Shown piece by piece: positions 1 through 64,000 of a DNA stretch of 64,000 nt. The position numbers and the translations under genes are program-made. Within the stretch, counting starts at the first letter, position 1, and every line of letters begins with the position of its first letter. Under the pieces are notes generated by a model. It made no database searches. It worked only from the letters and a program-made list of their open reading frames with translations, and had not been told where the DNA came from. This DNA comes from Eledone cirrhosa (lineage: Eukaryota), in NCBI GenBank assembly GCA_964016885.1, contig OZ024741.1, positions 83,700,001-83,764,000 of the forward strand. The letters are read 5' to 3'.

Positions 1-360
1 CCAGACAGTGTAACATCAAAGATACAGGCACGGACTTCTCCTTCGAATGGTTGATTTAAAAAAGATCGGGATCCTGCATTAATGGAAAGAAAAATTGTTA
101 CTTATAACCAGATTAAATATGGAATATTCTCAGAATCCTATCTTCGAATAATACCCTTTTTGATTTCTTCAACCGCTGTTCACATGAAACGAAATTCATT
201 TTCAATAGATAGTCGATAATCAGGCTATTAGAGAGCTGACAATCATAAATTAAGTGTATTTCTATATCTATGGACAAAGATTACCTCCTTTACTAAATTA
301 TATTACAGTTTACACCTTTACTTTATCCAGATTATTTGCAACTCTCAGGCCTCTGTCATT
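1..360 (+). pseudogene. Decayed 3' fragment of a Penelope-like element (GIY-YIG C-terminus), truncated by the window edge
   Basis: Frame 3 reads RQCNIKDTGTDFSFEWLI*KRSGSCINGKKNCYL*, resembling the 'W.Il.k...y..g.k.C.LC' end of PLE GIY-YIG domains; multiple stops. Confidence 0.35.
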
Positions 361-370
361 TATACCATAT

Positions 371-556
371 AATTGTTTCTACTTTTGGCACAAATCCTGC
401 AATTATTCCAGTGCATTACTGGTACTTTATTTTATCGACCCCGTAAGGATGAAAGGCAAAGTTAACCATGGCGGGATTTGAACTCAGATCATAAAGGGAG
501 GTATCTCTAAGCTTCAAAGCATGGCGTCCGATCCTCTACCGATACTGCCAATCCAC
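371..556 (-). mobile_element. tRNA-derived SINE with Nin domain
   Basis: Reverse strand has an A-box-like TGGCAGTATCGG, a B-box GAGTTCAAATCC and the Nin-type core CTTTGCCTTTCATCCTTACGGGGTCGATAAAATAAAGTACCAG; about ten related copies in the window. Confidence 0.85.
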
Positions 557-1056
557 AATGTCCCTAAAACATTTATTTGAAAGAAGATATTCTGGATGTC
601 AATCCACCAGCATATGGCGAAGCAATATGTAAAGGTAGATGTCAACTAACCGAGAAAGTATGGTGTCGGATTGTATCACCAAAATCCTTTTCAAGCCAAT
701 GCACCAGCATGATATCACATTGATCACGAAAACAAGTAAGAAAAATAAAACAATGAAGGATTAGCTCTGCTAATAATACTTATTTTATGATTGGTTAGAT
801 TCTAACAATAAATGTAAAGCATTGTCCTGTCAAAATTCCATATCCGTCACGTGTTATATTTTGATTTTGAGAGAAATGTTATGTAGAATCTTATAATGAT
901 AAAAGAGAAGGTAATATTTATTTTAAATTGTTTTTAATAAATATACTTATTAATCTATGTCCTAAAGAAGAATTTAAGTAATAATGGAATTATTTTTGGA
1001 ATATATTGCATAATAAAATGTACATTCCACAAAAGTATGTACTTTTTTATTTGTTC

Positions 1057-1135
<79 letters not shown>

Positions 1136-1142
1136 TGTGTGT

Positions 1143-1189
<47 letters not shown>

Positions 1190-1193
1190 TGTT

Positions 1194-1243
<50 letters not shown>

Positions 1244-1268
1244 GAGAGAGAGGTAGAGAGAGAGAGTT
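1057..1268. repeat. Compound microsatellite (TA)n(TG)n(TA)n(GA)n
   Basis: Seen directly; explains the low-complexity ORFs at 1006-1352. Confidence 0.98.
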
Positions 1269-1849
1269 ATAGGTATATATAAAAATATATATAGTTTCAA
1301 TCACGTGTACACACTCTCTCACTGTAGACCTCATCAACAAATCTGGATACACACAAACATATACACACTCGGTCGAATTGTTTCAGAATAAAAGTGAAGT
1401 AAGTTTTCTTTTAAATTTTTTCTATGCCTATTATAATTGAGCTCTTAGCTATTTCTGCTATTTTTCTTTAGTGTAAATTTTAAAAGAAGTTTTTATTTTT
1501 TTCCCCGGTGTTTTGAAATCTAGCTATGCAATTATTTGCAAATAGACAGACAAAATGAACAGTTCTTTGATAACGTCTTTGAAAAATGTCTTTGTTATTT
1601 TTACATCTTCAATCGAAGATGAATATTCTTCAAAGAAAACCGAATGCTAAATGAAATAGAACACTACTCAGCTGTCAAAAACTATACACGATATTCTGAT
1701 TTTTGATGAAACAGTTAAAAATTAACTGACACCCACAAACACACATACTTCCACACACTGAGCATGTGGGTATGACCTGCACGTGGTGCGATAATTAGTG
1801 TTCTAGTTGCCTGATAAAAGCTACAGCCTATTTGGAAAATAAGTGAGCA

Positions 1850-2035
1850 AGTGGCTTAGCATGTATGGAATTCAGTAGGAGACTGTGCAAAAATACCGGT
1901 CTATTTTCCAGTTGAGTGAACTGGTGGACGTTGAATAAAGTGTGCTATTGAAGGACAAACGGCGCTGCAGGAATCAAACTCATGACCTAACAACCGTGTG
2001 CTTAACACCCTGGCCACTACGACGCGTCTTTAACA
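1850..2035 (-). mobile_element. Degenerate tRNA-derived SINE (second family)
   Basis: GAGTGAACTGG...GAATAAAGTGTG...GAAGGACA...GGAATCAAACTCATGACC reads as a reverse-strand B-box plus a SINE core-like segment; heavily diverged. Confidence 0.45.
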
Positions 2036-2451
2036 CCATATACAGACTACTGCAGAGCATTGTAGGCAACTATTTATTTCAGTTTTTATATATCTTATAA
2101 TTGCCTTCCCCTATATATATAATTATAATTTGATTCTACACGTGGTCTGACCAATAACTGACTGTTCTTTCTCAGTATTTTTCTAGAATTTCAACATGAC
2201 GACAGATGATTGCAGTCATGGCCTCACAAAAGTTGATGAATTTTGCTGCATGAAATAGTATCTTATAGGCCTTGTAAAATGTTATTGGCGATGTAAGTAT
2301 AATACATAGTCTGTCTCCAAGTTTTTTCATCTAAGTATATAATTCTCTGAAAAATATTAGCTCTCCTGATATCTTGGATTTGTAACTCTAATTCTCTTAT
2401 AAGATCTATCATAGAGCCACATGATCGTTATATGTTATATATCAATCACTT

Positions 2452-2509
<58 letters not shown>

Positions 2510-2794
2510 TATTTGGGGAGGGTCATATTTGCGTAATATTGCCAGAATTAATAACAGAACACACTCACTGTTTGGTTGGTTTTCGCTTCTCGCTGTCTTT
2601 TATATATATATATCTGCGATCTAACTTACTCGGTCCTCAATGTTGCCATTGACTGACCGGCGGTCAAAAATAATACAGATACAATATAGACACAAACACA
2701 TATATATAGTTTACATAATTTACATAAATCTTTCGTTGCACATCTGCAACATCGTCAGTGGTGTTATATTCATTGTTCCTCCTATGCTAAACCC

Positions 2795-3706
2795 ATGGCC
2801 TCCAAATACCTGATACTCAAAAACTCAGCAATGTCCAGTAGTGCTAAGTTTAATATTCTGATCGCAGATTTGGTACGAGTGATGAAGAATGTGTCCAGCA
2901 TGTGTGACCCAACAGAAATGGAAGGACACATCCAACACTTCATCAACCGCATGCAGTTCTCTGGCTACAACCAAAGAGACAGAGTCAGAGTATACGAAGG
3001 AGCCATGGAAAAGTATAAGACCCTCATAGAACTGGACAAGAAAGGAATTTGCCCACTATACAGGAGCAAATCATGGAATAGCTTAGATAGGGCTAGACAT
3101 AAGATAGGGAAGGCCACATCATGGTACGACAACCAGAGATATCAGAGTGTCATGTTTGTGGAGGCCACCCCTGGAGGGAAATTAGCTAACCAGTGTAGAA
3201 AGGCCCTGAGAAAGACCCACTTAAAAATTAAGGTGGTAGAAAAGCCAGGAACCACCATAAAATCCCTGATCAGCAAAACCTACCCTTTTAAGAAAACCCA
3301 CTGTACCAATAGGAAATGTATCATTTGTAAGGTGAACCCCCGGATAAACTGTAAAACTAGAAACGTAGTCTATAGCATAAGATGTACAGAGGGTACTTGC
3401 AGAAACATGACAACAACATACATAGGTGAGACAGCTCGTAGCATAGGTGAAAGGATAGACCAACACTGGGGGGAACTAAAAGGACGAAAAAACGGGTCAG
3501 TACTATACGAACATGCTAGACAACAACATGACGGTAACATAGACAACATAGAAATTAGAATAATATCTAAACATAGGAATGACCCAGCAGATAGGCAAAT
3601 CAGAGAGGCCAGTGAAATAGAAATTAGAAGACCAAAGCTAAACAGAAAGAATGAGTGGAACAACAACAACACCCAAACAAACAACACTGACCTAAGAGAA
3701 GTATAA
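2795..3706 (+). CDS. Penelope-like element ORF C-terminal part (RT thumb, Cys-rich linker, GIY-YIG endonuclease)
   Basis: 303-aa open frame with CTNRKCIIC...C linker, NVVY...C....C...YIGETARSIGERIDQH, H....H and RQIREA..I motifs; the N-terminus is lost at the inversion junction near 2784. Confidence 0.88.
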   Translation: MASKYLILKNSAMSSSAKFNILIADLVRVMKNVSSMCDPTEMEGHIQHFINRMQFSGYNQRDRVRVYEGAMEKYKTLIELDKKGICPLYRSKSWNSLDRARHKIGKATSWYDNQRYQSVMFVEATPGGKLANQCRKALRKTHLKIKVVEKPGTTIKSLISKTYPFKKTHCTNRKCIICKVNPRINCKTRNVVYSIRCTEGTCRNMTTTYIGETARSIGERIDQHWGELKGRKNGSVLYEHARQQHDGNIDNIEIRIISKHRNDPADRQIREASEIEIRRPKLNRKNEWNNNNTQTNNTDLREV

Positions 3707-3964
3707 ATAAGTAAATAAAATAAAATAAAATAAGATAAATAAATACATACACAAGCACATAAACACACACTAGTCACCCAGCAGACACAACACTATACAC
3801 ACTAGTCACACATCACACTATACACACACGCAAACGCATGCGCAAAGAAGACAAAATAAAATAAGATAAACAAACAAGCAAATAAATAAATAAATATATA
3901 GACAGACTGAACAAAAAAAAAATGGCGTAGACATACAACACAACAGGAGGAACAATGAATATAA

Positions 3965-4012
3965 CACCACTGACGATGTTGCATATGTGCAACGAAAAAT
4001 TTATGTAAATTA
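3965..4012 (+). ncRNA. Putative hammerhead ribozyme in the PLE pLTR (inverted copy at ~2716-2763, minus strand)
   Basis: CTGACGA-T-GTTGCA-TATG-TGCAAC-GAAA: core boxes and stem II are clear, but stems I and III are imperfect. Confidence 0.5.
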
Positions 4013-4282
4013 TGTAAACTATATATATGTGTTTGTGTCTATATTGTATCTGTATTATTTTTGACCGCCGGTCAGTCAATGGCAACATTGAGGACCGAGT
4101 AAGTTAGATCGCAGATATATATATATAAAAGATAGCGAGAAGCGAAAACCAACCAAACAGTGAGTGTGTTCTGTTATTAATTCTGGCAATATTACGCAAA
4201 TATGACCCTCCCCAAATATAACAATATCTGTTTCGACACACGATTTCATATAAAAAAACCTCGCAAAACTAATTCATCGCCG

Positions 4283-4446
<164 letters not shown>

Positions 4447-4947
4447 GTTAAAAATGTACATCCACATATGTATACTGAAATACTAGTATGCATATGAATA
4501 CACACACGTATACATATGTAGATGTACCAAGTTTTTCACTGGTCACTTTACTGTGAGTGTGTTTCCTCAAAAACCAGTATGACTCTAAAAACCGGTTTGT
4601 CTGTGTGTTTACATACAGAATAGCTGGACACTCACAGTAAAGTGACCAGTGAAAAACTTGGTACATCTACATATGTATACGTGTGTGTATTCATATGCAT
4701 ACTAGTATTTCAGTATACATATGAGGATGTACATTTTTAACTTAATTGTTTAAGCGTCAGTCATACAAAAGTGAGTTACAAACGAAACGAAATTTAATTT
4801 CGTTTCGTTATTTGTTTTTATCGTCTCCGTTGAACCGGTACGTACTCACGCTCTATGCAAATTAGTCTGCCCACTACTAATTTTCATAGAAAAAGCATAT
4901 AACGATATGTGCTTTTACGATTCTCCAGAAAGGCCGGAAGATAGGTA

Positions 4948-4992
4948 AATATTGCTGATGAGTTGTAACAACAACGAAACTAGTTCAATATT
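4948..4992 (+). ncRNA. Type I hammerhead ribozyme (family A)
   Basis: AATATTG-CTGATGA-GTTGT-AACA-ACAAC-GAAAC-TA-GTT-CAATATT: 7-bp stem I, 5-bp stem II, palindromic ACTAGT stem III, GUU cleavage triplet. Confidence 0.85.
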
Positions 4993-5413
4993 CCTTGTCT
5001 GGCTTTCTGGAGAATAGAGGAAAGGTGTTTCCTCAAAAACCAGTATGACTCTAAAAACAGGTTTGTCTGTGTGTTTACATACAGAATAGCTGGACACTCA
5101 CAGTAAAGTGACCAGTAAAAAACTTGGTACATCTACATATGTATACGTGTGTGTATTCATATGCATACTAGTATTTCAGTATACATATGAGGATGTACAT
5201 TTTTAACTTAATTGTTTAAGCGTCAGTCATACAAAAGTGAGTTACAAACGAAACGAAATTTAATTTCGTTTCGTTATTTATTTTTATCGTCTCCGTTGAA
5301 CCGGTACGTACTCACGCTCTATGCAAATTAGTCTGCCCACTACTAATTTTCATAGAAAAAGCATATAACGATATGTGCTTTTACGATTCTCCAGAAAGGC
5401 CAGAAGATAGGTA

Positions 5414-5458
5414 AATATTGCTGATGAGTTGTAACAACAACGAAACTAGTTCAATATT
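5414..5458 (+). ncRNA. Type I hammerhead ribozyme (family A)
   Basis: Identical motif to 4948-4992. Confidence 0.85.
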
Positions 5459-5884
5459 CCTTGTCTGGCTTTCTGGAGAATAGAGGAAAGGTGTTTCATC
5501 AAAAACCAGTATGACTCTAAAAACCGGTTTGTCTGTGTGTTTACATACAGAATAGCTGGACACTCACAGTAAAGTAAAGTGACCAGTGAAAAACTTGGTA
5601 CATCTACATATGTATACGTGTGTGTATTCATATGCATACTAGTATTTCAGTATACATATGTGGATGTACATTTATAACTTAATTGTTTAAGCGTCAGTCA
5701 TACAAAAGTGAGTTACAAACGAAACGAAATTTAATTTCGTTTCGTTATTTATTTTTATCGTCTCCGTTGAACCGGTACGTACTCACGCTCTATGCAAATT
5801 AGTCTGCCCACTACTAATTTTCATAGAAAAAGCATATAACGATATGTGCTTTTACGATTCTCCAGAAAGGCCAGAAGATAGGTA

Positions 5885-5929
5885 AATATTGCTGATGAGT
5901 TGTAACAACAACGAAACTAGTTCAATATT
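5885..5929 (+). ncRNA. Type I hammerhead ribozyme (family A)
   Basis: Identical motif to 4948-4992. Confidence 0.85.
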
Positions 5930-6222
5930 CCTTGTCTGGCTTTCTGGAGAATAGAGGAAAGGTGTTTCATCAAAAACCAGTATGACTCTAAAAACCGGTT
6001 TGTCTGTGTGTTTACATACAGAATAGCTGGACACTCACAGTAGAGTAAAGTGACCAGTGAAAAACTTGGTACATCTACATATGTATACGTGTGTGTATTC
6101 ATATGCATACTAGTATTTCAGTATACATATGTGGATGTACATTTTTAACTTAATTGTTTAAGCGTCAGTCATACAAAAGTGAGTTACAAACGAAACGAAA
6201 TTTAATTTCGTTTCGTTATTTG

Positions 6223-6286
<64 letters not shown>

Positions 6287-6324
6287 ATATTAATAAATGG
6301 AAACTCTATTTATAAAACCATAAT

Positions 6325-6389
6325 TATTTTATTATATATATTTCAAGGGCGACCAAGCCAATCTTGTTGCGCTTTCATCAGATAAAATA
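6325..6389 (-). ncRNA. Type I hammerhead ribozyme (family D, left arm)
   Basis: Minus strand: TATTTTAT-CTGATGA-(imperfect stem II AAG..CAAG/CTTG..CTT)-GAAA-TATATATA-ATAAAATA; 8-bp stem I, palindromic TATATA stem III, AUA triplet. Confidence 0.7.
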
Positions 6390-6507
6390 CAAAATTTGTT
6401 TTATAAATAATGACATAACCATGGAAAACAACCATGACGGTTAAAAATTCGCTGGATACTATCGGTTGTTTTCCATGGTTATGTCACTATTTATAAAACA
6501 AATTTTG

Positions 6508-6572
6508 TATTTAATCTGATGAAAACGCACCAAGATAGGCTTGGTCGCCCTTGAAATATATATAATAAAATA
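6508..6572 (+). ncRNA. Type I hammerhead ribozyme (family D, right arm)
   Basis: TATTTAAT-CTGATGA-AAACGCACCAAG-ATAGG-CTTGGTCGCCCTT-GAAA-TATATATA-ATAAAATA. Confidence 0.65.
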
Positions 6573-6704
6573 ATTATGGTTTTATAAATATAGTTTCCAT
6601 TTATTAATATATTGAATATTTACTCCATTAAAATGTTGGGTGCTCTATATAAGTTATAAACTTTTAAGTTTGTTGGAATCACAACAAATTAAATAAACTC
6701 CTAC

Positions 6705-6816
<112 letters not shown>

Positions 6817-6840
6817 GTATATGTATATATATTTATATGA

Positions 6841-8444
6841 ATATGATAAACACAAAACGTGTTTGCATTGTAACAGAAAAAGTTAGCTTTTAATGAAATA
6901 AACTAATTAAAGTGAATACAATTTGTCTGTCTCGATATAAGTCATTAAAGACAAGCTTATATTGGCAAAGGCCGTAATTCCTGGACAAATCTAAATTTCA
7001 AAATCCAAACCCACTCCGTAGATGAATTTGAATTTCGAAACCTAAATATGTTTCGCAACGATGGTACGTGAATTGAAAAATAAAGAGAATCGAAATGGAA
7101 TTGAAATAAAAAGTTAAATATCCAAATCTTCTGTGCTTATCAACAGGAACCCAGTGAAATTAGCATATCTCACCATCAATGTATTTTGCAGGTCTGACTA
7201 CACGTGTGTCTAGCCAGGCCAAAGTAGCCGTCCCGCATTCCCGGTGCTAGAAATAACAGCCGTTTGTGCGGGATTAAAGATCAGCTCTACAGTTAAGGAG
7301 CAATATACTATATTATAATTTGAGATTAAACTCTCAGTCGTTTACAATAAATCAGCTCCAAGAAAGGGACCTTTCCGAGCAGTTAAATATATATGATAAA
7401 CACAAAACGTGTTTGCATTGTAACAGACAAAGTTAGCTATTAATGAAATAAACTAATTAAAGTGAATACAATTTGTCTGTCTCGATATAAGTCAATAAAG
7501 ACAAGCCTGTTGATAAGCACAGAAGATTTTGATATTTCACTTTTTATTTCAATTCCATTTCGATTTTCTTTATTTTTCAATTCACGTACCATCGTTGCGA
7601 AACATATTTAGGTTTCGAAATTCAAATTCATCTACGGAGCGGGTTTGGATTTTGAAATTTAGATTTGTCCAGGAATTACGGCCTTTGCCAATATAAGCTT
7701 GTCTTTAGTGACTTATATCGAGACAGACAAATTGTATTCACTTTAATTAGTTTATTTCATTAATAGCTAACTTTGTCTGTTACAATGCAAACACGTTTTG
7801 TGTTTATCATATATATTTAACTGCTCGGAAAGGCCCTTTTCTTGGAGCTGATTTATTGTAAACGACTGAGAGTTTAATCTCAAATTATAATATAGTATAT
7901 TGCTCCTTAACTGTAGAGCTGATCTTTAATCCCGCACAAACGGCTGTTATTTCTAGCACCGGGAATGCGGGACGGCTACTTTGGCCTGGCTAGACACACG
8001 TGTAGTCAGACCTGCAAAATTTTTTGATGGTGAGATATGCTAATTTTACTGGGTTCCTGTTGATAAGCACAGAAGATTTGGATATTTCACTTTTTATTTC
8101 CATTCCATTTCGAATCTCTTTATTTTTCAATTCACGTATCATCGTTGCGAAACATATTTAGGTTTCGAAATTCAAATTCATCTATGGAGCGGGTTTGGAT
8201 TTTGAAATTTAGATTTGTCCAGGAATCACGGCCTTTGCCAATATAAGCTTGTCTTTATTGACTTATATCGAGACAGACAAAGTGTATTCACTTTAATTAG
8301 TTTATTTCATTAATAGCTAACTTTGTCTGTTACAATGCAAACACGTTTTGTGTTTATTATATATATTTACATGCTCGGAAAGGCCCCTTTCTTGGAGCTG
8401 ATTTATTGTAAACGACTGAGAGTTTAATCTCAAATTATAATATA

Positions 8445-8446
<2 letters not shown>
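6841..8446. repeat. 550-bp monomer array (family B) with an internal inversion at ~7505
   Basis: 6841 repeats at 7391 and 7506 repeats at 8056 (550-bp period); the right part is the reverse complement of the left; (TA)n on both sides. Confidence 0.85.
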
Positions 8447-8500
<54 letters not shown>

Positions 8501-10486
8501 ATGGGCACTTATCTCCACATGTAGTTATAGTGATGCAGTTGTAACATGCTCACATGTATGTTGCAAAGGGAACTCCATTCAAACTTTTAAAAATGATATC
8601 AACGGCATCAATCCATCATTTTACGGTCGGTCCTAAAAGTGTTTCGATCTCCCTACCCCCCTAGATCTACAAATAGGAAAAGATATATGGCAGTAATATG
8701 AAATATTGGTATGTTGTTGGAAATTTCATGATCTGATACTCCTTTGAAAAAACATTTGTTGGTCTCGAAGTAATGACGCTTTACTGTGATACGGCGTGTT
8801 TTCTGGTATTTAAACTTGCTAGGTCATAGCACAGCATATTTCTCCCAAAGAAATGGAAAAAGAGGAAAGTTCGACGCCGTACCGTACAGGGATGGTATTT
8901 TATTTATCGACTATGACTATTAGGAAGGGACCCAATACATTGTAGCACAGCCTGCAAGAAATAGCTGTAACATCTCTCTCACATACCATCTTAAAATTAA
9001 TAAAACATACATTGATTAATGTTGACTGCGGCAGAATATGCCAGACTCATTCGATATCTCATATCTCATCATTATTTTCTCTGACCGTTTTAAACACATG
9101 ATGATCCAGTTCCTGTCACAATATAGTGTAGCATAGATATAGTTTAGACAAAAACTTCTTTGTCAGGCATTCCCTCCCTTACCCTTGAGTTCTTTTCTCA
9201 ATCGCATTCATTTGTTCAATAGATCAAACATGAAAGCATTAAAATAAACATATACATACATACATATATACATCCGTACGAAATATATGAATGCTTACGT
9301 ACATACAAAGATATATACACAAACATATATGCATACATACAAAAGCACATACCATACATACACAAATATTTCATAATGCACTATTCTTCAAATCAAACCT
9401 TTGATCATATGTCTACTCAAACAGGGATGGCCTGAGGCAAGACCAAAGCAACAACAGAAGCAACAATAAAAATCATTTTATACTAAATAATATATAGCTA
9501 AAAAGACACACGCACACCCACACGCACATACACACACACACACACACATGTAGACAAACACAAACATACATACACTTACTCTTACGACCATGCAGTCAAC
9601 ACAAACCTATATACAGACACTTTTTTAATGCGCTTCATACACTCATACACATGGAGACACACAGAGGCATATGCACGTTCACATCCACACACGTAGCAAA
9701 CACATATCTATGAACATACATAAACATAGTTAACACGCACATTTACAAACATATATAGACAACGCGCACATAATAACCCCCCCCCACACACACACACACA
9801 CACAGAGGTAAACAAGCACATCGTTGACGCGTACCTTCATTTATACTATTATTTTTTGGATTACAGCTAGACTGAAGTTCCTTCTAAGACAGAAAAGTAA
9901 GTCAGCTTTATTATTTTAACAAAGATATTAATACAAATCTATCTAACATTGAGAGAAAGATTTTACAATCAATTCTTTCAAAAGAAAACACTTATGTTAA
10001 AAGAAAAGCATCACACAATGTATTGTCACATATGGGGAATTGGTGGGGCATATTTCGTTTCATGTTCGATCTCATGTCAGAGCTTCCTGGGGCATATGTC
10101 TTCTGCCATAGTCTGGAATTGATCAACGGCATTGTGATGTGAATGTTTAGTAAAGTTTTAGTAAAACAATTAAATGGGAGACCATAATAGAAGAGCGTAT
10201 CTCTGTCACCTAGTTTAACATAAACACCACCTGGTACGTTGGAGTATTTATAAAACTGCGCAAGGTAGTAGAACCCCTCTTCGCTCCGTTTAACACTTCC
10301 GGCTGGTATTTGTGTGCGTTTCTAAATTTGAACAGCATGAAATGTAATGTTTACCTGTGGGGGATTTCAGCTCAGTACATAAAGGGATGTAACTATATCT
10401 TGCAAAGCATATTGTCCGACGATCTGTCAATAGTACCAATCCTCAGCGCCCTATATTCGTAATAACAATAATAATAATAATAGTAA

Positions 10487-10690
10487 TGGTTTCTGATTTA
10501 GGCACAATGCCAACAATTTTGTTGACAAAGTCGATTAAATCGACCCCAGTGTGCTCGTGGTACATCATTTTAGCAACACCAGGGAATGAAAGCCAAATTT
10601 AAATTCGACTGGATTTGGAATCAAAATGTAATAGACCGTAACAAAATACCGTAAGGCATTTAGTTCAACGCTGTATCTATTCTAAAATCA
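10487..10690 (-). mobile_element. Degenerate Nin-type SINE
   Basis: TTTAGGCACAATGCCAACAATTTT...GTCGATTAAATCGACCCCAGT...GGAATGAAAGCCAAA resembles the other copies; follows (TAA)n. Confidence 0.6.
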
Positions 10691-11229
10691 CAAACGTAAC
10701 CATTAAGCCCCCTATTTTACACTGACAATTTACTTTAATGGATTTCATTTACATATCCAATATTAGTATTTCAACAAAAATTGGTATTGTCAGAAATATG
10801 GGTGATATCTACTGTATGATATTCCTGTCCACGTTTTTCAACTGCATTTGAATCATGAAAGAATAAGATGGGTTTTTATTTTATGATGGAGTCTTAGGGT
10901 CCCTTTGCTCACACACATCAGGATTTTGAATTTTAAACTTGGCCGATCTCCTGTCTTTCCTGGGCGGCACACATTCGTTTGGCCTTCAAATTCGAGAAAG
11001 ATATATATAAACGAAAAAATAACGAACACAGATACAAAAACAATTAGTGTTATTATGTTCGCGCTTTGGATGAAAGAGAGATGTTAGTGTTTCATCAGGA
11101 GTGTACAATATAGTCGGTAGGTTGGATAATCATGCTCTCTGAAACGATCGTAAATCTATGGGTTAATTAACGACTTCATCTTGTTATTGTCTTATTTTTT
11201 TATCTGTGAAATTGGGTGATGAAACCGAT

Positions 11230-12220
11230 ATTGTTATATTTGACGATGCTTATGTAGCCAATATTGCCAATAGAAAGAAACACACACACCATATAATTTT
11301 CACTTAATCTTTATCTTTATAGTTCATTATTCACTCGTTTATCAAAGTTTTTTCGTCACATTCTGTGACCTTCTCAATGAACATCTGTCTTGTACTCCTC
11401 TTATTTGTGATCTCAAACATCTACTCCATCTTCTATTTGTTTTTGGAGGTATTTTTCGTGAATCGTGTCTGCGCATACGTTTGCGCCTGTGCGTTCGTCT
11501 GTGTGTATGTAATTGTGTTTGTCATGTCTATATCTGCTTTATGTGTGTGATAGTTTGTGTCTGTTTCCTCTATTCTAAAACAGGGGCTTTCTTCGAATGT
11601 ATGTCTTATTATTTCGGGATATTATCGGGGCTCCTGGTTTTTCTACTACGTTAATTTGGAGGTCCATTTTGTCTAAAGCGTTTCTAAAACAATAAGCTCG
11701 TTCGCCTCTAGGAGTAGTATGGACGCACATGACGCTCTCGTAATTTTTTCTGTCATACCATGATTTGGCCTTCTCTATATTTTTTCTTAGTCCTTTCTAT
11801 GCTATTCCATGACTTGCTCCTGTTGAGTGGGAACATCTTATTTGTATCATTCTCCATAATGATTTTGAATTTACCCATAGCTCCTTTTTACACCCTTAAC
11901 CTGTCTCTTTGGTTATAACCAGAGTACTACGTGTATTGGATGAAGTGTTGTATGTGTTTCTTTAACTATATGTTGGATCGCACAGGCGGAACACATTTCT
12001 TATCACCTTTACCTGGTCCGCTATCAAGATATTGAACGTAGCTCTATTTGCGATAGCTGAGCTTCAGTGGATCAGGTACTTGGAGGCCATGGGTTTGGTA
12101 TAATGTGAACGGGGATTTGAGCATTATTGTTCTTAGTTTCCATCCGGAGTTGTGTGTCTAATACAGGTATTCTATGGTTGGGGTGCTTAGTGATGTTGTC
12201 TGCTGTTACTTTAATACTTT
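11230..12220 (-). pseudogene. Decayed Penelope-like element, 3' half
   Basis: Minus strand reads KVTADNITKHPNHRIPVLDT...HYTKPMASKYLIH, homologous to the 2795 ORF; the terminus resembles 2506ff. Confidence 0.75.
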
Positions 12221-12279
12221 GAAAAACAGCATAATAGGAAGGATGGATGTAGTATCCATATACCCATCCATTGGTTTCG

Positions 12280-13380
12280 CTGCGGAAAATGTGTGGAGAT
12301 GATCAACGAGAACGATGTTGAGTTCCCAGCAATTGTCACTGAGAAACTGAGTCTCCTCCTGAGACTTACCTGTGACAGAGAATATCTACATGAATATAAC
12401 ATTTAATGTTTCTTCCCCAATAAACCTATAAGAGGTTGACGGCCCTTCACTGGCCAACGGATGGAGCAGAATCATACAGACCCCTGAAAACCACGAAAAG
12501 TCGAGAAGAAAGATCGCACATTTGTTTAAGTTCAATAATAAACCATACGCCAAAAGCATAGCGGCCATCGGTGTCTGCATGGCTGGTGATGTGACCAAAC
12601 TGGCTATGGTATGGTGAGACAGGAGAATCAAGGAAAGTTGAGAACTCCATAACCTTAAACATGTACACCTCCTATGTTGACGATATCAAGATAGTGATTC
12701 AAACTACCCCACGAGAGAGAACTCATGAATCTGAACAAGAAGCTAACACCATGGTGATCGTCCAGCAAATAGCTAACTCTATCCAGCAGAATATTAGGTA
12801 ACAGTAGACTACAGTAAGGTAACTAAGCACTCCACCTATATCAGACAAAATTAAAAGAAAACTGGCTAGAACTTATAGAGGAGAAAATATCATCAGTCCT
12901 ATACCAAACTAGATTAAGGGGGCTCAATAGATAACATAGAAACAAAGATCCTATCCATACATAGAACTGACGCAACACTCAGATATATCACGAAGGCAGT
13001 ACACGTAATTACATATAGACTTAGCCTGAACAGAAAAGACGAGTAGAAAGAGCACACAACTTCACGACTGAAACAGAATAGGGAAGAAAAGACACAAATA
13101 GCAAAAGATACAAATCCACGCATACATAAAACACACAGTGTGATAAACAGAAAAACACATACACACACACACACAAAAACGAAGGTGCATGCGCAAACGC
13201 ACGCCCAGACAAGAATTATGATGGAGTAGAATGTTAAGGCCAGATAAAAAAGCGGAGGCACAAAACATAAAGTCATTGAAGTGTTTACAGAATATGTGAC
13301 AAAAGAACTTTGACGAACGAATGAATAACAAAAGATAAAGATAAATGATCATCGCCAAAGATAACAATCTATATATTATA
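12280..13380 (+). pseudogene. Decayed Penelope-like element with RT core and deleted GIY-YIG part, inverted relative to 11230-12220
   Basis: Reads ..AAIGVCMAGDVTKLAMVW*D...MYTSYVDDI (RT motifs); ~12920-13050 resembles the end of the 2795 ORF. Confidence 0.7.
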
Positions 13381-13458
13381 TATTTATATATTGTTTTTAT
13401 ATAAGTATGTAAGTATGTATGCACACACACACAAGCACACATACACCCACCCACCCCG

Positions 13459-13536
<78 letters not shown>

Positions 13537-13870
13537 ACATATATATCACAGTTTTAAAATTCATATATATTATTCATTGTGAAAGTATTTCTCTGAGATA
13601 ATTAAAGCGATTTACACGTTTCGAAATACCTGTTAAAAAACTAAAATGTTATTCGTTTACTTTTGTTATTTATGTTAGCAATCAATATCTTACGTCTATC
13701 ACTTTGTCAAAAATATTCACAATTAGCTAATCCATTATTAATCAAGTATTTATACGATCTCATTCGTTTTTACTGAACATATGATGCGATTTTATCAGAT
13801 AAAACGCACTTTGAAATATTAATTTTTGAAGACTTTTATATTTTCATTTGGTTTCAATATAATAAAATAT

Positions 13871-13978
13871 AATTGTTTCTACTTTTGGCATAAGGCCAGC
13901 AATTACCCAGTAATTGGCACTTTATTTTATCGACCCCATACGGATGAAATACAAAGTTAACATCGGCGGGATTTGAAT
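13871..13978 (-). mobile_element. Nin-domain SINE, 5'-truncated
   Basis: Matches 371-480. Confidence 0.75.
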
Positions 13979-14040
13979 ATAATATAATATAATATAATAT
14001 AATGTAATATAATATATATATATATATATGTATATATATA

Positions 14041-14416
<376 letters not shown>

Positions 14417-14539
14417 ACCAAAGGTGTATATTGAGTTAGGAACTCAAAATAGTCTCTTACAATAAAATAGTTCTAAGAAAGAGATATTTCTGAGCCGTAT
14501 ATTTTTGGTAGTTTCCACAATTCCGGTTTGTATTTATTT

Positions 14540-14748
14540 TCTTAATTTTTTTTAAAATTGAGACAAGCGAACCCAATTGTCTATAGTTAGTATCCTTTTC
14601 ACCTTAGCGAATCAGGTCCCTTACGATTTGACACATATATGTATATGTCTGTTGGTTTTTCTTTTATATTCTATTATTATTATATATATATATATATACA
14701 TATATATTTCGTTTCTGAATTATTGGCAACATGACCCTCCCAAAGTAT

Positions 14749-14752
<4 letters not shown>
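14540..14752 (+). mobile_element. Penelope-like pLTR 3' terminal fragment
   Basis: Ends TGGCAACATGACCCTCCCAAAGTATAAC followed by (TA)n, similar to the PLE terminus TATGACCCTCCCCAAATATAAC at 4201-4222. Confidence 0.45.
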
Positions 14753-14793
<41 letters not shown>

Positions 14794-15313
14794 TAAATTT
14801 GTATTCCAACGTCGGTAAACAAACTTTTGAACAGCAAAATTGAACGTTCTCTATACTGTAACCATCGTTTGAAAACGACTTTTTCTTTTTTTAAATGCAT
14901 ATAATGTTACCTTTTTACACCACCGTTTGCAAATTTCTGTTTTATATGTTTATACACAGGATATGGCTTTCTATAATAATAGTACTAAACACTGTTTTCT
15001 GGACCCCTTTAGAAATAACCTGCTACTATAATAGCCCCAATAACTTGTCTGTGACACTGTACCACTTTGACCCCTTTAACTAAATTTTGTCCGAACAACA
15101 CCACTAGAAGAATTTACTTCCCCCGCCAACCCTAAGACGCCTCATTAAGCTAACTGCTGCCAAAACATTCGCTCCTTACAATCTCTACTAGTCTGACAGT
15201 CTTACATCCTAAGACTCCCTCCACCTTACTCACTTCCCTCTTCCCCTCTCTGCCTACCTCCTTCTTTATCTTTTATCTAGTGTATAAAATATTTTCATAT
15301 CATTCCAATACAA

Positions 15314-15430
15314 AGGTCTGACGACATGGTGTGTTTGCTTACAGTGTACCTTCGGTTTATGATAATATTTTTATATTATTCAAATAGCGAGGTATAGGTA
15401 ACCCACACACTATAGAAACAATTGTTACCT
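15314..15430 (+). ncRNA. Type I hammerhead ribozyme with long stem II insertion
   Basis: AGGT-CTGACGA-CATGGTGTG...(~70 nt)...CACACTATA-GAAAC-AATT-GTT-ACCT; palindromic ACAATTGT stem III; about 45 bp upstream of a (TA)n tract. Confidence 0.65.
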
Positions 15431-15474
15431 AATAAATTCTGTATACCCGCATTTCCATTTCATAAACTTCTTCT

Positions 15475-15538
<64 letters not shown>

Positions 15539-16499
15539 GAATATAAAAGAAAAACCAACATATATATATATATATACACATACATATATATATATATTAG
15601 TGTGTGTGTTTTTGTATGCATATTTTGTATGTTATATTTTGCGGGATTCAAATGTGTCAACGCCTTGTAATTACCTGGTAAACGCTGAAGTGGCTTTTGA
15701 TGGCCGGATCTTTCTATCAGGAACATTAACTATGGTCATCTGGTATTTTGTTTATTTTCTAATGAATACGTTTTTATGTATTGCATATTTCTAGAAATAA
15801 AAGTGGCTACAATTTCTCTATATAAACAGTTCTACCGTATTTAATGTTACCGCACTTAACCGGGAACGTTGTTTTCCCCTGTATAACGCTTTTGAATTAT
15901 TAGGCAATAATATTACCATCATCATCATTAGGAGATGTCTATCTCTATATGTTTCTCGAGAAAATTTTATAGAAGTAATTGCCTGGTCCTGAAATGTTAT
16001 TACATAATTATTTTTCTGTGATGAATAATTGATAATGTTTGTGTTCGCAATATATTTCCTGCACTGAAATGCCCAAATATACGTACAGATTTTCTCGGTG
16101 ATATAGTTTAATTACGGAATGTTAAATTGAAAAATAATGTATAATATAGCTCAATATATTGGCCTATTTTATGATTAACAAAGAGATCTTGTTAATTTTG
16201 TATTCAATGCATTTTATATTTCTTAACGTGATATTCTACATCTATTATATTTACAGAGATCAGGATGAACGTAATGTGCAACTACAAACATAAGTCATCT
16301 AAAATTGTAGTGGCTGCACAAATAATATCTTGTAATGTCACCGAAGTATAATATAAGGCATGTCTTTTTACAACTTGTTGAAGTGATAACCATCATTTAT
16401 GCACTGCTTTGATGTAAAATCTCTTTTGGAACATAGCGGGCCAGGTTCGTAAATTCTACATGAAGAGATAACCCTTTTGTTCGTGCTCTTTGCAAAATA

Positions 16500-17126
16500 C
16501 AGTGAATCTTCGCTTATCCGGACGGTCAAAACCAAACAGTTAGAAAAAGATCCGGTTAAGTGAAATATCCGGATAAGTGAATTCTAAATCGTGGTTTCTA
16601 ATGTTTTGGCTTCTTTTCGTCAAAATAAAGGACAAATGGTAAGTAAAGAAAGTTTATTAGAATAACAAAAGAATTTATAAGAAAATTAATTAAACAAACA
16701 TAAGAATAACTAAAAACTTGGTAAAACTGAATTGAGTCAAACCATAAAAAGTTAGTACTTTTATAAAAATGAATAAATAGAAGATTGTTTTCGCGCCGAT
16801 GGTCGTCGTTCCGCTACCATTTCCACGCAACAGCTGAACGGTCAACCAACTCCCTCATGTTTATCGCATGTAAAAATGGAATAATTCCCGTGTCCCCTTT
16901 TCCGATCAAATCCCGCAGCAATTGTTTTCTGTAAATCCGCTTTAGTGTCTCCAAAACTCCCTGGTCAATTGGCTGAATAAGTGACGTAACGTTCGCCGGA
17001 AGAAATGCTGCCCGAATCTGTCCGTCTGCCGAAATCAAGTCCTCCTCATCCGGATGTAGTATAGAAATAACCATCCGGTAAATCGAATTTCGGAAAAGCG
17101 ATATCCGGATAAGCGAAGATGTACTG
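16500..17126 (-). mobile_element. Internally deleted pogo/Tigger-like DNA transposon
   Basis: TA-flanked TIRs CAGTGAATCTTCGCTTATCCGGA / TCCGGATAAGCGAAGATGTACTG; the internal fragment encodes FLPANVTSLIQPIDQGVLETLKRIYR, a pogo-type DDE motif. Confidence 0.9.
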
Positions 17127-18243
17127 TATTTAGAATTAATTCTCGTCAGGTTCACTATGAAACTGAAAATTTCAAAACAAATATAGGATGCAAATAAATG
17201 CATTTCATTGTATACACATGCATAGTACAAAGAGAGTGTGCACTTCTGCTTCATAAGGATTTAAACAACAATTTCAGCTATATTTTAAAATATTTTTTAA
17301 TGGATGATATATTATCCAAGTAAAGTTCACTGATATTTTAAATAACTCGAGCAGTACAGTAAGTGATTCCATCAAACATTAACATATCAGCAGTTCTTTT
17401 TAGTATAGATATAATAAGCATCTAGCTATTGGAACGATTTGATTCTTTGCAGGTGCATCTGCAAATATTTCCATATCTAATGAACATTTAATTAATATTC
17501 TTTAATTGTGCTACAAACAATTTTAAGGATTCACAGAAGCAGATTCGAATAAGCAGATAGCCGTAGGAAATCAGTTATTTAGATGTTTGTGAACATGTTT
17601 TAATATTTTTTAGAATATCGAAATCGCATATATCACCATAATGATTTACTCATGTATTGATCTTTGACTAAACCATTTTAAATATTGTTTAATGATCCCA
17701 ATGTATGAATATTACTTGATTATTTTACTAAATAAAAGCATGCTAATAGTTCAAATGCTACAGTCTATTACATTAAAACATTTCATTCACTTTTCTATAG
17801 TAAAATTTAAAACAGGATTTACGTTGAGTAAAATGTTGAATTGAAACATATTACAAACACATTAATAAATAGGTGGTAATATATAGATCAAATGCAAACT
17901 TCATTTTCGTATTTTACTCTTTCTTTAATCTGCAATATATGACTTAACTTACCTTAAATTTATAGTGGTTTCCCTAATTAGTCACCCGAGATGCCATACG
18001 TAAACTAAATGGAACTATGTATCGTAGCACAATACGATTTAATGAGGACATGTGTTAAAGAAACTGACTCTCACCATCTTCTTTTTATCTGTGTATATTA
18101 TTGGAAAAATGTATAAAAACTTCAGAAAAACGTTGCAACCTATCCTTCAAACAAATTTTCGAATTTTGATTTGCATAATTTCATTTTGATTTAGAACTAA
18201 ATACTTAATTACATTTATTATATTTTTCTTTTTTTATAATTAT

Positions 18244-18428
18244 AATTGTTTCTACATTTGGCACAAGACCAGCAATTATCCCTGTGCATTACTGGTACTT
18301 TATTTTATCGACCCCGTAAGGATGAAAGGCAAAGTTGACCTCGGCGAGATTTGAACTCAGAATGTAAAGGGCCGTAACTCTATGCGTCAAAGCATGACGT
18401 CCGACCCTCTACCGATACTGCCAATCCA
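18244..18428 (-). mobile_element. Nin-domain SINE
   Basis: Full-length match to 371-556. Confidence 0.85.
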
Positions 18429-18501
18429 ATGAAGATCAAACATGATCGTGTTAAGATTATAAATAACAATAGCACCAACAACAATAATAACAACAACAAC
18501 A

Positions 18502-19150
18502 ACAAGGAGGAAGAGCAACCTCCATGAAAAATCTCTTCATAGTACCTTCTTTAAGAAAACGGAATTTAGAGATCCACAGACATGGAACTGGTTAAAAAGA
18601 GGAGACCTTAAAAGAACAAGCCCTCAGAACGAAGTGAGTGAAACACCATATTGACAAGGAGAAGGCTAGCTCACTGTGTAGGATCTGTAGAGAGAGAGAG
18701 GAGACTGTGGCTCACATTGTATCCGAGTGTAAACATCTATCCCAGACTCACTATAAAACTGGAGACATGATGTGATAGGCAGGGTGATCTACAGGCATCT
18801 ATGCAAACTAAATCATTTACCACATTCTGAGAAGTGGTAAGAGCATAATCCAGAGTCGGTGACAGAAAACGATCAGGTGAAGGTGCTATGGGATTTTAGG
18901 ATACAGACGGACAAGAAATTAGAACACAATAGGTCTGACCTGGTGGTTTTGGACAAGGAAAAAAGATCGTGCCTGATTGTAGATGTAGCCTGCCCATTTG
19001 ACACGAGAGTGCAAGAAAAGGTGAGGGAGAAAATTAACCGATACCAGGATTTAAAGTTGAGTTAAAAAGGATTTGCAACTGCCATATTGTGGATATTCAT
19101 TTCAACAAACTTTCCAGTTAAATAACATCAATGACTGAGATTCAAAGAAC
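18502..19150 (+). pseudogene. R4/Dong-like LINE family 1, decayed 3' fragment
   Basis: Homologous to ~59570-60420 (CCHC finger, [21 protein letters not shown]); ends in (TAA)n. Confidence 0.85.
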
Positions 19151-19167
19151 AATAATAATAATAATAA

Positions 19168-22100
19168 TGATTTCTTTATTGGCCACAAGGGCTGACATCA
19201 AGAAAAACATTACAGACAGCACAGGACGGTACAGGACGGTACGATGTGGGTTTTGTGCGTGTAAATATTTTTATTACTTATATAAGAAAAGAAAAAAAAG
19301 ACATAGAAACATATATATAAACAATAAAAATGAAAATTGAAACAATGAAAAATTCCCCAGTAGGGGGGAAACCTCCGAGGGTTACTCGTGGCGAAACCCA
19401 CACAAAAGACCACGGCCACTCTGACCGCCAGGGCAAACGCCCCCTTTCAATTTTTCCATTTCTCAAACTACAAACGTATATTCAGAGCGGTCCCGTTCAC
19501 TCGCACCATTCTCGCTACATTCACTCACCTTCAACAAACTTGCTAGAAGGCAGCACTTGCCTCTCCACCCTGATCTTCCTCTTCAAGTGAAACTTGAAAA
19601 AGTTAATTAGGGATTCGCCGAAGAGGAAAGTGTCTGCTTTAACCCTTTCAACCTTGTCCACCACACAATCTCTTTCGCCATGGCCACCAGGCAGATGAAA
19701 ACCGCCTGCCCTTCCTCCTTGAAGGAAGACGGCGAGACCATCTGCACAATGGACTCAGTCGATAACCAGATCAGTCCTACACGCGAAAGCAACTGTTCGA
19801 CATAGCCCCACAAGTCAAAAATGCTGGGCTATTGAACGAGTGCGTGCACGACGGCTTCGTCGCTCTGCGCGCCTCTCGGACAGGCTCGGCTGACGGCACT
19901 TCCGTGCCTGTAGAGCTTATCTCGAACCGGCAGCGCTCCTTGGTAGCACTGCCAGCCAGGGATTTTTGGAAGTTATCCATAGGCCCTGGGCTGAAAGTTC
20001 TCCGGAAGAGAGCAGACAGCTGTACTTCTTCGACACCCAGGATCTCGCCGAGAACGTCGTCGCTCTTCCCCTCCACTAGTCCTCTATAGAACGCCGAGGT
20101 GGATGTTCCACCGATACTGGTGCCTGCTGGCAGAGGGCAGTTAGCGCCTGGAGACATTCCAGTTTCCAAGCTCTATCCCTCGGTCTTTTTCTGACCCAGG
20201 ACTGCAGCTCCGTCAAGGAGACGAGCTGTGGGAAAACGTGCCTGGCGAACGGCGACCACGCCTGTTCACCATCAAGGAAGCACCAGAGATGTCGCAGCCT
20301 CGGCGCATGTTTGCGCATCATCAGCCATGGCATGCCCAGTCCTCTACGCAACGGGTGCTGACAGCAGATGCATCGTCTGACCATGGGAGTGCGTCCCTTC
20401 CACAAGAAGCGGAAGAGGGGGCGCTCCATTTTGGTGAGAGTTGGGCCGGAGCAAGGGACGACGGTGAGGCGGTAGCAGATGACGGATGTGATGTACGCAT
20501 TCGCCACCTCCGCCAGGCCTTTCAGGGACAGGTTCCTCTCGGCCCATTTCTAGATGAGGGAGGCCACCCTGCCTGTCACCTCGTTCCAGTTTTTCTCCAT
20601 CTGGACGTCCGGCCCGAACCAGACCCCGAGCAATTTAACCGGTCCGTCCGTCCAACGCCCCACGACGCTGTCGGAGGGCATGGACTTGCCTCTTCATGTG
20701 CCGAGCTGCAAACCCACCAACTTTTTCCGTTTTATCTTTGATCCTGTCACCGCTTCGTATTCCTTGAGAGCGGTGCCGAGCATCTGGACGTGTTTGGTGC
20801 TCGTCACCAGCACGGTGACGTCGTCGGCGTAAGCCGACTCGTATTTCCCGCATCCTAGTTCGCTTGGGACGCCCCTCATAGCCCCCTAGTTTGTGCAGTA
20901 ACGGCTCGAGAGTCAATACGTACAAGAGGAACGAGAGGGGACAACCCTGGCGGACTGAGCGTTGATGCTGAATGGCTGCGACAGGTGACGGTTCACCCTC
21001 ACAACTGAGCAGATGTCGCTGTACATCGCAGCGATCCAACCCCTGAAAACGGGCCCGAAACCGGCTGCCTCGTGGATGCCAGGTACCGATGGTCGACCCT
21101 ATCGAATGCTTTGGATTGATCCAAGTTGATCAGGGACTCACCCGTGCCAGGTTCCTTAACCACCCTCTCTACGATGTATCGCATGAGGTGTAGGTTGTCG
21201 TGTATGGATCTGTCCGGAATGGCGCATGTCTGCGCCTCTCCCACCAGACCCTTGACGACACGCGCCAACCTCGTTGCTAACACCTTGGCCAACATCTTGA
21301 ACTCTGAGTTTAGCAGGGTTATGCGCTTGAAATTATCGATAACATCCCCCCTGTTCGGGTCTTTTCTCAGCAGCGCCACCGCTCCCCGGCTAACAAAACT
21401 GGGAATGCTCCCGTTCTGCTGCCAGTTGCAGTAGACGTATTTTACCGGCTGTTATTGGCTTTTCGCAACACGGTGCTGCGGTCGTCGAGAGCCGAGGCAG
21501 TCCGTCGAGGTATGCAACATGCCGCGATCCTGGCCGCCGCTGCTCCCGAACAGTTCAGCAAAGTGCTGCTGAATAGCTTCACACATCCGCTCGGGTTCGA
21601 GCAACACGCACCCGTTTTGGTCAGACAAAGACCGAATTGTGGCTTAGTTGCCACGTCGCGCCTCTGCCACCCGGGCCCATTGGACCGCTTTTGTCCCCTC
21701 GTGTTTCAGAAAACGCGCTCTAGCTCTGACAACGCAGCCTTTGTGTTTTGCGTTGAAGAATTGGTCGAGTGCCAATCTCGCCGCAAGCACGTCGGTTGCG
21801 ATGCCTGTCCTAAACGCCTCTTCTAGCTTTCTGACTAGCTCTCCCTCTACTCTATTTTCCTCTATCACTACTCCTTTGTTAAACCTAATCGACTCTACTT
21901 TAATTGCCATTTTCAGGGCGAACCACCACCTGTTGTTGACGACCGCTCCCGTCCACGCCCGCTTAACTAATACGCTAATCCGGTCTCTGTAGGCTTTGCG
22001 CGCCGGGAAAGACGTGTTCAGCTTCCAGTAAGCGGGCCCCTGTCTATGAAGTCTGTCTGTCGATCTCGCAGATCACAAATTTGTGGTCTGTGTAGTCGAC

Positions 22101-23060
22101 TATTTTAAATTGTGAACAATTTATACTAGCCTTATCTAGTTCTCTGCAGAATACCCTATCGAGATACAATCTGGATGACCCGATGTTGTTTGTCCATGTC
22201 CATATTGGCACATTCCGGTGATTCAGTCGATACCTGCCAGACAGTTCAAAACGTCTGAGCAGGTTGGTGAGGCTCTTGCACCCTCCTCCCCTATTCACTA
22301 GTCCCACACAATCCCAGCGTGCATCCAAGATACCGTTCCAGTCGCCCACTAACACTAAAGAGCGGGACGTTCCAAGAAAGGTCTCTAGATATCTGAAGAA
22401 ATCTTGCCGTTCTGCCCCTGATGGGGCGTAGACGGCTACTAGCCTGAAAGCATTGCCTTCGCTGCCGGTCTCGTCCAGCACCACCGACTTACCTTCTGGG
22501 TCTAGGAAGATGGCCCGTATGGCGAGATCTAAGCATCTCCGAAAAAGGACGACAACCCCTCCCCCTGATCCTGGACGGATGGGAGACGCGTATACATCGT
22601 CGCCGCCGAAGATCGGTGCGAAGGCTTGGGCTTCGGAGATTCTGGTCTCACTGATGGACACCACATCTATGTTTAGTGACCTGAGGTCGTTGAGCAGGTG
22701 ACCCGGCTTCCAAGATGACCCCAGGCCACGTGCATTTATACTGCCTATTCTGAGTACGGCCATGTTGGATGAGAAACGGGGCAAGTGAGAAAGGGTCGCT
22801 TACCTTGATCGTGTGGTGAATGGACAGTAGAACCGTCCCTTTGGGTGGTCATGGGTGTTTCCAAGAGGATGTCAGTGTATATCCTCTTGGTAACCGTCCC
22901 TCAGAAGTCTCCAACTGCGTTGGGGAATTTTTGTTTTAAAGGTTTGTACTGTTCTATTGAGATTTCAAAGATGCGTATGTTTGTCAGGAGAGTTCTTGTT
23001 GTTGGAGGGTTGTAGTAGTTTTTTTTATGTGATGTCTGTGTGTTGCTTTATATATTGTAT
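19168..23060 (-). mobile_element. Tx1-like (L1 clade) LINE, frameshifted and 5'-truncated
   Basis: APE endonuclease ORF at 22044-22784 and broken RT ORFs (LDQSKAFDRVDH, AYADDV) homologous to 26453-29872; bounded by (TAA)n. Confidence 0.9.
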
Positions 23061-23080
23061 GATAATAATAATAATAATAA

Positions 23081-26000
23081 GAGAACGGAGGAACCATCCG
23101 AAACAGACAATGATCTGAATGCTGAAATAAATAATACCTAGAGCAAAGATACGGCCATTGAGGAGATGAATGCTGACGGGATAGGACAAGATCTGGTTGA
23201 TATCCTAACGTTAGTAGTAGATGAATTGAACAATGATAGTGGGAAACATATGAACCTAACATTTGTAGACAGGAAAAAGTTAAAAGAAACAACAGCTAAG
23301 GTAAACAACGTCATCCCATACCTTGAGGCGAGGAGCCTTCACCAGTGCAACAATATCCTCAAAGCAACAGCAAATGCGGTGAGGAAATTACTTGGTATAA
23401 AAGCGAGAGGAAACAACAAACAAGAAAGATCAGAGCCTTGGTGGAAGAAACGACTGAGTGGTCAAATCAGGGAAAGAGAAATGACATTGGAAGCTTGAGT
23501 CTACTGAATGGGACACTAAAAAACATCTACACTAAAAATAGACTGGAAATAAAGTACAAAACTAGGAGGAAAAAGCTAAATATTATCATAGAGGAACTAT
23601 AGCAACGCACTGTAGCAAAGAGTGCAAACATTAGGCGATACGAGAGCAGAGTCAGTCAGTATAGACATAACCGCATGTTTGACAACAACCAGAAGATGGT
23701 GTTTGGACAGCTTGAGCGGAAAGAAAGAGGCAACGACTTGATCCCTGAGGCGGAACAAACTAAAACATTCTGGAGAGGAATATGGGAGCAGGATGTTAAA
23801 CATAGTGACCAGGCAGTGTGGATTGAGACAGTACAGAAGGAGATTAGTGAACAGGCACACCAACAAACTGACTTGAGTATCACAGTTGAAACTCTTAAGG
23901 GGCAGGCCAAAAATCTAACCAACTGGAAATCACCAGGCCCAGATGGTGTGCAGGGGTATTGGATTAAAAATATAACATCCCTCCACCTGAAACTGACAAG
24001 CATGTTCAATGACTGCTTGATGTCAGGTGAGGTACCAGAGTGGTTGACAAAAGGGACCACAGTTCTGGTAATGAAGGACTGAATCAAGGGTAATGATGTT
24101 ACCAACTATAGACCTATCACATGTCTGTCCGTAATGTGGAAACTGTTGACAGGCATTATGTCTGAGGAAATCTACCATCACCTCCACACAAACAACTTGT
24201 TACCGGATGAACAGAAAGGATGCCGAAAGAAGTCCCGTGGTACAAAGGACCAGTTACTTATTGATAAGATGGTAATGAGGAATTGCAAGAGGAGACACAC
24301 TGGTCTTGCCATGGGATGGATAGACTACAAAAAGGCATTTGACATGGTGCCTCATTCTTGGATCACCAAAAGCCTAGAGATCTTCAAGGTGGCAGATAAC
24401 ATCAGACAGTTGTTGGGCAAAAGTATGAAGTCCTGGGAAACAGAGTTAACATCAGCTGGAGAATCCTTGGGAGGCGTGAAGATCTAGAGAGGTATCTTCC
24501 AGGTTGATAGTCTGTCCCCTCTGTTGTTTGGCCTTGCCCTGATGCCCCTGGCCATTATACTGCGAAAAGTGAGAGCAGGATACAAGTTGGGAAAGGGAGA
24601 GCTTACCATCAATCTCCTCTTCATGGACGATCTTAAGCTCTTCGGGAAGAGTGAGAAGGAGTTGGATGTGCTTGTTGACACTGTCCGTATTTTCAGCAAT
24701 GATATATGTATGCAATTTGGTATTAGTAAGTGTGGAGTCCTTGTGATGAAGAGGGGTAAACTGAGCAGAAGCAACGGAATCCAGGTACCAACAGGTGAGA
24801 TGATAAAAGAAATTGACACTGAAGAAGGATATAAGTATTTGGGTGTTCTGGAGGCTGATGACATCAAGAACAAAAAAATGAAGGAATTGATAAGAACTGA
24901 ATACATTCGGAGAGTAAGGAGCGTATTCAAGTCACATCTGAACAGTAGGAATGCCATAAGTGCAGTAGATTCCCGAGCTGTGTCTATTATTAGGTACAGT
25001 GCAGGAATTCTGAGATGGGATGTTGCTAAACAAAAATAAATGGATAGGAAGACTAGGAAGCTATTGACTATCTACAACATGTTCCACAAGAGGAGTGATG
25101 TCGATAGACTATACTTAAGGAGATTTGAAGGTGGAAGAGGTCTTATCAGCATAGAGGACTGTGTTCAGATGGAGAAAAACAACCTACACAAATACGTGAC
25201 TGATAGTAAGGAGCCAATGCTCAGAACTCTACTGAAGGAGAGGACAATAGACCAGGGAATGTCCAAGGAGGAAATAACAACAAGGAGAAAGAGCAGCCTT
25301 CAGGAAAAATCCCTTCATATTACCTCTTTGAGAAAACTGAATTCAGAGATCCACAGACATGGAACTGGTTGAAAAGAGGAGACCTTAAAAAGGCTACAGA
25401 AGGAATGTTAATGGCTGCGCAAGAGCAGGCTCTCAAAACGAAGTGGTTGACCACCATATTTACAAGGAGGAGGCTAGCCCGCTGTGCAGGATCTGTGGAG
25501 AGAGAGAGGAGACTGTGGCTCACATTGTATCCGAGTGTAAACACCTAGCCCAGACTCACTATAAGGGCTGGAGACATGATGTGATGGGCAGGGTGATCCA
25601 CTGGCACCTACGCAAAGTAAACAATTTACCACATTCTGAGAAGTGGTATGAGCATAAGCCAGAGTCGGTGATAGAAAACGATCAGGTGAAGGTGCTGTGG
25701 GATTTTAGGATACAGACAGACAAGAAACTGGAACACAATAGACCTGACCTGGTGGTTTTGGACAAAGAAAAAAGATCGTGCCTGATTGTGGATGTGGCCT
25801 GCCCATTCGACACGAGAGTGCAAGAGAAGGAGAGGGAGAAAATTAACCGATACAAGGACTTAAAGTGGGAGGTAAAAAGGATTTGGAACTGCCATGAAGT
25901 CAAAGTGGTCCCGATTGTCATAGGCGCACTAGGTACTATCTCAAAATGTTTTTTCAGGGATGGTTAAAGAAAATTGGCCCCATCACACTTTTTGGAACGC

Positions 26001-26133
26001 TTCAAAAGGCATGCTTGTTGGGAACAGCAAGAACCCTCCGATACGTCCTGAATATATGAGGCTGCAGGTAGTGGCTTGATATTAATTTCAACAAACTTTC
26101 CAGTTAACTAACATCAATGACTGAGACTCAAAG
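23081..26133 (+). mobile_element. R4/Dong-like LINE family 1, 5'-truncated, with multiple stops and frameshifts
   Basis: Fragments [34 protein letters not shown]...C and RPDLVV; (TAA)n on both sides. Confidence 0.9.
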
Positions 26134-26136
26134 AAC

Positions 26137-26200
<64 letters not shown>

Positions 26201-26452
26201 TTTTGTTTTCTTTATTAACCACAAGGGTTCACATAAAGTAGACATTAAGGACAGTACAGGACAATACAGGACAATACAGGACGGTACAAATGGGCATTTC
26301 TGCGTGTAAAAAAACAGAGGTTGAAATAACAAAGAAAAATTCCCCAATAGGGGGGAGACTTCCAAGGGACATTTGTGGAGAAAGCCCATTAAAAGACCAC
26401 AGTGGCCCTGACCACCATGGCAAGTGCCCTCTCCCAGTTTTACACCTTTAAT

Positions 26453-29400
26453 TTACAGAGACATACTCAGAGAAGGCCCATTCATTCGGGCCATACTTGC
26501 TTCTCTCACCCATCTTTCAACAAAATGCTGGGAAGAGAGCACTTCCCTCTCTACTCTGATTTTCCTTTTCAAATGAAATTTGAAAAAGTCAATCAGAGCA
26601 TCACCGAAGAGGTAAGTGCTCGTCTTCAGCCCTTTCAAACGTGTCCACCATACTATCTCTTTCGCCATGGCCACCAGACAGATAAAAACTGCCTGCCCTT
26701 CCCGGCTAAAGGAGGAGGGCGGGGCAATCCTCACGTTGGACTCAGATGATAGCCGGATCCGTCCTAAACGCGACAGCAGGTGTTCGACATAAACCCACAA
26801 GTCAGCAATTTTCGGACACTGGACGAGTGCGTGCAGGACGGTTTCGTCGCCCTGCGCGCATCTCGGACATGCCCGGCTGACGGCACCTCCATGCCTGTAG
26901 AGTTTATCCCGAACTGGCAAGGCTCCTCGGTAGCACTGCCAGGCCAGAGATTTCTGGAAGTTGTCCATAGGCCCTGGCCCGAAAGTTCTTCCGAAGAGAT
27001 TGGCTAGTTGATTTTCGTCGACGCCTAGAGTTTCCCCAAGTACGTCGTCGTTCTTCCCCTCCACTAATCCTCTATAGAACGCCGAGGTGGAGTTTCCACC
27101 GATCACATTGCCCGATTGGTCGAGGGCTGTGAGCGCCTGAAGACATTCCAGTCTCGAGGCGCTCCCTCTCGGTCTTCGCTTGACCCAGGACTGCAGCTCC
27201 GTCAAGGAAACGAGCTGGGGAAATACGCGTCTAGCAAACGGCGACCACACCTGATCACCGTCGAGGAAGAGGTGGAGATGTCGTAGCCTGAGCGCGTGCC
27301 TGCGCATCATCAGCCACGGTTTGCCCAGCCCTCCACGTAGCGGGTGTTGACAACAGATGGACCGCCTGACCATCGGAGCACGTCCCTTCCACAAAAAGCG
27401 AAAGAGCAAACGCTCCAGCGCAGTCAGGCGAGGCTTAGGACAAGGTACGACGGTCAGGCGATAGCAGATGACAGACGCGATGTACGCGTTAGCCACCTCC
27501 GCTCGACCTTTCAGGGATAGCTTCCTCTCCGCCCATTTCTGGGTGAGAGAAGCCACCCTGCTCGTCACCTCGTCCCAGTTTTTGTCCGTCTGGAGGTCCG
27601 GACCGAACCAGACCCCTAGCAATTTAACCGGTCCGTCCGTCCAGCGTCCGACGACGCTGTTGGACGGCATGGACCTGCCTCTCCAGGTGCCGAGCTGCAG
27701 GCCCACTGACTTTTCCTGGTTGATCATTGCTCCTGTCACCGCTTCGTATTCTCTTAGTGTAGTGCCGATCGCCTCGATGTGTTTGGCGTTCGACACAACT
27801 ACGGTGACATCGTCCGCATATGCTGACACGGATCTTCCGCATCCTAGTTCGCGCGGGACGCCCCTCAACGTCTCCAGTTTGTGCAGTAATGGCTCGAGAG
27901 TCAATACGTACAAGAGGGACGAGAGGGGACATCCTTGGCAGACCGAGCGCATGATGTTGAACGGTTCCGACAGGTGACCGTTCACTCTCACCACAGAGCA
28001 GATGTCGCTGTGCATGGCAGCGATCCAGCCTCTGAAGACGGGCCCAAAGCCAGCCGCCCTCAGGACTGCCGCTAGGTAACGATGGTCGACCCTATCGAAA
28101 GCTTTCGACTGATCTAAATTGATCAAGGACCCACCCGTGCCAGGTTCCCTAGCTACCCTCTCTACGATGTATCGCATGAGGTGGAGGTTGTCGTGGATGG
28201 ATCTGTCGGGAATGGCGCATGTCTGCGCCTCTCCCACCAGACCACCAACGACAAGCGCCAACCTCTTTGCTAGCACCTTGGCCAAAATCTTAAACTCTGT
28301 GTTTAGCAGAGTTATGGGCCGGAAATTTTCTATGTTATCCCTCTTGTTCGGATCCTTTCTCAGCAGTGCCACCGCTCCTCGGCTCACAGAACTGGGAATT
28401 CTCCCGTTCTGTTGCCAGTTGCAGTAGACGTCCGCCAAGAGGCCTCCGAACAAGTCTGGCATCTGTACGTAAAGTTCATAGGGCAGACCATCCAAACCAG
28501 GCGATTTACCCCTTGTGCAGCCAGTCATTGCCTCCCTTACTTCAGCGGCTGTTATCGGCTTTTCGCAACACTTCGCCTCAGTGGCCGAGAGCCGCGGCAG
28601 TCCGTCGAGGTAGACACTAAAGTCCATCCCTCGACCCGGCCCACCGCTGCCCCCGAACAGCTGAGCGAAGTGTCGCTGAAAAGCTTCACACATTTGCCCG
28701 GGATCGAGTAGCATGCGCCCGTCGTGTTCCACCAAAGACCGGATCGTGGATTTGTTGCCACGACGCGCCTCCGCCACTCGGGCCCATTGAACGGCTTTCG
28801 TCCCCTCGTGTCTGAGAGCACGCACCCTTGCTCTGACAACGCAGCCTTCGTGCTTTGCATTGAAGAATTGGTCAAGGGCCAATTTCGCCGCAAGCACGTC
28901 GGTCGCAATGCCTTTGCTAAGCGCCTCGTCTAATTTTCTAACTAGTTCTCCCTCTGCTCTATTTTTCTCTATTGCTAAAGCCTTACTAAACCTAATGGAT
29001 TCTATTCTAATCGCTCTTTTCAGAGCAAACCACCACTTGTTGTTGACGATGGCCCCCGTCAACGCCCGCTTAACTAGTTCGCTAATCCGGTCTCTGTAGG
29101 CCTTGCACGCTGGTAAGGACGCGTTTAGCTTCCAGTAGCCGGGTCCTCGTCTATGAAGCCTATCTAAGTCAAGCACACAGATCACGAATTTGTGGTCCGT
29201 GTAGCTGACTATCTTGAATTGTGGACAGCCTATGCTAGACCTATCTATTTCCCTACAAAATACTCAATCTAGATATGATCTGGATGACCCTATGCGATTT
29301 GTCCAAGTCCACATTGGCGCATTCGGGAAATCCAATCGGTACCTGTCAGACAGTTCAAAACGCCTGAGCAGGTTGGTGAGGCTCTTGCACCCTCCACCCC

Positions 29401-29872
29401 TATCCGCTAATCCCACACAGTCCCAGCGTGCATCTAAGATCCCGTTCCAGTCGCCCACTAACACTAAAGAGCGGGACGTTCCAAGAAAGGTCTCCAGACG
29501 CCGGAAGAAATCAGGCCGCCCTGCTCCTGTCGGGGCATAGACGGCCACTAGCCTGAAAGCTTGCCCGTCTCCGCTGGTCACGTCCAGCACCACCAGCTTA
29601 CCCTCTGGGTCCAGGAAGATGGCCCCTATGGCCAGATCCAAACCTCTCCGAAAAAGCACAGCAACTCCTCCACCCGATCCAGGGCGCCTGGGAGATGCGT
29701 ACACATCGTAGCCGCCGAAGATCGGTGCGAAGGCCCGTGCTTCGGAGATTCTGGTCTCGCTGATGGCCACTACATCTATGTTTAGTGACCTGAGGTCGTT
29801 GAGCAGGTGACCCTGCTTCCATGACGACCCCAAGCCACGCGCATTTATGCTGCCTATTCTGAGTGAGGTCAT
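26453..29872 (-). pseudogene. Tx1-like ORF2 (APE endonuclease + reverse transcriptase + C-terminal zinc finger) with a single in-frame TGA
   Basis: ORFs 29264-29872 and 26453-29185 are in the same frame, separated by the TGA at 29264-29266 (Arg in the paralogue YLDRVFC); motifs SINARG, GDWN, KSPGLDG, LDQSKAFDRVDH, QGCPLS, AYADD, CPRC..H...C. Confidence 0.92.
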
Positions 29873-29907
29873 GTTTAAAATAGAGTGGAAAAGATGGGAA
29901 AGACCAC

Positions 29908-31988
29908 TTACCGTACTTTTGGTAGAGGAGGGATGGTTTTTACATCCCTTTTCACTTGATCGTCTGGTGAAGGGACCGTTGAATCGTCCCTTCGGCTGGT
30001 CGTCGGCTCTTCTAAGAGAATGTCTGAATATACTCTTCGATTGATGGTTCCTCCTAGGTCCCTGAAATCACCAACTGCGTTGGGGAATTTCGTTTTAATG
30101 TTTGTGTATTGTTTCTGTGCTATTTTTAGCAGTCTTATGTTAGTTGGCGTTTTGATTGGTGCTGGTATTATGTAGTCCTGTTGTGAAATGTCTGTGTGTT
30201 CAATTATGTAAGTCATTAGTTTCTTGTTGTGTGTATTTATTGCCGTGCATTTGTTTTTCTGGGGGTGGGGTGTGGTTCTGCTATTTTCTTGTCGTTGTTG
30301 CTGGGTGTGTGTGTTTTGTTGTTGTGTTTGCGATGTTGGTGCTTGTGGTGGTGGTGTTGAAGGTGTTGTTGGCGGTGGGGTTGTCGCCGGTGGTGATGGT
30401 GGTGCTAGTGTGGGTGGTTATGGTGTTGGTGGTGTTGCTGCTGTGGGTCTCTTTGCAGTAGACTTTACCCTTTTCTCATTTCTTTCCTCCCTTTTCAAAG
30501 GCGACGATGCGCTGCTTCTGCGTTTGTGCCTTCTTACGACCTTTTGCCATCCCTCTCCCACCTCACACTCCATGTCTGATTCTGTGAGGTCGGGGAGGGG
30601 TACCAGCTCCACTCTTTCACTTGTTGTTGTTGGTGATGTTTACACTGGAGTCTCTGTTGCAGCTGCGTTTGGTATTGCTGTTGTTGTTAATATTTCCACT
30701 GCTGCTGCTGTTTTTGATTTCCGTGGCGTGGGTATGGGTGCCACGGACCTATCGTTCCTGGTTGCCGCTTGTCCTGTTGCTGGTAGCAGTGGAGCCGTAT
30801 TCGGAAGGAGGGGGTTTTCTCCTTTCTCAGGGTCTTCTCGTTGCAGAAGGCCCTGAGGTGAGTCTTCGATCCACAGCGAAAGCATTTCGGGCGTTTGCCC
30901 TCAACACTTATGGGAAGTTGCGTGCCGTTATCGAAGTCTATCACATCCGGGATAGCTTCGATGCACTCCTGGTTGGTTTGGATTAGCATCTCAATGGAGG
31001 TGCCGACCCAATCTTCTCTTACTTTTTTCTGTACTTGCAGTACAGTTGTTTTGTCCTCGATTCCGACGAGGACAGACGCAGCCAGCCAAGAAGGGGTCAT
31101 TCCGGGGGGTACGTGGGTCAGTTTGACCCTCACAATTTTTTTCCCGCAGTAGGAGGGCACCAACACCATTTCCTCGCTCCTTAGGGTCACTACGGATTGG
31201 GCCTTTGCCTCCTGGGGTGTGGCAAAAAGTACGTCTACGGTGGCATATTTTTTGCCTCGGGTGATGTGCGTTTTCCGCTGCCACACAGACCCCAAGGCTT
31301 TTTGTATTTGGGCCTCTGTGGCTCTTTCCACCCTACGGGATTTTGTACTTACTGTACGGTACGTGACCGTACAGTGCTCTTGGGTTTCGAAACATTTTTC
31401 CGCTGCCTTGCAGATTGCTCGGTGTCCATTCTTTGTCACCATCTTCTTCGCTTCCTCTAATTCCTCATTTGTTATGAGGATTGTTTCCAAGTTTTTCGCA
31501 ATACCTGCAAATGAGATTGGTTTTTCTTTGCTGCTGTTGTCGTCAGAGCTTTTGTTGTTGCTGCAGGTACTACGACTACTGCCTTCGCCGCTGTTGCTGT
31601 GGTTGTTGTTGGTGTTGCTGCTGCTAATGCTGTTGTTGTTTATGCTGCTGGTGATGCTGTTGCGGCTGCTACTGTTGTTTTCATTGTCACTGTTGCTGTT
31701 GTTATTACGGCTGCTACTGCTATTATTCCTGACGTCAGACGAATGAACTGGGTTTTCGTATTTCCCGCACACCTGTTTCGTCGCTGTCGTCGTCGTCGTG
31801 GAGAAACCTTGCATGCTTTGCACGAGACTTTTCTTTTCTTTCGTCACTTGCGAAAGAGAAGGGAGGGAGAGAGACACATTTAAAGAAGGGAGGGAGAGAG
31901 ACAATCTTCTCTCTGCTGTAGTGACGATTGAGGAAGAAGAAGACGGAATGAGTGGGAGTGACCTATGCAAATTCTTTTTCGTAGCCAT
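29908..31988 (-). pseudogene. Tx1-like ORF1 (nucleic-acid-binding protein), disrupted
   Basis: Starts MATKKN; Asn/Ser-rich tract; CCHC knuckle CFRCGSKTHLRAFC; frameshift near 30840 and stops at ~30640 and ~30418 in the downstream frame. Confidence 0.8.
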
Positions 31989-32232
31989 GTTGTTTTTTTT
32001 GTTTAAAATAAATATTGGGTACAAACCCCCAATAAGCAGTTATTTAACCCCGAAGGGCCAAATAACGGGCAGAAAGACCCCTCTCACGAGGAGGAGGGTG
32101 TTTTTGTCTACAAGTTGGTCTGAGTTTTAAACAATTTACAATTGTTAAAGCGTTCAAAATTTACAGTACGTTACAGAGCCGAGCCTCCGTCAACCATAGC
32201 ATTCAATAATAATAATAATAATAATAATAAAT

Positions 32233-33350
32233 AAGGGAATCACATGTTTGGATGATCAAACTCGTTTTGAAACACGAAAGCATCAAAAGATCATACTCCA
32301 TTACAAAAGATGCACAAAGATACAGTAATGGACTACAAATTTCAGAATTCCCATTTACTGCTGAAATGGAAAACACAGAAAAAGCAAAGCAGATAAAAGT
32401 AACTGCAAAGAAAGAACTGCCACAGAAACTGGCTAAGAAATGGCAAGAAAAGCCTCTGTATGGAAAATAACCAGAACGAGCTAACAATCCTGATGTTGAC
32501 AAAACTTTAACCCATCAGTGGTTGGCATCTTCTGGACTGAAATCGGAGACTGAAGGACTGATTATATCAGCACAAGACCAGTGTTTGCCAACAAAAAATG
32601 ACCAAGCCAACATAATAAAATATGGATGCAGCCCATTATGCCGTGTATGTAAAAAAAAACCATAGTCCATTGACCATATAATTTCAATGTGCAGTCCTAT
32701 AGCTCCAACCGAACACCTAAACAGGCATGACAGAGCTGCACAATACATACATTGGATAATGTGTAAGCATTTTGATCTGCCCCATCAAAAGAATTGGTGG
32801 GAGCATCAACCACCTCTCATACATGAAAAAGATCACATCTCAATCTTGTGGAACTTTAGCATCCAAACAGACCGAAAAGTAGATGCAAATAGACCTGATA
32901 TAATATTGAAGGACTTCAAAAAGAGGGTATGCCTGCTAATTGATATGTCCGTTCCAAAAGACAAGAATGTATCTATAAAAACATTTGAAAAATTGAGCAA
33001 GTATAAGGACCTGGAGATAGAAATTGGAAAAATGTGGAAATTGAGAACTAAAACAATACCAGTGGTTGTAGGCGCTCTAGGAATGATACCTAAGGGGTCT
33101 AATGATTACTTATCGCAAATCCAAGAAAACCCGCGTATAGGAGAAATACAAAAGATAGTACTAATGGGAACTGCCCATATACTAAGGAAGATTCTGTCAA
33201 TATAAGTACATCACAAGTCTAAACACCTAAAGATGCATGTGTGAGTATGTATGTTCTTTCTTGAACATGGTGGACCTTGTTGTCTCTTGAGGTCACTGGT
33301 TGTGACTTGGTGATAACTCGTATGAACATAAAGCAAGATAAATGCAGCTA
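32233..33350 (+). mobile_element. R4/Dong-like LINE family 2, 3' fragment
   Basis: RHDRAA...NRPDIILKD...LIDMSVP...EKLSKYKDL (PD-(D/E)xK restriction-like endonuclease); (TAA)n on both sides. Confidence 0.88.
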
Positions 33351-33372
33351 TAATAATAATAATAATAATAAT

Positions 33373-33555
33373 AATTGTTTCTACTTTAGACACAAGGTCA
33401 GCAATTATACCAGTACATTACTGGTACTTTATTTTATCGACCCGTAAGGATGAAAGGCAAAGTTAACCTGGGCGGGATTTGAACTCAGACTGTAAAGGGA
33501 CGTATCTATGCTAGAAAGCATGGCGTCCAACCCTCTACCGATACTGCCAATTCAC
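33373..33555 (-). mobile_element. Nin-domain SINE
   Basis: Match to 371-556, within (TAA)n. Confidence 0.85.
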
Positions 33556-33561
33556 GGTACT

Positions 33562-33595
<34 letters not shown>

Positions 33596-33597
<2 letters not shown>

Positions 33598-35043
33598 TTA
33601 CAAATATCTAGGTTTTTGTGAAGGAGACGGAATCAAGCACTCGACAATGAGGTAAAGGATAAGGAAGGAATGTTACCGCAGAGTAAGAGTAATCTTAAGA
33701 ACGGAATTGAATGCAGGGAATAGGATCGATGCCATAAACACGCTTGCCATACTAGTAGTAACCTACAGTTACAATTTCATCAACTGGTCAAGCACAGAGA
33801 TCCGTAGGCTCGATACAAAAATTAGAAAATTCTTAACCATGCACAGAATGCATAGAATATATCTCCCTAGGAAAGAAGGAGGTCGTGGGTTAATCCAGTT
33901 AGATATTGCGTTGAAAACTGCAACAATTGGATTATCTACATATCTAAGGGAATCACATGATTGGATGATCAAACTCGGTTTGAAACACGAAAGCATCAAA
34001 AGATCATACTCCATTACAAAAGATGCACAAAGATACAGTAATGGACAACACATTTCAGAAGTTCCATTTACTGCTGAAATGGAAAACACAGAAAAAACAA
34101 AGCAGGTAAAAGTAACTGCAAAGAAAGAACTGCTACAGAAACTGGCTAAGAAATGGCAAGAAAAGCCTCTGTATGGAAAATACCCAGAACGAGCTAACAA
34201 TCCTGATGTTGACAAAACTTTAACCCATCAGTGGTTGGCATCCTCTGGACTGAAATCGGAGACTGAAGGACTGATTATATCAGCACAAGATCAGTGTCTG
34301 CTAACAAAAAATTACCAAGCCAACATAATAATAAATTGATGCAACTCATTATGCCGTGTATGTAAAAAACAATCAGAGACCATTGGTCATATAATTTCAA
34401 TGTGCAGTCCTATAGCTCCAACCGAATGCCTAAACAGGCATGACAGAGCTGCACAATACATACATTGGACCATGTGTAAGCATTTTGATCTGTCCCATCA
34501 AAAGAATTGGTGGGAGCATCAACCACCTCTCATACATGAAAAAGATCACATCTCAATCTTGTGGAACTTTAGCATCCACACAGACCGAAAAGTAGATGCA
34601 AATAGATCTGATATAATACTGAAGTACTTTAAAAAGAGGGTATGCCTGCTAATTAATATGTCCGTTCCAATAGACAAGAATGTATCTATACAAAACATTT
34701 GAAAAATAGAGCAAGTATAAGGACCTGGAGATAGAAATTGAGAACTAAAACAATACCAGTGGTTGCAGGCGCTCCAGGAATGATACCTAAGGGGTCTAAT
34801 GATTACTTATCGCAAATCCAAGGAAAGTATAGGAAAAATACAAAAGATAGTACTAATGGGAACTGCCCATATGCCAAGGAAGATTCTGTCAATATAAATA
34901 CATCACAAGTCTAAACACTTCAAGATGCATGTGTGTGTATATATGTTCTTTCTTGAACATGGCGGCCCTTGTTGTCTCTTGAGGTCACTGGTTATGACTT
35001 GGTGATAACTCGTATGAACATAAAGCAAGATAAATGTAACTGT
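33596..35043 (+). mobile_element. R4/Dong-like LINE family 2, longer 3' fragment
   Basis: YKYLG...RIYLPRKEGGRGL...ETEGLIISAQDQ; closely similar to 32233-33350. Confidence 0.88.
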
Positions 35044-35067
35044 AATAATAATAATAATAATAATAAT

Positions 35068-35345
35068 AATTCTTTCTACTTTTGGCACACGTCAGCAATT
35101 ATCCCAGTGCATTACTGGTACTTTTTTTTATCGAACCCCTAAGGATGAAAGGCAAAGTTAACCTCGGCGGGATTTGAACTCAAAATGGCAAGGGCCGTAA
35201 CTGTATGCGTCAAATCATGGTGTCCGACCCTCTACCGATAGTGCCGACCCACCGCACCAAATACGGCAGGATTTCAACCCAGAACGTAAAAAGCCATAAC
35301 ACTATGCTGCAATGCATGGTGTCTTACGCTCTACCGATACTGCCA
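35068..35345 (-). mobile_element. Nin-domain SINE plus a duplicated SINE head
   Basis: Match to 371-556, followed by a second B-box/A-box segment at 35265-35345. Confidence 0.75.
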
Positions 35346-35349
35346 ATAA

Positions 35350-37760
35350 TGGTTTCATTTATTGGCCACAAGGGCCAACATATAGAGGACAATACAGTAG
35401 ACAGAGACAGTAGGTGTTGTACATAAAAAATGAGTCAAAGCTAGGAAAACTGTAACAATAAACAAGAAAAATACAATAATAAAAACTCTCTAATAGGGGG
35501 AGATAACCACCTAGGGTTGACTTAGGTACCCCATCAATCCTGAACCACCCGACGCTTCGAGGGCACCCGGAAGGGCACCCCTCTGCTCCTCAAATTGACC
35601 ATCCTACAAGCATGATCATAGTACGCCCACTCACACGGGCCATTCTCACCACATTCACCTACATTTCAGCAAATGTACTGGGGGTGGGGGTGGAGGCAGC
35701 ACTTACATAGCCACCCTCACCTTCCTTTCGAAGTGAAATTTGAAAAAGTTGATGAGGGATTGGCCGAAGAGAAAAGTGTCTGTCTTCAGTCCTTTAAACC
35801 TGGACCAACATGCAACCTCATTCGCCATGCTACCGCCACCAGACAGTCAAAAGAAGGGGGCGGGTCGATCTTCACTATGGACTCGGCCGATAGCCGGATC
35901 CTTTCTACACGCGACATCAACTGTTCGACATAACTCTACAAGTCAGTAATTCACGGACACTGGACCAGTGCATGCAGAACGGTTTCGTCACATTGCGCGC
36001 ATCTCGGACAGTTAAGTCTGACAGCACCTTCTCGAACCGGCAGTGCACCGCCAGTAGCAGGGAGGGATTTCTGGAAGTTATCCTTCGTACCCGGTTCGAA
36101 AGTCCTCCGGAACAGACTGGTCAGTTCGAATTGGTCGACGCCCAGAGCCTCTCCGAGTACGTCATCGTACTTTCCCACCACTAATCCTCTATAGAACTCT
36201 AGAGTGGAAGTTCCACTGACCGCATTTCCCGCCTGGTAGATGGCAGTGAGTACCTAGCAACATTCCAGATGCCAGTCACCCAATCTCAGTCTCGTTTTGT
36301 CCCAAGACTGCATCTCAGTCAAAGAGACGAGCTGCGAAAAGGCCCGACTGGCAAACGGTGACCGCACCTATTCACCGTTTAGGCAAATTATCTGGAGATG
36401 ACGCAGCCTTAGCGCATGTTTGTGCAACATTAGCCACGGCATGCCCAGCCCTCCAGGAGGCGTAGACGGGGGCAACGCACGACGGTCAAGTGGTAGCAGA
36501 TGACGGACGCGATGTACGCATTCCCCAGCACCGCCCGAATCTCAGTGTCCGGGATATTATTAAGGTTTTCTAGTTTTATTTGGAGAAGAATCTCCAAATC
36601 CATCTCGGACCAATCCTCTCTGTCAGTCTTTTTGATATCTACGTGGGTAGTGTCGGTATCCTTCTAGATTACGAATCCCAGGAGCAACCATAGTTTAATT
36701 CCTGGAGGGTTCCTAGGAATGCGAACCTTCGCTGTTCTTTTTCCCATGTAGGACGGTGCCTAATGATGCGTTTCTTTCTGCAGGGTGCCATGGAATGCTT
36801 AATAGCAACAGCCTCGGTTTTGAACAGCACCGAAGTAATGCCCAACTGCCTGGCCCTGGATTTTTTTTATTGAATATCATCTTTGATGCATTCCAAAGCA
36901 GCCTGGCTGGTTGCCTGGCTGGTCCGCCCTTCCGAGTCTGCACCAAAATACATCGATAATGTAAAGCCCTCCTCTGCATTGTCGCTATTGCTTCGTCCGG
37001 GATGGTTAGGTTGGTCCAGGATTTCTCGCGTTTAATTAATTTCCACTTCTGGGTCAACTGTTGCGCTTTGTCTATAATATCAACGTTAACAAATCGCTTT
37101 GTTTTAGCAGCCGCCGCGAATGTGTTGTTGTTCTCTAGTTCGTTGCTGCTCTCACTGTTCCTTTTATTATTAGTGTTGTCGTTCTTACTGTTGTTGTTGG
37201 TGTTGCTGTCATTGTTGTTGTTGTTTTGTTTGTTGTTGCTGCTGTTATCGTTATTAATGTTTATGTATTGTCTCCTACATGTCGGTCCTTGTGGCCAATA
37301 AATGAAATCGTTATTAATGTTTATGTTGAGGCCGTTGGCGTTGTCGTTGTTTTTCTCACTTGTTGTGGTGGTGGTATCGGCAATGGAGGTAACGATGGAT
37401 GGAGGTGATGAAGTGGAACGTTTAATGTTCCCTTGTGTGATAAGACTGTCGGCAGTGCTGCTGGATGCGCGAGAATTGTACATGCATGTGGTGGTGGTGG
37501 TGGTGGTGGTAGTGGTAGTAGTAGTAGTATTAGTAGCAGTAGCTGTAGTCGTAGTGGTGGTGGTGACTGTTTTTTACGTTTTGAACTGCAAGCTATTTAC
37601 AGATTCAAGATTAAATCCTTCCTTGTTTTTGTATTTTTTTTATTGAAAATGATCTTTCAAAGCTTTTTTTTTAAATAAATCTGAATATTCGGGCTTAGAG
37701 CCCGAATATTGAAATGTCTCCCTTCCTCGGAGCCAAGGTCGGTACTTTATACCTTGTTAT
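35350..37760 (-). mobile_element. Divergent Tx1-like LINE with a large internal deletion (ORF1 5' part joined to ORF2 3' end)
   Basis: 35600-36530 is homologous to the ORF2 C-terminus (CPRCAQCDETVLHALVQCP); 36540-37650 is an Asn-rich ORF1-like region; same 3' tail as the other Tx1 copies. Confidence 0.8.
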
Positions 37761-37860
37761 CAACAACGGAAAATACAAAGTAACGCTATAAAACAACTTA
37801 GAATTACGAATCTTTTCTCTCGCAGTCTTGTAACATCTTCACATATGTGCGTCCAATAAT

Positions 37861-38057
37861 AATGGTTTCTTATATAGGCACAAGGCCAGCAATTTTGGGA
37901 GAGGGCAAGGTCGATTAAATCGGCCCCTGTGCGTGACTGGTACTTTATATTATAGACCCCGTAAGGATGAAAGGCGGGATTTGAACTTAGATCGAAAAGG
38001 GCCGTAAATCTATGCTGCAAAGTATGGCCGCGGACTCTCTACCAATACTGCCAATCC
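37861..38057 (-). mobile_element. Nin-domain SINE (longer subfamily)
   Basis: Nin core plus an extra GTCGATTAAATCG segment; similar to 49724-49938. Confidence 0.8.
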
Positions 38058-39019
38058 TCAAGAAGAAGAAGAAGATAAGGAAGGAAGAAGCATATGGGGG
38101 ATACATTGTTTTGGATTCGCTCCGATAGGTTTTGGGTTTTTTACATATTTAAAACAATTGTGATATAATAATTTTTGTTGCAAATAGGACATAAGGTACC
38201 AACCTCGCTCTCAGGAAATGATTCCCATAATACCCTGGTATATGGCAAAAATTGTTAATTTTGTATTAGAAATGTTATGTTCAAAAAAGAAAATGTTTAC
38301 AAATAGTAGAAACTCCAAATGCGTTGACTAAATACAACAGCCAAAAAACGACAATTTCACCTCCACTACCACCAATCCCAGCAAAATAATAATTATTATT
38401 GTATCTCAAGTTTTCTCAAAATGTTTAGTTCAAATATTAAGGAAGGTTGTCAACATGTATATTAAATATAACAAGCCACAAAGCTACTGAACAGAAAACA
38501 GAAAAAAATAACTAACAAATAACAAATGAACCAAATACATCATATTGTAATGGCTACAAAATTTAGCCGTGACAAACCAGCAGCAACAACAACGCAATCA
38601 CTACAGTACCACTACTCCATCTCTACCGCCACCACTACTCCATCGCTACCACCACTTCACCAATGCTGTCATCACTACTCCTTCAACACTTTCTGTTAAC
38701 TTAAGAAAATACATCAAATTTGCTGAGAAGGAGAGGGAAATTAGAAGCAACACTAGACAAATCTAGAAATGAAGAAGCTTCAAAAAGATATAAATAGACT
38801 GACATAGTGACCCGGTCAAAATGAAACTTTGAACATCTCAAAATTAACAGCTACACTTGCACCCATGTCCCCAACCAACAATAGAATTCCCACTTCCCTC
38901 TCCGGAAAAAAGCCTTAACACCACCGGCTAGCCAACAACAACAACAACAAAGGAAACATCAACAAAGTATATCATAATAATTATTTCTTCACAAGGAAAC
39001 ATTTATAATAATAATAATT

Positions 39020-39930
39020 AAAAAAACCCGTTATGAAGAAATACCCGGCTGGTGGCCGGCGGCAAATCGCCGTGTCTCATAGGGAGGACGACCCTTCTAC
39101 TCATGGTTCACACTCGTCATAAGAGTGGTAACTCGAAATAATTAACCCTTGGTAGTTAAGGATAAAACGCAACAAAATAAATCATATGTCAAATAATAAT
39201 AACTCATACCAAATCGGCCGTCACCCGGGTCAACAAGAGCCGTGTCGCTCAGAGAGGAGCCATACTGGAGTCGAAAAATCAGCTAATTGTTCAAACCTTC
39301 CCATCAATTCGGAGCTGGAGACCTCCAACTGATGGCCCTCCATGCTCTCCACCAAGAACTTCAAAAAAAGAAGAGAGAAAAATGGTCAAGGGAAGACAAT
39401 AATGAAGTCCTTGAGGTTTTCTACACTGCCACATACTACCTATCAAATAGATCGAATACAGAATAAACAGATATCAACTGGAACAAGAAACATCCTGAAA
39501 ACAGAGATTATATTGACAGTAAAAACACTAGCTAATATACGAAGAAACATCGTTAAGAAGAAATTACTAACTAACATAGAAATTGATCAGATCAAGCAAT
39601 TAGTGCAACGTTATCGAAGGGAAAATGAAACGTGTCATTGAAAACAAAGTAAATTGTAACACCTTAAATCCCAGGGTGGGTAGTGGAATCACTGACAGCA
39701 GAACAAATTAATGAAAGGTTAAAAAAGTGGAAGGAGTGCATGTTTAAGATGAAACTCAAAATGAAAATAATAAAGAGATCATCAATGATAAAGAAATGAA
39801 TGCCAATGAAGTCGCCAACTTGAAGAATGAAATTATGATTGAATGGATGAAAATGAAAGAATCTGACACGAAGGAACGAGACACCTTCCCTAAGATCCAG
39901 AACTCCAAAATAAAAACTAGAGGATAATAC
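39020..39930 (+). pseudogene. Decayed 5' region of an R4/Dong-like LINE
   Basis: Follows (TAA)n; frames read KWSREDNNEV.. and LANIRRNIVKKKLLTNIEIDQIK, which resemble the N-terminus of R4/Dong ORFs. Confidence 0.5.
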
Positions 39931-40094
39931 GCTTAAAAGTCTTGCTCAGTGGAACATTACGTGTTGAATACTTTATTTCTATAGAATTTAAAGACAAAGT
40001 CCTGCAGAAATCTGTTAGTCTTTTCATAGCATTTACCTTAATTAGCTCAGTTCATATGAAGCTAATTTCTGTTATTCATTAATAACAATTTATG

Positions 40095-40410
40095 TGGTGG
40101 CAACGTGGCCGAATGTTTAGGACGTGAGTCTTACAATCATGTGTAGCATTTAGATCAAGCCTCATTTTCCATGAGCTCAGCTTGACCAAAGTTTGCGACT
40201 GAATTGGCTAGACAAACGGTTTGCAAGTCGTTTCGAAGGGCTGTACTAGTAATTCAAAAAGGCAATTTGTCCCCTATTGTGTCAAGCTGAATCTCCCTGT
40301 GACTAAGTTAAGGGTACACGTATTATGGAATGTTCTCTCATATATGAGCAGGCTGTGCCTTTGATCGAACAAATAGAACACGCATAGTGGACGCTAACGG
40401 AGTACCATTG
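40095..40410 (+). mobile_element. Degenerate tRNA-derived SINE
   Basis: Starts GGTGGCAACGTGGCCGAATGTTTAGG (A-box-like); the remainder is diverged. Confidence 0.4.
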
Positions 40411-40699
40411 CAATAATTTATATCGATTAGGCACAAAGAGCCTTAAGGCATTACAAACAAGTTATTGTCATTCATATATTACTGGTTTACGGATATCGCA
40501 CTCGGCAAAATTGACTTTGCGCTTAGTCTTCTGAGATAGCAGTAACATGATGATAGCTTAAAACATATATAACAATCATATACACACACATATCAGAAAT
40601 ATATATGAATGCATATAAGATAGGTCCATGAACAATAATCATACAAGAGTATTGTTATCAGAAAACAGATAAAGTCTGACATGGGCGAAGTTGCTGTTC

Positions 40700-42450
40700 T
40701 TGCATTAAATGTTAATGGTAAGCGTTGTACCAGTAGCTGTGAACGAAGCTATTATGGTAGTTTACCAGTGCTGGCGAGAAAATGATGGCCTCCCAGATGT
40801 ATTGCCGAATGTGGTATGGAGCCAGGAAAAAATGGCTTGTTGCTTCGATAAGGAAAAAAAAGCAAGTTGAATCTGTAGGTGGGTTGCAGTTCCATGTAAT
40901 ACAGCAAAGAAAATGTGTGCGTGCGGTCAATATACAATGATAGAGAGAAATGAATTTCCATATAATACAGGTTAAAAAAAATAAATGTTCAAAATAAATG
41001 CCTGAAAAAAAAAAGGAAGAAAGAAAGAATTGTTGTTAAAGCAAAGTCACAATGAATCTTCTGTAGAGTCGAAGTCTAGCGTTGAAGAACCTAGCGTCAC
41101 CGATATGGCAGCCATGTCTGACGCCATAATGGTGAGAAAACTAATGTCTTAATTTCTCGAGTCCTTGTGGTAACGAGACAGAAGGTATGGTGGTTGCGTC
41201 GGTAAAGTTACAAGCCGTTTCCTGGTGTTGGTTAATATAGCCATGTGTTGCCGCTGATGGCTGTTACTTGGTGGTAGCTGTTTTGAAATCTCCTCGTGGC
41301 GTAAAGTTTTGGAAATACTGCTAATTTTTTTCTCTAAAAAAATTCTAAAGAAAAAAAATGATCTTCCATGATGGCTGATCGAAAAATGTGTCCGTGATGA
41401 AGAAGCCGTCATGTAGCACGATGTGGCCAATCAGATGGCTTGGATCGAAGAAGACAAGCTGAACGCGGAAAAAAACAATTTTCGAGTCTCCATTTGCAAT
41501 TTCAACAGAACGTTGAAAGCAAAATTCTATATCCAGAGAAATTCTTTTTTTTTTTTTTTTTTTGTTTCTGTCTCTATTAAACTATGCTCGCAATAATAAT
41601 TTTCAATCGAAAAGAGAAATTGTTTGTTAGACGTCGAAAAAAAACGCTTTCTTTTGTGTTGTATGTTTTGGTTCGTCTGTATGCGTGAGTCAGCAGAACG
41701 TTATGACAGAAATATTGTGCAGGTCGTGTGCTTCAACAAATGGAATATTATGAATTATTTGGACTTACGCTAAGCGAGTCTAGCAACCCGATTCGAATAT
41801 TCCCAATGTTAAGCCACTCCATATTGCCGTTAAAACGAATGGCGAATTCAAACAGGCTGCGTTTTCATTCTTTATCGTCGAGGGTCACCAATAAAGGAAA
41901 GGAATGTTTCTCTTTGTCGAATATAAGTCACCAATTTGGTGAAAGATGTATTGTCACCATATTTGGTTGAAGATGTAAATTCCAATTCAGCGGAGAAGTA
42001 TTTAGAAGTTGGCACGGTTACCACGAGGAACCAGGTTTGGTAGAAAGATATAATAGGAATATCGACAACGACTTTTAGCTTGGTTTTACATTATTTATTA
42101 ACGGAGGTTGAGCTGGCATGCCAAGAGAAATTAAACAAACGAATTAAGATTCCAGAAAGACACGGGCTACAGGCTGAGAGAAGCGTTGCCAGGCCGTGGT
42201 TAAATTGTTGTGTTACATATTGGCTAGTGATTTCACGGCGCCAGAAAAATGGTTGTTTACCTTAGCACGGTCGAAGCTGCGAGTCTTTTAGCCTGGAAGA
42301 GGTGGCGTCCTCAAATCTTTGCGGGCTATTTCTCCCTCAGAATGCGTAGGGATACATCCTCTTCTACTGGCGCTGATTGGCTGAGCTGAGCCAAATCACG
42401 CACAGAGAATGTATGTGAGCCCGCGGAATGTAGGTAACTACAATATATTA
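40700..42450. promoter_or_regulatory. Non-repetitive, relatively CpG-rich segment; candidate promoter / 5' end of a host gene
   Basis: CCAAT boxes (GGCCAATCAG ~41426, CTGATTGGC ~42373), several GCCAT/ATGGC YY1-like words, and more CpG than the flanks by eye. Confidence 0.35.
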
Positions 42451-43823
42451 CCAATAACTGCCAGGTAGGTATAATCAACTATTTACCTTTAACAAATATG
42501 GTTCCTTGTGTTTATATTAGAAGGCAATACGTTGCTGGGTCTTATTTTAGACTCGAAGATGATAAAAAAGTAAAATCTCAGAGATGTGCGTCACCTCACA
42601 AACACGGTTTCTGCATTAAACCACACTAATTTAATGAATTCACTTGATTGAACCACATTAACCGTCGAAATTGACGAAAATTCATATTTGCTTTAAGAAA
42701 TGAAAAATATTTCATAATTTCGAGTGCTACTTGTATGTGGTGGTACGTGTTTAACAGCTAGAGTGTATGTTTGATAATCGTTTGTTCGGTTGCCGGCTAC
42801 GAGATGTGTCTTTCATGCTGAATTTCTTGCACGTTACGTCCCTAGCACTCTGTTTTGTTGATTATATCAACTGAAGCACTCATCCCTAGAAATGAATGAG
42901 GTGCTACACACATACACATTGCTCGTACATATATAATAATTGTGAGTGGAAAACATATAGTTGATACATGATTTATTTGTTAAAGAAGCGTGTTTCAGTT
43001 AATTTAGCCTCTGCAGACATCGTTATCTAAAAACCTCCTTCTTCCCCGGCATCGAAAATTTCTAAAAGTAATTGTTTATAATATGCGTGAACGAATGAGT
43101 ATCTTTAGATGAATTAGTTTCTGTTAATGAATTAAAATTTCGCTTCTCAAAGATAATTGTTGGTAATTAATATCGAATTGCTTTTTTTCAAATTTTCATA
43201 TGATTAATATATAATTATTTTAAAATGTTCTATGTAAAAATATACCAACACATGAAGTGGAAAACATAACAGAAAATTACGATAAAGACATTTTCAAAGT
43301 TATAGATAACTAGAATATTCTCAATTAATTTGGAAAGACTTGAAAACAAAACACAAAATAATAATTCTTTTAATAAGCGTCTTTCATGAAGATAAATATT
43401 CTGTAACCAAAATATTGAAATCCATATTTAAAAAAAAGACATAAACGAGTCACACAGCCGCGAATAATGTGACTAATATCCAAATATGACTAATCAACTG
43501 TTCGGCTAAGTGTCTCGTATATAATGTTAAGTCAGTATTAGATAGGAACAAATAAGGCTGCGTGTATAGTTAAGAATTTCTCTTCTCCAAACCGCTTGAT
43601 TATATGTTCCATTTAACTAATGCGGCTCCATGGGTGAAAATGTTTGTATATATACAGTGTGCATAAACATCCAAAGTATAATATTAAAACATAACAATTA
43701 AATCAAAAGAAAAAATTAAATTTGAATAAATATCAAATGAAAAAATGTAATGTGGCCTTTACAAATAAGCTACAACGGGAAAATATGATGGAACTATAAT
43801 GTGTATATATATATTATTATTGC

Positions 43824-43877
<54 letters not shown>

Positions 43878-43881
<4 letters not shown>

Positions 43882-45685
43882 TGTATATATAGTGTATTTT
43901 ACAATACACTTTATGCTTAATTAAAAGCATTTTGAAGACCGTATGCTATTGTTTTAGAGTAGTGACAGACTCACTTACTTTAATCTCAGCAAACAGAAGG
44001 AGATGAAGCTGACAAGGACTTGTTTCTGCATTTGTTGATACTCATCAAAGCCAAGTACTCCCCCGTCTGCTGAGATTACGGATGTTATTTTCTTATAGAA
44101 TTCTAGTAAATAATCAGGAACTGATTATACAGAGCGGGTGCCGGTCAAGCAGAAATTACAAATTAGAATTGGTGCTCTGAAATAGCCATATATATATGAA
44201 TGTATATATAGTGTATTTTGCAATAGACTTTATGCTTAATTAAAAGCATTTTGAAGACCGTATGCTATTGTTTTAGAGTATTGACAGACTCACTTATTTT
44301 AATCTCAGCAAACAAGGCGAGATAAAGCTGACAAGGCCTTGTTTCTGCATTTGTTGATACTCATCAAAGCCAAGTACTCCCCCATCTGCTGAGATTACGG
44401 ATGCTATTTTCTTATAGAATTTTGCTTGACCAGCAACCGCTCTGTATAATCAGTTCCTGATTATTTACTAGAATTCTATAAGAAAATAACATCCGTAATC
44501 TCAGCAGACGGGAGAGTACTTGGCTTTGATGAGCATCAACAAATGCAGAAACAAGGCCTTGTCAGCTTTATCTCCCCCTGTTTGCTGCGATTAAAGTAAG
44601 TGAGTCTGTCACTACTCTAAAACAATAGCATACGGTCTTCAACATGCTTTTAATTAAGCATAAAGTGTATTGCAAAATACACTATATATACATTCATATA
44701 TATATATGGCTATTTCAGAGCACCAATTCTAATTTTTAATTTCTGCTTGACCGGCAACCGCTCTGTATAGTCAGTTCCTGATTATTTACTAGAATTCTAT
44801 AAGAAAATAATATCTGTAATCTCAGCAGACAGGGGATTACTTGACTTTGTTGAACATCAACAAATGCAGAAACAAGACCTGGTCAGCTTTATCTCCCCCT
44901 GTTTGCTGAGATTAAAGTAAGTGAGTCTGTCACTACTCTAAAACAATAGCATTCGGTCTTCAAAATGCTTTTAATTAAGCATAAAGTCTATTGCAAAATA
45001 CACTATATATACACATTCATATATATATGGCTATTTCAGAGCACCAATTCTAATTTTTAATTTTTGCTTGGCCGGCAACCGCTCTGTATAATCAGTTCCT
45101 GATTATTTACTAGAATTCTATAAGAAAATAACATCCGTAATCTCAGCAGACGGGTCAGTACTTGGCTTTGATGAGCATCAACAAATGCAGAAACAAGGCC
45201 TTGTCAGCTTTATCTCCCCCTGTTTGCTGCGATTAAAGTAAGTGAGTCTGTCACTACTCTAAAACAATAGCATACGGTCTTCAACATGCTTTTAATTAAG
45301 CATAAAGTGTATTGCAAAATACACTAGATATACATTCATATATATATGGCTATTTCAGAGCACCAACTCTAATTTTTAATTTCTGCTTGACAGGCAACAG
45401 CTCCGTATAATCAGTTCCTGATTATTTACTAGAATTCTATAAGAAAATAACATCCGTAATCTCAGCAGACGGGGGAGTACTTGGCTTTGATAAGTATCAA
45501 CAAATGCAGAAACAAGGCATTGTCAGCTTTATCTCCCCCTGTTTGCTGAGATTAAAGTAAGTGAGTCTGTCACTACTCTAAAACAATAGCATACGGTCTT
45601 CAAAATGCTTTTAATTAAGCATAAAGTGTATTGCAAAATACACTATATATACATTCATATATATATAGCTATTTCAGAGCACCAA

Positions 45686-45691
<6 letters not shown>
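43878..45691. mobile_element. Hammerhead-bearing tandem array, family C (319-321 bp monomers, inversion at ~44420); retrozyme-like
   Basis: About 1.7 monomers on the minus strand, then about 4 on the plus strand; flanked by (TA)n; one ribozyme-like motif per monomer. Confidence 0.82.
44522..44567 (+). ncRNA. Variant type I hammerhead (family C); other copies at 44007-44052(-), 44326-44371(-), 44843-44888, 45164-45209 and 45483-45528
   Basis: GGCT-TTGATGA-GCAT-CAACAA-ATGC-A-GAAAC-AAGGCCTT-GTC-AGCT; U replaces C3, extra A before GAAA, palindromic ACAAGGCCTTGT stem III, long distal stem I. Confidence 0.7.
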
Positions 45692-45738
<47 letters not shown>

Positions 45739-46022
45739 GAATAACGAAACGAAATTAAATTTCGCTTCGTTTGTAACTCACTTTTGTATGACTGACGCTT
45801 AAACAATTAAGTTAAAAATGTACATCCACATATGTATACTGAAATACTAGTATGCATATGAATACACACACGTGTACATATGTAGATGTACCGAGTTTTT
45901 CACTGGACACTTTACTGTGAGTGTTCAGTTAGTCTGTATGTAAACACAGACAAACCGGTTTTTAGAGTCATACTGGTTTTCGAGGAAACACCTTTCCTCT
46001 CTTCTCCAGAAAGCCAGACAGG

Positions 46023-46067
46023 AATATTGGACTAGTTTCGATGTTGTTACATCTCATCAGCAATATT
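46023..46067 (-). ncRNA. Type I hammerhead ribozyme (family A)
   Basis: Reverse complement of AATATTG-CTGATGA-GATGT-AACA-ACATC-GAAAC-TA-GTC-CAATATT. Confidence 0.9.
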
Positions 46068-46486
46068 TACCTATCCTCCGGCCTTTCTAGAGAATCGTAA
46101 AAGCACATATCGTTATATGCTTTATCTATGAAAATTAGTAGTGGGCAGACTAATTTGCATAGAGCGTGAGTACGTACCGGTTCAGCGGAGACGATAAAAA
46201 CAAATAACGAAACGAAATTAAATTTCGCTTCGTTTGTAACTCACTTTTGTATGACTGACGCTTAAACAAGTAAGTTAAAAAATGTACATCCACATATGTA
46301 TACTGAAATACTAGTATGCATATGAATACACACACGTGTACATATGTAGATGTACCGAGTTTTTCACTGGACACTTTACTGTGAGTGTTCAGCTAGTCTG
46401 TATGTAAACACAGACAAAGCGGTTTTAAGAGTCATACTGGTTTTCGAGGAAACACCTTTCCTCTCTTCTGCAGAAAGCCAGACAGG

Positions 46487-46531
46487 AATATTGGACTAGT
46501 TTCGATGTTGTTACATCTCATCAGCAATATT
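46487..46531 (-). ncRNA. Type I hammerhead ribozyme (family A)
   Basis: Same motif, 464 bp from the previous copy. Confidence 0.9.
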
Positions 46532-46727
46532 TACCTATCCTCCGGCCTTTCTAGAGAATCGTAAAAGCACATATCATTATATGCTTTTTCTATGAAAATT
46601 AGTAGTGGGCAGACTAATTTGCATAGAGCGTGAGTACGTACCGGTTCAGCGGAGACGATAAAAACAAATAACGAAACGAAATTAAATTTCGCTTCGTTTG
46701 TAACTCACTTTTGTCGGAGGATAGGTA

Positions 46728-46772
46728 AATATTGCTGATGAGATGTAACAACATCGAAACTAGTCCAATATT
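46728..46772 (+). ncRNA. Type I hammerhead ribozyme (family A)
   Basis: Canonical core CUGAUGA/GAAAC/GUC with perfect stems I and II. Confidence 0.9.
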
Positions 46773-47191
46773 CCTGTCTGGCTTTCTGGAGAAGAGAGGA
46801 AAGGTGTTTCCTCGAAAACCAGTATGACTCTAAAAACCGGTTTGTCTGTGTTTACATACAGACTAGCTGAACACTCACAGTAAAGTGTCCAGTGAAAAAC
46901 TCGGGACATCTACATATGTACACGTGTGTGTATTCATATGCATACTAGTATTTCAGTATACATATGTGGATGTACATTTTTTAACTTAATTGTTTAAGCG
47001 TCAGTCATACAAAAGTGAGTTACAAACGAAGCGAAATTTAATTTCGTTTCGTTATTTGTTTTTATCGTCTCCGCTGAACCGGTACGTACTCACGCTCTAT
47101 GCAAATTAGTCTGCCCACTACTAATTTTCATAGAAAAAGCATATAATGATATGTGCTTTTACGATTCTCTAGAAAGGCCGGAGGATAGGTA

Positions 47192-47236
47192 AATATTGCT
47201 GATGAGATGTAACAACATCGAAACTAGTCCAATATT
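47192..47236 (+). ncRNA. Type I hammerhead ribozyme (family A)
   Basis: Same motif, 464 bp downstream. Confidence 0.9.
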
Positions 47237-47933
47237 CCTGTCTGGCTTTCTGGAGAAGAGAGGAAAGGTGTTTCCTCGAAAACCAGTATGACTCTAAAAA
47301 CCGGTTTGTCTGTGTTTACATACAGACTAGCTGAACACTCACAGTAAAGTGTCCAGTGAAAAACTCGGTACATCTACATATGTACACGTGTGTGTATTCA
47401 TATGCATACTAGTATTTCAGTATACATATGTGGATGTACATTTTTTTAACTTAATTATATATATATATATATATATGTATGTATATATATATATGTGTGT
47501 GTGTGTGCGTGTGTGTGAGTTTGTGTGTGTGTCTGTGTCTGTGTCTGTGTCTGTGTGTATGTGTGCTTATGCGTGCGTGCGTTTGTGTGTGTGCACATAC
47601 ATGCATACATGCATACATAATATCCTGAGCATACACCAAATGACTGGCTCCACAAATAAAAGACTGAGGAAATATGATAACTGACGCTCAAACATCATAT
47701 ATGCAATGTGCAATAGCTCATCTACTACACTTTGTTCTCAAATTGTTAAAAGTAATACCACATCACACAAACAACAGCCTCTAATGCACATTAAAGTGAT
47801 TTTATCTAGAACAAAAGTAGCTGGTTCTCAAAGGAAAAAATGCATGCAATGGTTTATTTACCACACTTTATTATGAATCAACTAAAAGATAACACCAAGC
47901 TATAGTTTATACACCCAATACAAACAAACAAAG

Positions 47934-47935
<2 letters not shown>

Positions 47936-48012
<77 letters not shown>
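47936..48012. repeat. (CA)n microsatellite
   Basis: Seen directly. Confidence 0.98.
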
Positions 48013-48016
<4 letters not shown>

Positions 48017-48489
48017 TGACTTCCGAAAAGATAAGTTCAATGGTGTGTTTTGCAAAATTATACTTTGATTTCTTTTTATCTTTCAATATTTTTAAAGATA
48101 AAATACACAGAGTATATGCAGCTCCAGTGATTCTGATCTATTCTAAATATTTACATGTGTAGTTGTTCTTTAATTGTTTTTCTGTGTCTGCATGTATATT
48201 TATAAGTAGATTTTATTATGCGCTTTGTGGGGGAGGAAATGTCAGTGCAATTACAATTTTTAATGATTGAAACCGTAGAAGATCTGAAACGAATTCTTAC
48301 ATCTGATTGAAAAGAGCAGATGCGGTGGCTAAAGTAGGTGGCGGATTATGTTAATCACTGAAAACGAAGAACAAAAAGAGCCGGACGAATTATCAGAATA
48401 CATCTGGTGCGATGCTCTAAAAATTCCGTCATCCGACATCACGAGCTGGCACTTTATTTTATCAACCCCAAATTGTTAAAACAAAGTTG

Positions 48490-49690
48490 TATTGCTTTAC
48501 ACATATTCTTCACTAGATATTTTTGTCATTCTACAACAGATATCTTATAAAGGTTTTCATGTTGCCTACTACACGCATTTTCCTGTAAATGAAATTTTTA
48601 TTGTGTCCCATTTTCTATGGTGCACTCTATCACAGTTAATATTATCGTTGTCTTTTTCTGTCTAGTCTTGCAGCTAACTTTGAATATTGTGAGGGTATCC
48701 TATTACTGGAGCAGCGAGAGTATTCATGATTATCTTCATTGTGCATGGCATTTCTCTGTTTTCCATATTAATCCAATCATTCTATATATCTTCTTATGCT
48801 TTTCCCCTAATTTTTCTGAGATGTACTTTGTGATTTTCTCAGATTTATTATCTAATATGATATTAATGCTCTTCATTAATGTTTCTCTCTTCAAGATTAC
48901 GATGCCACATTATTCTAATTAATCTTCCTCTGATAATTGAATGTGTTATACGCACTATTGTTCCATGATGATTAGCACTAGCAGCGAACAACTTGAGGTC
49001 GCCCAGATACAAACGATAAATTATTTTCTATTGAATTTCTATCCGAATCCTGTCCAGGTTTTCATTTCTGTTAAATGTACAAGTGCCATAGAGAAAATAA
49101 ATGGAGATAGACAGAGTTCTCTTTGTACATCCATGTTGTAATGTAGATGGTTTTCTATATATCTTATGTCATGTATCATGAATGTTTTAAATTATTGATT
49201 CTTTCTTACTCATAGATAGTGTTTCGACGATCCAGCTGTGGGAAATACTGTCAAACGCCTTCTGTTACTCAATCCTTTTCTTTTCGTGTAGCCTCTGTTA
49301 GCGCATCTTTAGCCAGTTGCTGATCTTTGCAGCAAACCCAGTATTTAATTGCTTTGTGCGCTACTATTACAGTTAAGAGATTGTAGGCTGCTCGAAGCCA
49401 GATGATGGGTGTATAATTTTGTTGGATTATTGTTTCCTTAACTTTGGCTTTTAAAATAGATTTCATCTCAGTGAAGCAGATGGTTTTACAGAAGTTTGGA
49501 ATAGTATCATGTTATGGTACTTTCTATTTCATTCTTTTTGCAGTTTCTGTGCTTCTTTCCTATATTGCTACGGCTTCCCACACTTTTATTAGATGCTATA
49601 TTCCTTGTTTTGAACAATCGCATCCTTGATGTTTGCATCGCGGTATATGCTACTCTCTACAAAATATTCTGTTTCCCTTGCTCTTCGTTC
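48490..49690 (-). pseudogene. Heavily decayed LINE reverse transcriptase fragment
   Basis: Minus strand contains AAGGCGTTTGACAGTATT (KAFDSI) and remnants of flanking RT motifs; many stops. Confidence 0.5.
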
Positions 49691-49723
49691 CTTTTTGCTT
49701 TCTATTATTATTATTATCATTAT

Positions 49724-49938
49724 GGTGGATTGGCAGTATCGGTAGAGGGTCGGACGCCATGTTTTGCAGCATAGGGTTATAGCCCTTTATGATATGAGTT
49801 TTAAATCCCGCCGAGGTTAACTTTGCCTTTCATCCTTACGGGGTTGATAAAATAAAGTACCAGTCACGTGCTGGGGTCAATTTAATCGACTTTCATCTCC
49901 GCCAAAATTGCTGGCCTTGTGTCTATATAAGAAACCAT
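49724..49938 (+). mobile_element. Nin-domain SINE, full length (plus a 3' fragment at 49958-50018)
   Basis: GGTGGATTGGCAGTATCGGTAGA A-box, GAGTTTTAAATCC B-box, Nin core and (ATT)n tail. Confidence 0.85.
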
Positions 49939-50064
49939 TATTATTATTTTTTTTTTATAAATAAAGTACCAGTAATGCACTGGTTAATTGCTGGCCTTGT
50001 GCCTAAAGTAGAAACAATTATTATTATTATTTTTTTTTTTGTTGCTGTTTTTGTTGTTGTTATT

Positions 50065-52850
50065 CATTTGCACGGTGATGAGCTTTTTATCTTTGGATCA
50101 TTTAATTGAAATTATCTTGAGTGACAGTAATTCCCGCAGGATATTGCTGTTCTCCAAAATGTGGTGTCCTGCAAAGTTGTATTGCTAGGGTTCATTCCAA
50201 TTCTATCAAGGTTTTACCAGAGGTTTTCTGCCACCGACCCAAGTGTTCCAATCAATGTTGGTACCATATTCTGTCAACACCTATTCTAAATTCTGGATAT
50301 TTACCATCTTCTTGTTTTCTTTACCATTGATGTAAGGGTGTCCTCACGAAGTTATGTCTGGTCTTGTATTTTCAAGAAATCTATCTGTCTGGACTGTAAA
50401 GTCCCACAAGTATTTCCCAAACTGATTTACTAGGACCTATTCTGGTTTGTGCTGATACTATTTCTGAGTTGTTGGAAACCGTTGTTTCTTGTATAACAAC
50501 AAATGTATTCCCTCTGCGCAAAAATTCCGCAGGAACTCACGATGTTTGTCACACCTCCCACCTTCTTACCACATAACCTATACTTCTTTGTTTCATTTAG
50601 TTTATGATTTATACATATTGTGTATTGCGTTTGTTTTTAGTGCTTGGTATTGAACAGTTATTCATATATTTTCACACACTCTGTGGATCTCTCTCTCTCC
50701 CTCTCTCTCTCTCTCGCTCTTTTTCTTAAGATCACTTCTGTCAATCAATTCCATGAAGTTCCTACTTTTATTTCCTCGTCTCTCTTTCAACTTTACCATG
50801 TAATTCCATACCCCACCCTTTGTGCTTCGTTTTTCAGAAAGCACCATCTGTTTGTAATTCCTCTTACTTTATATGCTTTCAACGCATAAGCCTTTTGTTT
50901 TGGCAATATAACTTAAAATTTCTTCTTTATTACTGGCCAAATATGTGTCTAAGTACATGCCTCCATGAGCCTCGCCATCTTCAACAGTTACAATTCCTCA
51001 ACCTCCTACGTTCCGTGGTGTACATAACCTTATGACATTTGCCTTTGGATGCAATGCATCATCGTCAAGTAATTTCTTGTGCGTTAGCATATGCATCTTT
51101 TCTATTTCTTCTTTCGTCCTATTCAAAATAAATAGCTGCATTTTATTTAATAACTAGCACAGCCCCGGTATTGATAGCAGTAATCAAGTTCTTCCCATTT
51201 AATTTCGTTTTCATTAGCAATCCTATCCTAATGATACAGACTTCATTCACAATTCCTTTCATCTTCTTATTTAGAAATTTGTCAACTTCAAAATTATCCA
51301 GATGTTCAGGACAATCTATCGACTGTAACTCAATACCACCACAATATACATGCCTACCACTCTTTATTTCGAAACCAAAATCCATCCCAAAGTTTGTTTC
51401 CACAAAACCAGTGGACAGTTTTTACCAGTAGGTAAACCTAGAATTCATTCCTGCCAATGAGCTTCAGATCATCCATTAAAAGTAGATGATTGTTCATGGA
51501 ATCACAAAGATTATTTTGACCATACCTAAGTATTTATTTCCTGCATACAGGTTTCTCTTTCAGAAAGGCATGCTAGACTCTATTACACTAATAACACAGT
51601 CTGTTATCCGTAACTGTCAGAAACATTTCAGTACCCATTAATATTGAACCTGCCAAAAACTTTCTTAAAGTCTATCCAAGCTATGCGTGATTCTTTAGAC
51701 GTGTTTTGCAGTTATTCATGATCACCTTGTAAACACCATGATGGCATTTAGTTTCCTGGGAATTTTTCCTTCATCTCATTCTGTCGCAAATGATCATACA
51801 ATTTACCGCAAAGATGAGAGTCAACAGCTTCCAACGTAAAATAAATTAAGCAATGGGCTTGCAATTTCCAATTAACAGAACTTTCCTTTCATCATTTAAT
51901 ATCAAGGTTGTTTTCTTTCAGATATCCAACTTAGGTGCTTCCCTAGTCTTGAACGGACACTTGTAAATCTTTTCAACTAGAATACTTGGTTGTTGCTTTT
52001 ATTGTTGCTGTTGGCTGAGGAAGTGACTCAGTTGGTGTTGGTAGTGGGGCTCGCAGCGATGGTGTTGAGAAAAATGTTGTTTGAAAGGGTTACTTATCTT
52101 CCACCATTTCTTCCTTTCAATTTGTTTAAAACCTAATCGCTCAGCCACCAGAAACCTTGCAGCGATAATTATCTTTCTCAAGACAGTGAAACAATTGGTT
52201 TCTATTTCATGATTTCCTTTGACTGTTTCATTTGTTAAACGATTTCTACTTATAAACCAGGATCATGAATCCAGGCTCATGAAAGAAATGACTCAATCTC
52301 TTCAATATTGTTTCATCCTTTTCTTAATGTTTATTCCTACTTTCAATGTCCACATCATCAGTCAGTTGATCTCCCTCTTTCTCCATAAGGAATAGTTCAT
52401 CATTTCTTTCTCCTATCAGCATTGTTGTAGGATAATTTCCCTCAGTTTATTCATTTTCATTATGATCTGTTTTTCTCAGTGTCCACAGTCGCATCATCTA
52501 TGTTACCCTCTGCCTTAGTATTCATACTTTGAACTTCAAATTGCAGGGTCTCTAATTCTACCTATTACTCCTTCTAATTTTCCTTATCTTTCAAAGATTT
52601 CACAATGATTTAAAACATTTCAAACATTTTCCAATGTTGAAGTGTCCGTCCACCCACACCACGTGCTCCTCCTTCTGCAAACATTTGACAATTGACGGTG
52701 ATTTTATTATTTTCTTTGACCCATTTCCAGCTGCCTCCGGTTACATTGTGTCGTTTTCCTTTTCTGCGGCTATAAACCTATGGGTTGTTTGTGGTACAGA
52801 TGCCTTATACGGACTTGTGGACCCCTTTACTTCTGAGGTGAGCTGTTAAC
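50065..52850 (-). pseudogene. Old, decayed R4/Dong-like LINE
   Basis: Minus-strand remnants: LWDFTVQTDR...RPDI, LNGKNLITAINTGAV, MDDLKLI, KKWWK. Confidence 0.65.
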
Positions 52851-53049
52851 AGCTCAACCCCTGCCACACTTTCTCTGTCCGACAGTTTCAAGTCCTGTTG
52901 CTTCCAAGAGTTGCAGTTTGAATTTATATTTCTTCTCTTCATCATTTTCAGGAGATCAGTACCCGTATTTTTTGTATTTATTGATGTTAAATTTAGTCCA
53001 TTTTTAGTATTCTACTCCAATAATGTCTTTCATATCTGTCTTTTTCGTT

Positions 53050-55385
53050 GATTTTTAAATATTGCTATGCCTGTGATTGATCTAAATTTCGTATCTCACC
53101 TACCTAATGAAGCAAGATGGGATGTGGACATTTCTTTAATTCGAATCTCATACCCGTGTCTTTTGTGATTCCATGTAGTGTTGGTAGCAATCTTTCGTGG
53201 TGTTTCCCGCCTACAGCATACAGCTTTAGATCATCAAGATACATGAGATGGATAATTTTCATGAAGCATTTATATTCCAGTCCTGTTCGTTTTAGTATCA
53301 CAGATTCACTCTTGCCCAAGAGCTTCAGAACGTAGCTGATTAATCGTAGATCCTCTCTTTCCAACATATATCTCCTGTACGATCGTGTATAATGGAATCA
53401 TGGTAACGGCAAAGATCAAGACTGAGAGTAACTCACCTTGAAATATTCCTTTTCGTATATTGAAAATATTTAGCTTTTTATATCCTGCATAAAGATTTGT
53501 TTTCCACAAAATCCTTCTAGACTCAAATACATTAATAACATAAATTGATATTACAAACGTTCGCGAAGTATTCAGTACCCGTGAATGTGGGAACATGTCA
53601 AATGTTTTCTTAAAATATATCCAAGCCATGCAATTATTCATGACCACCTTGTCAATGTGGTCCTTCGTTCCCCAAGAATGTTTCTACTTGTCAAATAGCA
53701 TGTCATTCTAAATCAAGTGGTCATACAATTCTGCCGTAGAAATGGCTGTCAACAACTTCCAATATACATTCAAGCAATCGAACTGTAATTTCCAACTAAC
53801 TTTGCAATTTATTATTTCATTATCAAATCTGTCTTCCTTCAACCATTCAGCTTGCAGCCCCGCCTTGTACTTCACAACTTCAGAATCATTTAGTTGAATG
53901 AACCCTTTTAGATCTTTTCTACTAGAATCCTTAGATTCCATCTAGTCCAGGATATTTCCATTTTGGCACTGTCGGAAGTTGCGGCTTAATGTGTTCCTTT
54001 GAAATAATTTCCCATCTCAATCTTGTTTCATTAGATAATTCACCCTCAACTTCATTTATCCAACAACCATCTTTGTCATGCATCTTTGCAGTCCTCCAAT
54101 TTATGTGACCAAATTGTTGAGGATTCATCCGAATTAGATGCACCTATTATACCATTTTTCCTAACAGTGATCTAAAGAACATCTGATTTGCAGAGCATAA
54201 TATGTTCTACTGGTATTGCTTGTGTGTAATTGTATAGCGAATATTAGACATTGCATTAATTCACCTTTTAACTTCTATCAATACATTCGATGCTTTCAAC
54301 TATATCATCTAATTCATGTATATATGCCATCTCTCCACTAATTTACTCTTTTCCATTTTCCCCTACGTTTTGAATCCCTATAACCTAGATATATTCTGAG
54401 CTAATTTGTATCACCTTCTAATCTTCCCTTCCCCTAGAACTCCTTATAGTTTTTCCATTGTGTATGCTTGAGATCTAATCGCCCACAAACATGAAATCCT
54501 GTAGAGCTAATTAACATTCTAGCATAGATGATACCACTAGTTTCTATATACTTCACTTCATAGTTTATGTTTGCTATATGACATCTCACTATATTTTGAA
54601 GATTCAGTGGGACCTTATAGAATCTAAGATAATCAGTCTTGTTACTTCATCTTATTAATTTCTATTTAAATATTCCATCCCCAAATCATCACTCACATGA
54701 ATTTTAACTATGTCCATAGTTAGTGCTTCGTGGTGTTTTGCATTATCTGCATATGGTAAGCGAGTTATTCCTCAATTGATTCCTTTTCATTGTGATCTAT
54801 GTTCTCCACTTTCCACTCATGTGCCATCTACGTTACCTTCAATATTAATGTTCTTGGTTTGTACTTCAAATTCCAGGATCACTAATTCAACCTTGATGGA
54901 CCAACTACTACTTCTATATTTTCATATCTGTCCCATTAAATTGTTGGCACTGATTTCAAACAATTCAAAGGTTTTCCAATTCTGACGCCCCTTTTTCTTT
55001 TGGAAGAACCTGGCACATGGTTGCAGCTTCGTTATCGTTTTGAGGTAATGTCCTTCTGCCAATGGTTTCATTGCATCGTTTTATTTTCCAGCAGTTAATT
55101 CTGTTGTACAGTCGCATGATGAAGACATGTGGACGCTTCTACCATCTTTGGTGAGATGTTAACAACTTCACTCCCATCAAAGCTGCGTTGCTCGACAGCT
55201 CGGATAAGGAGTTCTAGCCCCACAGCAATGGGGCTCCATGTTCCAGAAATTTGCGTTTATGAAATTGCGCAAATACCACTGGATGTTTTGTATACACCAC
55301 CTTTAGGAACCAACCAAAGCTAAAGATGACTTTCTCGCCATTCGCCTTGACTGATTCGCCATATGCCAAACCGGTATTTAGTGAT
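53050..55385 (-). pseudogene. Old, decayed R4/Dong-like LINE (RT and N-terminal remnants)
   Basis: MAWIYFKKTFD, KGIFQGELLS, HLMYLDDLKLYA, PKWKYPGLDGI; the 5' end abuts (TAA)/(TTA)n. Confidence 0.7.
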
Positions 55386-55710
55386 ATAATAATAATAATA
55401 ATAATTATTATTATTATTATTATTATCCTTTTCAACTTCATCATCGTGTCAATCTTCCTACAAATGCACAAACATACATGCATACATATATAAATATGTA
55501 TATACATAAACACCTACAGACAGACATAGACACACGTACACAGAAACACACCCATACACGTATATATATACATATATATATATGAATGTATATATATATA
55601 TTCAAGTGGTACCAGCTAATGTTTGCGTTATGCGTCTTTTTGTTTGCAAACTTTCATCCGTTTATCATCCGTTTATCCTGCATCAAATCCTTGAAAAGAA
55701 ATGTATGTAC

Positions 55711-55747
<37 letters not shown>

Positions 55748-55750
<3 letters not shown>

Positions 55751-55905
55751 AAAATAATAAATTTGAAGACTAAAATCCAAAGAGGGCTCGACAAGGATAA
55801 ATATATATCAAATATATCAGAACCCTAGAGCAAATATTTATTAAAATAACAGATTAAATTTTAAGCAAAGAATCGCTGCTTTCACCCTTAACGGGATCTT
55901 CTGAA
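55748..55905 (-). mobile_element. Second copy of the family E element, adjacent to (TA)n
   Basis: Near-identical to 14041-14195. Confidence 0.7.
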
Positions 55906-56094
55906 ACTAAAAGAAAATAAATCTGTGAACGCAGAAGTAAATATTTCGAAAAACGTTGCAACCCAAGTTAAATAGGAAGTCGATACTTTGGTTCGTGAAG
56001 ACGTTCCTGGCAATGAAAGGAAAAAAGCGAAGATAATTCGTCATTATGTGGAGAGTGAGAACAATTACACGCAAAGAGAGGGAAACAGAGAAAG

Positions 56095-56195
56095 AGGGAG
56101 AGTTGGAGAGACAGAGATAGAGAAAGAGAAAGAGAGAGAGAGAGAGAGAGGGAGAGATTCACACACACATACACACACACACACACACGTCTATG

Positions 56196-56237
<42 letters not shown>

Positions 56238-56290
56238 CGTGCGCATGCGCGCGCGCGCGTGTGTGTGTGCGTGTGTGTGTGTGTATGTAT
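56095..56290. repeat. Compound microsatellite (GA)n(CA)n(TA)n(TG)n
   Basis: Seen directly. Confidence 0.95.
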
Positions 56291-56967
56291 GTGTTTTAAT
56301 AAAAAATATATATATATAGATACAAACATAAATTATCGAGATTTGCATTTCGGCCCACGAAATAACGAAAAACAACCTCCGAGATGTGAGGCAAGTGCTC
56401 AATGATTCAGATATACCAGAGCTATAACAAACGTTAAAGGCCAAACACACTGAAACGATGGTTAAACAATCATTCGCATAGCCAAAAAAACGATCAAGTA
56501 ATTCGTTTTTTGAAAATATAGATAGATAGATATAGAGGTATAGATATATATATCTATATGTAATGTGTACAGACCTGGACGCTTGAATACATAAATATGT
56601 GCCTCATTTCAAAATGGTTTATTAGACAATCAATTGAATTACACTGTGCCATAGAATATTTCCCTTCGAATATATTGAGAGGATATGTTTGCTCATATAT
56701 TGTCACCGTTGGGCAAGGTGAAACCAAAACCGAGAATTTAAGAAGCTCTTCTTACTAATGATATACACTCAATCACATGCGCACAAACACACGGAGATTT
56801 ATGAATGAGTGTGTGCATCTGTGTACGACTGTGTGTGCATGTGTGTACGACTATGTGTGCCTGTGTGTATTTGTCTTTAGAAATACACACAACACACACA
56901 CGTATATGCAGATCATATTTTATAGCTAAAATAAACAATAAAAAACAATGACAAGAATATTAATAAC

Positions 56968-56968
<1 letters not shown>

Positions 56969-57033
<65 letters not shown>
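56969..57033. repeat. (TAA)n microsatellite
   Basis: Seen directly. Confidence 0.98.
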
Positions 57034-57513
57034 TTTAACATAAAAATCAACTAGAAAATTGAAAAGAAGCAAGAATAAAATTTTAAAATACAGCTAAAAA
57101 TATCAACACATTCTTGTTCATAATTTCATACATATTATATATTCAGGTCGAATGAATAAAGAAAAACAAGGAAAGAATCGAGACAGCAACGAAAATCAAT
57201 AAAACCTGTAATATATATTCTAGTACAGAAGCATGGGCGGAGTGATGTGATATGTTGGCGGTGGATGGTGGTGGTATTTTTACTCTTTTACTGCCCATAA
57301 AAGCAAGATATTTGATAATAATTTTCTCTCGCAATATTAATTACATTCTACACTCTAAGCATTTTTCCTGAATTACAAAATGTTTGCTGATGCAAATTTT
57401 ATTAGTTATCATCTCAAAGATATAAATAAATAAATAAATAAATAAATAAAATGGCATTGAGCATTATACATTTCTCTATGTATTTTCCATTTGTTGCTTA
57501 CTGCGTGATTTAA

Positions 57514-57573
<60 letters not shown>

Positions 57574-57583
57574 GCTGCTGCTG

Positions 57584-57671
<88 letters not shown>

Positions 57672-57818
57672 AAATAATAATAATAATAATAATAATGATA
57701 GCAACATCAACAATGATGATAATTGCAATAATTCTGAAAATAATGATAATTGTAGCAATAACAGCAATAACAATTACAATAATAATGATAACATTTATAG
57801 AAATAATAATAATAATAA
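57514..57818. repeat. (CTA)n followed by degenerate (AAT)n trinucleotide repeats
   Basis: Seen directly. Confidence 0.95.
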
Positions 57819-57931
57819 TTGTTTCTACTTTTGGCACAAGGTCAGCAATTACCCAGTGTAATACTGGTACTTTATTTTATCGACCCCGTAAGGAGGAAAG
57901 TTAACCTCGGCGGGATTTGAACTCAGATCAT
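57818..57931 (-). mobile_element. Nin-domain SINE, 5'-truncated
   Basis: Matches 371-490. Confidence 0.78.
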
Positions 57932-57980
57932 AAATCATAAATAATAATAATAATAATAATATTAATAATAATAATAATAA

Positions 57981-58283
57981 TAAAACAATACCAGTGGTTG
58001 TAGGCGCTCTGGGAATGATACCTAAGGGGTCTAATGATTACTTATCGCAAATCCCAGGAAACCCGCGTATAGGAGAAATACAAAAGATAGTACTAATGGG
58101 AACTACCCATATACTAAGGAAGATTCTGTCAATATAAGTACATCACAAGTCTAAACACCTAAAGATGAATGTGTGTGTATGTATGTTCTTTCTTGAACAT
58201 GGCAGACCTTGTTGTCTCTTGAGGTCACTGGTTGTGACTTGGTGATAACTCGTATGAACATAAAGCAAGATAAATGCAACTGT
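57981..58283 (+). mobile_element. R4/Dong-like LINE family 2, short 3' fragment
   Basis: Near-identical to 33050-33350; (TAA)n on both sides. Confidence 0.88.
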
Positions 58284-58320
58284 AATAATAATAATAATAA
58301 TAAATGACTGAGACTCAAAA

Positions 58321-58374
<54 letters not shown>

Positions 58375-58375
<1 letters not shown>

Positions 58376-60423
58376 GTAATGATGTTACCAACTATAGACC
58401 TATCACATGTCTGTCCGTAATGTGGAAACTGTTGACGAGCATTGTGTCTGAGGAAATCTACCATCACCTCCACACAAACAACTTGTTACCGGACGAACAG
58501 AAAGGATGCCGAAAGAAGTCACGTGGTACAAAGGACCAGTTACTTATTGATAAGATGGTAATGGGGAATTGCAGGAAGAGACACACTGATCTTGCCATGG
58601 GATGGATAGACTACAGAAAGGCATTTGACATGGTGCCTCATTCTTGGATCACCAAAAGCCTGGAGATCTTCAGGGTGGCAGATAACATCAGACAGTTGCT
58701 GGGCAGGAGTATGGGGTCCTGGGAGACAGAGTTGACATCAACTGGAGTATCCTTGGGAAGCGTGAAGATCAAGAGAGGTATCTTCCAGGGAGATAGCCTG
58801 TCCCCTCTGTTGTTTGTCCTTGCCCTAATGCCCTTGACCATTATGCTGCGAAAAGTGAGAGCAGGATACAAGTTGGGAAGGGGAGAGCTTACCATCAATC
58901 ACCTCCTCTTCATGGACGATCTTAAGCTCTTCGGGAAAAGTGAGAAGGAGTTGGATGTGCTTGTTGACACTGTCCGTATTTTCAGCAGTGATATATGTAT
59001 GCAGTTTGGTATTGGTAAATGTGGAGTCATTGTGATGAGGAGGGGTAGGTTGAGCAGAAGTAGCGGGATCCAGATACCAACAGGTGAGATGATAAAGGAA
59101 ATTGACTCTGAGGAAGGATACAAGTATTTGGGCGTTCTGGAGGCTGATGGCATAAAGAACAAAAAAATGAAGGAATTGTTAAGAACTGAATACATTCGGA
59201 GAGTAAGGAGCGTATTGAAGTCACATCTGAACAGCAGAAATGCCATAAGCGCAGTAAATTCCCGAGCTGTGTCTATTATTAGGTACAGTGCGGGAATTCT
59301 GAGATGGAATGTTGCTGAACAAAAAGAAATGGATAGGAAGACTAGGAAGCTATTGACTATCTACAACATGTTCCACAAGAGGAGTGATGTCGATAGACTC
59401 TACCTAAGGAGATCTGAGGGTGGAAGAGGTCTTATCAGCATAGAGGACTGTGTTCAGATGGAGAAAAACAACCTATACAAATACGTGACCTATAGTAAGG
59501 AGCCAATGCTCAAAACTGTACTGAAGGAGGGGACAGTAGGCCAGGGGATGTCCAAGGAGGAAATAACTTCAAGGAGGAAGAGCAGCCTTAAGGGAAAATC
59601 CCTTCATAGTACCTTCTTTGAGAAAACTGAATTTAGAGATCTACAGACATGGAACTGGTTGAGAAGAGGAGACCTCAAAAAGGCTACAGAAGGAATGATA
59701 ATGGCTGCGCAGGAGCAGGCCCTCAAAACGAAGTGGTTGAAGCACCATATTTACAAGGAGGAGGCTAGCCCACTGTGCAGGATCTGTGGAGAGAGAGAGG
59801 AGACTGTGGCTCACATTGTGTCCGAGTGTAAACACCTAGCCCAGACCCACTATAAGGACTGGAGACACGATGTGATGGGCAGGGTGATCCACTGGCACCT
59901 GTGCAAAGTAAACAATTTACCACATTCTGAGAAATGGTATGAGCATAGGCCGGAGGCGGTGATGGAGAACAATCAGGTGAAGGTGCTGTGGGATTTTAGG
60001 ATACAGACGGACAAAAAACTGGAACACAATAGACCTGACCTGGTGGTTGTGGACAAAGAAAAAAGATCGTGTCTGATTGTGGATGTGGCCTGCCCGTTCG
60101 ACACGAGAGTGCAAGAGAAGGAGAGGGAGAAAATTAACCGATACCAGGACCTAAAGTGGGAGGTGAAAAGGATTTGGAACTGCCATGAAGTCAAAGTGAT
60201 CCCGATTGTCATAGGCGCACTGGGGACTATCTCCAAATGTTTCCAGGGATGGTTAAAGAAAATCGGCCCCTTCACGCTTTTTGGAACGCTTCAAAAGGCA
60301 TGCTTGCTTGGAACAGCAAGAACCCTCCGATACGTCCTGAATATCTGAGGCTGCAGGTAGTGGCTTGATATTCATTCCAACGGACTTTCCAGTTAACCAA
60401 CATCAATGACTGAGATTCAAGGA
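58375..60423 (+). mobile_element. R4/Dong-like LINE family 1, 5'-truncated young copy
   Basis: Uninterrupted ORF plus short 3' UTR, bounded by (TAA)n. Confidence 0.93.
58420..60348 (+). CDS. R4/Dong-like ORF: reverse transcriptase + CCHC finger + restriction-like endonuclease (N-terminus missing)
   Basis: 642-aa open frame: [44 protein letters not shown]...[26 protein letters not shown]. Confidence 0.92.
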
Positions 60424-60434
60424 ATAACAACAAC

Positions 60435-60466
<32 letters not shown>

Positions 60467-60467
<1 letters not shown>

Positions 60468-61152
60468 CCTGATACTAACAAAACTTTAACCCATCAGTGG
60501 TTGGCATCCTCTAGACTGAAATCGGAGACTGAAGGATTGATTATATCAGCACAAGATCAGTGTCTGCCAACAAAAAATTACCAAGCCAACATAATAAAAA
60601 ATGGATGCAACCCATTATGCCGTGTACGTAAAAAAGAACCAGAGACCATTGATCATATAATTTCATTGTTCAGTCCTATAGCTCCAAATGAATACCTAGA
60701 CAGGCATGACAGAGCTGCACAATACATACATTGGATAATGTGTAAGCATTTTGACCTGCCCCATCAAAAGAATTGGTGGGAGCATCAACCACCGACCATA
60801 CTTGAAAAAGATGACATCTCAATCTTGTGGAACTTTAGCATCCAAACAAACCGAAAAATAGATGCAAATAGACCTGATATAATACTGAAGGACTTTAAAA
60901 AGAGAGTATGCCTGCTAATTGAACTGTCCGTTCCAATAGACAAGAATGTATCTATAAAAACATTTGGAGATAGAAATTGGAAAAATGTGGAAATTGAGAA
61001 CTAAAACAATACTAGTGGTTGTAGGTGCTCTAGGAATGAAACCTAAGGGGTCTAATGATTACTCATCGAAATTACCAGGAAACCCGCGTATAGGAGAAAT
61101 ACAAAAGATAGTCAAATGGGAACTGACCAGAAACTAAGGGAGATTCTGTCAA
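60467..61152 (+). mobile_element. R4/Dong-like LINE family 2, 3' fragment
   Basis: Homologous to 32490-33205. Confidence 0.85.
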
Positions 61153-61165
61153 TATTTCTGTCAAT

Positions 61166-61279
61166 ATTTCTACTTTTGGCACAAGGCCAGCAATTATACC
61201 AGTGCATTACTGGCACTCTATTTTATCGACCCCGTAAGTATGAAAGGCAAAGTTAACTTCGGCGGGTTTGAACTCAGAT
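61166..61279 (-). mobile_element. Nin-domain SINE, 5'-truncated
   Basis: Matches the other copies. Confidence 0.78.
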
Positions 61280-61286
61280 AATAATA

Positions 61287-61528
61287 GAACTGCCATGAAG
61301 TCAGAGTCGTCCCGATTGTCATAGGCGCACTAGATACTATCCCAATGAGTTTCCAAGGATGGTTAAAGAAAATTAGTCCAGCCCCGCTTTTTTGGAACAC
61401 TTCAAAACGCATGCTTGCTGGGAACAGCAAGAACCCTCCGATACGTCCTGAATAGCTGAGGCTTGCAGGTAGCGCCTTGATATTCATTTCAACAAACTTT
61501 CCAGTTAAATAACATCAATGAATGAGAC
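61287..61528 (+). mobile_element. R4/Dong-like LINE family 1, short 3' fragment
   Basis: Homologous to 60177-60420. Confidence 0.85.
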
Positions 61529-61547
61529 CCCCCCCCCCCAAAAAAAA

Positions 61548-61577
<30 letters not shown>

Positions 61578-61579
<2 letters not shown>

Positions 61580-62300
61580 TGTTAAGTTTTGGGCTCAAAG
61601 CCCCAATATTTGTTGTGTACTTTTCAGAAAGCAATATATTTGAACTTATAAACACTTAATAACAAAAATATAAAAATTATAAATATAAAAAAACAAATAA
61701 ATATATATAAAAAAAAACAAAGAATGTAACAGAAAAAAATGAAACAAAGAAAAATTCCCTGGTAGGGGGGAGACTTCCGACGATCACTCTTGAAGAAAAC
61801 CCACCAAAAACTACGGTCACCCTGACCGCTAGGACAAGTGCCCTCTTCCAGTTTTCCTCCTACGATACTACAGGCACACGCACAGGGTAGGCCCATTCAC
61901 ACAGGCCATTCTTGCCTCTCTCACCCACCTTTCAACAAACTGGCTGGAAGGCAGTACTTCCCTCTCCACCCTAACTTTCCTTTTCAGGTAAAACCTGAAA
62001 AAGTTAATGCGGGCGTCACCGAAGAGAAATGTACACGTCTTCAACCCTTTCAGACGCGTCCACCATACGACTTCTTTTACCATGGCCACCAAGGCAGATA
62101 AAAACTGCTTTCCCCTGCTGGTTAAAGTAGGGCGGTGGAACAATCTTCACGATTGACTCAGCTGATAGCCGAATCCGTCCTACACGCGACAGCAGGTGTT
62201 CGACATAAACACACAATCAGCAATGCTCGGACACTGGATGAGTGCGTGCAGGACGGTCACATCTCGAACAGGCCCGGCTGGCGGCACTTCCATGCCTGTA
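61578..62300 (-). mobile_element. Tx1-like LINE 3' fragment
   Basis: ALVAMVKEVVWWTRLKGLKT...ERWVREARMA is homologous to the ORF2 C-terminus. Confidence 0.87.
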
Positions 62301-62689
62301 ATTAACAATAATAATAATAATAATAATAAAAAGAAGAAGAAGAATGATGACTAACAACATCATCATCATCATCATCATCATATTACAAATCATAATAAAA
62401 ACAAAAATATTTACAAAATAATAATAAAATGAAGAACAACAATAATGTTGATAATAAAGAATGATAATTGCTGTCTTATATGTGTAATATAAATAACTTA
62501 ATTAGTTGGAACTGTGACAGAAATGTAGAGTATCCCTTTTGTTTCATATTTATATTTAATAGAAAAGGGAAATAAATATGATGTTCATTATCGGTGTGTT
62601 TGTGTGTTTTATTGAATTACTGGTGGGCCCTTGCGGTAAATAATGATGGCAACAGCAATGAGCAATTTTAATATTTGGAGCCCAGTGTT

Positions 62690-63660
62690 GACATGACATA
62701 TACAGCAGGATTACTGGAGATATGAACAATCATACAAACTGCGGAATTTGCGTTTAATTAATAAATTTGCAATTATCATGGCATTTCAGTGAGCTTTGAA
62801 ATACTTCGCGGTGCCCTTCTCTTCTCCAGGTTTCATGTCCCTCACTAAGTTTAGCCTGCTAACAGCAGCAGTTTCAGGGTGTGGCTGAAAGGTTCCGGGG
62901 CCAAAAGTGAGAGTCTGGTGAAAACCAATGTACCTGTCCATACCCGTTATTTTCTCTACCTGAACACTGATGATATGTATTCCCAATAAAATAAACCTAA
63001 GACTACCAGAAGTACAGATCTAGCAGCCTAATTATCCACGCAGCAAAGTACTGCTAATAGTTCTTCTAAACAGACTGGATGGAAAGGCAGAGGAAATCTT
63101 AGTTGAAGACCCGACGGGAATCAGACCCAAAAGAAGTACAACAGTGCAAATATTTATCATCAGACTGCTCACTAAGAAACACTTGCAGCACCAATCTGAT
63201 CTCCACCATAACTTCATACACTTCGACCGTGTTTGGCTTGAGCATTTGACTGTGTTTGGCTTGAGGGATTGTTGAAGGTGATGAAGGATTACAACTTTGA
63301 CACCAACCTCATTGAAATAATCAAAGTACTGAATGACAACATAAACAGTGCAGTTCTAAATAACAACATCGGAGAATTCTTCAGAACAACAGTGGAAGTT
63401 TGACCGTGGTGTCTGCTTTCTGCTGTGCTTTTCAACATCTTCCTGGAAAATATGCAAGAAACTCTCAGGGACTTCCACACCGCAGTGTCCAGTGACCGGT
63501 TAGGAAGCAGTGAAGACATGATAGATTAGACTAGTCACAACACAGAGTCCCTTCTACACATGGCTGACAATGGAGACCAATGATGCCAACTGACTGCAAA
63601 AGCATATAGAATAACACCCCCAAAACTGGCTGCACCAGTTCCGGGAGCATGATGATGAAA
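62690..63660 (+). pseudogene. Decayed RTE-like LINE fragment
   Basis: Remnants of FDRVW and RTTV..RxxCLLSAVLFNIFLE; ends with a short (GAT)n tail. Confidence 0.6.
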
Positions 63661-64000
63661 TTAATAATGTAGATAAAAGAAAGCCTATAGCTGATGTTGT
63701 TTATTGATACTTGAATATAATTAAAAATAAGATTGATATTGTAGTAATTAATTTCTCAGATATAATTTCATAAATATTCAGCAAACATGTACAAATGACA
63801 TACTAGATAAAATATAATTAACGTGAGTGAAAAATTATTTACAAAGAGAAATGTATGACTAGGAGCTTGTTGGAACGGGAAACTTTTATTATAGTCCTGC
63901 GACAAATATGGAAAATACATCATAGGTATATGTGTATATATGTGTAATTGTGAGTGTAAATTTAAAGGTACATTTATATACATACATATATATAAATATA

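Follow-up and report, generated by a model that had tools for sequence, protein, structure and literature searches.

The 320-bp repeat at positions 43878-45692 of the Eledone cirrhosa window analysed here (64,000 nucleotides, G000:C2:83700001-83764000 of a 3.0-Gb assembly) is probably a non-coding non-LTR retrozyme that is copied by Penelope proteins into (TA)n, and whose hammerhead would be off in the single unit and cut at GUC only as a dimer. In the proposed mechanism, tandem units would be transcribed. In one unit, the 5′ strand of stem I together with U3-U4-G5 would pair with the 5′ half of the palindrome that forms stem III, and the core would be blocked. In two adjacent units, the palindromes would pair with each other, both cores would form, and a unit of ~320 nt would be freed and then ligated to a circle. 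A borrowed Penelope reverse transcriptase would use an internal start, at the TA run or, giving the tail, 25-33 nt past it, and would copy the uncut multimer or the circle to produce truncated tandems and inversions.

The window is AT-rich and crowded with microsatellites and retroelement ORFs. The array region has a GC content of 0.34 and contains no ORF of at least 150 amino acids; the 320-bp unit has stop codons in all three sense frames. The units (319-323 bp) stand in tandem and there is no LTR. An earlier note on this DNA had described six hammerhead motifs in one array; all six are present at 43878-45692, but they do not form a single uniform array, as four lie on the plus strand and two, inverted, on the minus strand. 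The insertion consists of a minus arm of ~1.7 units joined head-to-head to a plus arm of ~3.9 units, followed by a 25-nt tail, and lies between two (TA)n runs. The minus arm (43869-44421) contains one 5′-truncated unit (44421-44188) and one full unit (44187-43869), and ends in (TA)n with no tail. The plus arm (44420-45666) contains one 5′-truncated unit (44420-44705) and three full units (44708-45028, 45029-45347, and 45348-45666); two forward units have private variants in common, as after a local duplication. The tail on the plus strand (45667-45692), assigned in the survey of insertion-locus ends, is of the Penelope type and corresponds to the beginning of one more unit, after which the (TA)n flank follows. 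The target microsatellite is seen on the left at 43804-43891 and on the right at 45691-45735. Rfam miRNA matches on the array were rejected as hairpin or TA noise.

Immediately 3′ of the distal helix, every unit carries a conserved GTAAGT that resembles a 5′ splice site at the sequence level (45557-45562, plus strand, in the last plus copy). TTTCAG is conserved at the start of the next unit (e.g., 45352-45357), and the two together resemble the ends of a spliceosomal intron of ~125 nt. GTAAGT also occurs in the pLTR of an autonomous Penelope-like element, downstream of that pLTR's hammerhead. No joints at these splice-like sites were found in contigs of three public runs, which represent one sample and an unspecified kind of contig and have no bearing on expression.

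On the plus strand of the window, the predicted hammerheads lie at 44522-44567 (U3·G8 core at 44526-44532, extra A at 44547, perfect palindrome at 44551-44562, predicted cut after 44563), 44843-44888 (decayed, with A6U, G10.1A, and a broken palindrome; predicted cut after 44884), 45164-45209 (U3·G8, extra A, perfect palindrome, predicted cut after 45205), and 45483-45528 (U3-A8, extra A, one palindrome mismatch, predicted cut after 45524). Those on the minus strand lie at 44326-44371 (U3·G8, extra A, perfect palindrome, predicted cut at 44330) and 44007-44052 (U3·G8, extra A, one palindrome mismatch, predicted cut at 44011). U3 and the extra A are thus found in six of six copies, as had been claimed. 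The claimed UUGAUGA core is intact in four; one copy has UUGAUAA (45487) and the decayed one UUGUUGA (44847). Likewise, the 12-nt palindromic stem III is perfect in three copies and imperfect in the others. The long distal helix closing stem I is present in each unit, and the exact form that had been quoted is that of the last plus copy (45457-45554, with arms at 45457-45477 and 45533-45554). Stem II reads GCAU in two, GUAU in three, and ACAU in one of the six copies.

U4, G5, A6, A9, G12, A13, A14, the A15.1-U16.1 pair, and the NUH cut site are complete in five of the six, and two array hairpins tested fold better than dinucleotide shuffles (z = −7.3 and −4.0). At the 3-8 position, five copies have U·G and one has U-A, and in all six an A is inserted before G12, so that G12 does not directly follow stem II. 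A U3·G8 apposition is much slower than a Watson-Crick 3-8 pair. Because these two core features, the Watson-Crick 3-8 pair and an uninterrupted junction before G12, are lacking, the window copies are taken as candidate active hammerheads only.

Evidence for the ribozyme at the family level was obtained from a structure alignment of 35 copies, hand-picked from 44 candidates plus one window copy to span the subfamilies. In this alignment 94% of the cells of the named structure are paired, compared with 17-40% in slid controls, although the relatedness of the aligned copies makes such cell counts overstate the number of events. Two-sided changes occur at nine of 13 pairs (three of four in stem I, all four in stem II, one in stem III, plus the 3-8 pair). 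Stem III is a palindrome or near-palindrome whose sequence differs between subfamilies. The distal helix varies at 10 of its 12 consensus pairs, eight of them with two-sided changes, and RNAalifold independently predicts this helix and stems II and III, not stem I. The 3-8 pair and all three stems covary, which marks the motif of this family as a true hammerhead of type I with predicted cleavage. This bears out the proposal that a second retrozyme-like family with a hammerhead exists here apart from the neighbouring 464-bp one, to which the 320-bp array shows no BLAST similarity beyond TA runs.

The core residues and the NUH site are invariant in the 35 copies, an invariance inflated in part by the choice of loci by core pattern or best BLAST score. 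The YAANNA sequence of loop II and the bulge 5′ of stem I are also kept, the loop being fixed by the search pattern itself; we take the six-base loop and the bulge to resemble the Schistosoma tertiary-contact motif. The expectation that the core would be more conserved than its flanks failed: between subfamilies, conservation in the remainder of the unit equals or exceeds that in the core, the hairpin stems being the variable part. The question is therefore answered by covariation and not by a conservation peak. The standard models do miss this variant, as had been suspected: the Rfam hammerhead models gave no match on the six window copies or, at E ≤ 1, on the extra-A locus L085, and sister copies that do not carry the extra A scored 19-28 bits against a gathering score of 52.

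The family is dispersed over many contigs with ~4100 exact core matches genome-wide. A DNA search of the genome with the unit gave 2376 candidates, of which 40 were scored. Exact core-pattern searches covered 3 Gb, and the core is not a product of chance because the reversed-pattern controls gave no match. Within the close family, 904 exact matches have no extra A, and the first 100 of these listed comprise 98 U3-A8, one C3·A8, and one U3·G8 form. The extra A is found in 198 of the 1102 close-family exact matches (~18%), 188 with A8 and 10 with G8 (UUGAUGA), three of the latter in this window. A pattern for distant forms that left positions 3 and 8 free returned 3031 further rows (~3% listed twice), and 27 of 30 such loci fetched matched the monomer by BLAST at ~71-88% best identity. 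A hand count of 97 distinct distant-form matches listed gave 33 C-G, 61 U-A, two C·A, and one U·G at 3-8. The pair is thus of the Watson-Crick type in 94 of these 97 and in 98 of the 100 listed matches with no extra A. The normal core of the family is Watson-Crick U3-A8, a natural variant already published. Local expansion also occurs, as in the long tandem array of ~17 units of an older subfamily at L166:1959-7457; at L024 and L067, units of different subfamilies adjoin at one site, likely because a later copy inserted into the TA run of an older one.

The anatomy of the insertions was surveyed at 68 nonredundant loci with 121 arms. Both orientations are present at 44 of the 68 loci. The 3′ ends lie either at the TA run of the unit or 25-33 nt past it. 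Inverted loci usually combine both kinds of end, so that in most of them the 25-33-nt tail is seen at one end only; nearly all ends listed run into (TA)n. The flanks in which a target-site duplication of more than 4 bp, as in non-LTR retrozymes, would lie are themselves (TA)n. The predicted cut is run through by 104 of the 121 arms, a share inflated by the core-based choice of loci, and 42 exceed one unit. The 5′ ends are spread evenly, with two seen at the cut where 2.6 were expected. Because the arms span the cut and the 5′ ends are even, the template would have been an uncut multimer or a circle and not a cut linear monomer. At L007:1862-1865, the centre of an inverted insertion consists of exactly the four bases that come after the predicted cut, as if the reverse transcriptase had reached a cleaved 5′ end; as the number of arm ends at the cut is that expected by chance, this single case was rejected as a signal for reverse transcription of cleaved RNA.

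Matching marks, namely truncated tandems, an inverted copy, and a tail at one end, are described for Penelope-like elements (PMC8557442), and the Penelope tail is traced to two internal start sites of reverse transcription in the available portion of PMC11167929. According to the same portion, hammerhead mutants inserted as well as the wild type in a purified Penelope system, where the ribozyme cut only with the protein present. A 2026 preprint, in the part accessible, derives animal retrozymes from Penelope-like elements and argues from co-occurrence and pLTR similarity (bioRxiv 10.64898/2026.07.22.740005).

The genome contains an abundant young Penelope-like family with 37,264 candidates, the top 150 of them at 99-100% identity, and open frames of up to 1218 amino acids. 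Look-alikes of its product have HTH_animal, GIY-YIG, and RT domains; Pfam itself gave no match. The family has the same TA targets as the 320-bp unit and longer tails; beyond TA runs, the unit has no sequence in common with it, the single autonomous family compared. The young family is no more than a candidate helper. Fragments of Penelope elements close to some copies were considered as partners and set aside, as they look like neighbours at shared TA sites. The window itself holds a fragment of the young element at 2690-3706, a full copy of which (frame of ~1218 amino acids) lies at L161:2461-6114 on the minus strand. The element, presumably of the Neptune type by its motifs, inserts at (TA)n, has tails of ~45-60 nt, and carries a minimal hammerhead-like motif in its ~510-bp pLTR. 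Older inverted fragments of a more distant Penelope-like ORF, with 38-58% identity to the young family, occupy 11599-12795.

The proposed switch between monomer and dimer was evaluated by secondary-structure energies, in which tertiary contacts are ignored. The minimum fold of a single unit usually contains the blocking helix described above (5′ strand of stem I and U3-U4-G5 against the first half of the palindrome). Relative to this minimum, the hammerhead fold costs 2.6-7.5 kcal/mol in 13 of 16 single copies and 17-19 kcal/mol in the other three, in which the palindrome is damaged or changed. Across the 35 aligned copies the blocking helix is 95% paired, with two-sided changes at two of its seven pairs and two pairs invariant. 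Five natural tandem pairs were folded: the dimeric form is 8-27 kcal/mol more stable than two monomeric ones in each, and in four of them no more than 2 kcal/mol separate it from the minimum. When five single copies were doubled, it was itself the minimum. For the first forward pair of the window, which includes the decayed copy, the dimer lies 15 kcal/mol above the minimum. The model thus predicts a monomer that is kept off by core-palindrome pairing, and tandem pairs that favour the active dimer. Dimer-dependent cleavage is established for related motifs, as far as the portions of PMC7229834 and PMC6765202 drawn on here describe it. Against activity, only one of nine predicted Xenopus retrozyme dimers cleaved in vitro in the 2026 preprint (bioRxiv 10.64898/2026.07.22.740005).

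The extra A lies between C11.1 and G12, the latter being the general base of the hammerhead in the available portion of PMC6155905. It is absent from the distant subfamilies (three matches, all of them extra-A-type copies). Its history was followed on a tree of 98 near-full units, for which position 8 was masked, the extra-A column was taken out, and the distant C3-G8 group served as the root. On this tree, the extra-A label changes exactly twice (bootstrap range 2-2), and a single clade of extra-A copies is rejected (p-AU 0.011, 86 clearly labelled rows). A first tree of 80 rows with inadequate outgroups, which left the direction of the extra A unsettled and gave five changes to U3·G8 in unresolved forks, was superseded by that of 98 rows. 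As read from the sequences, the extra A is a derived insertion that was gained once and lost later. The order runs from forms with no extra A through its gain to several extra-A subfamilies, including that of the window, and after its loss to the subfamilies that hold 640 exact matches; the stage labels are rough and partly wrong for truncated copies. The loss may have been a deletion or a short patch from a copy with no extra A, and the few reversions at this step would fit recombination too. Compensatory changes became fixed during the extra-A period, in stem I (1.1 pair from U-A to C-G) as well as in the distal helix.

The most serious alternative, which we consider possible if somewhat unlikely, is that a Penelope-mobilised element has a real ribozyme whose catalysis is killed by the extra A, so that the extra-A copies, including all six here, spread as passengers until the A was purged. 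Such passengers would need only the 3′ end and the hairpin for insertion, and ribozyme activity was dispensable for insertion in vitro in the portion of PMC11167929 cited above; because hammerhead mutants inserted normally there, the spread of the extra-A form does not prove cutting. The position of the extra A beside the general base, its later loss, the greater number of exact matches with the post-loss stem I (640, against 198 with the A), and the arms that run through the cut would all fit a dead core. Against it stand the compensatory change at pair 1.1 while the A was present, the passage of the lineage through several successive extra-A subfamilies, and natural core insertions elsewhere (U13a, A6a) that keep activity as described in part of PMC3088659. 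The extra nucleotides in the available portions of PMC3088659 and PMC4209133 lie at 2a/2b, 6a, 9-10.1, and 13a. No report of an insertion between 11.1 and 12 was found in those of PMC3088659, PMC4209133, PMC6155905, and PMC11014351; Lünse 2017, figures, or supplements may contain one. Within the reading preferred here, of a retrozyme that cuts as a dimer, the chances that the U3-A8 form with the extra A cleaves are, in our estimate, about even, and such cleavage would probably be slower than that of the form with no extra A. That the U3·G8 extra-A copies of the window cut usefully is doubtful, and they are likely weak or dead.

A fully active hammerhead variant in which U3·G8 and the extra A are the family consensus, the view taken in the earlier note, is improbable, and the counts refute its consensus part. 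The combination makes up 10 of the 1102 close-family exact matches (~1%), and the UUGAUAA-type core with no extra A dominates. It has in its favour that G8 is common to six independent insertion sites on one sequence background, which suggests that the U3·G8 form itself was copied several times. However, six further sites of that background carry A8 (8 of its 18 matches), two more G8 copies adjoin A8 partners, the descendant subfamilies have A8, and the distant matches listed keep the 3-8 pair almost throughout. U3·G8 was copied a few times, yet it is a side form of the family. Against activity in general stands a pairwise saturation scan of another hammerhead, in which only the swap from C-G to G-C rescued the 3-8 pair and other changes in that region gave low activity (PMC9901934).

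The units might also be viroid-like circles that copy from RNA to RNA, with the genome archiving snapshots, which we regard as very unlikely. The subfamily consensuses differ at up to 43 columns, while copies are only ~2-3% from their own consensus (medians of 1.9-2.9% over six stages). The median difference between partners at one locus is 1-4% and shows no clear trend with age, as read from 2-6 loci per stage and from stage labels partly wrong for truncated copies. The predicted circle is highly structured (z about −6). However, no minus-strand ribozyme was seen, and the same pattern, including its tempo, is explained by serial retrotransposition in a brief burst by an error-prone reverse transcriptase. 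The fuller version, a ribozyme circle evolving at the RNA level in an animal, its stages archived by Penelope proteins and its extra-A core working and dimer-gated, is similarly remote; if true, ~40 changes would have been fixed between equally old-looking subfamilies, including the change from C3-G8 to U3-A8, a passing U3·G8, and a gain and loss beside G12. That a locally amplified minisatellite or satellite, or an error of assembly, bears a hammerhead look-alike by chance or as a fossil is scarcely credible despite the tandem units and the private variants common to two forward units, since the family is dispersed with stereotyped ends, the tertiary 3-8 pair covaries, and forms with and without the extra A both occur in contigs of the public runs X1-X3 (one sample, possibly not independent of the assembly).

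The closest known systems to the retrozyme proposed here are the metazoan non-LTR retrozymes of coral, mussel, and axolotl, which, according to Cervera & de la Peña 2020 (PMC7229834), likewise have non-coding low-GC tandem units of 150-450 bp, a type I hammerhead per unit with a palindromic stem III, thousands of copies, and a predicted self-paired circle. In contrast to these, the family described here has a mostly U3-A8 core, an extra-A subfamily, short and mostly inverted arrays, and Penelope-type tails, and its cleavage and circles are predicted from sequence. Penelope-like elements and their nonautonomous derivatives are alike in 5′-truncated tandems, an adjacent inverted copy, a tail at one end, and microsatellite targets, as far as described in the parts drawn on of PMC8557442, PMC11167929, and bioRxiv 10.64898/2026.07.22.740005, whereas the 320-bp unit has no ORF and no sequence link to the autonomous pLTR (one family compared), and has a full stem III and a closed stem I where the hammerhead of Penelope-like elements is minimal. 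The change from C3-G8 to U3-A8 is known from Perreault 2011 (PMC3088659) and from the Schistosoma Cercyon element (PMC4209133), both cited in part, but here a single homologous family contains C3-G8 and U3-A8 together with U3·G8 as a side form. Whole-model matches to Rfam Hammerhead_HH9 (RF02275) were obtained on sister subfamilies at 28.4 and 24.6 bits, below the gathering score, and the extra-A copies gave none at E ≤ 1.

Further elements were noted in the window. The second retrozyme-like family (464-471-bp units, 45731-47456 and 4441-6229) has a canonical CUGAUGA hammerhead in inverted arrays beside (TA)n, which score 34-38 bits with Rfam HH9. Its unit contains a 14-nt match to an element that precedes a U6 gene of this genome by 78 nt, and a matrix from three U6 genes scores it above 300 of 300 shuffles; by its sequence, the element is possibly an internal snRNA-type promoter. 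An snRNA-type promoter was rejected for the 320-bp units, where the same matrix gave no signal (23-286 of 300 shuffles scored as high) and local alignment to the U6 and U2 upstream regions gave TA-rich matches only. A third small family at L118:1300-1600 (minus strand) has a long distal helix and a C3-G8 hammerhead whose stem III is palindromic, and it shares the U6-like upstream motif of the 464-bp family. The U6 search of the genome returned ~419,000 first-look candidates, and two top matches (L201 and L202) lie in TA-rich DNA with no upstream element, which hints at many U6-derived retrocopies. ORFs of non-LTR retrotransposons lie at 20076-30067, 23603-25967, 32666-34339, and 58312-61004, with endonuclease-RT frames at 26453-30067 and C-terminal nuclease-like domains in others.

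The tails, inversions, and (TA)n targets of the 320-bp family supply mechanistic marks for the proposal that Penelope proteins move animal retrozymes. The family offers a handle on how much the core tolerates and on whether cleavage matters for the spread of retrozymes. Searches that require C3 and G8 would miss its U3-A8 majority, and retrozyme counts are likely too low as a result. Within a single genetic background, the family amounts to a set of natural hammerhead-core mutants (C3-G8, U3-A8, and U3·G8, with or without a base beside G12), and the copy numbers of the core forms serve as a rough read-out of fitness.
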